Part shown: positions 1-64,000 of the stretch, one piece after another
How the letters are laid out: the number at the start of each line of letters is the position of its first letter
Position numbering within the stretch: position 1 is the first letter of the stretch
Origin: Phallusia mammillata
Lineage: Eukaryota
Assembly (NCBI GenBank): GCA_965637545.1
Contig: OZ281494.1
Coordinates: 5,456,001-5,520,000, forward strand
DNA length: 64,000 nucleotides
Direction: 5' to 3'
The notes under the pieces: generated by a model
Told to the model about the DNA's origin: nothing
What the model saw: the letters and a program-made list of their open reading frames with translations, nothing else
The model's database searches: none
Translations under genes and position numbers: made by a program

Positions 1-44
1 TAACCAAGCATTTTTAAACCTAACACTAAGCAGGTAATGAAGTT

Positions 45-150
45 CAACCGCTTGTAGCGCCTTTGCTATGTTTTGTCAAAATTTAGACTTGGGAATTGAA
101 CTGTAAGTGTTTGGCGTCATATAGGTTTAACTGTTCATGTAGGTTTAAAT
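45..150. repeat. Dispersed ~100-bp repeat, second copy at ~32990-33100
   Basis: TTCAACCGCTTGTAGCGC(C)..CTATGTTTTGT..GGGAATT.AACTGTA.GTGTTTGG is shared by both loci; no ORF or terminal repeats recognised. Confidence 0.6.
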
Positions 151-2310
151 GTCTCATAACTATAAGGTTTCTAGCTACCCAATCGCATAAGCGCTGCTGA
201 TACGCAGGTATTTTGAACAATAATTTTTTTAATAGTCAAGCACAATGTACGTTTAATTTTGTCAAGCAAATGCCTAACTAAATGTTACGTTGCCGACTTG
301 CCTTTGTATACGCTCAATTTTATTCGTTACGCCTATTGCATGTATGGGATATGTCTAAGCATTATAGCTTACTTTTTGACTTGCTAATTCTTAAATGGCA
401 ACAACTGCACTATGTCATAACTATAATTATTACAAAGAAATGTTATAATTGCATGGTCTACGTCACGCCAAAGCCAGAAGCGTCTGTAACAGAACCTTTA
501 AAGATTGACCCTTAGTAGTATAACAACTACATTGATATTGAAAAGCAATAATAATATTCATTCCAAGCAGGTTGACTCTGTATAAAAAAAAATTTTGATT
601 TGACATGACTATATCTGACACCAAAACGATAATTATGACATATTTAATCAATTAAACATGCTAAGGAAAAAATATGAAAAAGCTATACTGATTAAGCGGT
701 AAAGATGTTATGCAAATGGCACATGATACCGCGCCGCCGTTGCGCAAGAGTTCATCGCACGGACGCAAAAATGACTCACATTGAGTTTTATGTAAAAATA
801 AGCACCGCTCAAGCAGCAGGGTCAAATATCGCCTAAAAAGAGTAAGTGCAACTCAAATGAGCTTGATGACTATACAATTACCTTGCCTCGACGCCAGCGC
901 CTAAGTATAATAATCTGTCAGTGATTAGCCTGTTAGATCGTTAGGCAAGAGTAAACACGAAACAAAGCGACTTACCAACACACAACTGCAGAATGCAAAA
1001 GCACTGCCCAACCCACAATTGAAAGGCAATAGCGATATTTCACCTGTGATATTAAGACGCAAGACATTAAGCCACACATCAAACCGTATAAAAAACTTAG
1101 CTCAATTCTGAAAAGTACGACGGTTCGTTTAACTTCTTACACGAATTTGAAGCAGAAATTCTTGACCACATACCTACATAGTACTTGGAATGTGCGACTT
1201 ATTAATCGATACTTGTATATATACTTGTATATATACTTGTAATAATTTATACCCTTTATATACCCCCTTTATACCCCCATTGTGTCTATATAATCATTAT
1301 TGTGAAAACTCTACGCGCCATCTTAAGTTGAGTTCCCAGGCATTCAAAAAAATCAACTGTTGAAATCCCATAGAATCAATTGTTCAATTTGTTTAAAGAT
1401 AAACAAGTGTGAATGACAACATCTAACATTTTTCAGATTCATTTGATCGCTATATTAAAAAGGCCATGCTGTTTGCATAAACGCCAGCCTTTTATGAATC
1501 TATTGAGCAATTTTTGTGTTATTGGTTCAGCTAAGTAGATAAAATATGATGAATAAAATAAAGAACACCACGCCAGACTCCAAAATGTGGTAAGACTACA
1601 AAAATGAAAAGGTCCCCACAATCAACGGCGAGATAGTTGTGGTTTTAACGAACGACTGGGAGGGTGGAAGGCGGGCCGGCCGAATCCAGGCTCATTTGTC
1701 ATCAAGTGGTTCTTCAACCGAAGCTTTGGCGGATTCGGACACAGAACAATGAATCGTCGTTAAGTTCGTTTTCAATAAAATAAAAATACGATAAGATGCC
1801 TACTTTATGTTTTTGGCCATTAGTTCAGAGAAGATTCAAACATGGATGTTTAGGATGATTTATCTATGACTTATCCCAATTTATGTCTGGATTACCAGAG
1901 ATTCTTCAAGCATGAATCATCATAGAAAATCATACTTGAATGTTACCTTTCGTGTCATAACACAATGATAAGTCTCGGAAGTTCGCACCCTATCCAAGTC
2001 CGAACCAAATAAGTTCGATGATATTACATGTATGTAACGGGGAAAATTTTCCACCTGGTAGTGTTTGGCGTCCTTTTGGTTTAGTATGTTTGACAAGTAG
2101 CTTGTTTATTCAAAAAGTCAGATATACAAAGTGTTTGAATTGTCAAAACATCACAGAAGGCCATTCTCTGCTGAGTTGACGTTAATTTTAGTCCTGTTGC
2201 ATTTAGCGTATCACTACGCATCCAGTTTCCTTCATTCGATGTAGGAGATTTATTTGATTTAGATTTTTTTCAAATTGCCACCTCTATGTAACCGGTGGTG
2301 CTGTTGCTTT

Positions 2311-2367
2311 CCAGTGTAATATAAGACGGAAACAAAACCTAAGTTTGGCGTCAAGCGATTAGCAGCT
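2311..2367 (+). promoter_or_regulatory. Conserved upstream block of GIY-YIG-like gene 1, containing palindromic core CAAAAC-CTAA-GTTTGG
   Basis: 57 nt identical to 5616-5672 upstream of gene 2, while the surrounding non-coding DNA has visibly diverged. Confidence 0.6.
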
Positions 2368-2994
2368 CCAGTTTCAACGTAATTTAACCCATGGGTTGTT
2401 GTCAAGTAGTACTATGAGATAGAGCTTTATTTAGCACCAGTACGCTGTAGTGAAAGCAGTCAGTTCTAGCCAGTTACATTAATTATAAAACAACAGCAGT
2501 GCTTGCTGATTATAGGCTACAAAACGGTTTCAAAATCTCGAATGAATTAAAATGTTTTCACCAGTTAGCCTACAGTTGCCTTTTGTGGAAGACCATGAGC
2601 AAACCAGTCAGCATATATTTGTTGTTTATTTGTGACTACTTAAAGGCAACAAAATGGACAAACACGGTGCATAGACACTAAGTTTTTGCGTTACACAAGT
2701 CAGTATCTAGCATATCAACCCCATTAGGTAGAAATTCGTTACTTTTTGCAAATAACCATTTAAACAAACCATGTACTTGCGACAGCAAAATTAACTTTTC
2801 TAAAAATAGAATCAAGTGTCAAAAATGAGGATTGTCCCGAATTCCAAATTGTAATGGTTTTACCACAAAACAGAAACTAATCTTCTATACTGTCTATAAA
2901 CCACAACATTTTGTTTGCAGATTAGTATGAATTTGTAGATGTGTTAAATTGCCCTGAGCTACAAATAAACTTAGTTGTTTTACGTCATATCAAA

Positions 2995-4076
2995 ATGTCT
3001 GGATTTTCGAAGTCTGTCAACATGAGTTCTAGCCCCGCACACGAGCCACCGCCAGGTAACATTTTAAGTAAAATTGCTACACTTAAGATCCAACGAGTAT
3101 TTTTGGTAAGCACCACACTCGCTAAACCTATCAAATAATTGGGGCGTATTTCTAGCAAAACTATTTTCCAACTTTATTAAACGGGGTTATTCCGTGTTTT
3201 GCAAGGTTTCAATTTATTTTGATTTTTGATCCATTTAAAACTTCAATTTTATCTGCATAGTCTGGCACAAACAAAAGTTATTGATAATTGCAACTTGGTT
3301 CCCACATTCTGCGAAAACTAATATTTTACTATTGTGGAGTATTACACTTCAAAATTAGATAGGACAATGGAGATTGATGCCACATTGCACTGCAGCAATT
3401 GCGAGTACAGTAATTCGAGTGAGAGTTTAAATTCTTTAAGTAACCACCAGATCAAAATGTTGGCAAGATAAAATCAACCGGAAACATTTTTTGCTTCGTT
3501 GAGCCGCAAGTATGTGGGGCTTTATTGTTTGTTGTTTTTTCAAAAACGTATTTGCGGATCCTTTATCTCAGAAACACCCGTCTTACTAGAACTTTGCTAG
3601 AACTTGAACTTTGAGAATGTTCACTTTTATTGACAAATAATGTTTGCATTACAGGATCGGGTCCCTGTGGGCGTTGCTGCTCCTTGTGCCCTTTTTTGAA
3701 CCAAACCTACTCGCTTCTAACTCCGAGAAATGGACCCTTTTTACTTAATTGTCATCTTACTTGCCAAAGCAAAGGGATCGGTGTGCTGACTTGTAGGTTC
3801 TGTGGAGAGCAACATGTGTTCAGAACCGATAGGCAAACATTTCAGGAAAGAGTTAATCAAATGGCATCGGAATTTAAAAATAAAATAGCAAGAACCTTTG
3901 TGCAGCATTTTGACAAAGGGATATGTAATGTGCAGAAATCCTTACCTACTGATCAAAGCTTATTGGGTTTCTACATCCTGTCGTTAGTCGACAACGTCGG
4001 GGACAAGTTATCTAAAAATAACTGGAAAATTGGTATTGGCGCTACAATTAAACGACCGCCCAAACCATCCATATAA
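2995..4076 (+). CDS. PLE-endonuclease-derived, predicted nuclease-dead GIY-YIG-like Zn-binding protein, copy 1 (~160 aa)
   Basis: Exons 2995-3055 (MSGFSKSVNMSSSPAHEPPPG, phase-1 donor GTAAC) and 3655-4076 (acceptor TTACAG). Motifs CGRCCSLC, HLTCQSKGIGVLTCRFCGEQHV, FVQHF and WKIGIGAT match the layout of PLE GIY-YIG domains. Confidence 0.8.
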
Positions 4077-5158
4077 TTGGCTTTTCTTGAAAATTATTTT
4101 GTGTGGTTTAAGTGTGACTGTGCATGTGTTTAGATACTGTGTTATTAATAAACATCTTTTTAAATAAAGAGGCCATATGTGCAAATGTACAAACTAGAGT
4201 TTCATGTCCGAAAAAATAAACCAATTTTCGAAAAATATTTTTTTTTGGAGTAGATGAATAAAAATAGAGTATTATACAAGTGACGAAACAGAGCATTATA
4301 CAAGCCATTAAACAACTGACACAAACAGCACTCCAGAAAACTCAATCTTAAATAGTTTCTTTTGTTTTGAGAAATCGTCACACGAACAAATATAAATCGA
4401 CATAACACGTAATAAGTTAAAAAATAAGCAAAGACTGACCTAAATTTGGTATTTGGTGCGTACGGTTTGGGATTAAAACTACCAAATGACTACATGCGGA
4501 TGACGTGTGATAAACAAGTGCACGAAAGTAAAGTTTAACTAAGGCGAATTGTTTAATAGATCATCATTAAAAACTCTGCCTTTGAGCTGACGCGGCCCTT
4601 TTAGCCCAACAAAAAGAGAAAAACAAAACCTGAGTTTCGGTTCAACCGCCATTATTACAAAATAATTAATGACATGGCGTCGGGACGCGTAGGGTTTGGA
4701 ACTTCAAAATTCACTTTTAAAAGGGTAAAGCTGCTTCACAAACAACAAACTCGACAAAACAGTTGAAAACTAAATAGACTCAAAAGTTTTTTTTTGAAAA
4801 GTGACACCATTCATATAGTGTGGTTGAAGTTTATGATATATTTTAGCTAGTTCAAATGTTCGTCTAGTTTATTTTGCCATAGTTTTGTACAAGGTCACGT
4901 ACAGAATATTGGTGAAAAACATTCGTGTTTAAATATGATTGTGCAAAGCAAAAATGCTGACGCTTCGTTGAAAGCGTTTAGTTTCCATTGCAATGTTGTT
5001 AGTAACAATAGTACCAACAACGCATGGCAAACACATAAAGAGATGTTGTTAGTGTAACATTAGCAATAAAATCACATGGAGTCAACACGTACTTAAGTGA
5101 AAACTGTGAAATGTTATCTGCAACTAGTCAAGTTTGCAAACTTGTGTCTCATATGATG

Positions 5159-5220
5159 AGGGACTATCCGTAGCTATGATTAGTAATATATATTACTAAT
5201 CATAGCTACGGATAGTCCCT
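5159..5220. repeat. Perfect 62-bp palindrome with no spacer
   Basis: AGGGACTATCCGTAGCTATGATTAGTAATAT|ATATTACTAATCATAGCTACGGATAGTCCCT is its own reverse complement. Confidence 0.95.
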
Positions 5221-5615
5221 TATCCCGAGCGAAGCAGACGAAAGCTTTTTTGTAATGGATTCGCCCCACTACGTCCTTTATCACATGGTTTAGAATAATA
5301 ATGGTTGAGTCAGAACCTTAAGTTAACATATTTACTGTCCCCTACGTCAAAGTGGCACTGGATGTTTAACGATGTCCCAACCATTTTAGGCCCCTTTCGC
5401 CCTGCGTTGATTTTAACATATTGCAACGCATCCGGTTCTTTTCAGTCTATGTTGATTGGAACAAATTTCTCGTGAAACCAAAGTTAGAAACAGTTATGTA
5501 ACCCTTAGCCACAGCTTCTTAGTGCATTTTTCCGGTTGACAACAAATAAATTTATTCATTTCCACTAGATCATTTATAATTTCCACCTTCATGTTACCTG
5601 TTGCGCCATTGCGTC

Positions 5616-5672
5616 CCAGTGTAATATAAGACGGAAACAAAACCTAAGTTTGGCGTCAAGCGATTAGCAGCT
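5616..5672 (+). promoter_or_regulatory. Conserved upstream block of GIY-YIG-like gene 2
   Basis: Identical to 2311-2367; a TATA-like run follows at ~5725-5733. Confidence 0.6.
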
Positions 5673-6028
5673 AAAGTTTCAACGGAATTTCACCCATTAC
5701 CTGTTATCAATGGTACTGTCGACTATATATATAAACCGCTATAGCGGTTTAGAGTACGGAACGTTGTAGTGAAAGAGGCCATTTCTAGTCAGTTACATCA
5801 ACTACAAACCACAGCAGTGCTGATTTGGTTACAAAATGGTTCAAAAATCTTGCATGAAAGAACTAAAGGAATGTAGCGTATCAATCGCATTAGGTAGAAA
5901 TCCGTTATTTTTGGATAAATAACCATTTTAACAAACCTACTTGAGATTAGTACAGAGTAGTATGAATTTGTAGATTTGACAAATTGTTACTCTGAACAAA
6001 TAGGTATTTAACAACAAGTTATTGCAAG

Positions 6029-7081
6029 ATGTCAGGACCTTCGAATTCTGTCACCATGCCTTTTATGCCTGCACCCGTGCCACCACCAGGTAACATATTA
6101 AGCTAAATTGTAACATGTGCATCTTTACAAACGCGAGCACCACAGTCGCTTTTATCCCGTCCAGTTGTAACCAGGGTGCAATTTCAATGCCTGAAAATTT
6201 TACTTAAAATTTATACGTTAATACGTATTTTGTAAACTTTCTGTCGTTGTAAATTACCATTCGCTTTACTTTAAACAAATAAGAACACGATCGGCCTCAA
6301 AAGCTCAAATTTATTTAAAGGCTGGAATTTTTTTATTATAGTTTAAAAATTAGGAAATACTTTCCACCGATATGTTCAGTGCGATATAAGCAGAAAAATA
6401 GTATTTGTATATGCCACTGATTTCATGGATATGTACCAACCGCCAACATCAGGGTTCAACAAATGTTTCAGGGTTCAAAACTTTCAGAATTATAAACTAT
6501 AAACAAACAATGTAAAGTCTATGTATATGGGTAATTCTTTCGGTGTGCTGTGGTGTAAGGTTACTTTCATTTGAAATTAACGAAAAAAGGTTTCTATCGT
6601 TTCCGCTTATGCCTTTGTTTTCAGCACGTATACGTTAAGAAGTTATCTTAAACATGTTACTTTTACAGGATCATCAAGCCGATGTGGTGAGCCAAACTGC
6701 TCTGTGTGCTATGCGGTACCGTTTCAAAGATACCTTTGTCCTCCGAGAATGAGCCCGATTCCGCTTCAACAGCACCTTAATTGCACTAACAGTGGGGTTG
6801 CTGTGTTCACTTGTGTGTGGTGTGGCGAGCAACATGTAGCGACAAGCACTGTACAAACGTTTCTAACACGGTTCGGTCAATTAAAATCGGAATTCAGGAA
6901 CAACGTGCTACATAGGAACTTACTGCTACATTTTACCAGCAAAGAGTGCGGAAGCCGTGTACAAGTGCCTGAAAATCCAAACATTATTTATTTCTACTCA
7001 GTGACATTTGTCGACAAAACCAGTGCCAACAAGTTGTACTGGATAAACAAAATTGGGGCCACCATTAGAAGAGGCCAGTAA
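6029..7081 (+). CDS. GIY-YIG-like protein, copy 2 (~157 aa), tandem paralog of copy 1
   Basis: Exons 6029-6089 (MSGPSNSVTMPFMPAPVPPPG, phase-1 donor GTAAC) and 6669-7081 (acceptor TTTTACAG). Motifs RCGEPNCSVC, HLNCTNSGVAVFTCVWCGEQHV, LLHF and YWINKIGAT. Confidence 0.8.
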
Positions 7082-7898
7082 AACAGACTATGAGTTAAAT
7101 TTTAATCTGGTTCGTAACGTATTTATTATCAGTCGCTTACATGACTATGGTTTTGATTGCCTTTTATCAAAACAACGCTATCATCAAACCAGGCAAACTT
7201 AAAATCAAAAATAACACCGTGACAATAATTACAAAGTTACCCCCTCTAACTTTATTGTTTGTGTTTTTTCGAAAATTAGGTGTGGTGTTCTATATGCTGA
7301 ATGAATTACAGACGATTTTAGGTTTATAACTACCCAAAAGAGAATTGGTAAACTACACGACCAAGTTGCCTGCAAAAAATTGTTCTAAAATAAATTCTTT
7401 GGTGTGTAGTTGCGCACGATTATAAGTCTCGACAGGTGCTTTACATTTGTATCTCAAAGTCGAATTTAATAGCATGTTTGTAGTGTTTTTGTGGATAAAA
7501 AATGTTGTAACTCGATTGTACAAATAACGGCCTAGTTAAAATGAAAATTATAAAAATCAACAACTCTAAATCAACAAGGCTTTTTGTCTGTAATGTGTGC
7601 GTTTGTGCGCTTTTTGATGTGTTTGTAAATGTAAAAACGCAAGTTTGCTTTTACCAGTGTTATTAACTTGAATGCATAGTGCGGATCACGCTTGCAAATC
7701 CATAAGCGGAATAGTAACTTGTGTTCTAGTGTTTGAGTTGATAAGTAAACAAACAAAATAAACTTGAGAAGAAATTTCTGGTCCGTTTGTATGAGTATCA
7801 AACTTGGGCACTTGCTTATCACGTCACAATTAGAAACAGATGCCTTTTGGTTTAAAATACGAACATTTTAAACAATTACCTCGGATAAGCCTTTAAAC

Positions 7899-8359
7899 CA
7901 GGGGTCTCAAACTCAAACTTCCTTGAGGGCCAAAAAAAAGTTAGTCGATGGCCCCACTTTTGGAACGTTTGTTCGAGTAATAACAACAAAATAGTATGTG
8001 CTTGAAAACATTTATATGCGACAAATAGTGTAGCAAAGTGAAAGAACCAACTATACTTTACTGTAACTATACGCGAAAACCATGGCATACAATAATGAAA
8101 CAATCAAAAAATATGACTTAACAATGGGAATTGCTGATTCTTGACTGGACGAACCATTTCGATCGTATGCTTCTAAAATCTAAACGTATCATTCATTTTT
8201 AGCTATCACTAATTTCGAATGATTGTTTCTTGTAATCACTGGTCTGACAAGGTATTCCATCTGAGTTAAACACTTATTTTTTTAAAGTTGGTTCGCTGGC
8301 CGTACAAGAACCCCTGGTAGTGCCGCTGCAGCCCCTGGGCCTCGTGTTTGAGACCCTTG
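7899..8359. mobile_element. hAT-superfamily MITE
   Basis: TIRs CAGGGGTCTCAAAC / GTTTGAGACCCTTG and an exact 8-bp TSD CTTTAAAC on both sides. Confidence 0.9.
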
Positions 8360-10423
8360 CTTTAAACAGTAATAAACATAGCGCTTGAATGTGGGTAAGT
8401 GGTTGAAATAAAACGTCACCTACGTGTAAAGTCGACGAAGCGAAAACATATAGGTTTAGAAAGGAATTAAAACAAATCTAGTGTTTACCAATTGGGAATG
8501 AAGACCAATTTATTAAGTGTAGTGTAGCGATTCTACAGACCCGATATTATCGTAACTTGTTCATTGTGCCCAGAAATATCAAACGTTGGAAAAAAGGTGG
8601 CGCTAAGTTCAAACAGCTTCAAAAAAGGTGGCGCTAAGTTTAACAGCTTTAAAGAGTATTGCGCTTGCAAAATGGGAGAAATAAATTACACAAAACGAAA
8701 GTTTACGAAACATGAAGTGTGGTTAATTTCAGTTTCATCAAAAATTGTACCTACCAAATTACAAATATGTATACATCGTGCTTGTTCTTAAGGCCCGTTG
8801 CAAGATGCGGCGAAAGCGATTTGGACGATGTCACCTTTCACAATATTAAAGTTAAGGCTTTATTTATCATGAAGTAATAACAGCAGAGAAATAATGCAAA
8901 TCATAGAACTTTGCTAACTTCAGTGGCATATAACAGGGAAAAATACGTTTTGCTTAAAGTGAATCAATAAATAGTGTATTAATCCGCATAGTTCGGGTTA
9001 AAAACTGAAACGTAAACCTTTGTTCTAACTTCATTTGTACAGATAGCAGTATTTACTTTATTTTTTGTAACAGTTAGAAATTTCCTAAAAGCTTAAACCT
9101 TTACGAGGCTTAATGGTCCAGGTTGGATTTGTGTTCTATCTATTCACAACATACACACACAGTGTTTGGTTCATTGTAGTAACAACCCAACGGTTGCTTA
9201 GTGCTGTGGCGTCCCAACGCTCTGAACAAATGTTTCTTTGTTTTTATTCCGCATTCGATCCGGGAAAGGAATGTGAGTCGGTTGGGGCAAAACGTTAGTT
9301 TTGTTTTCTTTTCGTGTTACGTTACGCGAAATAGGGAAACAACATGATTGACAATGGCCGATCTTAGATCAGGAAACGGCAGTTGGAACAATGTTTGATA
9401 GCGTAATGTTTATTACGAATCCGTTGTCACGCTATCTGTCTCTTTGCGATTATAGCTTTATGTTTGTGCAGCAAAAATATATAGGTCGCTTCGAATATAT
9501 ATTTTATATTGTTTCACTGTTTGCATTTTGCCCAACAGATCTTGCGGTTTGGTAAAAAAAATTCGATATAGTGCAATACGCACATATGTGTTTGATACGG
9601 ACTAAAGATAAAACCACTAATCAGTATCTGCAAAGAGGCAGGTTACTCGTTAAATGGCTGTCCGTGTTAACAGCGTGTTGGGTAAAGAGTGCTTAGACTT
9701 CAAATAAGTGACTCCAACATGTTCCACTTTTTCTCCCAACGAAGTAGACGGTGGCAAAACTTCAGTTTCGCCCTGTCCGCAATACAAGTCTTCGATTCGC
9801 GCCACTGGAGCAAAGCTGACTTTGTTTTCACTTTTAGGAAAACTCGGGTTTTGCCTTCGTATAGTGTTACTTTTTAATGAATTATTAAGGTTGCCTACAT
9901 CAAGGTAAACACTTCAATCGGCAAATAAAACGTCAGTATAAACAATCTTACTCATTTGCCAGAGGAGCACTATTTAGTAACTAAATAGAATTTTAGTTGA
10001 TACCTTATGCCTGCCGAAACGTTTTATGTGTACTTTACGTGGGTGACAGAAATAACGACACAAAGCAATGTTCACTGCGGCGGAGGTTTCAAGATCTTTA
10101 TTGGCACAATCGAATGGGTGAGGAAAAAAGAAAATCTATTTATGTTGACTCATCGCAATCGCTTTATAAACGCACATCAAACGCTTCAAGAGAAGTTAAG
10201 AAATCAAATCGTTGTTAAAACTATAAAATGTTATCTGCTGTTATAGACGGGCTGGTAAACGGCGCATGGTTGTAAAACAAACAAAACTTTACAGTGCGCC
10301 AGTCCAATAACATGTTTGATAACAAGTGTCTTTAATTAATTTTTTTCTTTGGTCTTATACAACTACCAACTGTTGATAATTTGATCCTTTCTACTACCAA
10401 CGAGGCAGACGGAACTAAATCTT

Positions 10424-10546
10424 CAGTTTCGCCCCAACACACAATGTTTGCAATCGATTCGCGCCAGTTTCGCCCCAACACACAATGTTTGCAATCGATT
10501 CGCGCCAGTTTCGCCCCAACACACAATGTTTGCAATCGATTCGCGC
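10424..10546 (+). repeat. 41-bp tandem repeat x3 inside a dispersed ~200-bp element (other copies ~9720-9880 and ~17310-17470)
   Basis: Unit CAGTTTCGCCCCAACACACAATGTTTGCAATCGATTCGCGC starts at 10424, 10465 and 10506. Confidence 0.9.
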
Positions 10547-11094
10547 CAAAGGAGCTGAAAGAATTTCTATTTCACGATGTGATTTAGTTTGAAAGGAAAC
10601 TCAGGGTTTGCTATAGTATCGTGTTACGTTAAGCGAAAACCTGGAACAACGTTGGCAATAGTTGCCGTTTAACAAATAAATTAGGCAATGTTTCAACCGA
10701 TCATGTTTTTGATTATAATTTTTAAAAACCAAAATCCACAAACAATTATGTTTGTAAACTGGTAACAGCAATGCGTTGAAAAAATAACGAATGAAAATTG
10801 CTATGGTGCTAACTGGCGTCGGTTAAAAAAATGCATCAGTATCAAATTACAGGAGCCTTAGTGTTCTAACTAGTTGATATGAGATTTATTTGTTATAATT
10901 TATTGCGTATGTGAAGGTCGAAATTCGTACTACTGTTATATATTTTAATCCAGAAATTCTAACTTAGAATGGTTTACGTCAATGCAAACAACAGTTTTTT
11001 AGGGATCTAGAACAGGGCTAATTTCATATCGTGATAGAAAAACTTCCGTAAGGTGTGGATTATTTTTTGAATGTTACAAAGTAATCAATACGAT

Positions 11095-11182
11095 TTGGCC
11101 AAACAAAAAATGTGACCGCGGGACGGATAAGATGACCTCGAGGGCCAAAACCGGCCCGCGGGCGGTAATTTGGCGACCCCTG
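11095..11182. mobile_element. Single end of a hAT-type MITE
   Basis: Ends in GGCCCGCGGGC..TTTGGCGACCCCTG, the reverse complement of a CAGGGG-type TIR; the partner end was not found. Confidence 0.55.
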
Positions 11183-11847
11183 GTATAGCCTATATACGTG
11201 AATGATGTTTAAACAAAAAACATCCACTACAAATAAACGTCCCATTGGAAAACTCAAGTGGCATTTTTGTGACAAGTCAAGGGGCAAAGGCATGACAACT
11301 TAACGATGACGAAACCGATCGAGAAAACGATTTTGTTCGTGCCTATACTATTTATTAGGACAATAACATAGTAACGCACGATGTTTCGCGATTCCGATTT
11401 GGGCCGCCACCACAGTTTGAGAAGTCCTGATCAAAAAAGTACTCGACTTATTTATGCATGATTCACTCTGACGTCACGTCGCGTAGGAATCTTCGTTTTC
11501 CTCTTTAACAAATAGGCTGATCATTGATGCTCGATTGCTTGAATAACAGCAAACCTCCTTCTCGTTTCCAGTGCTAATAATCTGGTTATTCACAGCTCTC
11601 TAGCGACACTTGCAGTAAAACCTATGTAGCTGTTGTGACGTCATCTCGTGTCAACTTCAGACAAACGATAAATTACCTGCCAAAGTTAACAGATAAGATT
11701 AACGAGAAATTTGAAGTTTAATTCCAAAATAAATTAGCTGCTGTAAGTAAGAGTATTCGTTATACAACGACCGTTTGGTCTCAGATGCAACAATCAAAAT
11801 TAATTTGTTCGACATATAGTTACGTTATATTCCAAAGTTACGTTATA

Positions 11848-13568
11848 CAGACGAATCCGGTTAATCGCATCATCCATTTGCCAAGGGTATTTGATGCGAT
11901 TAACCGGATTATGCGATAATCCGGTTGCTATGTAAACAGTACATGCCCGTTTACAAAAGTGCTCATTTTCACTTCCCCAGCTGAAACAAAGTTGCAGTGA
12001 CGCACAACTATGGCAACGGAGCAGTATTTTCTCTCTTTTGTTGCGAGAATTGAAAAAATTGCTGCTCTCAGCGCAATACATGACATCATGCTTCCTAACT
12101 GTCGTGGCTATGGTGCAATCGCCTAAGTGTGTTAAAGAAACAGTAGAAACGCACACACACACACACTCTTAATTGGCGCACACGCCACAGTTCGCTTGAT
12201 TTGTGCTTTCTCCTGCAGTCAGGTTTATTTGAAACTATGTGTTACATCGCATCGTAGCTAAGCGGCCCAACATTTAAATTTGGAAACTTCCCTATGATGA
12301 CGGTTTATGTCGTAGTCTTGTTTTGGGTAGTTTTTCTTATAAATGTGCCAGGCCTCTCGCCTAATATACATGTAAAATGGCCTGTTGTTTCTTACCTATT
12401 TCGATTTCTAGTTCGAACCAACGCGTTAACCGGCAAAGTGCTAGGTGCATATTTGTGAGCAAGCCCAAACCCGCAAGTGCACGACCGAAACCTAGTCAAA
12501 CTTACAACTTTGGCACATTCCACAGCGCAAGGGCAGTAAGGCGAGCTGTATCAGTTTCTATTATAACCCGTTATCCAATTGACAAAAAGAATATTTGATT
12601 GTAGCAAAACTTTAACGACTCAGATTGTGGCGCTACTTTCTAGCTTACTCAGCAAAACTACAGCTGCAAGACTAGCGTGACTGTCACGTGATCAACGTGT
12701 GATCGTTGCTTCAAAAACTTAAAGCAGCAACAAATATTGCAGGAATAAATGCCTTTCTTAATTGGTGTTTTACCTGATAAGTTGCGCAAGGTCACGAACA
12801 GAAGACAAATATGGCAATCATTGGCACGTTACTAACTACGTGAATCTAAACAACATGGTGTGATTACTTGCGATCTAACATTTTTTACAACCATTACGTG
12901 TTTGGCGGGTCATGAAAAATATAACAGAAAACCTTTTTAAACATTTGTTTTACATTTAACATTGTTTAAATTTCAATACAGTTTAACACTTTTTGGTGCA
13001 GTTCGCACTTTGTAAGAAATTACATTTAGCGTCTTTGCCGGACACCAGTTTCGTAATTTTAATACGTTGAACTCTTTATTTAAACGCTTGAGTTAAACTA
13101 TTGGCGATTAGATAAGCCAATATAAAGGATCAATGTGCACGGCTGTAAGATAACGACTCCTTGTTATCGCACAGCGTTGCACTGAACGCCGATTTAATCT
13201 CCTAATAACTTTTCCAAAATATTTTATGGTCGAGACGTGTCATTCAACGTTAGGTTATTTGCTGTGGAATGCAAAAATGCATCTACGTCTTTTTCGCATA
13301 AATTACAAACGGAGGATTTTTCTATCATATCGTCGTTTTTTTATGTCAAATACTCGGGCTGTTCGACTTTCACATAGAGATCATCAATCCGGATAATCGC
13401 ATATTTCGTGGAAAATCGATGCGAATATCCGGTTTATGCGATCAACCGGTATGCGATTAACCGGACGATTTTCTTAACAAACGATGGGCGACGGTTTGGA
13501 ATTTTTAATTGTGATGCAATTAATCGGATTATGCGATTAACCGGTATGCGATTAACCGGATTCGTCTG
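11848..13568. mobile_element. Non-autonomous Tc1/pogo-like DNA element (~1.7 kb)
   Basis: TIR CAGACGAATCCGGTTAATCGCAT and its inverse, flanked by TA on both sides; subterminal ATGCGATTAACCGG repeats at both ends; no transposase ORF seen. Confidence 0.85.
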
Positions 13569-14630
13569 TATTTAAAAAAATCAAAGTGTCTATGTATTTG
13601 CTTGCATACTGACAGAACTAAAAAAGCATATGACTTTAGTGGTGAGCTCATCGTAATTTCATGCACCCTACACTTGCGGTATTGCCCCTTTTTTGGGCCT
13701 AAAATCTTATTCCATAATGTTATTATCCAGTCATTTTGTTTTAATTAAAATTACTAGAGTAAAGCGTAGCCTGCCATGTTCTTTAACTCCAAAACCAGTG
13801 ATAACCGCCGGGACACAGCATTTTTGTAACGGTTCTGCTTTTTTTGACTGACACAACGTAACCTAACTGAACAACAATTTAAAACAGTTGAAATGCGAAC
13901 ACAACTTACGCGCAAACGAGTTACTCTACAACAGTATGATTCTACACATTAAACAGTTCACTATATAATTTTTGTGTTTCTACAGTTTTGTATGCATTTT
14001 TGTTTTGAATAAACTTTGTTTCATAAGATGATTCCAAATTGTTTTTAAATGTTTTTGCATGTGTCAGGTACCTTAGCCTGTTTGGCCAAGATTTCTGCTC
14101 ATTGTTTAAGGGGTTCGCACCCAGGACACTCCCAGGGCCAATCCCGATCAAGATTTTTTAAGTCTGTTGATGGGTCAGGCGCGCCGGACCATTCGGCCAA
14201 GTTCCTGCCCCCCCCCTTTTTTTTTTTTTCAAGTTCCTGCCCTTTCTTCTCAATTTTACCTGTTGTCAACGTCTTAGGCCCTCTAGCGTCGTCAAGTAGT
14301 AGCGTGTTTATCAACGACCCGGTTTCTTGAACTAACACAGCATTGGATAAACCTTTGCGAAACCAATTCCAGGACACGTCAATGCAGTAAAAGTTTATTT
14401 ACACTCACAAAAATATTTTAAAACTTACTAACAATTGATTTAAATACAAGTATGACTAAAAACACATCGCCTTCGGTACGGTAAAGACCTGCAGTTATCA
14501 GTAATTGCAATCCTTATCAAATGGAAAAATAAGTGCATGAAACCAATAAAATTAAACATGGCCACGTAAAACAGCGCAGCTTGCGTCAGGAGAATACTAG
14601 GGCGCCATGAAACAAGCAGTGTAATTGTAT

Positions 14631-16913
14631 TTAACCCTTAATTGTGGAACGAATCACCGTTTTCCATCTGTGCTTCGCGTTGCAACCCTCTACAAAAGTC
14701 ACGCTGTAGTAATCTCTAAACTGTGGCTCTACGGGACCAAAACGTTGCCATAAACCCCGAGAAAAATGTCGAACAAAGGTTCTGTCTTCTTCTATGTGCT
14801 TAAATGAATACCTTATACCGGCAAAACTTTCACGAAACGATCGCTCATCGCTTTTTATCACATGTTGTTCTCCACAAAATCTACAAGTTAACACTGCAAT
14901 GCCGCTGTTTTGGCAAGTGAGTCTGTCATTAAGCGGTATAGCCAAATTTCCTGCAGTTACGAGGTGAGTTTGTCTCACTGGATTTACCGCTTCACACAAC
15001 TTGCAACGTAGTGCATTGCATCGTTCCGAAAACCCTGCAAAATATGGTACATTTGGTAACAAAAAAGTAACACCTTTTAACACAAACAGCTCATTGAAGA
15101 CGTGATGCCAAATTAGCGGGTAAACAGTCATTCACCACCACCATATGGCAAGGCGTAGGCTAGAAATAAACTAGCGTTCGGTGGGATTCGAAGCTACGAA
15201 ATAAGTCTTTCTGGTACTACCGCTCTACCAACGAAGCTACTCAGGCTTAGCGGCAAACACTCTTAAAGTTGAAACACAAGCACCGTTGCCTGCCTCGTGT
15301 GCTGCACATGTCAGACTCGTAGTTGGGGATCGACGGATACTGGCCAATCTGTCAAGTTTACACTTATTTCATTTTTCGGTGTGTTTAATTTTGCTTACAA
15401 TTTTGCCTTCGAGTTGCTAAACAAACACGCCTTACCTTCAACATCGTCACGCAAGTTTAAGCGTTGCAATGCAACTGCCACGTCATCATCATCCTCTCCT
15501 GCGACAATCAATAAAATGAATATTAAAATAGATCATATTATAAAAAATAATGTAGCAAAATTTGGTTTTAGAACTCTTTTTTATTTTTGTTGGACAAACG
15601 TTTCAAATTAAAACGAAAAAGTTATGTAAATTTCACCGATCATGAGAGTATTTCGACGAAAACACGTAGAAAAGAAAATATTTTGGTTTAGAGTTTTCGT
15701 TTAGAAACGTTGAACTACAGGGTCTAGAAAAAAAAACAGTTGTAATCTATTTTAATGCATCACCTTCTTGTGGAACCAGGCGACATAATTCACGACACTG
15801 ACGTTCAAGATTTTGTTCAGTTTTCCAATCAATCAATGCACGAAACATCGCGTTTCTTCCACCCATCTGTTTAACAATAAAGTTATAGATTACTGGCTTT
15901 TCTATTTCTGTTACCAATTACAGTTTTCTTGATAAGTTTAAACGCTTCAAAAATAAGGCGTGTAATTCAAATACTGGTAAGACTGCAAGTGCAAGTCGTA
16001 AAGGTGCAAGTGCTAGTCGTGCCAGTCATTTTCTGATTTCAGTTGCTCCATCGCGACTGAGCTTGTAGTCTATAAACGAAAACGTTCTAATGTTATCAAA
16101 ACATTACATTTGTCTATTAAACCTCGGTACGTATGCCTTTTCGGTTGGTCGAAACATTTTGACCGAAAATGCCCTTTGCAAGTTTCGATTTACTCTTCAA
16201 AATCTGAAACTATTCTGAATCCCAAAGTCAACGCATAAAGTTTCCTAACTGATCAATTAAAACATATTCAACTTAAGAATTGTTTTTAGTAAAATGGTGT
16301 TATCAACACAACTGACTTGTTTTAAATAACTGTTCTTTCAAACAAGACTTTTTGCAACGGTAATATTCTGCCAACTTTACCAAATCTGAGATATTATTCC
16401 CATCGAGATATCTTTGAACATCCGTAAGTGGAAGTTCACCAAAGCTGTCGTAGACTACATCGTCGACTAATTTATCGCCGTAAGGCGGTAGTCTTGTGGG
16501 TTGCTCGTTTTCTTCGTCTAGAATAAAACAACGGTTGGAAGATACCAACGATAATCGAAGAAATCGTGTCATTTTTAGTTAAAAATGATTTATTACCCGA
16601 AAAGCACAAAAACACTGCAAGTTGAAATCGTTTTTCTTAACGAAATTTTAGTTCGGACTAGCGGGTATAACGGTGTCGTATACTACTCAAATATCATTAA
16701 AGGTCTTCCTTACTAAACAATAACGACTTTATTTTTTTCAGTCCAGTTTGAAAAGCAATGCCATCTGACGCTATTTTAGTCAAAACCTTACACATTGTGA
16801 CAACTACGTCACATACAATTTAAGTTTACTGCTTTAAGTTTAATGTAAATGTGTCAAGGCTGAATCAAATAGGAAAAACAACAACCAAAAACAATAAATC
16901 CTTTACCTGACAT
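14631..16913 (-). CDS. GIY-YIG-like protein, copy 3, with N-terminal helical (possibly death-fold) module (~243 aa)
   Basis: Minus-strand exons 16913-16907, 16517-16381, 16203-16123, 15866-15764 and 15034-14631 with phases 1,0,0,1 give a 732-nt open frame. Last exon has CNALRCKLC, DRLTCQNSGIAVLTCRFCGEQHV and FVRHF. The exon-3 donor (GTTTAA) is the weakest part of the model. Confidence 0.7.
15129..15345 (-). mobile_element. Diverged partial copy of the tRNA-containing element, in the last intron of copy 3
   Basis: Shares CATTCACCACC..ATATGGCAAGGCGTAGGCTAG and CACAAGCACCGTTGCCTGCCTCGT..GGGGATCG with 36690-36890; decayed cloverleaf at 15174-15246. Confidence 0.85.
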
Positions 16914-19730
16914 TTTGAAAGCAACTTTTCGCCATCCGATGAATACAATAAAATGGAACAATGTGGTTCTCCTGGTAAACGATAAACTATAGATTCTACA
17001 TGGTGATATAAACAACAAAGTTAGGCTAGGTTGTTTAACTACCAAAATTTTAGTAGCAATTAATTGAACAAAAACAATGTTTACTGAAATGGGATTTGAA
17101 AGGTCAATGGCAATAGGATGTATCTGTACAATCTACAGTAGCGAAAACAATCTGTTCGGTTTACGGTACCGACAATGCTGTACACCACTAACAGTACAGA
17201 AAAATTGAACTTCTTTAACACCTATACTAAGGTTAAAGCTGCAAATTAGTATCTGCGATAAGGAAGCTTTAACAAGTGCTTCAATTTATATAACAACTAT
17301 AGCCACGAGTTCCACAATTCTCCCAACTAAGAATGCGGAAGTAAAACTTGGAGTTCGCCGTACTCCACACATTTGTAATTGATTTGCGCCACTGGAGTGA
17401 AGTTAATATTTATTTCCCGCTGTGGAAAATCTGAGATCTCAGGTTTTGCCTTCGTATCGAGTTGAACGAAATCTACGGGAGCAAAATAAGTCATCTGAAT
17501 ATATAATTCTAGTGTACAACCTTACGCACTGATCCAAATAGCTTGAAACAAGGCGAGCGTTCTGCTGGGGCTGCTAAGTTTGTCGCAACTTATGTGGAAA
17601 AGTCAATCGTAACACTATATTTTGTTTTGTGTTTAATTATGCCCTGGTAATCTACAAAGGAACAAAAACACAGGTAGCAAAGTCAATACAGCTTACTTCC
17701 ATACTAAAATCGACGCACACTGCAAATGCGCTGATCGAACGTGTTGTGACGTGGTTCATCATGCTACGTGATGTCAGACCGACCCTTGCCTGAAGAAGGA
17801 TGCTGATTTCTTTAATTAATTTTATTTTTGCTACGTTTAAAAATGTTTAAGTAATCCAAAGACCTTTTGACACGCACTGACTGCCAAAGACACTGGATTA
17901 TCCAAAGCTCGTTTAGGCTTCCACAAATTGACACATTGTTATATTTTTTGTCATTGTTTTCCGATTTTGTTTTGTAAATTATTGCAACCGTTCCACTCGT
18001 TTTTTTAATCATACATCTTTTCGCCCTTATGTTGCATTCTCTTGTTTCTGCGTTGCGCCGTATGGGACGGTGCAAGAACCCACAATTTTCATTGGCTAGT
18101 TTTTGACTTATAACAGCAAAGACACATACCAACTAGTAGTCATATTAATCACAACCTAATCAATTATTATTCGACTACCGTTGCACGATCTTAAGGTTGA
18201 CTGACAACTATGTATGCCACTGTTCTGATTTTGTTTTAACCCGACGTAAACCTAAATGAAGCGAAACTTGAGTTTCGTCCCAACCGAGTCACAGCTCCAG
18301 CGAACGTCATTTCCTGCACGTATTGCATTCGCGTCATCATCTTATGTTGAGGCAAACATGAACTCTCACGCGACTTGACGTTAAAGCGAATTGGTAAATG
18401 CTGTTAGAAATACTTGATCCAAAACAACAGTTTGTTACGCACTGACTTTAAAAAAAACCTTGCAAAGCATAAATGTTAGTTTGGCATCGTGTATTTGACA
18501 CTTTGTTAAATTTTTGCCAGTGGACCCCAAAAATATACCACATATTGGAAAAAGAGGGAAACCATCGAAAAAAACCTCGCCGAACTGTTTCAGGCGCCGG
18601 AAGAGGAGCATACATAAAATGTTGATAGCATTTAGGCACTACACTTTGGACTATTGTCTTGGTAATCGAGTAATTTTCATCAGACAAATTTAATAAATGC
18701 CGATAGGTGGCGTAAAGAGCCCTGGTGATTATTTACACATAAAATTCCGGACATGAAATTTGCCGAATGGTCCCGAGCATCTGACCCATATACACGCTTC
18801 ATGAAAACCTGAGCGGGATTCGTACTCGGGAGCATCCTAGGTCCAAACCCCGCGAAAAAATCGGCCCAAAACACTTTTATCGATAATATCAACTGCATAT
18901 AAGTTTAAAGTTAACTAAGTAAGAAGACTAGGGCTTTGTAGTGTGACGAGCCAGAAGGGGTTTCTTTCGGTGGTTTCTTTTTCGAACCCAACCCTCGTTT
19001 CCTAACACGGGTTGTTAGATTCCAGGCCCCCCTCGACCGTTCCCACCATCGTTTCCCCCCAGTCGTGTCATACTTACAGCGCGCCACACTCACTTCTTTG
19101 TGAGCTCCCGCCAGTCCGTCACATAATGCTGCAGCGCGTTCAGCCATTATCCACCAATCGTGCACAACACCTTGTTGCGCTCCATAACGTTTCAACGTTG
19201 CGCAGGTATTCAAACTTGGTAATTTAGTGCAATTGTGTTGGAAATTATTCTTTCATGTAAATTTAATTTAAATGATGCGATCGATTGCAGCTGTAAAACA
19301 AAAGGAATATTTTTTAATCAACGGAACCGAGACACAAACTGACCCAGGGAGATAGAGATTGCACTGATGTACTTATTCGATTATATGCACCTCGTCTAGT
19401 CGCTTTTTGTTGAAATTTCGACTTTTGAATCGTTTAGCACTACAAGAGTATTTTACAAAATGTATGTTTTTACAGAATAAAATATGTATGCTGTATTTTA
19501 TAGATCAAGGGCTTTCGCCGAAAGTGAAAAAAAGAGCCGTATTCTGCAGGTTCTTTTTATTCTGGTGGTATGATCTGTAAATTTCATTGAGCTGATTGCA
19601 ACTGTAATCAAAAGGAATAAATTAAAACTAATTCGGTCAAATAGAGATTGCAATGATATGAAATACTTTATTTAATTCGCACTTTTTTATTTTACAGTGT
19701 CATAACGTTTTTACAATACTGTTCTATTAG

Positions 19731-19964
19731 GCCAAAGTGACAACCGCATTGTCTTGCCGCCATTTGACGAGTTTTGCGAGGGCAATGAATACAATAGCTT
19801 TGGTGATCTTGATTTCACTGATTTGCGAAAATATTTTAAGTGGACACCACTTTGTGTAATCAATCTGTTAGTTTCAGTACACGAATTTGTTTTTGTTTCC
19901 CGGTTTTGTAGGAGTCAGAACGACATATGATTTGACTTACTGACATACCGACATTGTATCAAAG
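19731..19964 (+). pseudogene. Upstream exon(s) of copy 4, homologous to exon 2 of copy 3, with broken frame
   Basis: GQSDNRIVLPPFDEFCEGNEYNSFGDLDFTDLRKYF aligns with LPPYGDKLVDDVVYDSFGELPLTDVQRYL; TGA at 19928-19930 and one extra base relative to the 63.6-kb copy. Confidence 0.65.
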
Positions 19965-20115
19965 GTAGTTTTAAACTTTAACATATTTGGTACTGCATGA
20001 TGTTGAAATGCCAATAATTAAGGTCCCATCAATTTGAAATTTACTAAACTTACAGATTAATTTAGAGGCTATTAGGTTACAATTAGCAGACTAGAACAAC
20101 TTTTCTGTACAACAG

Positions 20116-21029
20116 ATGAATAGTAAAGACGTTATGCGTTCTGCCTTGGATGACTGGATGAAACGGGATCAAGAAAAAAGTAGACGTCAGTACTTAATAC
20201 AATGTGGGGAATCAGCAGAAAGAGGTTAATACCGTCAATTAACAAAGAAAAAAAATCGAATCTATTATTGACTAAATTTGCTGATTTGCACAAATTTATT
20301 ATTCACTAAAACTTAGCGTTGAATACAGATAGCAGGATGCAAACAATTGTAATGTGCCTGTACCGACATTGTTATTTGCGTTTATGATGCCATGCACTGT
20401 TTTCTATTTGGTTTCCATTCATTATTTTATTTCTCAGGACATACATATACCGTTACGACGTAAGCTTTTTTGGTCCCTGTCATATACTAATTCTATTATG
20501 CAATGATCATTTGGCACATAAACTAAGCACAACTGTGGTACTTAATGATTGTGATGTGCATGTAGGATCATCGAGTCGATGCGGTTATGACTGCTCTTTG
20601 TGTAGCGCTGTGGAACAACAGCCGCACGATCACCTTCAAACTTTACAGGAAACAGTTCCACTTTTTCACGACCTGACTTGTGAGGACAGTGGCGTCGCAG
20701 TCCTTACTTGTAGGTTGTGTGGAGAACAACATGTGGTACGGGCCGATGAACAAACATTAAAGGGAAGGTTTGTTGACATACGATCAAAGTTCAAAACAAA
20801 AAATAATGGAAAATTTGTGGAGCATTTTACCAGCGGTGTATGGGAACTGTTTTCCCCTATGCAGCCCAAACTAAGCGATTACTACACTGTAACGTTAGTG
20901 GAACGTTCCACCGTCAAGAAGGACCGGAAAAGGAGATCGACGCTGTGTCGCTATTTCAATGTGGTAGTTCTTGGTTTTGCGCCTAAACTGGCTTATACTT
21001 TTGGGTTTCGGGCCGAGTTCAAACTCTAA
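20116..21029 (+). CDS. GIY-YIG-like protein, copy 4 (~190 aa if initiated at 20116)
   Basis: Exon 20116-20224 (MNSKDVMRSALDDWMKR..., homologous to MGGRNAMFRALIDWK of copy 3, phase 1) and exon 20566-21029 (GSSSRCGYDCSLC, DLTCEDSGVAVLTCRLCGEQHV, FVEHF). Confidence 0.7.
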
Positions 21030-22163
21030 TTTTGCGACCGTCTACTACTGTGACATAAAACTACAAGAACTTGTATGTAGTGTAGTAACTTGATTGTGAA
21101 GTATAGTTATGCTTGTAAATATATGATGTGCATGACTTGTAATTAAAATACAATCTGTGTAGCTTATGACATCATTATTTGAATTTTAAAGCTGGGTCTG
21201 TTCAGGTAGTACTCTAGATATTATGAGCTTTGTTTTGAGAAACATATTATTTGCAAAGAATAATTATGTAGCAAAAGTTACATAAGGTTTGGATTTACTT
21301 CTTTAAAAGATCATGTAATTTTAAATTTTAAAAAGAAAGATTTGCAGCATGTGGTGAGCCACGAATCGCTACTATAAGTAGACATTTGGGCCACAGACCG
21401 AAAAACGATATTCTTGCTTATTTGGCTTTATCATTTGAAAGACTTTAGTTATTTTATCTCTCATCTTGTAAGTTGTAAGGCAAATAGGCGATTGTAAAGT
21501 ATCCTTATTTCCGTTTACATTTTAAGATTATTTGTGGTATCATAAACAGGCACAAAGTGCTAGCTAACAATACGGTTTTACAAGTCTTTTATTGACTGTT
21601 TCAATAAGTTTAAAAACACAAAGCTGTCCTCTGGCTTGCAGGTGCGCCAATTCAAGACGTGCACTGTAACCTTACTTAGAACCGGTTTGAATTGCTGACT
21701 TCGAGAAGCGTTGTGGTCAAAGGCACGTGGTGGATCAAGTAAATATTTTTTCTATTTTGCTGAACGCAAAGGGACGAGAAAAACATTTTCTCAAATCGAC
21801 TTAAGCTATGAAACCAAGCAAACTTCGTTGCGTCACGAATAAACATCCAACGGTTGAAGGGAAACTAAAGAAAACTGCACAAATTCTTTGTGAATCTAAA
21901 ACTTCGTGACATTAATATTATCAACGTCAGATCACGTTTCACGCCCCATTGTCAGATCTAAGGAAGTTTGAATTCGTCGTTGTTTAGTTTCGTATATTTT
22001 TGTTGATATCGGTTTAAGGAAGTTGTTTTGAGTTTCTGTTTGAGCAGTGAGCTAGTGAATCGAAGTTGATTATATTTTGATGGCTACCTCGAGAAATATA
22101 ACTGTAAATTTCCAGACTATTGCAGATGTTCGAAATGCGCTAAACGTTAGGGATTTATATAAG

Positions 22164-22204
22164 CCGACGTTTCGACGTCATATATCAGGTCGCTTTCATC
22201 AGGG
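22164..22204 (-). ncRNA. Degenerate minimal type-I hammerhead ribozyme of the PLE pseudo-LTR kind
   Basis: Minus strand CC-CTGATGA-AAGCGACCTGATATATGACGTC-GAAA-C-GTC-GG: core CUGAUGA/GAAA, palindromic stem III ACGT and a GUC site. Stem II pairs at only ~4 of 7 positions and stem I has 2 bp. Confidence 0.6.
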
Positions 22205-22541
22205 TAAATAACACTGAATGCGCGTGGAACAAGATCAAGGATTTATTCCTGTTGACTTACAGCTGTATTTCGGTTACGTTTCCTCATTTGATTTAAAACA
22301 ATAATCGGTTTCTATGCAAAGTTTTAAATCGAGTTCGGTGCAATAATGAAGTCACTGATTTCTCATCATATTGGCTAAAATGCAAATCAGATCGGAACGA
22401 TTTTCATCAATGTTTTATCGCATAATGCAAAGTCAAGTCGGTGACCAAATTGTTCTCACCAACTTTGTGCCAACTTTGTTACCGACGGTTTGATGTCATG
22501 TATTCAAATTTTCGCAGATTGAGTGCTGCTCGAGTATAATA

Positions 22542-25500
22542 ATGGCCAAAGTTGGGATCCTACTGTATCTATGCTGTATTTGTATGAAACAAGGTAAGAG
22601 CTACAGCAGGTTTTAAATATATTAACAGCTAACCACGGTACATTAGACGAGGGTCTGAAAACACATTTTTGGCGACAAACGTACAAAAGTCCCACAAGCG
22701 AACATTTGTTTTGTAGCAAGCAGCGCTCCTGGTAAGTCACTCTGCAGAGAGGAGGACGGATACCATCGCTGCGTTGGATCCAACTTGTGTATTCCACGGT
22801 ACATGGTTCACGATTATCACCCAGACTGTCCGGGAACTAACAAAAGCGATGAGTACATGGGTTCGTGATTTGTTTTGAATTGTTGATGTGGCATATCTTG
22901 ACAAGTGCATGAACATTAAATGCAAAGACATTGGGATGGTTTTGTATCGCTTGCAGTGTTTCTTTGTCATACAAGTGCCACACAACAGCAAAACTTTATG
23001 CTGCAAAAAAATCAAACATGAAAGTTTGTAACCGGTTTTCAGAAAACTTATCAATTGAATCACTTTATAATAATTTCACTCACTATCATTATTTGTCCAA
23101 AGATTCCCTCAAATGCAACGACGATGAATTCGTCTGCCGCCTTTCACAAAAGTGCGTACCTCGGCATCTGGTTAACACACCGGAAAGCTGCAAACTTAAC
23201 GAAATCTTGGTTTTACCATGCAGGAATGATTCAGGTAAGATGAGAGCAAAACACATTGAATGTTACTCACAGTCAACACTCGCGTCTGGAAAAATATTGT
23301 GTCAATAAATTGGGCGACTCCATTTTCCATCAGGAGCAAACCAAAACGACTGATATGACTCGATCATTGACGTTTGTTTGTTATAGAGTTCACATGCAAG
23401 CGAAGCAGGATTTGTATTCCACGTTGGCTGGTGCAAAACGGAAAGCGTGACTGTGACACGATGGTGGTGAAGGACGGAAGTGACGAAGAAATGAGTCTTG
23501 CCTCGTGTATAAACTCGGAATTCCCCTGTTCCGAAAATAACACAATTCCCCTGCAATGCATTCCAAGAGAATGGGTTCTGGACGGCGTGAATGACTGCAC
23601 AAATGGACGGGATGAAGTTGACAAGTTGACAAGTTGACAAGTTGTCACAATGTCACTGAGTTTCGATGTGAGTCAAATGGGAGATGCTTGGCAAGATATC
23701 GAGTATTAGATGGATTTAACGATTGTCCCAATGCTTCTGATGAGAAGCAAGCTCTCGAATGTATTCCGGATAAAGAGTTCCAATGCAACGACAACGGTCG
23801 TTGTATTCCTCGCTCGTGGCGAGGCAACACGTTGGTAAACTGCAAGGACGGAAGTGACGAAGTTCCATGGACTGAGAATGACACTTGTGTGGAGAGTGAG
23901 TTCCGTTGCAACAACAGCAAGCGATGCATTCCCACGTCCTTGTTGTGCGACGGCATGGATCACTGCGGTGACTGCAGCGATGAGATTGAGAGCTGTAACG
24001 AGCCGAGGATGATTCGCTGCCCAAATGATCCTGGCACTTGCGTTGTCCGGACTTACTCGTGTGATGAATACTCAGATTGTCCAGGAAGTACCGAGGATGT
24101 TAGACAAGTTACCGGTTTTAAATGTAACAAGCAGAACGCAGGGCTTGACAATCGCCTTGAATACTGCGTAATTCCACAATGGTCGTTAACAGACGAATAT
24201 CCAAACTGCCAAGACTCATCCGACTTATGTTTCGTAAACGGAACTTTCACTTGTCACCGCTGTCTGTATTCTGACATCATCATCTCACCAAAGCAGTTGT
24301 GTGACGGAATTTTCGACTGTCCAGATGTCACAGACGAATGCCTTTGCGCACAGAGTGTCCCAGCATCGGCTTCGTCAAGATATCTGTGTGATAATGTTTG
24401 CTACGGAGTCCCTGGAAGCTCACCCTGCATTTTCTGTAGTCAAGGACAAGTTAAATGCGGTTCTGAAAACGTTTGTATTGCCAAGTCGCAAGTTTGTGAC
24501 GGTAGAGTAGATTGTCCAATCACGAAGCTTGACGAGCTGAATTGTGGGAAACAGACCAAACAGAGCAGCATCATAAATATTCCTGACTTTCAATGCAACG
24601 TCATTAATTCTGAAGTACGAGCTTTTGCTACACTTGTTATAGACAAGGACCTTGTTAACTCTTTTGTTCCAGTTCAAGCTAAAAGGTAAGATCAACTCTT
24701 CGAATTAAAAGTTTTTTTGCGCAAAACAGTAAATCGGAAATACAACTAGAGAAAAAAAATAAAAAATTCACTGCGGTACAATTTTGGCTCTTACAAAATA
24801 TATTTTGCAAAACTTTATAGTTTTAGATTCGATGACAAAACGAAAATGCAACATAAAATCTTATGTGCTTTGTACTTTGCAGGTGTGATGGTATTGTTGA
24901 ATGTTCTGTGTTTGAGGACGAATGCAGCGAAAGAGCAAACTGCAGCAACCGACTTTCAGTGTGCGACCAAATTGCCAGTCATCACGTAAGTTTTATAATC
25001 TCAAAAAATCTTATTTGCAACATCAAATGGTTATTATTTCTATTCTGATTCCAGGAGTTCAATTATTTCGGTTTTGCGTTGCAGCCTTTTCCTGATTTAA
25101 CTCAGTACTTTGTTGCCCTTTGTCACTTGTATAAGACAAAGCACGCACAGTGATCACGGTGTGTATTTGTTTATGATTTCCAGTTTCCAGTTCCTAAAAG
25201 TATGATTGGAGGTCAGCAAGTATGGTTTGAATTGAGAAAGTGCACTCCGTTGTTGGACCTAATCTTCGGTAAATCGGTTTGCAACGGGATAGACGAATGC
25301 AGAGAAGGATACGACGAAACAAATTGCCCCAACCAGTTTAAGTGCAACGCCGGCAAAGTGAGCTCTATACTTCAAGGTAATATTTAAAGTTTGTGTACCT
25401 AAGATTTATTCTGGAGAAGGCAAAAAAGTTTTTTGTTTTTTAACTTCGTACACTTTTCTTAACATCGTCAGCAAAACATCGTTTTAATAGTCACAAATTT

Positions 25501-27249
25501 AGGGCAAAAAACTAAACCTCAGTTGTCAAAACATGTCTTTCAAAACTTGTAATTCTAACGTACTAACACTTCTTCACTTCAACATTGCGTTTGAAAGTGA
25601 GATAATAAATTGAAACAGTAATGAGCAAAAACGAAAAATCAATACGTATTAAACTACACTCGAGCTTTGACACTTTGCAGGGTCAGAAATCCCGATGTGG
25701 GAAGCTTTATTATTTGGGGTGCAAATCTTTTGAGCTTCGTTTTTGTTGTGCCACAAAAAGTCTAAGATTAACCAAGTCCATTTGCATTAATCTGTCACCA
25801 TATGCAGGTTTTCGCGATCGTATCAGCATTCCAGTAGAGAAAACCTGCGACCTCGTGTCCGACTGTGTAAACTCGACTGATGAAGTGAACTGCTCGACCA
25901 CCTCACACTTCTACTGCGGCAACAAAAAACCTCTGTTTGTTCCAACGACCAAAGTCCTCGACGGTGTTTCTGACTGCAGCGATTCCTCGGACGAATGTCC
26001 TCCAAACTACTTGCAAAACGACGCACTTGCATCCAACGAGCAAATGATAAAAGTCCGCGCCCTGGAGATCCTCGTCTGGTTCATGGCTGTCTTCGCGTTG
26101 TTTGGCAACCTGGCAGTCATGATGAAGACGGCACTTTACTTTCATCGGTTGACTAGCGATAAAACACGTGTCAAGTTGGGATTAATAAATCGTGTATTGA
26201 TATTTAATCTTGCGGTGTCGGATTTGCTGATGGGGATTGTTCTGCTCGTGATCGGGATTAAAGCGGTTGAGTTTTCAGGCATCTACTGTCTGTTTGATAA
26301 AGCATGGAGATCAAGCGACTTGTGCAACGCCGTTGGTGTCTTGACTGTAGTTTCAAGTGAAACATCGGTCCTTACCCTGGTTTGTATCACTTCATATCGA
26401 CTCTACAGCGTCTTCAATCCCTTCAACTCGCGGAGCGTCAGAGCACGAATTGTTATGATGTGGATCTGCCTCATCTGGCTCATTTCCTTTTTCATCGCTT
26501 TGCTTCCACTCTCCCGCTTCCTCTCATCCGATATGATCACAAGCGCTCAAATCACACCAAGTCCTTATTTTCACACTGACAAAGTTTCACTCGCTGACGT
26601 CAGGCAGTTCGCGTTACGCATCGGTGCCCTCGAAAACAAATCTCAACCACAAGTGACGTCATATGACTGGGTTGACCTTGCCGAGTATTTAAGGTCAAGT
26701 CACAGCTGTGTGGTGCCCATGTGGGACAATTATTTCGGTTATTACAGCAGCAGTAGTGTTTGCATTCCTCGCCTGTTTCGCATCAGCAAAGGGGATACAA
26801 GCGTCAATGTGATGTCATCAATCGTGATTACGTTTAACTTCGTCGCACTTTTGTACATCGCCACCGCGTATGTGATGATTTATATGAAATCCCGCGAAAG
26901 AGGGTTGGTGAAAGCGAAGAACCATCAGATCAAGAGCATGCAGAAGAAAATCGCGGTTCTCATAGCAACCGACTTCTGTTGTTGGTTGCCGATTTGCATC
27001 ATGACTTTCATGAGCATGTCAGGTCACATTTTGACCCCAGACTCCTACGCAGTTTCAGCGATCGTCCTTCTTCCCATCAACAGCTCACTTAACCCGATAA
27101 TCTACACCAACCTCCCACAAACCATCTATATGAATGTAAAGAAATTAATAGATCGTGTCAGTTTGCCTAGAAGGATGAACTCTAATTTAGTTGCTTTTAG
27201 CGAAGGGCAACCATGCGCTACGGGAAATTCAAAAAGCACGAAGGTCTGA
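22542..27249 (+). CDS. LDLa-repeat class-A GPCR (LGR/GRL101-like, no LRRs), ~1118 aa if repaired; frameshifted in this sequence
   Basis: Exons 22542-22593 (signal peptide), 22717-22860, 23103-23234, 23387-24685, 24883-24985, 25184-25376 and 25808-27249. More than 10 LDLa repeats; LGR-type 7TM (NLAVSDLLMG, TDFCCWLPI, LPINSSLNPIIY). One extra AAGTTGAC unit gives TGA at 23635-23637. The exon-3 acceptor is the least certain. Confidence 0.85.
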
Positions 27250-28009
27250 TTTAGACAGCACGATGAACACAAAACATCACGCAGAACGTCCTCTCATCCA
27301 ACTGTATGTCGATGATAGTTAAATAAACTTCCAAAATTAGTCAGCATGCAAAAAAATCCTTTCTTCTTCTCCTGTTGTGTAGTTAATTTAAAACAATGTC
27401 ACACCAATCGGCACTTTGTTGTCTTTTTCCAACATCAAACATAATACCATGTTCACAATATTTTGAATGGCCGCTTGTTAATAAATGTGTGTGAGTGTTC
27501 TTACGAGATGGGTTGATTTGAAAGTTAGTTTACTCTGAGTGTACGGTATTATTTCAAACACAGCTTCAAAAATACTAATAGATAAAAGTTAAATGTTTAG
27601 TACAGAAGAAAAGTAGGCCCAATAGGAAAATCTCGAAATTAAGGTAGAACGTGACACAGCTGCAGTTTTGCAAACCGTGGTTAAAATTTAACTTCATGCA
27701 GCACAAAATTAAACACAAGGAAGAGCATGGCAAATGATTTTAAACGCGAACACTTTTTTTAAAAACTAAAGTGCACACACTGGGTTGTTTTAACATTCAC
27801 AGTCACAGCATGCGGAATTAGCCAGCCAAACTAGAACAGTTTTAAAATTGATATGAGACTTCACATGGATAGCATCAATCAATAACCTTGATAACTTCCT
27901 AATAGGTAACAGCACACTGCACTTTCATGGCAAACGTACGTAAAGAGGTAAATGTTCTGTCAAACATATTTTTTGTCATCAGTAGCGAGGAATTAAATGC
28001 CAACATAAA

Positions 28010-28443
28010 ATCATCAATTGTGATAACGTTTAACTTTGTCGCACTTTTGTACATCGCCACCGCGTATGTGATGATTTACTGAAATCCCACAAAGGAGCGT
28101 AGGTGAAATCGAACAACCATCAGATCAAGAGCATGCAGAAGAAAATCACGTTTTTCATAGCAACCGACTTCTGTTGTTGGTTGCCGATTTGCATCATGAC
28201 TTTCATGAGCATGTCAGGTCACATTTTGACTCCAGACTCTTACGCAGTTTCAGCGATCGTCCTTCTTCCCATCAACAGCTCACTCAACCCCATAATCTAC
28301 ACCAACATCCCACAGACCATCTATATGAATGTAAAGAAATTAATAGATCGTGTCAGCTTGCCTACAAGGAAGAACTCTAATTTTATTGCTTCCAGCGAAG
28401 AGCAACCATGCGCTACGGGAAATTCAAAAAGCTCGAAAGTCTG
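28010..28443 (+). pseudogene. Orphan duplicate of the TM5-TM7/C-tail of the 22.5-27.2 kb GPCR
   Basis: ORF 28103-28444 is nearly identical to the gene's C-terminus; the 5' part has an indel and a stop, and no upstream TMs are present. Confidence 0.9.
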
Positions 28444-29124
28444 ATTTAAACAGCACTTCTCCTATAAACACAAAACATGTCACACAGAACGTCCTCTCAC
28501 CCGACTGTTTGTCGATAATACTAAAATAAACTTCCAAAATTAGTCCGCATACAAAACACCCTTTCTTCTCCTCTTGTTGTGTAGTTAATTTAAAACAATG
28601 TCATCCCAAATAACAGGTTGTCGTTTTCAAACATCAACCATGATACCAAGTTCACGCTATTTTGAATGCCGCTTGTTTATAAATGCGTATGGAGTGTATA
28701 CGAGTGGGTTGACTTAAAAGCTGGTTTACTCCGTGTGTACTATATTATTCAAATACATCCTACAACATGATGAAGTTAAAACCTTAGCAGTCAAGCAAAG
28801 AAGTATCACAATCTTGAAATTAGGGTAGAACGTTGCACAGCTGCTGCTTTGCAAAAACTGATTACAGATTAACTTATTGCATCACAAAATTACAACGCAA
28901 GGAAGAGCATGGCAAATGATTTCAAATGCGAAAGCTTTTTAAAAAACTGAAGAAAACACTGGGTTGTTTTAAAACTCGCAGTCACATCATTGCATGCAGA
29001 ATGAACCAGGCAAACTTACAACAGTTTTGAAATTGATACAAAGCTTTACATGATTTTCAGCAATCAATAACCTTGATAATTTCCTTATTAGTAAGTATAA
29101 CGGTAATTGTTCTGCCAAACAAAT

Positions 29125-29400
29125 TTTTAACATTGTCGCGCTTTTGTACATCGCCACCGCGTATGTGATGATTTACATGAAATCCCGCGATGGAGGGTTG
29201 GTGAAAGCGAAGAACCATCAGATCTAAGGCATGGAGAACAAAATCATAGCAACTAACTTCTGTTGTTGGTTGCCGATTAGCATTATGACTTTCATCAGCA
29301 TGTCAGGTCATATTTTGACTCTAGACAACAACTTGCCACAGATCGACCTACTCGAAGATAAAGAAATTAATAGGGTATCAATTTGCCTACACACAACAAC
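29125..29400 (+). pseudogene. Second, more decayed TM5-TM7 fragment
   Basis: IIATNFCCWLPISIMTFISMSGHILT, with deletions. Confidence 0.85.
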
Positions 29401-29474
29401 TCTAAGTATATATCTACGAGAAACTCAAAAACCACGAAAGTCTGTTGGCCAAATGATCCGGCGCGCCTGACACA

Positions 29475-30626
29475 CGGTGCTTGATTAACCTATAAGCAAT
29501 ATAAGCACGTGCTTAGGGCATCAAGTAAAGGAGGGGCACCACATAAATGGTTTCTAGGTAAATTATTAAATCTAACAAAAAACACAACTATATTCAAAAT
29601 GTAATGAAAATGAATAAGTTCTGTTTATAAAGCCAGAAAATAAAATAACTGACAAAAGGGATTGATTGCGTGCTATATGACGTAACAACGTTGCGTTGTT
29701 CTGTTTGTTAAAACCTAAAACAGTCAAGACTCATGGGTGCCCAACCCGTCGATCGCGATCGACTGGTCGATCTCGGACTGATATCAAGTCGATCGCGAGG
29801 GATTCAGAAAATTATTTAAAATACTTGTTTTGTAATGCGTTTTTAGGGAATGTTGCCCTACATAGATGACTTTATTGTGAAAGTTATTCATTAGGATTTG
29901 TTGATATGTTTACACCCCAAATACTCAGTCGACGCTTTACGTCGCAAAAGTAATAGTTACGTCACATAGATAATAGTTACAGTAGTAATGGTTACTTTGT
30001 GCCGGTACTTTTTCTATTATCAAGATTAGCATCGGATGAATTATAAAAATTTAAGTTCAATGCAGTGTAAAAAGTCACACCCAAACCACGACAAAAACGT
30101 AAAGCTGGGCTCGGAAAATGCTGGTTTTCCTTTGGTAATACACACATAGTCTTGCATTATCTTGTTAGTTTGTATTGGAATGGTAGATCCCGAGAGTTGG
30201 ACTACCTCAAACGTCGATCTTGAGTCAAAAAAGATTGGGCACCCCTGGTCAAGACAATAAGGCAATGCTTAATAGTTAATAGCATGCTGTTTGAAAACAT
30301 ATTCGCGTATGTGGCAAACGTACATTAAACACGACGCTAATAAGTTACTAGTATGTTTATAAAATTGGGCAACAGTGGCAGCAGCAAAATTAGGCGTTTT
30401 AAATTGAGTTTTGGAGTATTTCTGACATTCTGAAACAAATCTGCAAGTTTAATATCAGCTAAGCTTATAGTCTATTACCCTTGCTGTATATTATGTTAAA
30501 ATCGAAATCTTAAAGAATAATTTTGTTTTACGTTTAAAAATTACGTTTATATTTTGAATTAAAAATGGTGTGGGGCACCAAATTGTTTTAGTGCTTAGGG
30601 CCTCTAATGGTGTTAATCCGGCCCTG
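29475..30626. mobile_element. hAT-type non-autonomous element hosting a nested MITE
   Basis: Exact 8-bp TSD CTGACACA (29467-29474, 30627-30634); imperfect TIRs CGGTGCTTGATTA / TAATCCGGCCCTG. Confidence 0.7.
29732..30247. mobile_element. hAT (Charlie-like) MITE nested in the element above
   Basis: TIRs CATGGGTGCCCAAC / GATTGGGCACCCCTG; GTCAAGAC on both flanks (offset by one base on the left); GATCGAC-type subterminal repeats. Confidence 0.85.
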
Positions 30627-33620
30627 CTGACACACACCAGGTTATAAAAAAACCTTGATCTGTGATTGCTCCCGGAAACAGGGTTCGAAGTCAGCATAAG
30701 GTCTGGCCTGCCTATTGATTACTGGTGAGAATATCGTAACTTTTTGCTCCACCAGCCGATCTACATCTTTCTTGTCATTTTTGGTTTGTTGTTTTTCTAT
30801 TTATACTCCAACGTAGGCCTACCGCTTTTAACTTGCCATGAAAATAACGTGTGTCAAAACCCTGTTGATTCATGTTTCTGGGTTGTTTGATTTTATTACT
30901 ATGTCCAATTATAATAACTTTATGAGTAGATTGTAAATGTATTTGCAGTGGTAGGAAAATTTAACAAAACATCCAGTAGCCTTTGATTCAAAACAATTAG
31001 AAACAATTTGCTTCGATTGGTAACGACGCTTTATACTTAGAATAAGTAAGCGTAGTTTTCAACTTCGACATATATTGATAAAACTTCGAAAGTTTAATCT
31101 AATTTCAATTGTATAAACACATTTTTTCCAGCGATGATACCATTATAGAGAAAGATCGAGGCACCCTTGTAAGGTTTAGTGTCACCCTAGTGTACAGCAG
31201 TATGGAACCAGAGGTACAAATGCAATAAAACTATCTAAAATAAACCGTCGTACTGAACCCATGAAAAAGTATAGAAACAACCTAAATAACAACGACATTG
31301 CAAAGGGGTTCAAGGGGTTTTGACGATTTTAGAATTCATTTTTAGATATAAGAGTTATTTTGCAGCAATTTTGAATGTTTTTTTTATCACAAAAAGGGGT
31401 TCAAGATTGTAACAAACTAGTTTGTCAAGCTTTGTTACGCCCCAAACCCCACTGGGCAGGCAAAAAATCGCTGCAACACGTTGCGATTGATTGCGCTGGC
31501 GACGTTAAAACATAACCCGTTTTTGGCGCCTAATTTAAAACATAAAAAGATTTTGGCTAAGTTTGGTCGAAGTCCCAATAGCGGTATAGAAACATGGTAA
31601 TAGTGTTGGTGTTGCAGCCGCATACTACATTTAATAGGAAGACATTGACTTTGATATACCAGCGTAACCTCAACTGAGTAAACCCGGTTTCCCTCACAGG
31701 TGATTAATAATTATTGTTGGTGTTGATGTGGAGACAGGATGCACGTGCAATAGCTTCCTCTTATGTTTTAAGGGAAGATATAAACAGTCCAAAAGTGGCT
31801 ATGATGCTGTTTAAAACACTTCGCAAGCACCTTCACTTAAAAGTATGCTGCTTTTTACCTTTCTACTAATTCATCTTCGGCAAGCAAGTCCATATGCTGG
31901 GTTTTTGCGCAGAAATTCATGGGGTATATAATACAACACAATAAACGCATTTGTGCAGGATTAGGTGACATCATTTAGGCTTTAATTTTGTGTCGTCGCT
32001 TCTAAACCTTACAAAAATTTTGCAAATCGCTTCTTCTGACGTTTTCACGCAACACAAGCGTTTGCTGCCCAACATCGACATCTACGCCACAAATAATTAA
32101 CAACAGTAATTTGTCTGGGTAATCAGTTGTGCTGGATTGTCAAAAAAACGTTGTTTGTGACACAACGTATCTGCAAACTGTTCAGAAAATAAAAATGATA
32201 CGATATTGAAAGGGTGAATTATTTTGATTATAAGGAACTGATGTACATGGAAACCTTGTTTTCTGCTCACTTTTTATTTAGTGTTTGTTGTTTTTATCTA
32301 AAACGTAAAAGTTCAGAATATAGGTTTTTCATTGTTTGTTTTTGTCCAGATATACAAGTTTTACCAAAGGTTCTGAACGATTTCAAGTATTTTGGGACAG
32401 AGTATTTACCAGGTCGTGTCTTTACATCGAGGACTAAATGCCGTGAGTTTGTTTAATAACCATGATAGACGAAAATACACGAGTCCATTTACTTCCGATT
32501 TCTTTGGAAATCTTTAAACGTTTGAACGTCCCCTATTTTACAGACAAAAGTGAAATAGTGTTTCAGCTATTTTGAATGTCAAAACAAGTTGAGAATGTTC
32601 CTTTACATTTCTAAACTCCACCAAACAGGAAACAGATCGTGGCGGCAAATTTATCTACTTTGGGTCGGCCAATGACCCCGCGAGGCAGCCAACAGATCGT
32701 CGCAAAGCGTTAGTTTGACTGATGGATAACGAGTATGTTCTGTTTGTATTTGTATCGGACTTTGCACTTTAAAACATTTTTATCAAATGCAATAATGGTG
32801 ACATATTCTCGTAAATGTGTTGACAACTACGACAGAACATAGTTAAGCTTTTCACGAGTACGTGTTTTACAACTATTTTCACATACTATCTCACGACCCG
32901 AACGGTACATAAGCAAGCATTTTTAAGCCTCAAACCAGTGAGACGGATAATAATGAATAACTCAGTGCGTTGTGATTCTTGTGTTGTATGTTCAACCGCT
33001 TGTAGCGCCCTTACTATGTTTTGTAAAAATGCAGATATGGGAATTTAACTGTAGTGTTTGGTGCCATTTAGGTTTTATATGTTCAGCAATTAGCATGTTC
33101 ATTCAAAGAGTCAGATCGAAGTGTTTTGAATTGTCAACCCTTAGGGTTAGTACATGTTAAACAATCTGGGATTAAATGTTTTCCAAATAATTATGCAAGA
33201 GTGTCGAGTAGATACTAAACCCTTTGTGTGTTTTTAAACTGAGTATTCCTTTAAAAAATCCTTTGTTGGTAATAAACTAAACTATAAGCATATGTTTCTA
33301 AAACTGGTTTTAAATTCATAAGTTTGTTTACTGCCACACCGTTTATTAGTGACCATCTTGTAGAAACTCAAAAAAGAAAGTTTTGTTGTTTTCAGCACAA
33401 ACATTTCGTTTTGATATTTCCAGATATGTATTGATTTTGAATAAACCAAACCTGTACAAAACTGTAGCAAGAAGATCGGTTACAAGCGCATCACGTGAAA
33501 GGAAAAGAAGGAACACGCATATGTGTACACAAATAGAATATTTGGTTGGTTAAGGGGTATTGGTAACATTGGCAACACATATATTTAAAACAAAACTTAC
33601 GGAGAGTTACATACAACGAG

Positions 33621-36600
33621 TTAAGTAGTATTTCGGCGAGCACAAGCAGCACGAAATTTCTTACATTTATTGACTGCGCTGTCAATCATGGATGAATAAA
33701 GCAACGGGTTGAGGGCGCTGTTGATTGGAAGCAAAATCGCAGCTGCAAACACATAAACGATATCTGACAATACTACACCACTAAGCGACAAAAAACTAAG
33801 CAGGCAAATCGGAATCCAGCAGCAGAAATCGGTCAGAAGCAATCTGGATATTCGCTTCTGCATTTTGGCGCTCGTATCATTGCTTTTTGCCTCGGCCATG
33901 CGATTGCTGCGACGATAAATAAGGACATAAGCGACAACCATGAAAAGAAACATGATAAAATCAATTGTGATAATAAACAGTGAGTATCCCCACGCTGAAT
34001 GGCTACTTGAAGCAAAGAGTCTTGGCAAACACACGCTGGTTTTGGCGTAGTAACCAAACTCTCCTTTGATTGATTGCCCAGACATGTTAATATCGATGAC
34101 TCGTTTGGCGTCGTGCCATGACAGCACGGTGCTGTTGGTGGGTGACATACGTTGTGCCAAAAGCATTGCAGCCTCAAAAGAAACAAAATCACGTTTGTGA
34201 ACGAAATTAGGAAACCAGATTGTTGTCACAAAGTAACCAGATGGAAAATCAATTGTTGGAATGATGGCAATGACCAACGAAACACACCAAGCTAAAAAAC
34301 ACGCCAACAAAATCCATTTAGGCCTAAGTGACATTGTAAGGAATGGTTTGTAGACAGACACAAGTCGATAAACAGATATCAGTGTCATGGTTAAAGCCGA
34401 CGTCTGCGATGAAATGAAACATAGTGCGCCTAGGATTGAGCATCGTGTGCTTGATCGCCATTTGGAATCCAAATAACAATAACTTCCAGAAAACTGGGCA
34501 CTTTTGGCTGCAACAGCAAGTAAATAGATTCCCATTAACATGTCGGAAACTGATAGATTGATAATGAATATTTCAGTACACATTTTTACACAATTGTCCG
34601 ATTTCCAGTTTAGATATGTCTTTTTACCAGTAGTTGCAGCTACAGTGAAATTTCCAATCAATGCAAGGATACCCATTATCCATATAAACGCGTTCAAAAT
34701 AGGGTTGGCAATCATTTCTTTCTGATTGGAAAAAATTGTATCACGTGAGCTCACTGGTGGGTATTCGTCACTGCCATCCAAACAGTCTTTGATTCCGTCT
34801 TCCTTTTCAGCAATGGGCACTGAAAGTGGATTCCCATTAAGACAATAAAATCTTTTGTTCTTACAAAGATCTTTTGCCTCATCCGATTTATCGTCACAGT
34901 CGTAGTTTCCATCGCAAACTTTTATGACGTCAATACTTATGAAGGTGCCACTGCTGCAAAAATAGCGTTTAGGACAAAGTGATTCGTTGTAGGGGGCACG
35001 CTTTATTCCATCACACGCCCAATAGTTAGTGGCATATGACATAAATTGGGTGTCAAAGCAAAACGCTGGTGAATTTGGACAGTTAGGACACTCATCAGTG
35101 GCACTTAAACATTCAGGTCTTCCATCGCATGCCACACCAAATGGCCCACTTTTGGTGCATAAGGTCAAGTTAATTTGCGGATAGCAATATTTAACGTTAT
35201 GTGCGTTCAAGCAGTTCACAGATTGGTTGCACAGCACAGAATCTATTGGAAGGCAATCTGTTTGGTCGTAGCAGTGCATATGGCCTGGTGGACAAGTTGA
35301 TTGAGAATCGCCAAGCACAGCTTTGCACACGCTCTGATTCTCGCACAAACATTCATCTGACAGGTCGTAGCAATCAATCGCGCCGTCGCACACCTGATTC
35401 TTTGAGATAACCAGTCTCTTGTCCAGGCAAAGGAAACATCGGAATTCTCCGTTGACAAAACACAGATCAGATTTGTCAGCGCACTGGGCGTCTTGATCGT
35501 AGAGATTGATTTGTGGTAAGTTGCATGGAAATGTTAACCAGTATCCAAGACATTTGAAACTGGGGTATCTGTTTATGTAGTAATCATCTGGAGTTATAAA
35601 AGGACAAAATGAATACAAAGCAAACTTCATGCTGTTGTTAAGATCTTGATAGTAAACCGGAGGTGTATTCTGTGTCGATAGTGATGCATTCTGTGTTTGA
35701 CATTGTGGAATGTTGCAAATCCAGTAATCATCTGTGCACATTTTATCCTTGTGCCCTTTACACGGGCTGTGATGCTGAACACAGTTCGCAGAAATGTTTC
35801 CCAGATACTTCAGAAATCTCTCCACCGATTTTTTACTGGTGCAGTTAAATAAATGATGTAGGCAGTATATGCTGTATTGTTGGCTCAACGTCTGACATGG
35901 TTCATCGCTTTGGTCCAAGCAGTCCGGCTTACCATCGAGCACCAATGTGTTAGGTATGCATTGCCCAGTAGTCGGACATATCTGTTCACCATAGATGCAT
36001 CCGCACATTACTTGATCACCACTACAAGTGCAGTTGGTTTCGTCGCTGGTGTCATTGCAGTCGTACTTCCCGTTGCATTTTAAAGATAAAGGGATACATT
36101 GTTTAGACTTGCACTCTAATTCATTCTTCCAGCAAGGGCAGTTGGCTTCATCGCTGTAATCTTTACAATCATCGACCCTGTCACATAGCTTCGACCTTGG
36201 CAGACAGCCACGCAAACCAGCACATGTGTTACTTTCATAACATGCACATTGAAACTCATTTACTGGGCAAGTACAATTCACCTCGTCTGTTCCGTCTAAA
36301 CAGTCGTAGATGCCATCACATATTTGTGTCTTTTTATAACATCCCAGCCCATACGTGCAATTACTGTCTCTTGGAAAACAGCTGCATTGGTATTGGCTCT
36401 CATCGCAGACCGTTTTGTTGTTTATAGTACATAATTCGAGAGGAAAACATTGAGAAGCTCGAAATGTAATTGAATTATTGTCCGGTCTTGATGCTGGGCA
36501 TCCACAAACGAACTCCCCTACGTTGCAACTTTGCTGCTTAAACCGACATTGCTCTGTAAGAATACCAGTACTTGAAATCTAAAAATTTCATTTAGCAACC

Positions 36601-37527
36601 ATGTTTAGGTATTAAAATATAAATACCAACAAAAATCACAGTACGCCAGGCCCATTGAAGGCGCTATACCGAATCAGCCGGTCACCAAGCATTCACCACC
36701 ATATGGCAAGGCGTAGGCTAGAAAAATCTAGCCTGCGGTGGGATTCGAACCCACGACAGGAGTCTTTCCGGGACTCGCGCTCTACCAACTGAGCTACACA
36801 GGCTCAGTGGAGAATCCGCCGAAAGTCGAATCACAAGCACCGTTGCCTGCCTCGTATGCTGCACATGTCAGCTTCGTAGTAGGGGATCGCCAGATTGACC
36901 AGTATCAGTTAAGATGAACATAAATTCATAACTGGGATCAGCCCTGAAGCGTCTATGCAGACCAGCGATCACGGCACACTCATCTATAAATCACAGTACG
37001 CCAGGCCCATTGAAGGCGCTATACCGAATCAGCCGGTCACCAAGCATTCACCACCATATGGCAAGGCGTAGGCTAGAAAATGGGCCTGGCGTACTGTGAT
37101 TTACCAACACAAAGTTATGTTTATGTTTACACCAGCTTTTGAGGTGGTTTGAACAGACTTAAACGTTTTGCTATTGAAATAGAAAATTGTAGTCGATATA
37201 TAACAGCAATGAATAAAGCTAAAGGGTATAAATTGAAACTATTGAGCTATTGAACTTTTAAACCATTTAAAACTATAAAACTAGGGAAATTGTAGAACGT
37301 TAAAAGAACATATTAATGTCATGTTTAACACTATGCTTTCACAGTACTTATTTATCCTGCGACTAAGGTTCCAAAATGGCAGGTTCAGAATTACTAACTT
37401 AACGAAACGGACATTAAGAAATATTTCGTGTAACAAAGAAACGTTCCTTACCAAAAGTGAAGAGCCCGTCTGACAGCAGATTTTTGATTGAAATTATAAC
37501 AGATAACAGCAGTACAAACCTAACCAT
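33621..37527 (-). CDS. LDLa-repeat class-A GPCR (LGR/GRL101-like, no LRRs), intact, ~1002 aa
   Basis: Exon 1 37527-37452 (MVRFVLLLSVIISIKNLLSDGLFTF, phase 1) plus one 2933-nt exon 36553-33621, whose frame is open upstream of the annotated 886-aa ORF. About 12 LDLa-like repeats; 7TM with NLSVSDMLMG, TDFCCWIPI and LPINSALNPLLY. Confidence 0.9.
36633..37102 (-). mobile_element. tRNA-containing non-autonomous retroelement with partial-tandem (pseudo-LTR) structure and inverted tail, in intron 1 of the minus-strand GPCR
   Basis: 355-bp unit (36633-36987), a 93-bp repeat of its start (36988-37080) and a 22-bp inverted copy (37081-37102); flanks ACCAACAA / ACCAACAC. Confidence 0.85.
36731..36803 (-). 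tRNA. tRNA-like cloverleaf inside the element; probably not a translational tRNA
   Basis: GCCTGTG TA GCTC AGTTGGTA GAGC GC GAGTC CCGGAAA GACTC CTGTC GTGGG TTCGAAT CCCAC CGCAGGC: all four stems pair, A and B boxes are intact, and TTTTT lies 4 nt downstream. It has C instead of U33, an extra base before the anticodon stem, and nominal anticodon GGA without a Ser variable arm. Confidence 0.55.
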
Positions 37528-37804
37528 ATTTACCCTTCTAAATTGTTTGTAGATTTAGTACACATACAAAAACGCTTTTCAAAAGAGGACAATATATGTG
37601 CAAATCTGAGTAAATCCGTTACCAAAAATATTTTATACTTGTTAAGTTTCTTTTCCAAGTTCTATATGGTTTGAAATCTATATTCCCACCTAATAATACT
37701 ACGGCTCGACAAAATGAATACCAGACTAAGCGCGCAACCCGCAAACATCAGTTTTCTCAACGTGACGTGTGTGACAAACTATGTGCGTGTTTGACAACTA
37801 TAAC

Positions 37805-38184
37805 CAGGGTTGCCATACCGTCCTTATTTCTAATATTTGTCCTTATTTTCAAGGGCTATTTCTTGGAAAAGTTTATTGTCCTTATTTCTCAGAAATGTCC
37901 TTATTTTTGACTTGAGTCCTTCTTTTGTCTTATTTTCAACAATTACTGGTCAAATCCCTGCTACAAGTAAAAGTAAACTTAGACCTGAGCTGTTGCGAGA
38001 TGCAGAAAGTATTTTTTACGAACAAGGAGTGGCTGGAACAGATCATTTCTGCCAAAATATTGCATATGATATGTCACGGCTCGCATAAATGCAAAGATTT
38101 GTTCATAAACATTTGTTTTATTTCGCATAAAAAATTAATTTTTCAGTTGTCCTTATTTTTGGTTTGAAGCCGATGGCAACCCTG
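37805..38184. mobile_element. hAT MITE ~280 bp upstream of the minus-strand GPCR start
   Basis: TIRs CAGGGTTGCCAT / ATGGCAACCCTG, exact 8-bp TSD ACTATAAC and internal TGTCCTTATTT repeats. Confidence 0.92.
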
Positions 38185-39199
38185 ACTATAACTCATTGGA
38201 TGAAAACGCACAATAGCGACCAAACAACTGCATTTTTGCAACCTACTTAGCGCAATGACACTTATAGAATTATGATGACTGTTGCAAGCACTAAATACTA
38301 TTTTAGGAATGCCTTACGAAACAATGTCTGAATTTCAACTAGACTTCTGGGGTGAAGCGTTTACAGACTCACAATTTAAATAATATGGGTTTTGCTTTTT
38401 TACCTATTTCTCTTCAAACTAAGGTTTTATTTAATGTTTGCCCAACAAACGCCAACATAACTCATTATAACGATAACAAATAAACTCACAATTGCAAATT
38501 TTTACACATTCTTACATATCATTCCACGTAGTTATTTATTTCCATGTAATAACAACTGCACACCCTTGTTATAATCATATTTTTTGTGAACTAAGAGGCT
38601 CCTTATTGTACCACTCATTTTAAGCAGAAATTTCTAGCTCACAACAACGTAACCGACAGTGTCAGCCAAATACGAGTGAGCAATTAAGGAAGTGTCAGTA
38701 CAGCCATCCTGTAAATGCGTTTCTACTATAAATTACGTCAATCGCTGCACTGCTTTCCAAAAAGCGATGACAACAAACTGCCTTAACTTAAACCGTTAGC
38801 ATTTACACATTTGGTGGTGGTGCTTTATGCGTTTCTCTACTCTTATTGATCACAACAGTGGTTCAGAAAACATTTTATACTTGCGTCACATTTAAATTGA
38901 TTGACAGCTCTTGTGACGTACCAAAACGAAGAGGTTTCATCAGCGAATCACATCTATTCAACTGTCGGACTCACCGTTAATGCAACTCGCCTGCTACTAG
39001 TTTGATTTGTTGCTTTAACTTAACTCTTTAACGCCCAGGGTAACTGCAGGATATCGGTAACTAATCCGCTTCTATCGCTCCATGACACGAGAAGGTAAAC
39101 TTTTTATGATGGAATATCCCCTAAAATTGTGAGGAAGTCAGCACAAGAGTATCCTGTCCCCACCTCAAAAGTTTATTCGCGTTGATTGACTACGTTGAC

Positions 39200-39560
39200 A
39201 AGGAAACTTACTTATATGTTAAGTGAGCCGGTTCTCGAAGTCACAGCAAAAGTACTTGACCTTATGTGTACTGAAGTGCATGGCTTAAACATGAATACCA
39301 CTGATGTTCATGTTTTGGATCCAGATTTCCAGCATCAATCGTGTCCTGATCCTGTCCTAGTATAAAATTCCTCTTCCCTAGACAATCGTACCCATGTGCC
39401 GATAATTCTCATTTGGTAGCTAGGTTCTAGATCCGTTATTTTAAACCATATGCACAAGGTGGCGTTGGTAAGACTAGGAAAGTAACCGCAATACCAGACG
39501 AAGTCTTCTGTTTGACCATAACGTGGAAACTCAAAATGTGTCAACAAACAATATGAAACA
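39200..39560 (-). pseudogene. Decayed pentraxin-domain sequence
   Basis: FEFPRYGQTEDFV..FPSLTNATLCIWFK resembles the pentraxin N-terminus; LGQDQDTIDAG in a shifted frame resembles the LGQEQD motif. The middle is missing and stops follow. Confidence 0.55.
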
Positions 39561-39847
39561 CAATTGCATGACAATAACTGTTGCACATAATAAGCCTGTA
39601 AAAAACTCCTGGGGCACTTTTGTGCAGGGGATAAAGAAATAAATTTATGTTGTTTTACTACTTGTAAACGAGAAGGACTCCCTGTCCAAAGTGTCGTGCT
39701 TTAATGCCACAAAAAAAATTGTGGGGAAATTAGAATATTCGGAAGTCACACGGACGGCGACACGAGAAAACGTTACATACGATACTCTGATCCTTGTCAA
39801 TTGCTTTCTGCGTAGGCTTGTGTTTAGGAAATGGGAGTTAGAAAGAC

Positions 39848-42363
39848 TGTAACATAATGACCTTATATTCGCACTGACGTCATGAGTAAGAGCGGACGTG
39901 ACTTGTAAGTTTTCCCATTACGTGATTTATATACCTCAAGTGTTTGATTGCGTGAGACCGCAGAGGTACATCCCATATAATTGCTAATTGATGTTTTGAA
40001 CACAGGATGGAAACGTTCTGTACCTTCAGGCCAATCACAGATCCCACGTGCGTAGTTTAATGACGTTGTTTTGATATGTGTTTATATACCGTGTCTTGCA
40101 ACTTCTCGTTGGGCAGAATTGACTGGGCTTCGCCCCAGCCCTGGACATTAATTCTATTCGATTCGACTTCGGTTGGGGGTATGAATCACATTACGTCAAG
40201 CCACGTTTAAATTGCATTACTGTTGGTGTTATAATAAAACAAACTAACCAACGGCTGGACTATTGCTGTTAGCACAATCGGAAGCGCAGGTCGCAGAACA
40301 CGTAATACACATACCTCCCAATATTCCTACAATTGGTGACCCCGACGTGATTTGCTACCAGCAGTAAATTGCAAGAAGAGAAGAAGAAATACGTCAAACA
40401 ACAACAACCACAACAACAACAACAACAACTGTGACCATGAGTACCAAAACAATTGTACTTTTTGGTCGGAAGATCTTTCATCATCTAAACGAAGATAATC
40501 TTTCTTAAACCATTCAACAAATAACCTTCTGATCCATTCAAGCGTCAAGCAACAATCAAGCAAGCGGTACAATTTAACCCCGCAACCACCAAGCATCGCT
40601 TAGACTACGACGAGTCGACGAACAAGCATTAAGCCTTGCCAAGTGCTAGAAGGTTACTATCGATCAATTCATCCATCCACAAGAATTCAAGAGCACGAGC
40701 TTTCAATTTCTTGACGAATTAATCAAGCTCGAGCTTTTGAAGAGGATATGTACTATTCGAGGTACGAAGATCGGAAACACAAACTGTCTATTATAACTGG
40801 ATTATGGAACAAATGGAAACAAGCAAATACATCAAGCATCGTCATGAATCACTACTTCAACGATGACGCTTCTTTGAATCTTACCAGTTTAATTTTAACT
40901 TTTTGTTTTTACTATGTCATTAAGTTCTTTGCCTACCCCATTCTTGGGATATGTTATACTAACACCTTTGTTTGTCTCTTTATTTGTAATGTGCTAGTTT
41001 AAAAGCTACTTATTGTGAAACACACACTTAATTTGAACCATTAATTTCGAAACTAAGCTTTTTATTATCGCTTTTGCTTGTCTCGATATCCATTAGCTTC
41101 GCGGAGACTCGACTTTTCGAGTTGAGACACTTTATTCTCTAGTATGCCACCGAGGAAAAGTTAGCTCTTGGTAGCGATTGTGTCTGATCAGCACAAATTA
41201 CTACTTTTCGTGGTTCAGAGAAATACGTTAGCTTTTCGCGCGTACCTGCTTTACACCAGTCCTTATTGTCTGCAAGCAACATGCTCTATTTTTGACGGGA
41301 TGAGCTTTTCCCCGCACTTATATTCTCCCATGACACTTCACAAGGTTGCTATACCTTTACTGGCTAGATGGCGTCCCAATTGGAAACATGATGCATTAGA
41401 CACTAGACCAGATATCTTTACTAGGCCATAGCTGCCTCAGATGTTGCTTACCGAAGCATATTGCGTGAATAACTTTGACCACGTAGAGTAAAAGCGATTC
41501 TTATTTAGTGATGTTTTGTTATTTGTAATTGCATCTAAATTTTGCTCTAGCACAAAGCAAACCGTTTTTGTACGTGTACTGCTGTTTATTTTATTGTTGC
41601 AGAAATGTGAATTCATACAACTACTTGTGGCACAATGAAGGAGGACATTTGAATTTCCCATACCACTGCTGAGCCCGATTCTCGAATTTTCGGATAACTG
41701 TCGACAACCGAGCTCGAGAGACGCGCAAGCGTTATGACAAATTGTACTGTTAACGCGTATCAGTTTTGGTGTGGTTAATTAAATGTTTTTCTTTTGTATG
41801 TCATAATTGTTTTCACATGTTGTTTCGCAATTCTTTCTTGTGCATGTTTCTTGTAAAACACTTTTTGGAGGAAGACTAATGTAACATAATGACCTTATAT
41901 TCGCACTGACGTCATGAGTAAGAGCGGACGTGACTTGTAAGTTTTCCCATTACGTGATTTATATACCTCAAGTGTTTGATTGCGTGAGACCGCAGAGGTA
42001 CATCCCATATAATTGCTAATTGATGTTTTGAACACAGGATGGAAACGTTCTGTACCTTCAGGCCAATCACAGATCCCACGTGCGTAGTTTAATGACGTTG
42101 TTTTGATATGTGTTTATATACCGTGTCTTGCAACTTCTCGTTGGGCAGAATTGACTGGGCTTCGCCCCAGCCCTGGACATTAATTCTATTCGATTCGACT
42201 TCGGTTGGGCGTATGAATCACATTACGTCAAGCCACGTTTAAATTGCATTACTGTTGGTGTTATAATAAAACAAACTAACCAACGGCTGGACTATTGCTG
42301 TTAGCACAATCGGAAGCGCAGGTCGTAGAACACGTAATACACATACCTCCCAATATTCCTACA
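39848..42363 (+). mobile_element. Young non-autonomous Gypsy-type LTR retroelement
   Basis: 484-bp LTRs (39848-40331, 41880-42363; TG..CA ends; 2 differences seen), 4-bp TSD AGAC, PBS TGGTGACCCCGACGTGAT at 40334-40351 complementary to the tRNA-Trp 3' end, purine tract before the 3' LTR, and a 1.55-kb interior with no pol ORF. Confidence 0.95.
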
Positions 42364-43892
42364 AGACCTTTTTAAATTTGAAGAAAAATGCCACTTAGAT
42401 TTTATGTCTCACGCATTCGACTTTTAGTTGTTAGTTAGTTCCCTGCATATTAGGTACACAGTTAAGGAAATGAAGTTTCCCACGTTCTCGTGTAGCATCG
42501 AATGATATGTTTACTTGAGACGCGGATTTTTATTTGTGTATTTAACGCATATTGTTAAACATCGAGTAACAAACAGGTATTGTTACGCGCGCACAAACAC
42601 ACCAAACAGTAACATGTACGTTAACCTATGCGCGCCGCCAGTTTACCTCTTCACGTTTCATGGTATAGATGCGGTTGTAGCTAACTACAAGAAACTTTCT
42701 CCGTTGGTACATTAATTTCATAGTAAGTTATATATATATTTGTATTTTTTCTTAAATTCCTGACTTTTAAGTACATTTTGACATTTCTCCCTGACGCAGA
42801 TTTAAACACTAAATTCCCTGACATGTCAGGGAAAATCCTGACGAATGGCAACCCTACAGTAGTTGTCATAACTATTTCACCACACAACACCACAAAGCAA
42901 AGCATAAATGTGATTTATAAATGTAAAGCCATTCTGTTATAACTGTAACAAAATCTATACAGTGTGACAAAATTGTGTGGCTATTTTGTAAGGATACTAT
43001 GGCACCACCCATTATGTACTGTATTCACAATCACATGTTATTTTTTTGTAGGACAAACATCAACACAAGAACATGATACATTTTTTGATTTATTGGGAAC
43101 GAAAGTGAACAAGACAAAAGCAGAAAGGCAATGGTGGAGTCCATAAAAAGACAATAGTGGAAAGATACAGCAACCAAATGAAAAATATCATATCAGTATT
43201 CACACAATAGAACACGAAACACACAAAACAGTGATAAAATGATAACTGATGTGGTGCCTGTGTTTTAATTAGGCACCATGGTGCTGTAAATTTATTCATG
43301 TTGTTGTGTCCTTCCGCCTTTTGCCCAGTACTCATTGGTGTAGGTTCATATATATATGTCTTTTTCAAATGTGTAAAGAATAAAATTTACGACAGACTTC
43401 ATCAAACATAGAAGCAAGGAGGATATTAACATTTTTTAAAAATTAAGTAAAAGGTCTGTTGTACATTATGACATATAGCATTACCATCATTCTCTTGATA
43501 GTGTCAAAAGATTTGCAACCAAAAATACATGTTTTTACTTGAATGAATGAAACCAAAAATTTACCTGAATAAATTGTCTTTTATACAGTGTTGTTGCAAC
43601 TTTGCTTTAAATTTGTGATGAGGCGGTTAACCTTGAGACTCATTAGCAAACATTAATGTAAACCCATTACGATTGCGCGCATTGCAGTGTACAGGGTTTA
43701 GATCGTTTTCCCATGCTGTGTTAACCTGGGTCTAGGTTACAACATTTCCACATATTGTTACTTCACACCAAGTAGAAAGTTGAAAGTTGAAAGACGCTTA
43801 TATGACAGAATGGAAAAAAGGCACACAACATTTGTGTGTTGATTTCAGTTAAAGAAGCAGTATAGAACCTAAAGAACCTATAAGTTTTTGAA

Positions 43893-45021
43893 ATCAAGGT
43901 AAACTTACAAAAGTTATGTTCTTACACAACCACTAACAATTCAGATACTTTGTCAGGTCACATCTTATACAACAGAATCAGCTTCAATCATGTTTCTGGT
44001 CGCCACCATGGTAATCCTCCATAAGTCGAAACACAGCGGAGATCGTGTTCCGGTTCAAATCAGCTTGTCACTGGCTCTTTTGCTTTTCCATGTTGTCAAC
44101 ATATCACACGACCTTGCAGTCTTGCATGAGGTTTCATGTGCAATTCACACAGCAGCCAATCAATACCTTTTGTTATTCTCATGTACAAACCAACATAGTG
44201 TGTGAGGTAAACTAGATGGTACAGTTTAACACAAAGCAATGTTTGCTTGAAGGTAAATGTGATCCTTTACTTATTCACATGAATTGCTTTTTAGGAATGT
44301 GGTTCCTGGTCGATGGAATTAGCCTTTCCATGGCAACATCGTTTCCAGTTCAGTTCCGAATTCAAAATTCGTCAAACCGTTTCAAAGTCTTCATGCTGAT
44401 TGGTTGGATCATTCCCATTGTTATAGTGGGAATATCCATTGCCGTGGGGTTTCCTCTCGGTATATACATGAAGCCCCAACCGTTGTACGAGCAATGTAAC
44501 AAATATATTCAGGTTCTCAAGTATGACAGATGCTGGTTGGCCCCCGGTACACCAGTCTTCCATGCAGCGGTCGTTGTTCCTCTCGCTCTTGTCCTCCTAA
44601 CCAACTTGATCATTGTCAAGAAAACCACACCCGTGATGCTGTACTCGAAAAATATGCGGAACAGAGGAGAAGATCCAGGGACAGGAGATGCGTTGAGAGC
44701 AGGAAAGTCTTTTATTTTGCTCTCACTTATGCTTGGTGGAACTTGGGTTTTGGCTTTCTTTACAGGTAAAATATGTTTGTGTGTGTGAACTTCATTATCA
44801 TCAACTGGTTAAAAATTAAAATGTTTTTTTAGGAGTCGGAAACGAGATTTCGAACGAGGTGTTCATATACATCCACAGTTTGGTGAACGGATCGCAAGGA
44901 AATCGTCGTCTTCCTGTTGTACTGCGTCATGGATGACGACATTAGGCAGGAAATGCTGACGTGGAAGTGTAACGCTGATGTCAGGTCTCAGCAGCAGGGA
45001 AATGAGGAAAACGCCGAATGA
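43893..45021 (+). pseudogene. Adhesion GPCR 7TM pseudogene, a 5'-truncated copy of 51555-52681
   Basis: Same three TM exons. The TM3 exon ends in T (44182) instead of G, so splicing makes TGA; an extra A at ~44901 frameshifts TM7; no GAIN exon lies upstream. Confidence 0.88.
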
Positions 45022-46189
45022 ATTGTAAATTCTACATTGACATGTAGTTTACTTTTATACCGATTGAGTTCAATCATGTTTTTTCGTGCATTTATCAACT
45101 GGTTGAGTTTAATTAAGTATATGTCGCTTTGAACAAACAGCTCAATAAGTTTGGTTTGATATATTTTGCGATGATAGTTTCCAGTATCTTCACACGTGTT
45201 CATGCTATTTTTATTGTCTTGTTAGCTGAGTTTGCATTAAGAAGTGTGAAAAATTACTAAACCACATAGAACACTTGTGATAGAACAAAAGCCTGAAAAT
45301 GATGAATGTGCATGCTGAATTAAAATCTCACCTGATGTGATGCTTTGCATTGCCCTCTATCTCTTTAATCTAAAAAAAAAAGGAAATAACTTTTGGTAAG
45401 TGCAAATACAGTGTGCATTTGTGTTTTGTTTTACTGTGTTCTTTGTATGCTCTTTTATAATCCTTCATAAGATTGGCATATGTCACATGAAACGTTTCCT
45501 CACCAGACTGTTTGTGGAATAGTATTGAAACAAATTTTTAATTAGCTTACAAAAAATCCTTTCTCATCTGGCGCACTTGTTGTGAGGGCAATTTAAAACA
45601 ATGTCCTACCAATCGGAACTTTATTGTCGTTTTTAAACATCAACCATAATACCACGTCCACAATATTTTGAATGGCCGCTTGTTAATAAATATGTGGTGG
45701 GTGTTCTTACGAGATGTGTTGATTTGAAAGTTAATTTACTCTGAGTATAAGGTATTGTTTCAAACACAGCTTAAAAAATACTACTAGAAAAAAGTTAAAT
45801 CTTTAATACAGAAGAAAAGTAGGCCTAATAGGAAAATCTTGGAATTAAGGTAGAAAGTGACACAGCTGCAGTTTTGCAAACAGTGGTTAAAATTTACTTT
45901 GATGCATCACAAAATGAAACACAAGGAGGAGAATGGCAAATGATTTTAAACGCGAAATCTTTTTTCAAAAACTAAAGTACACACTGGGTTGTTTCATTCA
46001 CAGTCACAGCATGCGGTATTAGCCAGCCAAACTAGAACAGTTTCAAAATTGATATGAGACTTTACATGGATTGCATCAATCAATAACCTTGATAACTTCC
46101 TAATAGGTAACAGCACACTGCACTTTCATGGCAAACGTTAGTATAACGGTAAACGTTCTTTCAAACAATTTTTTTTGTCATCAGCAGCG

Positions 46190-46800
46190 AGGAAGTGTCG
46201 CACTTTTGTATATCGCCACCGCGTATGTGATGATTTACATGAAATCCCACAAAGGAGCGTTGGTGAAATCGAAGAACCATCAGATCAGAAACATGCAGAA
46301 GAAAATCCCAGTTCTCATAGCAACTGACTTCTGTTGTTGGTTACCGATTTGTATCATGACCTTCGTGAGCATGTCAGGTCACATTTTCACTCCAGACTCT
46401 TCAGCGATCGTTCTTCTTCCCATCAAAAACTCACTGAACACGATAATCTACATTAACATCCCACATACCATCTGCACGAAATTAAGAATATAAAGTTGGA
46501 TAAATTAAGTTTCGCGTATCGCAGTTTTTTTCGACTCTCTATTTTATATGGTTATTTAAAATACAGGAACCTCAAAAAATTGATCCAGTTTTGCCAGGTT
46601 GCCACAAACTATTTATCTCATTGATAGGGTGCCGTAAGGTCAAAAAGGTAGGGAACCACTGATCTACACCAACATCCCACAGACCATCCACAAAAAAATA
46701 AAGAAATTGAAAGATCGTGCCAGTTTGGCCACAAGAAAGAATTTAATTGCTTCTAGCGAAGAGCAACCATGCGCTGCAGGGAATTTGAAACGTTCAAAAG
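46190..46800 (+). pseudogene. LGR-type TM5-TM7 fragment interrupted by a MITE remnant (~46490-46661)
   Basis: VALLYIATAYVMIYMKS..TDFCCWLPICIMTF; the insert ends in GGGAACCACTG. Confidence 0.85.
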
Positions 46801-47995
46801 TCTTATTTAAACAGCACTTCCACTCTACACTGGTTTACGACAGAAAATATTTACAAATATGTGTGGTGATTTGAAATGTCAATTTCCAACGTTAGGTACA
46901 TCTGACTTACCTGTTCGTTCATTTTTCATTTATGTACATTTGTGAATGCCGCTTGTACCGAGCCCACAAAAATATGACCAGTCGAAACCGCTATTGAACA
47001 GGTTTAAGTTTCTGGATAGTGTGATTTTACAACTAAGTTATGTCCAATTATAATAAGTGCATCAATTATAATATTTGTATGAGTAAATGGAACAGCCCAA
47101 AAGTTTTAAGTAGCTAAAGGCTACAAATGCTGTGAGAATTATTAAAAATAGCTGTGTGTACAAATTTAGAAATTCTATGTATTCATAAACATACGGTGTT
47201 TCCTGCATCCATAAATACAATGATAAAAACATCACCATTATTATTACAAAAAAATACGCTGCAATCTTAAAGGTATGGTCACTTTGTGGAGTCCACAGCA
47301 AGGGGCCAGAAGTATAAGTAATTCAACGTAAAAAACCGCCGCACTAAGCAGGAGTAGCTAACACAACTTTCATGTGGACAATACAAAACACGTGGTCTTA
47401 GGAACATAGCACATATTCATTTGTCGTACTCTATTTTATGTTTTAGAAGCGTGAATTCGTCCAAACATGTAAAATGTATGTTGCTTTTGAAGCTGTTGTT
47501 TTTTAATTAGGACCGCGAATTTAATGCTCTACAAATCAACTTTGCCATTTCGTATCTAAGTAGTCATTGATACTCTATAGAATCAAAACGACGTAAATAA
47601 TCGTCAACTGTCATGAACTACCTCTTATCGTGCACTGCATCATCTTGTCACAGTGCACGAAATACTAAGCTTGTGCCGCTTAAATTAAACTGGTCATAAG
47701 TGCGATAATAGATTAAGCTGTAGCCTATATAGAATGATATTTAGCTGTGTCTGTTATGTGGCAAAGAATTATTCCTTGTTGTTTGTGCGAGTGTCAGTTG
47801 GTTTTTAGTGTTTGTTTGTAGTTTTTTGTTACATTTCAGTAAATGTTGTGATGGTGAGATAATGGTGATTCGGCATTGATGTTGTATCAAATACGTACAT
47901 GAGGTCAAAACGAACGTTTTTTTGCATACAAACGAAACAGCTAGTATTTCTATATTGTGTGCTCTAAATCAAAATCAACTGCGATTGTAACAAGG

Positions 47996-50900
47996 ATGGA
48001 TCGACGATTTTGGGTTTGCTGTGTTATTTTGTGTCTCTCCATCATCAAAGGCTGCTATGCTCAAAGTTTGTTGCAACACAGTTTTGTTGTTTTCTGGATT
48101 ACGAAACTATATGAACTATATTTTAACCTTAATTTGGTTTAAATCTTTGACAATCATTTAAATAACTGAAGATAAAATAAAACTTTTATTTTTGACATGT
48201 CAGCGTGATAAAATAACTCCTAATTTAATAACATCAAAAGTTATTTTGATCCAAAGAAATTATGTAATTCATTAACATTTAATACTTAACGTATGTGCAG
48301 GGACTCGGACATGTTTATCTGGTTCCTCGACATCAGTGAATGTATCAGTTCAATTACCCCGATCCTGTGATAATAATACTTTGAAACTTATTGATGGAGG
48401 TAAGTTATTTGTATCCTGGAAATGCGTGGCGTACCTAGATCAAATTTCTTCAGCCAACGTCCTATGCAACCCATTGTTACGGGATAGGAAACAACAAAGT
48501 GAATCAACAAAGTACTGCGTATTCCTGTATTATTATTAAAAAGTCAAAAGAGGGTGTTTGTTGTTTAAACTTGACCATAAACTAATTCGTGACATTAACA
48601 CTGTTGAAAAACACTGAAAACCATTTGCAAGGTAACACAAACAAAATAAACGTATTGGTAACTGTTGTTCGGAATCGTTCACCAATTTTCGAAACTAAAT
48701 ACCCATAATATTGAAAGTCGACAATTGTATACAAAGTGTGATTTTGTAATCATGCATTTTGATAAATTTTGTTTTTCAGAAAAGACAGATACAGCTATAA
48801 AGGTTTCAGGTAAAATAATATTTGAAAATTCGGAAATAAGTTGCATTTTGAGATTTTAATCTTAAATTTATTAGTTATATGATGGTTATGTGATTTTTTC
48901 CTGAAAAAACATTGTTTCAAATAAGATTTTTACTTATATGTATAATTTATTAGCTGAAAAAGATTGATTTTGGATTGCAGTTTACATAGACCAATGCTGC
49001 TACACATATTTTGTAGCAGTTTGCCACGAAGCAAGTGTCTTTCGTTTGGGTAAGCGTGCAAAAACATATGGAAGTTTTCCATTTGGTTGTTTAGTAAAAT
49101 ATTGTGGCATAATACATTTATTCAATGTTTTATTCAACGATACAAACAAATAGCCAAAACCTAGCATCATAGTTGATAATTACAGAAATTGTGTGCGGAT
49201 GTACTTTAGTGTATCACCACAGGTGACGAATAGATTACAAACCTCATGTGTGGTGTTTTTTAGCGTATTCCGGGATAAGCGATTGCAAAATCAAAAACAT
49301 TGAAAATTGGATACAAGTGAACCATAACCTCTACCAGAGCTTTAAAGTCAATGCCATTTTAAAGAACGGAAGTAGTAAGTAACCTGGTTACTGTTTATGC
49401 AACATTTTTTTCCAATGTTATCAGTCGAACAGTTGATCAAGTTAAAACGTTTCATGGCTAAACCTTCTCACAGAAATGCTATTAAATCAATGAAAAGTCA
49501 GAGTCACGTTCTTTCATTTGAACCAAAAACACAAAACATATAGTGCGTTAGTGTCATGGTTAAACGATTTTTAATCACCGTTATTCACTAACAATTTGTT
49601 TGGTTGCAGCTTCAATAGAATTTACTGTGGTACCATGCAACGATACAGGTATGTAAACAATACGTAAAAAAGCCGATATAGTTTACGCCCATAGCACCAC
49701 ACTGTAAGTTATGGCCACTAAAAAGGTTTTCATCTGTACATGCGACAATAATTTTACTGCTAAAAAATAAATATTTTTGTTATGTAGCATTTAGATGTAA
49801 GTTATAGTCAGTCGATGAACTGGCCTTTGACCTCTGCAGTATCTTGCATTCACACTGCGGTTTGTATGGGTCATGTGACAAACGCTTTGTTTCCAGCAAC
49901 CTGCACAAAGAAAACCACAGCCATAATCCCGACTACTGCTGACAACGTTACCACCATGACAACAAATGGTAACCAAACAAATAAGAAAATCAAGGGTAAC
50001 TTAATTTCAAAAGATCTTTATTCCATAGTATTTAACCAAACACACCAACTCTAATTTCAAACATGTTTTTGCATATTGCTCTAATCATGCAGCAACCACT
50101 TTGGACAAAACCACGATCAAGACCCCGACTCACAAAGTTTCGGCCACGACAGAGAAACTAACAAGTAAAACATAATAATCATTCTGCAATACGTAAAGTT
50201 TTGACATCATTGTATTGAACTAAACTCAGTCTCACTAATCTTACACACAATCTATACATATTGTGCTAATTTCCAGCAAATATTTCGGACATAACCACCA
50301 TCAGGGACCAGACTATGACTGGCAAGGTGTCAATCACGAAAAAAATACGTATAGTACGAAAATAATATTATTTCGGTAATAAGTATTGTTTTTAAATCAC
50401 AATATATAAACAAATACGGTATATTTAATTTTACACACAATCTGTGCATATTGTTGTTAACTTCCAGCAACCAATTTGGACAGAGCGAACCCGATTACTA
50501 CTGACAAGGTTTCAACCAGGACCGAAGAACCAAGCGGTAAACAAAAAAACTAATTTCAGGAATAGCTAAGATTTTTAGGTTTCAATTGCTATCTTATTAA
50601 ACCAGAGTATATTGGAAAACAGATAGTAGAACTTTCGTGGCGGGGCACCGTTCCCATTGACATGTAAGGCTAGGTTAGCACCCAAATAGCATCAAAATAT
50701 TCTCAGTGTTTATAGGTTATAACACTTGCGCATGACTTCGTTGAAGGATGTTATAATCGAAATCGAAAGAATTTTCAGAATTGTCTTCCTCTGATTCCGA
50801 CATTTGCTAATGTAAAGCACGTCTACATTTATACAATGTGTAACTTTGTAGATAGTGAGGCCTCACTAGAAACTGAAGTCGCAAGCCTGAACCCAGCTAA

Positions 50901-52681
50901 TCCGAATGATTTAGAAGAGATTGAAAGTTTGCTAGAGAACGTTGCAAGGAACATAACCGAAGCACAAAATGTCACTGAAGACCACAGCAACGGCCATTTA
51001 CACATCGAACTTGTAAAACAGAATAAGAGTGAATACAATGCTAAACTCAAGCTTGGAACCACTCGCATCGACTTCACGCTGCAAACAAAAGGGATTAGAC
51101 AACTCGTGGTTGCTGTGTTTGTCTTCGAGATCAATACGACAAAAACTGTAGAAACTCTGGCCGAATCCGGTTTTCTCACCATAACCCGGTACATAACTAC
51201 ACTGAACACAACCTATATCGCTATTGTTGGGTGGAATGTCAACAATTTTTCGACTTCACTTCGAGATGGAGAAGAAAACAATCAACTTCCTGGAAAGGCA
51301 AGCTTTGTCGGAACTTCAACTTCACCAGAATCCGTCTACAAGGAGATCGAAGAAGAAAAGAAAAACAAACGAAACCTGAAGATCAACAAACTGGAGCCAA
51401 TCTGTCTCTTCTATGACAGAGTAGAAAAAAAGTATTCTGATCGTGGTTGCGTCACAATGACTGATGACGTAACAGGCAACGTCTTGTGCAAGTGCAATCA
51501 TCTCACACTTTTCACCGTTCTACTTGCCGTCCAATCTACCAATATACCATTTGGCATCAAGGTAAACATACAAATGTTATATTCTTACACAACCACTAAC
51601 AATTCATTTTTTTTCCAGGTCACATCTTATACAACAGAATCAGCTTCAATCATGTTTCTGGTCGCCACGATGGTAATCCTCCATAAGTCGAAACACAGTG
51701 GAGATCGTGTTCCGGTTCAAATCAACTTGTCACTGGTTCTATTGCTTTTTCATGTTGTCAACATATCACACGACATTGCAGTCTTGCATGAGGTTTCATG
51801 TGCAATTCACACAGCAGCCAATCAATACCTTTTGCTATGCTCAGGTACAAAACAACATAGTTTGTGAGGTAAACTAGATGTTATAGTTTAACAAAAAGCA
51901 ATGTTTGCTTGAAGGTAAATACGATCCCTTACGTATTCACTTGAATTGCTTTTTAGGAATGTGGTTCCTGGTCGAAGGAATTCGCCTTTTCATGGCAACA
52001 TCGTTTCCAATTAAGTTCCGAACTCAAAATTCGTCAAACCGTTTCAAAGTCTTCATGCTGATTGGTTGGATTATTCCCATTGTTATAATGGGGATATCTA
52101 CCGCCGTGGGGTTTTCCCTCGGTATATACATGAAGCCCCAACCGTTGTACGAGCAATGTAACAAATATATTCAGGTTCTCAAGTACGACAGATGTTGGTT
52201 GGCTCCCGGTACACCAGTCTTCTATGCAGCGGTCGTTGTTCCTCTCGCCCTTGTCCTCCTAACCAACTTGGTGATTGTCATGAAAACCACACACGTGATG
52301 TTGTACTCCAAAAAGTTGCGGAACAGAGGAGAAGATCCAGGGACAGGGTATGCGTTGAGAGCAGCAAAGTCTTTTATCTTGCTCTCACTTATGCTTGGTG
52401 GAACTTGGGTTTTGGCTTTCTTTACAGGTATAATATGTTTGTGTTTGTGAACTTTATTATTATCAAGTGGTCAAAAATGAACTTGTTTTTCAGGAGTGGG
52501 GAATGAGATTTCGAACGAGGTGTTCATGTACATTCACAGCTTAGTGAATGGATCGCAGGGAATTGTCGTCTTCCTGTTGTACTGCGTCATGAATGACGAC
52601 ATTAGACAGGAAATGCTGACGTGTAAGTGTAACGCTGATGTCAAGTCTCAGCAGCAGGCAAATGAGGGAAACGCCGAATGA
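47996..52681 (+). CDS. Adhesion GPCR with canonical GPS (~765 aa)
   Basis: 14 phase-compatible exons: 47996-48065, 48301-48399, 48780-48809, 48981-49049, 49264-49374, 49610-49648, 49897(or 49840)-49968, 50093-50164, 50277-50348, 50468-50536, 50852-51561, 51619-51844, 51957-52427 and 52494-52681. Signal peptide; GPS C..SDRGC..CKCNHLTLF; secretin-like 7TM (GWIIP, RCWL, LGGTW). Confidence 0.88.
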
Positions 52682-53669
52682 ATTGTAAATTCTGCATGAA
52701 ATTAGGGTGACAGTTTGAACAGTATTTTATATATCTATATGCGTATGGAAACAACATTTCTCGTGTCTTATTTTGAATCGTTTAAATTGAAAATTGGATT
52801 AGACTGCAGTTGGTAAATTGTAGAACGTTGTAAAGTAGAAGATATGGCTTTTATCAGTTCTTCTTCACATGTACTTACTTTACACTAATTGACATAAATC
52901 GTGTTTGTTCGTGTATTTCTCAACTAGTGGAGTGCAATTAAGTATATGTCGCTTTCTTCAAACAGCTGTATTTTGCGATGCTAGTTTCCAGTATATTCAC
53001 ACGTTTTCATGCTATTTGTATTGTCTTATTAGCTGAGTTTGCATTAAAAAGTGTGAAAAAGTACTAAACCACATAAAACACTTGTGATAGAACAAAAGCC
53101 AAAAAATGATGAATGTTCATGCTGAATTAAAATCTCTCCTGATGTAATGCTTTGCTTTGCCCTCTATCTCTTTAACCTTAAAAAAACGAAATAACTTGTG
53201 GTTAGTGCAAATACAGTGTGCATTTGTGTTTTGTTTTACTGTGTTTTTTGTGTGCTCTTTTATAATCCTTCATAAGATTGGCATATGTTCCATGAAACGT
53301 TTCCTCACCGGACTGTTTGTGGAATAGTACTGAAACAAATTTTTAATTAGCTTACAAAAAATCCTTTCTCATCTGGCGCGCTTGTTGTGAGGGCAATTTA
53401 AAACAATGTCCAACCAATCGGAACTTTTTTGTCGTTTTTAAACATCAACCATAATACCACGTCCACAATATTTTGAATGCCGCTTGTTAATAAATGTGTG
53501 TGGAGTGTTCTTACGAGATGGGTTGATTTAAAAGTTAGTTTACTCTGAGTGTACGGTATTATTTCAAACACAGCTTAAAAATACTACTAGATAAAAGTTA
53601 AATCTTTAGTACAGAAGAAAAGTAGGCCTAATAGGAAAATCTTTAAGTTAAGGTAGAACGTGACACAGC

Positions 53670-54046
53670 CAGAGGCGTAGGCAGCCAAAAGTTTTGGGAA
53701 AGGCCAAATAATTTGTTGTTCGATACCACTTTTTGCTAACGCTTGGCGCAAGGCGTGTTTTCACCAAGCACGTGTCTTGCCAAACTGTGGTTTGACAGGA
53801 CAGCCAAACGCTTTATTTACTGATTTATTTAATGTCTGCATCAATATGAAAAAAAGACATGGCTTTCAGCTTACAACTTGGCGACAACAGTCATTTTTAG
53901 TAAATTATATATTCCTTTGATAGTTGAGAGGCGAAATCACAATAATGAAGGACGAAACTACACTAAATTGAAGTTTCTCAATAAACCACTTTATAAAATT
54001 TGGGAGGGGCCAAGGCCCTTTTGGCCCCTCCCTGGCTACGCCACTG
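53670..54046. mobile_element. hAT-type MITE present only in the second duplication copy
   Basis: TIRs CAGAGGCGTAG / CTACGCCACTG; TSD GACACAGC / GACACATC; empty site GTGACACAGCTGCAG at ~45857 and ~27651. Confidence 0.88.
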
Positions 54047-54389
54047 GACACATCTGCAGTTTTGCAAAAACTGATTACAGATAAACTTGATACATCACAA
54101 AATTGAAGCACAAGGAAAAGCATGACAAATGATTTTAAACGCGCCTTTAAAAAAATGAAATAGACACTGGGTTGTTGTAACACTCACAGTCAGAGCATTG
54201 TATGCAGGATCAGCCAGGCCAACTTAAAACAGTTATGTAATTAATATAAAGCTTTGCATGATTTGCAGCAAACAATAACCTTGATAACTTCCTTTTTAGT
54301 ATTAGCACACTGCACTTTCATGGCAAACGTAAGTATAACGTTGATTGTTCTGTCAAGTGAAATGTTTGTCAACAGTAACGAGAAATCAA

Positions 54390-55030
54390 ATGTCAATGTG
54401 AAGTCATCAATTGTGATTACGTATAACTTTGTCGCACTTTTGTACATCGCTATGTGATGATTTACATGAAATCCCTCAAAAGAGGGTTGGTGAATACGAA
54501 GAACCATCAGATCCAGAGTATGAAGAAGAAAATTACAGTTCTCATAGCAACTGACTTCTGTTGTTGGTTGTCAATTTGCATCATGACTTTCATGAGCATT
54601 TCACGTCACATTATAACTCCAGTCTCTTCAGCGATCGTCCTTCTTCCCATCAAAAACTCACTTAATCCAATAATCTACATTAACATCCCACATACCATCT
54701 ACACGAATAGAAGGAATATAAAGTTGGCTAAATTAAGTTTCGCGTCTCGCAGTTATTTCCGGCTCCTTATTTCATACAGTTATTTGAAATACAGGAGCCT
54801 CAAAAAATTAATCCAGCTTTGCCAGGGTGCCGCAAACTTTTTATCTCATTGATAGGGTGCCGTAAGGTCAAAACGGTTGGGAACCACTGATCTTCACCAA
54901 CATCCCACAAACCATTTTATAAAAGATGGAGAAATTGAAAGGTCGTGCCAGTTTGGCCACAAGAAAGAATTTAATTGCTTCTAGTGAAGAGCAACCATGC
55001 GCTGCAGGGATTTCAAGAAGTTCGCAATCT
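54390..55030 (+). pseudogene. LGR-type TM5-TM7 fragment (duplicate of 46190-46800)
   Basis: SSIVITYNFVALLYIA, TDFCCWLSICIMTF, with the same MITE remnant. Confidence 0.85.
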
Positions 55031-56177
55031 TATTCAAACAGCCCTTCCCCTCTAAACTGGTTACGACAGAAAATATTCACAAACATGTGTAGCGATTTGA
55101 AATGTCTATTTCCAACGTTAGGTGCATCTGACTTACCTGTCATTTTCCATTTATGTACATTTGTAAATGCCGGTTGTACCGAGTCCACAAAAACATGACC
55201 AGTCGGAAGCGGTATTAAACAAGTTTGAGCTTCTGGATTGTGTGATTTTACAACTATGTCCAATTATAATAAGTGCATCAATTATAATATTTGTATGAGT
55301 AAATTGAACAGCCCAAAAGTTTTAAGTATTTAAAGGCTACAGATGTTGTGAGAATTATCAAAAATAACTCTGTGTACAAATTTAGAGATTCTATGCACTT
55401 ATAAACATACGGTGTTTACTGCTTCCATAAATACAATGATAAAAACATCACCAGTATTATTACAAAAAATACGCTGCAATCTTGAAGGTATAGTCACTTT
55501 GTGGAGTCCACAGCATGGGACCAGAAGTATAAGTAATTAAATATAAAAACCGCCGCACTAAACCTGTGGTCTCAAGACCATGCCACATATACCTTTTTTG
55601 AACACCATTTTAAGTTTAAAATGTATATTGCTTTTGAAGCAGTTGTTGACGACTTTGAATTAGGGCCGCAAATAAGTCCATAAAAAACCACATTGCCATG
55701 ACGTATCTTAGTAGTCATTGATACTCTATGGAATCAAAACGACGTAAATAATTGTCAACAGTCATGAACCTTTCCTACATCTAATCGTGCACTGCATCCT
55801 GTCATAAAGCAAGAAATACTGAGCTTGTTCCGTTCAAATTAAACTGGTTATGTGTGATAATAGATTGAGCTGTATGGAAAGATATTTAGCTGTGTCTGTT
55901 ATCTGGCAAAAAGATATTCCTTGTTGCCTGTGCGGGTGATAGTTGTTAAATGTTGTTTCTGATTGATGATATAGTCAGTTGGATTTTAGTGCTTGTTTGT
56001 AGTTTTGTGTTACATTTCAGTAAATGTTGTGATGGCGAGATAATGGTGTTTAGGCATTGATGTTGTATCAAATACGTACATGAGGTCAAAACGAACGTTT
56101 ATTTTGCATATGAACAAAACAGCTAGTATTTCTATATTGTGTGCTCTAAATCAAAATCAACTGCGATTATTACAAGG

Positions 56178-59100
56178 ATGTATCGACGATTTTGGGTTTG
56201 CTGTGTTATTCTGTGTCTCTCCATCATCAAAGGCTGTTTTGCTCAATGTTTGTTGCAACACAGTTTGTTGTTTTCTGGATTACGAAACTATATGAACTAT
56301 ACTGTAACCCTTAATTTGTTTCAAATCCGCTTTGACATTCAATACATAACTAAAGATAAAATAAAACTTTTGTTCTCGACACGCCAGCGTGATAAAATAA
56401 CTCCGAATTTTACGACTTCAATAGCTATTTAGATCCGAGGAAGTTATGGACATTTAATACTTAACGTATGTGCAGGGACTCGGACATGCTTTACTGGCAA
56501 CATGACATCACTGAATGCATCAATTCAATCACCCCGATTCTGTGCTCATAATACTTTGAAACTTATTGATGGAGGTAAGTCATTTGTATCCTGGAAATGC
56601 GTGGCGTACTTAATCAAATTTATTCGATCGACGTCCTTTGCAACCCATTGTTACGGGATAGGAAGTAACAAAGTAAATCAACAAAGTACTGCGTATTACT
56701 GTATTATTATTTAAAAAGTAAAAAGAGGGTGTAGGTTGTTTATACTTTACCATGAACTAATTCGTGACATTAACACTGTTGAAAAACACTGAAAACCATT
56801 TACAAGGTAACACAAACAAAATCTGTATTAAACATTTTGGTAACTGTTGATCGGAATCATTCACCATTCTTAGAAAATAAATAAATACAAAATATTAAGT
56901 TAATTTCGTTTTACTACTTGCATCCCAATATTTTTAAAAGTCGACAATTTGGATTTAGTAAATGTGCATTATAATGAAATTTGTTTTTAGGTCAGACATC
57001 TACAGCTATAACGGTTGCAGGTAAAATAATATTTAAAAATTCGGAACAAAGTGGCATTCGGAGTTTTTAATATTGAATCTATTAATTACTATTTGTTGGT
57101 TATGTGAATTTTTCCTGAATAACCGCTGTTTTACATAAGAGTGTATCTTGAATTGTATTAATTATCTATGTATAATTATTTAATTTAATAAGATTGATTT
57201 TGGATTGCAGTTATCAACGAGGAATGCTGCTACTCATATACTAAAGGAGCTTGCCGCGATGCAACCGTCTATCGTTTGTGTAAGTGTACAAAAAACGATG
57301 TGGTATTTGTTATTTGATTGTTATCAAAAAACTATTGTGGCAAAAGACATACCTTTTATTCAACGATACAAAAAAAACCCTTGATTTCTATCTAACATTA
57401 CAGTTGATTATTATTAGGAAATTACTTGCTGATATATGTTAATGTACCAACACAGGTGACGAATAGTTTTAAAACCTAATGTGTGGTGTTTTTTAGCTTT
57501 TGCCGGGGGCAGCGGTTGCAAAATCAAAAACATTAAAAATTGGAACCAAGTGAACCATAACCTCTACCAACGGTTTAAAGTCGATGCCATAGTTGATAAC
57601 GGAGATAGTAAGTACCCTTGCTCATGTTTATGCAAACGAAAAAATCTGACGAATGTTAAGCAAGTCAAAACTTTTCCCGTTAAAAAATCAATTTAAAGTC
57701 AGAGTTACCTTCACCTAAGTTTTAAAAAAATCAGAAAGTAAATGTGACAAATAGTGCAATATGAGAAAATGCGATAGTTTCATGGTAAAAAATTGATAAT
57801 TAACATTTTTAACTAACATGGTTTTGTTTGCAGCTGCTTTAGAGTTTACTGTGTTACCGTGCAACGATGCAGGTATGTAATAAATAAGTAAAACTGTGAT
57901 CATTTAATACTCATGCAACAGGTACTTTAGGTAAGGCCCACAAAAACTTTCTCACTTGCATGTGTAAAAACAATTTGAGTCGTTTCATACAATATTGTGT
58001 AAAACAGTGACTCTAAATCAGGGGCCGCAACCGGCCCGCAAGCAACTTTTGAGCGGTCCGCGACGGAATGCGTGTGTTAAAGCCTATTTTTATACCAAGG
58101 GTTGTTACATTAAACGTTGATGGTTATTAGTTTATTACTAAGAAGAGGCATTGTTACGTACAAAAAAAATCATTGTGTGTTTGAGTTTGCCTAGCACCGC
58201 TATGTTATTGCATAATCATCGTGGCGACCCGCCGCCGCATTATATGACTACTTTTTGGTCCGCACATGCAAAAAGGTTGCCTACCTATGCTCTACATCGA
58301 TAATTCGCGACCCCCTAAACTCCCCCAAAATATAGTCTATTTTTTTACATTATAGGGAGCTATGTAAATCCAATAAAATAGTCAACTGGACATGAACATT
58401 CTTTGAAACCTTGAAATGCTTAATACACCTGAATTGTGTGAAATTTCTAATTATTTTCAGTAACTTGTTCTGATGAGACTAGTACCGCGGCCATAACTTC
58501 CACCACAGAATCAACGTCTGTACCTTCCCAAATCCATTATCTTAACCACAGCCTCAACGCAACTGTCCCACCTGGGTATAACTGTACCCCAATAATTTTT
58601 TCAACCACCCTATCCCTCAATCCAAGCACCCCCACAATGAACCTATCTTCAAAAACCGTGTCCCCAATAACCCCTACTGTGTCCTCAACAACCCCTACTA
58701 AAATCCAAACTACCCAAGCCGTTAGTCTGGCAGAGTCATCTACTCAATCCGTCTTTCCAATTAACACCACCGCATCTGAAGTTAGTACAAACGAGAAAAA
58801 ACAGACCGCGCAGCAGGAAGGTAACTGTTTTTGTTACTTTGCTAAGTGCTGGCTGCTCTACAGTTTTTAAACCAGAAGTGCTAAGTATGTAAATTGTGTT
58901 TCAGAACTTCAAGACACGATAAACGAGGTTCTTGGTGAATTTGTCTTGCCCAATGTGACACAATCAAAAGCAGAAGCGCTAGCAAACTTGCAACAGTTTG
59001 ACGAGTTTATAGTGAACTTGACTATCAACAATGCTGGCAACACAACAACCAAGTTATCGGTCCCTGGCATCGCTGAAATGGAATTCGGACAAATCCCTGA

Positions 59101-61477
59101 AGTCAATCACATTTTTACCACCAAACTTGATGGATCAACTCAGCTACTAGAATTCAGTAGCATTGAGGGTCGTCGGAAGAGATCACCTTCTCTTATTGTG
59201 TTTGTTTTCAAGCAGTTCATATTTGAGCTTAGCAAGCTGCGACCGTTCTACGTTTTTCGCGACACAACCAGCTCCTTCTGGCAGATTGCAAACCACACAT
59301 CGATTCATCCAAGCACCGCCGCACCTTACCTAGGAATTCAAGCATACAAGTTGCTTGATGGATCCCCAATCCACGTCAATGTAAAATTCAGTGTAAACGT
59401 GACAGGTAAGTCTAACAGTTTTCATTATACACCAAAGTAGATGTCGTTAATTAGCTTCGCAGCATAGTAATCTGCTGTTGTCGTTAACGGCATGCGGGAT
59501 CATGTTACAAAATATCAGGACGCCTAGAGCGGAAATATTTGTCACTGCCAGTCAGTGTTAGCTGCCAGCTATTTAAGAGACCTTTCTGATTAAAATACCG
59601 ACTTGACGTTTATTCACATACACAATTCAACATTCAAACATGACAATCCAGCCTTACTGTTCTATAACATCGCTAATGAGCAAATTAAAATAAATTGTTA
59701 CAACATTGCTGCATATAGCCGATTTTTGTAACACCCAACAATCATAAGAAATGCATGCCCATGTCGAGTCATAGAGTTTGTTTGGCAAAACAAATGCAAA
59801 ACATCTGAAATGGTAGCATGTTGTGTCAATAATATGTAACTTGGTTTGCAGTTGACTCGACGTTGGAGAAAGAAGCACCACGAAAGTTGTTCGACGTTTA
59901 CAGATCGTGGTACAAGATATCGTCGTTTCAGTTCATCTGCTTACGTCTGGATTATAATGCCAGTCGTTTCACACGCGATGGTTGCATGGGAAAGTCAGTT
60001 TACGGGATGGTGACGTGTTCGTGTGATCAACCTGGTTTCTTCACTGTGGCTCCACAAATCGTCGCACAAGTCAGACCCGATGGATTCAGTGTAAGTCGAA
60101 GCGTTCAAATGTACTTAAATTATTTTGTGTTTTTTATCCCTAGTTTTTGGGTCAATCTGCCTCAAAAAAACAACCCAGAAAATGTGTTTGTAATTAAAAG
60201 CAACAACAACATGCATTATTTTAGGTAATTTTCTTCGGTGGATTAGTAGTAGGTCTTGTCGTTCTCTTTCTCACGTGGATGGCACTTCTCAAGTTCAGTG
60301 TACAGGTGGAGTGTGACCGAATTGCAGTGCAAATAATCCTTGTTTGTACCCTCTTTCTTTTCCACATTGTTCTCTTGTTCGAAGGACTGGCAATAAATGG
60401 GAAAACACAGTGTGAAGTGGTCACATTTTTCCGTCATTACTTTATGATGACAACCGGTAAGTTTGAAAATATTAACTATTTTTGCTCGTCTAAACATAAC
60501 TTGCATACCCGGTATAGTCGAACATGCACAATTTTATCAAATTACTTAGCAATTGGGACCGTAATATTTTTTGTGTCAGGACTTCTGGCTCTTGCCGATG
60601 GGGCGACGATCCTTACCAACTTGAGTCCTCGATCTCTTCGATTCAAACGTCAAAACCCTGGTCGCCTGCTTCAAATTCAGCTAGCTATATGTTTGGGTAT
60701 TCCCCTGATCATAGCTGGCGTCACAATTGCCGTCGCGCTTCCACAGGTTGATTACATCTCGATGAGCGAGTACGGGTACGAGCGTTGCTGGATCAAACCC
60801 AATTCCATCGCCCTCGTTGCCGGGGTAATCGTGCCCATAGCAACCATCTTTATTGCTTGTTTTTTGCTGGCAATTCTGATCGGTGCCTTTGCTTCCCGAG
60901 CAAAGCCAAATTCCACGGACGCAGCTCACCAGGCAACCACCTATGACGCCATGACGGTTCGTGACGTAGATATTGATCACGTGTTCCGAATGTTGGTGGA
61001 ATACGTGATGACGTGCTTTGCTTTGCTGGTGCCATGGATCAAGTACTTTATACCAGGTTGGTGCCTCACAAACGTTGCTTTAACTTGGTTTGTCTGTTGT
61101 AATGCAGCATTTATTGCGTAAAACATCGTGTTTTATTTCCCAATGTTTCTTTATGACTGTCGTTTACGTTTAGGGCATAATAAATTGTTCTTTTTCAATT
61201 CACTTGGGTGCTCCGAAATTGTTGTTTTTACACATTTTTTTTCTTTTTAGGAATTCACAACATTGACGTCTCCCTGGCTAATATGTACGTCACTGTGACG
61301 TTGATCGGCTTACAAGGGATCTTTGTCTTCATTATCTACGTCATCGTGAGTCCAGATGTGAGACGCGCGTTCTGCGGAAGTGACACAAATTATCCTGAGC
61401 GGTACAAGCTCTACTGGTACGGACCAGAGAGAGATCCAGATCCACTTCCCCTTGAAACTTTTGAGGAAAACATTTAA
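56178..61477 (+). CDS. Adhesion GPCR with non-canonical GPS (~817 aa)
   Basis: 12 phase-compatible exons: 56178-56247, 56476-56574, 56991-57020, 57211-57279, 57497-57607, 57834-57872, 58461-58820, 58905-59405, 59852-60090, 60225-60456, 60580-61056 and 61251-61477. Ser/Thr stalk; GPS-like C..TRDGC..CSCDQPGFF; 7TM with HYF, ERCWI and LQGIFVF. Confidence 0.88.
58019..58289. mobile_element. hAT MITE in intron 6 of the second adhesion GPCR
   Basis: Starts CAGGGG..GGCCCGC, ends AAAAGGTTGCCTACCTATG; TSD CTCTAAAT / CTCTACAT. Confidence 0.75.
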
Positions 61478-63467
61478 ACATTTCCTTGCCTATGACGTGT
61501 GTATTACGTCATGTGAGCATAAAACTGTAATGACAGTTTTATATTGATGCTTTAAATACGGATTTTGAAATGTATTTTTCTCTGTGTTATCGTCTGTTAG
61601 CAATAACAGAAATTAAATATAAATGGTTGCATTGAAGTTAAAAATTTTTGCGTTAAAGCGATGGTAAACAATGCGAAAGTTTGTAATAAAAGCAAATATG
61701 GTTGTTAAATTTCTTTTCTTTTTTTTCCTTTTGTTGTTTACAATTTGATTTACAAACGTACTTCACTGTTTTTTAAGCAACATTAGGTTAACAACTTGAC
61801 GTTAGTGTTTAATTTGTTGTTGTTTCGTTTGAACTGATTTGCATTACGATTGAAAAGTTAGAAATTTGTTCGGCGTCAAGGGCATCATTTGTCGTTTTTA
61901 ATTCACCAGCTTAAAATAGTTTATAATGTGTTTTTTACGTGATAATAATTTTCGTTAATGTATATTATTCCCCGAATTTGAAAGACAATATTTTTTAAGA
62001 CTTGGTTTTGTTTTGACGCTATTCTTTCTCAGTCATACATATACACCATTCTCTTTTATTTAATTGACAAGTTTTATTTTTTCATTTTGGAATTTCGACT
62101 TAAGCACGCTTGAGTTTAACAGTTCGGTGATGTAGCAAAGTTTGGTATTTTGGCAATTAAAATCATTTAGGGAGTTCTTAAAAACGTTGAAAAACTAATG
62201 TTACCAAGGATTGTGATACTCAGTATCAATACTGACGATGCTGTAATAGCGAAATATATATATCTTTAAAACCAAAGGGTGAACGACTAAGTGATTTGTC
62301 GGAACTTACACCAAGGATTGTGGTTTCTGTGTTTGATTTTGGGATAGAGATTTTGCATGTTGTGTTGTCGTTCGTTTTCGTGCAAAGTGCTGCTCAGATT
62401 TTATACGATATAATGGATTATAATCGTTAGTATTACATTTTAATGAGACGAAATAAGGTAACAATAAAATAATATTTGTGATTTGTTGAACAACAAAGTG
62501 TGGACGTTACATCAAAACCTCATAAAATAGATAACGAGGTGTTTCAAAACTGCAATTCAAAAATGTGAGAGATTGAATTTATTGACGTACGTGACACACA
62601 TACAGTTAATTAGCTTAGTTAAAACTGAACTTCATGCTAAACACCTACGGCTAAGCAACAATTGTCAACAACAGGAAAATATTCTTTGCAAAAAGCATCT
62701 TTTTTGGCAGCTAACTTTCAAGACTTTTTGAGTTTAAGTACCTGACTAGCAAAACAGCATTTCTGGGTTAACACAACTCATGCACCTCAACAGGCAAAGG
62801 AATTGAATGCTACAAATGTGACACAGACGGAAATTACACGAAAGAAAAGTACAAGACAGTGATCAATCAAAAAACAAAGTACACGAAACATAATTATACA
62901 AAATATTGGGTCACAATGTTGTACAGTGTTCGTGAGGTCACGATATAAAAAACTTATTTTTATGTTTGAATATTCAAAACATCATTACAATGAATGTAAT
63001 TTTGGAATAAACCACCCTTTTCTAGAACTACCAATGAAGCTGTCTTGACTTTAACTGTCCCTATTGTAAAACAAGGCCAACATATAGTTTGTGCTAAAAT
63101 ACCCGACATCAAACTGAAAGCACCATGACTCAGCACATTTTGGTTGAGAAATAATTAAAATGTGGTTGAAGAAAAACATGTACATGTTGTATTTCACAGC
63201 ACAACAAAAATATCTCTAAAAACTTAATTATCTGTTACATTGTGCATAATTATTACTTGAAGTGTGTACAAAATAAACAAATACAAGCATACTATTTAGA
63301 ATCTGCTATTTGAAAAAAATTCATTGAGCTGATTGCAACGACAATCAAAAGGAATAAATTAATACTAATTCGGTCAAATAGAGATTGCAATGAGATGAAT
63401 TAATTTGTTAAATTCACACTTTTTTATTTTTAAGTGTCATAACGTTTTTACAATACTGTTCTATTAG

Positions 63468-63966
63468 GCCAAAGTGACAACCGCATTGAAGTCTTGCCGC
63501 AATTTGACGAGTTTTGCGAGGGCGATGACTATAATGGCTTCGGTGATCTTGATTTCACGGATGTGCGAAAATATTTTAAGTGGAAACCACTTTGTGTAAG
63601 CAATCTGTTAGTTTCAGCACATCAGCTTGTTTTTGTTTCCCAGTTTTGTAGGGAGCAGAACGACATATTATTTGACTCACTGACATACGACATTGTATCA
63701 TAGGTTGTTTTAAATTTGAACATATTTGATACTGCATGGTGTTGAAATATCAATAATTAAGGTCCCACCGATATGAAATTTACTAAACTTACAGATTAAT
63801 TTAGAGGCTAATAGGTTACACCAATTAGCAGAATAGAACAACTTTTCTGTATAACAGATGAATAGTAAAGACGTTATGCTTTCTGCCTTGGATGGCTGGA
63901 TGAAACGGGATCAAGAAAAAAGTAAACGTCAGAACTTGATACAGTGTTGGGAATCAACAGAAAGAA
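63468..63966 (+). pseudogene. Fifth family member, N-terminal exons only (duplicate of ~19580-20260); the GIY-YIG-like exon would lie beyond the window
   Basis: GQSDNRIEVLPQFDEFCEGDDYNGFGDLDFTDVRKYF..DIVS* (TAG at 63701-63703) and exon 63858-63966 MNSKDVMLSALDGWMKR with a phase-1 donor. Confidence 0.75.
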
Positions 63967-64000
63967 GTTAATATCGTCAATTAATAAAAAGTTAATACCG

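What the first reader, a model, noticed from the sequence alone, without database searches (positions are those of the whole stretch)
2995..21029. Candidate new system: a host gene family built from a catalytically dead Penelope GIY-YIG endonuclease domain
Seen: four genes (2995-4076+, 6029-7081+, 14631-16913-, 20116-21029+) end in a homologous exon, always entered through a phase-1 intron at a Gly. The shared pattern is C-x(2-4)-C-x2-C ... (H/R/D)L(T/N)C-x3-G(I/V)xV(L/F)TC-x2-CGEQHV ... HF ... W. The copies are strongly diverged yet keep open frames and all cysteines, and no RT ORF is in the window. Established: PLE endonucleases have this layout (Cys cluster, TC-x3-(G/N)VIY-x-ITC-x2-C-x3-YIG, R, H, HF, E-x2-W, GLN), and GIY-YIG catalysis needs the two Tyr, Arg, Glu and Asn. 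Here GIY is GIG/GVA/GIA, YIG is HVF/HVA/HVI/HVV, the Glu and terminal Asn are absent, and Arg is kept in 3 of 4. Inference: a domesticated, nuclease-dead Zn-binding nucleic-acid-binding domain, perhaps a decoy or inhibitor of PLEs or a sensor of their intermediates. I do not recognise it as a described family.
Basis: partly seen in the sequence, partly recalled or inferred. Interest (0 to 1): 0.92.

Follow-up and report, generated by a model that had tools for sequence, protein, structure and literature searches.

The report
Nuclease-dead Penelope endonuclease gene family
Four neighbouring genes of a sea squirt (two shown spliced in RNA) end in an exon derived from the DNA-cutting domain of Penelope-type jumping genes; it keeps its zinc-binding scaffold but has lost nearly all the residues needed to cut, and I found no paper describing a host re-using this transposon part.

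Summary
Four genes (g1-g4, window 2995-21029) each end in a homologous exon of about 135 codons. Each exon is entered through a phase-1 intron inside a Gly codon.

- **Homology:** a profile of the four exons finds Penelope-like-element (PLE) endonucleases. The best hit scores E 2e-21, and some hits are RT+GIY-YIG proteins. Profile-profile probability against intact PLE endonucleases is 99.5%.
- **Fold:** an AlphaFold model (pLDDT 91) matches I-TevI best (Z 8.0) and PLE ORFs in the ESM Atlas (TM about 0.8).
- **Scaffold kept:** all seven Cys and the His of HF are invariant.
- **Catalytic residues lost:** Tyr1, Tyr2, the YIG Gly, His31, Glu75 and Asn90 are each present in 59-63 of 64 relatives and in none of the four copies. 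Glu is replaced by Lys (Lys or Arg in g4). Arg27 is kept in three of four.
- **Not a mobile element:** the four copies form one clade, and the window has no RT remnant or hammerhead.
- **Coding constraint:** the frames stay open despite saturated synonymous divergence (dN/dS 0.24-0.63).
- **Expression:** RNA contigs show GT-AG splicing of g3 and of a g4-like paralog.

The organism is an ascidian. No orthologue and no paper on such a family was found. Function is inferred, not shown: non-catalytic nucleic-acid binding. The decoy or sensor idea is untested.

The parts
2995..3055 (+). g1 exon 1 (Met-Ser-Gly..., 20 codons plus 1 base), donor CCAG|GTAAC, phase 1
   Evidence: Sequence and the conserved donor shared with g2. 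No RNA test was made.
3655..4076 (+). g1 last exon: dead PLE-type linker-Zn plus GIY-YIG module (model protein 160 aa)
6029..6089 (+). g2 exon 1, homologous to g1 exon 1, with the same donor
   Evidence: no RNA test was made
6669..7081 (+). g2 last exon: dead module (model protein 157 aa)
16907..16913 (-). g3 exon 1 (ATGTCAG|GT); start context CAAAATGTC shared with g1
   Evidence: inferred, not covered by an RNA contig
16381..16517 (-). g3 exon 2 (N-terminal helical module, first part)
   Evidence: The donor at 16381 is shown by an exact RNA contig. The acceptor at 16517 is inferred.
15764..15866 (-). g3 exon 3 (N-terminal module, second part)
   Evidence: Both junctions are in an exact RNA contig with GT..AG on the minus strand, and they are absent from DNA run X3.
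15436..15498 (-). g3 exon 4 (acidic linker), donor GAAG|GTAAG, phase 1
   Evidence: The acceptor is shown by the RNA contig. The contig's end is compatible with splicing to 15034.
14631..15034 (-). g3 last exon: dead module (model protein 237 aa)
   Evidence: an exact RNA contig covers 14743-14980
19731..19855 (+). g4 exon homologous to g3 exon 2 (the 5' exon or exons upstream were not found)
   Evidence: The junction 19855|20116 is seen in an RNA contig about 90% identical, so from a paralog.
20116..20224 (+). g4 exon homologous to g3 exon 3
   Evidence: Junctions 19855|20116 and 20224|20566 (GT..AG) are in the paralog's RNA contig and are absent from DNA run X3.
20566..21029 (+). g4 last exon: dead module with a deviant C-terminus (Trp lost, about 30 extra residues)
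2273..2782 (+). g1 upstream region, 76-82% identical to 5578-5946 upstream of g2; better kept than the coding last exons

Best explanation
This is a lineage-restricted tandem gene family of an ascidian. The C-terminal exon of each gene is an exapted Penelope-like-element endonuclease module: the CX2-5CxxC linker zinc finger plus a GIY-YIG domain with an internal CCHH finger. It derives from the PLE clade whose intact members read GIYVATC-x2-C-xEQYVG. The module was captured once. It lost the catalytic residues (both Tyr, His31, Glu75, Asn90) before the genes duplicated, and it has since been kept as a folded, zinc-stabilised, basic domain. It is joined by one conserved phase-1 intron to different N-terminal parts: a short Pro-rich peptide in g1 and g2, and a roughly 100-residue helical module with or without an acidic linker in g3 and g4.

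Shown: homology, fold, loss of the catalytic residues, single origin, splicing, and coding constraint.

Inferred: the domain no longer cuts and instead works as a non-catalytic binder of nucleic acid. The metal-binding Glu and the Asn are replaced by Lys/Arg, Arg27 is mostly kept, and net charge is +5 to +10. On this view the N-terminal parts determine what is recruited.

My sub-confidences: real host genes carrying a dead PLE endonuclease module, about 0.8; non-catalytic nucleic-acid binding as the mode of action, about 0.45; a specific anti-PLE role, about 0.15.
For: - **Homology:** a profile of the four exons finds 192 proteins at E<=1e-3. These carry Pfam GIY-YIG at the aligned place, and several also carry RVT_1. 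hhalign against 24 intact PLE endonucleases gives 99.5% probability, E 9e-23. That intact profile hits I-TevI at E 2e-7.
- **Fold:** the AF2 model has pLDDT 90.9 and pTM 0.85. The best PDB matches are I-TevI (Z 8.0, rmsd 2.2 A over 78 residues), T4 EndoII, UvrC and Eco29kI. The whole 133 residues match PLE ORF clusters in the Atlas at TM 0.73-0.81.
- **Residues:** the residue table is. The seven Cys and H40 are present in 4/4. Y1, Y2, G, H31, E75 and N90 are present in 0/4, against 59-63 of 64 relatives.
- **Single origin:** the four copies form one clade (support 100/96) inside a clade (99/97) that holds RT-bearing Phallusia PLEs.
- **Not an element:** the window has no RT remnant and no hammerhead.
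- **Coding constraint:** open frames have p<=3e-4 each. dN/dS is 0.24-0.63 with dS>1, and third codon positions are the least conserved.
- **Expression:** spliced RNA contigs exist whose junctions are absent from a DNA run.
- **Gene features:** poly(A) signals and a shared start context are present.
- **Charge:** net charge resembles that of intact endonucleases.
Against: - No binding, zinc or activity data exist.
- dN/dS is only moderately below 1.
- g4 has a deviant C-terminus and may be decaying.
- g1 and g2 gene models have no RNA support.
- The RNA runs are only guessed to be RNA, and they are contigs, not reads.
- No orthologue was found in any other species, so long-term conservation across species is unshown.
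- The high-confidence model depends on the alignment with intact endonucleases. With the four copies alone, pLDDT is 57.
- The g4 gene body, introns included, is several-fold over-represented in a DNA run, so some copies may be moving or recently duplicated.
Confidence: 0.55

Rival explanations
1. The domain is a zinc-scaffolded protein-protein interaction module with no nucleic-acid role. For example, it could dock onto the PLE RT or onto unrelated partners, with the N-terminal helical module building assemblies.
For: Only the structural Cys/His and the hydrophobic core are invariant among the four copies, and surface residues vary widely. g3 and g4 carry an extra helical module.
Against: The domain stays as basic as intact endonucleases. 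The acidic and polar active-site residues became Lys/Arg rather than random residues. No partner is known.
Confidence: 0.15
2. These are transcribed relics: TE-derived exons drifting towards pseudogenes, with no protein function.
For: dN/dS reaches 0.63 for g1 versus g2. g4 has lost the conserved Trp and gained an odd tail. No orthologues were found. In the paralog transcript, 8 of 13 listed differences are non-synonymous.
Against: Four frames of 133-153 codons remain open although synonymous sites are saturated. All eight zinc-ligand candidates are invariant. The intron phase and the splice sites are kept.
Confidence: 0.12
3. The units are mobile or mobilised. They would be non-autonomous PLE derivatives, or intron-containing genes copied in trans by PLE machinery, rather than stable host genes.
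For: PLEs keep introns and can copy intron-containing host genes (PMC3846280; PMC8557442). In DNA run X3, summed contig depth over g4 exons and introns is about 1300-1570 against a baseline of 290, with up to five variant contigs. This genome hosts active-looking PLEs according to unchecked scan notes.
Against: There is no RT, no hammerhead and no long terminal repeat around the genes. The four copies differ at 54-64% of residues and have different 5' exons. They lie in a tandem cluster among ordinary GPCR genes.
Confidence: 0.1
4. The domain is still a nuclease that uses a non-canonical active site, for example His in place of the second Tyr.
For: Tyr2 to His also occurs in relatives whose other catalytic residues are intact (P0135, P0121). 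Arg27 is kept in three copies.
Against: Tyr1 is Ala or Gly. The metal-binding Glu is Lys/Arg, His31 is hydrophobic, and Asn90 is Lys/Arg or absent, in all four copies. From established knowledge of I-TevI and UvrC, these residues are needed for catalysis in every characterised GIY-YIG enzyme.
Confidence: 0.05

Closest known systems
GIY-YIG endonuclease of Penelope-like elements (Neptune/Nematis/Naiad type; NCBI cd10442 as cited in PMC8557442)
   Same: Same module from end to end: the CX2-5CxxC linker finger, a Cys before GIY, two Cys between the GIY and YIG positions, the His of HF, the VTFVE strand and the Trp helix. hhalign probability is 99.5%, and Atlas TM is about 0.8 to PLE ORFs.
   Different: No RT in the same ORF or nearby, and no pLTR or hammerhead. 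The catalytic Tyr, Tyr, His, Glu and Asn are replaced. The module is encoded as the last exon of spliced multi-exon genes.
I-TevI catalytic domain (PDB 1LN0/1MK0), the reference GIY-YIG structure
   Same: Same fold: Z 8.0, rmsd 2.2 A over 78 of 92 residues, and the top three Foldseek rows.
   Different: 13-16% identity. I-TevI has no internal or linker Cys clusters and has all the catalytic residues.
Ranid herpesvirus 1 ORF41 (P0079, YP_656696)
   Same: Its C-terminal roughly 140 residues are the same PLE-type module in a non-transposon protein. Tyr2 is His (QHVG), and Arg27 and Glu75 are replaced. It lies in the same supported clade as the window copies.
   Different: It keeps Tyr1, the YIG Gly and His31. 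It has a different N-terminal 285 residues and is viral. The long branch makes its exact placement unsure.
Bowfin 'nuclear GTPase SLIP-GC' isoforms (P0135, XP_066573481)
   Same: A PLE-type GIY-YIG with both Cys motifs fused to a host domain (Dynamin_N), also with Tyr2 as His.
   Different: All other catalytic residues are intact. The module is N-terminal. Only one species was found, so it may be a gene-model chimera.
Transposon-derived proteins that lost catalysis but kept binding (for example the P-element KP repressor and THAP domains; recalled from memory, not tested here)
   Same: The same logic: a host or element keeps the binding scaffold of a transposition enzyme without its activity.
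   Different: A different fold and a different transposon class. No case derived from a PLE endonuclease turned up in the library searches.

Membership tests
GIY-YIG nuclease superfamily | Sequence or profile homology to GIY-YIG domains | tested here: met
   The window peptides alone give no Pfam hit. Their profile, however, finds proteins with PF01541 at the aligned place. hhalign to intact PLE endonucleases gives 99.5%, and that intact profile hits I-TevI at E 2e-7.
GIY-YIG nuclease superfamily | beta-beta-alpha-alpha-beta-alpha core fold | tested here: met
   The AF2 model has pLDDT 90.9. I-TevI scores Z 8.0, and T4 EndoII, UvrC and Eco29kI follow. Caveat: a model built from the four copies alone reaches only pLDDT 57.
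GIY-YIG nuclease superfamily | Catalytic residues: Tyr of GIY, Tyr of YIG, Arg27, Glu75, Asn90 (I-TevI numbering) | tested here: not met
   Tyr1 is Ala/Gly. Tyr2 is His. Glu75 is Lys (Lys or Arg in g4, depending on the alignment). Asn90 is Lys/Arg or absent. Arg27 is kept in g1, g2 and g4 only.
PLE endonuclease module | CX2-5CxxC zinc-finger-like linker upstream of GIY (PMC8557442) | tested here: met
   C-x3-4-C-x2-C is invariant in all four copies.
PLE endonuclease module | CCHH motif with two Cys between GIY and YIG | tested here: met
   C-x2-C and the His of HF are invariant. The second His is variable even in PLEs (PMC8557442).
PLE endonuclease module | Conserved R, H, E, N beyond the core | tested here: not met
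   H, E and N are replaced in all four copies, and R is kept in three.
Penelope-like element (mobile unit) | Reverse transcriptase in the same ORF or locus | tested here: not met
   tblastn of nine PLE RT/thumb regions against the window gave no hit at E<=1.
Penelope-like element (mobile unit) | pLTRs, usually with hammerhead ribozymes | tested here: not met
   Rfam finds only one tRNA in the window. No long direct or inverted repeats frame the genes.
Penelope-like element (mobile unit) | Many near-identical dispersed copies | tested here: inconclusive
   g1-g3 look single-copy in DNA run X3. The g4 body shows several-fold summed depth and variant contigs. A genome census was not possible.
Death-fold superfamily (N-terminus of g3/g4; scan note s1-395750) | Profile match to Death/CARD/PYD/DED, or a six-helix bundle model | tested here: inconclusive
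   No Pfam family at E<=10.

The most novel reading that the evidence does not exclude
The family is an ascidian innate-defence or genome-guard system. A catalytically dead copy of the retroelement's own endonuclease recognises PLE target sites or integration intermediates. It then either blocks them as a decoy (g1/g2 type) or signals through an adaptor-like N-terminal module (g3/g4 type). The conserved 5' regions combined with fast-diverging binding exons would reflect an arms race.
Probability: 0.12. Interest if true: 0.85.

Novelty: new variant of a known kind. Interest (0 to 1): 0.6.

Why it matters
Penelope-like elements are widespread in animals, yet their endonuclease is poorly understood. 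Arkhipova et al. 2013 (PMC3846280) explicitly found no domesticated Penelope ORFs in a rotifer, and my library searches found no report of a host gene built from this endonuclease.

A gene family that keeps the two zinc motifs and the fold but discards catalysis separates the binding role of this module from its cutting role. That gives a natural tool for asking what the PLE linker and CCHH fingers recognise. It also adds a pseudo-nuclease branch to the GIY-YIG superfamily.

Similar degenerate modules appeared in a frog herpesvirus protein and in an unidentified protein rich in Gln and Asn. Re-use of this module may therefore be recurrent.

Tried and rejected
- **Sequence and feature searches that gave nothing:** Pfam on the four peptides gave only sub-threshold noise. 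A PDB sequence search with their profile gave nothing. The ESM Atlas search by features gave nothing usable.
- **Searches for orthologues that gave nothing:** The search for homologous proteins with the 237-aa g3 model found no hit, not even the gene itself, so this genome's proteins are not in that collection. A metagenome scan with family-specific peptide patterns gave 123 pattern matches, none confirmed.
- **Foldseek on PDB:** I-TevI ranked first, but at a non-significant E of 0.11. The wider structural aligner was needed.
- **g4 first exon:** no convincing candidate was found. An RNA contig at 19255-19603 ends at a GT donor, but its continuation is not in the window.
- **dN/dS:** synonymous sites are saturated, so the ratios are rough. 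The 13 listed differences of the paralog transcript (5 synonymous, 8 non-synonymous) are too few to test.
- **SLIP-GC architecture:** only the bowfin protein itself was found, and no paper links SLIP-GC or Ranid herpesvirus to GIY-YIG.
- **Explanations rejected:**
  - Chance Cys-rich similarity, because of the profile, fold and tree evidence.
  - In-situ decayed PLE insertions, because no RT or thumb remnant lies upstream of any acceptor.
Full report
**What is there.** The window holds exactly four copies of a homologous coding stretch of about 135 codons. They lie at 3655-4076 (+), 6669-7081 (+), 15034-14631 (-) and 20566-21029 (+). They are 36-46% identical as proteins.

Each copy follows a pyrimidine-rich tract and a YAG acceptor that cuts a Gly codon after its first base, which makes a phase-1 intron. 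Each frame is open in at most 6 of 20,000 shuffles of its own bases, while the other five frames carry 3-12 stops. The window has no N runs.

**Gene models.**
- **g1 and g2** have a homologous first exon (2995-3055 and 6029-6089). It starts Met-Ser-Gly and ends in the same CCAG|GTAAC donor in phase 1. The model proteins are 160 and 157 aa. These two models are inferred only, with no RNA test.
- **g3** has five exons: 16913-16907, 16517-16381, 15866-15764, 15498-15436 and 15034-14631, giving 237 aa. An exact 241-nt contig from a run guessed to be RNA joins 16453-16381, 15866-15764 and 15498-15436 through minus-strand GT..AG introns. A second exact contig lies inside the last exon. The junctions are absent from DNA run X3.
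- **g4**: a 992-nt contig about 90% identical to it, so from a paralog elsewhere in the genome, joins 19751-19855, 20116-20224 and 20566 onward through GT..AG introns. The true first exon was not found.
- **Shared gene features.** g1, g2 and g3 share the start context CAA(A/G)ATGTC. All four genes have poly(A) signals 70-310 nt after the stop.

**What the exon is.** The peptides alone match no Pfam family. A profile of the four, scored against 1.84 billion representative proteins, finds 192 proteins at E<=1e-3, with the best at 2e-21. The hits carry Pfam GIY-YIG exactly where they align. Several are proteins of 770-970 aa with RVT_1 followed by a C-terminal GIY-YIG, which is the Penelope-like-element (PLE) layout. 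Two of these are from the ascidian Phallusia mammillata.

The nearest relatives read GIYVATC-x2-C-xEQYVG where the window reads GI(A/G)V(L/F)TC-x2-CGEQHV. Profile-profile comparison with 24 intact PLE endonucleases gives 99.5% probability and E 9e-23 over 117 columns. The intact profile in turn hits I-TevI at E 2e-7.

An AlphaFold model of the g3 exon, built with a 68-row alignment, has pLDDT 90.9 and pTM 0.85. Its best solved match is the I-TevI catalytic domain (Z 8.0, rmsd 2.2 A, 78 residues), followed by T4 EndoII, UvrC, a GIY-YIG restriction enzyme and Eco29kI. Foldseek also ranks I-TevI first, but at E 0.11. In the ESM Atlas the whole 133 residues superpose at TM 0.73-0.81 on clusters annotated GIY-YIG plus RVT_1.

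One caveat applies. With only the four window copies as alignment, the model falls to pLDDT 57, although the order of strands and helices is the same. The confident fold therefore leans on the established homology.

**Dead or alive.** The layout matches the description by Craig et al. (PMC8557442): a CX2-5CxxC linker finger, a CCHH finger with two Cys between GIY and YIG, then R, H, E and N. I compared the four window copies with 64 relatives.

| Position | 64 relatives | Window copies |
|---|---|---|
| Seven Cys and the His of HF | 63-64 | 4/4 |
| Tyr of GIY | 61 | 0/4 (Ala or Gly) |
| Tyr of YIG | 61 | 0/4 (His) |
| Gly of YIG | 63 | 0/4 |
| His31 | 59 | 0/4 (Ile, Met or Leu) |
| Glu75 | 61 | 0/4 (Lys; Lys or Arg in g4, depending on the alignment) |
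| Asn90 | 59 | 0/4 (Lys, Arg or missing) |
| Arg27 | 59 | 3/4 (g1, g2, g4) |

The I-TevI numbering is tied to these columns. Because all four copies share these replacements, parsimony places the loss before the duplications. The domain remains basic (+5 to +10, against +9 +/- 4 for relatives).

**Host genes or elements.** A maximum-likelihood tree puts the four copies in one clade (support 100/96) on a long stem. That clade sits inside a supported group (99/97) that holds the RT-bearing Phallusia PLEs. The order within the window clade is g2, then g1, then g3+g4.

The window contains no RT or thumb remnant, no hammerhead ribozyme, and no long repeats framing the genes. Neighbouring genes are LDLa-GPCR and adhesion-GPCR-like genes. 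Their best named relatives are from Ciona, Clavelina and Styela, so the organism is an ascidian.

Synonymous divergence among the copies is saturated (dS 1.1-2.2), and dN/dS is 0.24-0.63. Third codon positions are the least conserved. This indicates moderate purifying selection.

Two points cut the other way:
- PLEs are known to keep introns and even to copy intron-bearing host genes (PMC3846280; PMC8557442).
- The g4 gene body, introns included, shows several-fold summed contig depth in a DNA run. Recent copying of g4-like units is therefore likely, and its mechanism is open.

The 5' flank and first exon of g1 and g2 are 73-82% identical, far better kept than their last exons. This points to gene conversion or partial duplication at the 5' end, or to fast divergence of the binding exon.

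**How it most likely works.** Shown: a folded PLE-endonuclease scaffold without its catalytic set, in spliced and constrained genes with two architectures. Inferred: it binds nucleic acid without cutting. The zinc motifs are kept, the metal site is turned basic, and Arg27 is mostly retained. The variable N-terminal parts would confer partner or localisation specificity.

A role against PLEs, as decoy or sensor, is attractive but has no evidence here.

**Comparison and novelty.** This is a GIY-YIG-fold, PLE-type module that fails the catalytic and the RT-linkage tests. It should therefore not be filed as an endonuclease or as a PLE. No orthologue appeared in the protein libraries or in metagenome contigs, and no paper on an exapted PLE endonuclease was found.

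Related oddities surfaced during the search:
- Ranid herpesvirus 1 ORF41 carries a partly degenerate copy of the module.
- An unidentified protein rich in Gln and Asn carries 2-3 degenerate copies.
- A bowfin SLIP-GC gene model carries a nearly intact copy.

I rate the finding as a new variant of a known kind: a pseudo-nuclease branch of GIY-YIG, and a transposon-domain exaptation from a class with no published case that I could find.

Noticed in passing
P0079 (Ranid herpesvirus 1 ORF41), residues 285-424: A frog alloherpesvirus protein ends in a PLE-type linker-Zn plus GIY-YIG-like module with Tyr2 as His, Arg27 as Asp and Glu75 as Val. No paper in the library links this virus to GIY-YIG.
   Followed up: partly
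P0135 (bowfin 'nuclear GTPase SLIP-GC' isoform X2), residues 46-187: An N-terminal PLE-type GIY-YIG, with only Tyr2 changed to His, lies ahead of a Dynamin_N GTPase. No second species was found, so it may be a gene-model chimera with a PLE fragment.
   Followed up: partly
L001:79-1896 (P0045; Logan SRR23998775, also SRR32993529): A 605-aa protein rich in Gln and Asn, from an unidentified eukaryote, carries two full PLE-endonuclease-like modules and the start of a third. Nearly all catalytic residues are replaced, so this is another apparently dead set.
   Followed up: partly
window 15136-15332 and 19054-19210: A very high-copy repeat. Summed contig depth in DNA run X3 is 4.5e4-2e5 against a baseline of 290. 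It is also abundant in the RNA-like runs. One copy lies in g3's last intron.
   Followed up: no
window 2273-3076 versus 5578-6110: The upstream region and first exon of g1 and g2 are 73-82% identical, while their last exons align only over 65 nt at 72%. This suggests 5' gene conversion, partial duplication or fast divergence of the coding exon.
   Followed up: partly
window 19255-19603: An exact 380-nt contig from an RNA-like run ends at a GT donor at 19603/19604 and continues with 28 nt that occur nowhere in the window. It is an unassigned plus-strand exon upstream of g4.
   Followed up: partly
window 10424-10548: Three perfect head-to-tail copies of a 43-nt unit overlapping by 2 nt, with related 46-49-nt segments at 9728-9842 and 17315-17429.
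   Followed up: no
window 23634-27249, 28103-28444, 33621-36281, 46128-46493, 54454-54852; also 44216-44788, 50836-52450, 58946-61121: A cluster of intron-poor LDLa-repeat class-A GPCR genes and fragments, plus adhesion-GPCR-like ORFs. The best named relatives are Ciona proteins at 45-47% identity.
   Followed up: partly
P0030 (MEC8567887.1): This entry is filed in NCBI as a GIY-YIG nuclease of a Pseudomonadota MAG. It is in fact an RT-thumb plus endonuclease fragment of a eukaryotic PLE, so probably eukaryotic contamination of a metagenome bin.
   Followed up: no
P0129: A 433-aa protein with leucine-rich repeats followed by an intact PLE-type GIY-YIG. It is either another fusion or a gene-model chimera.
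   Followed up: no
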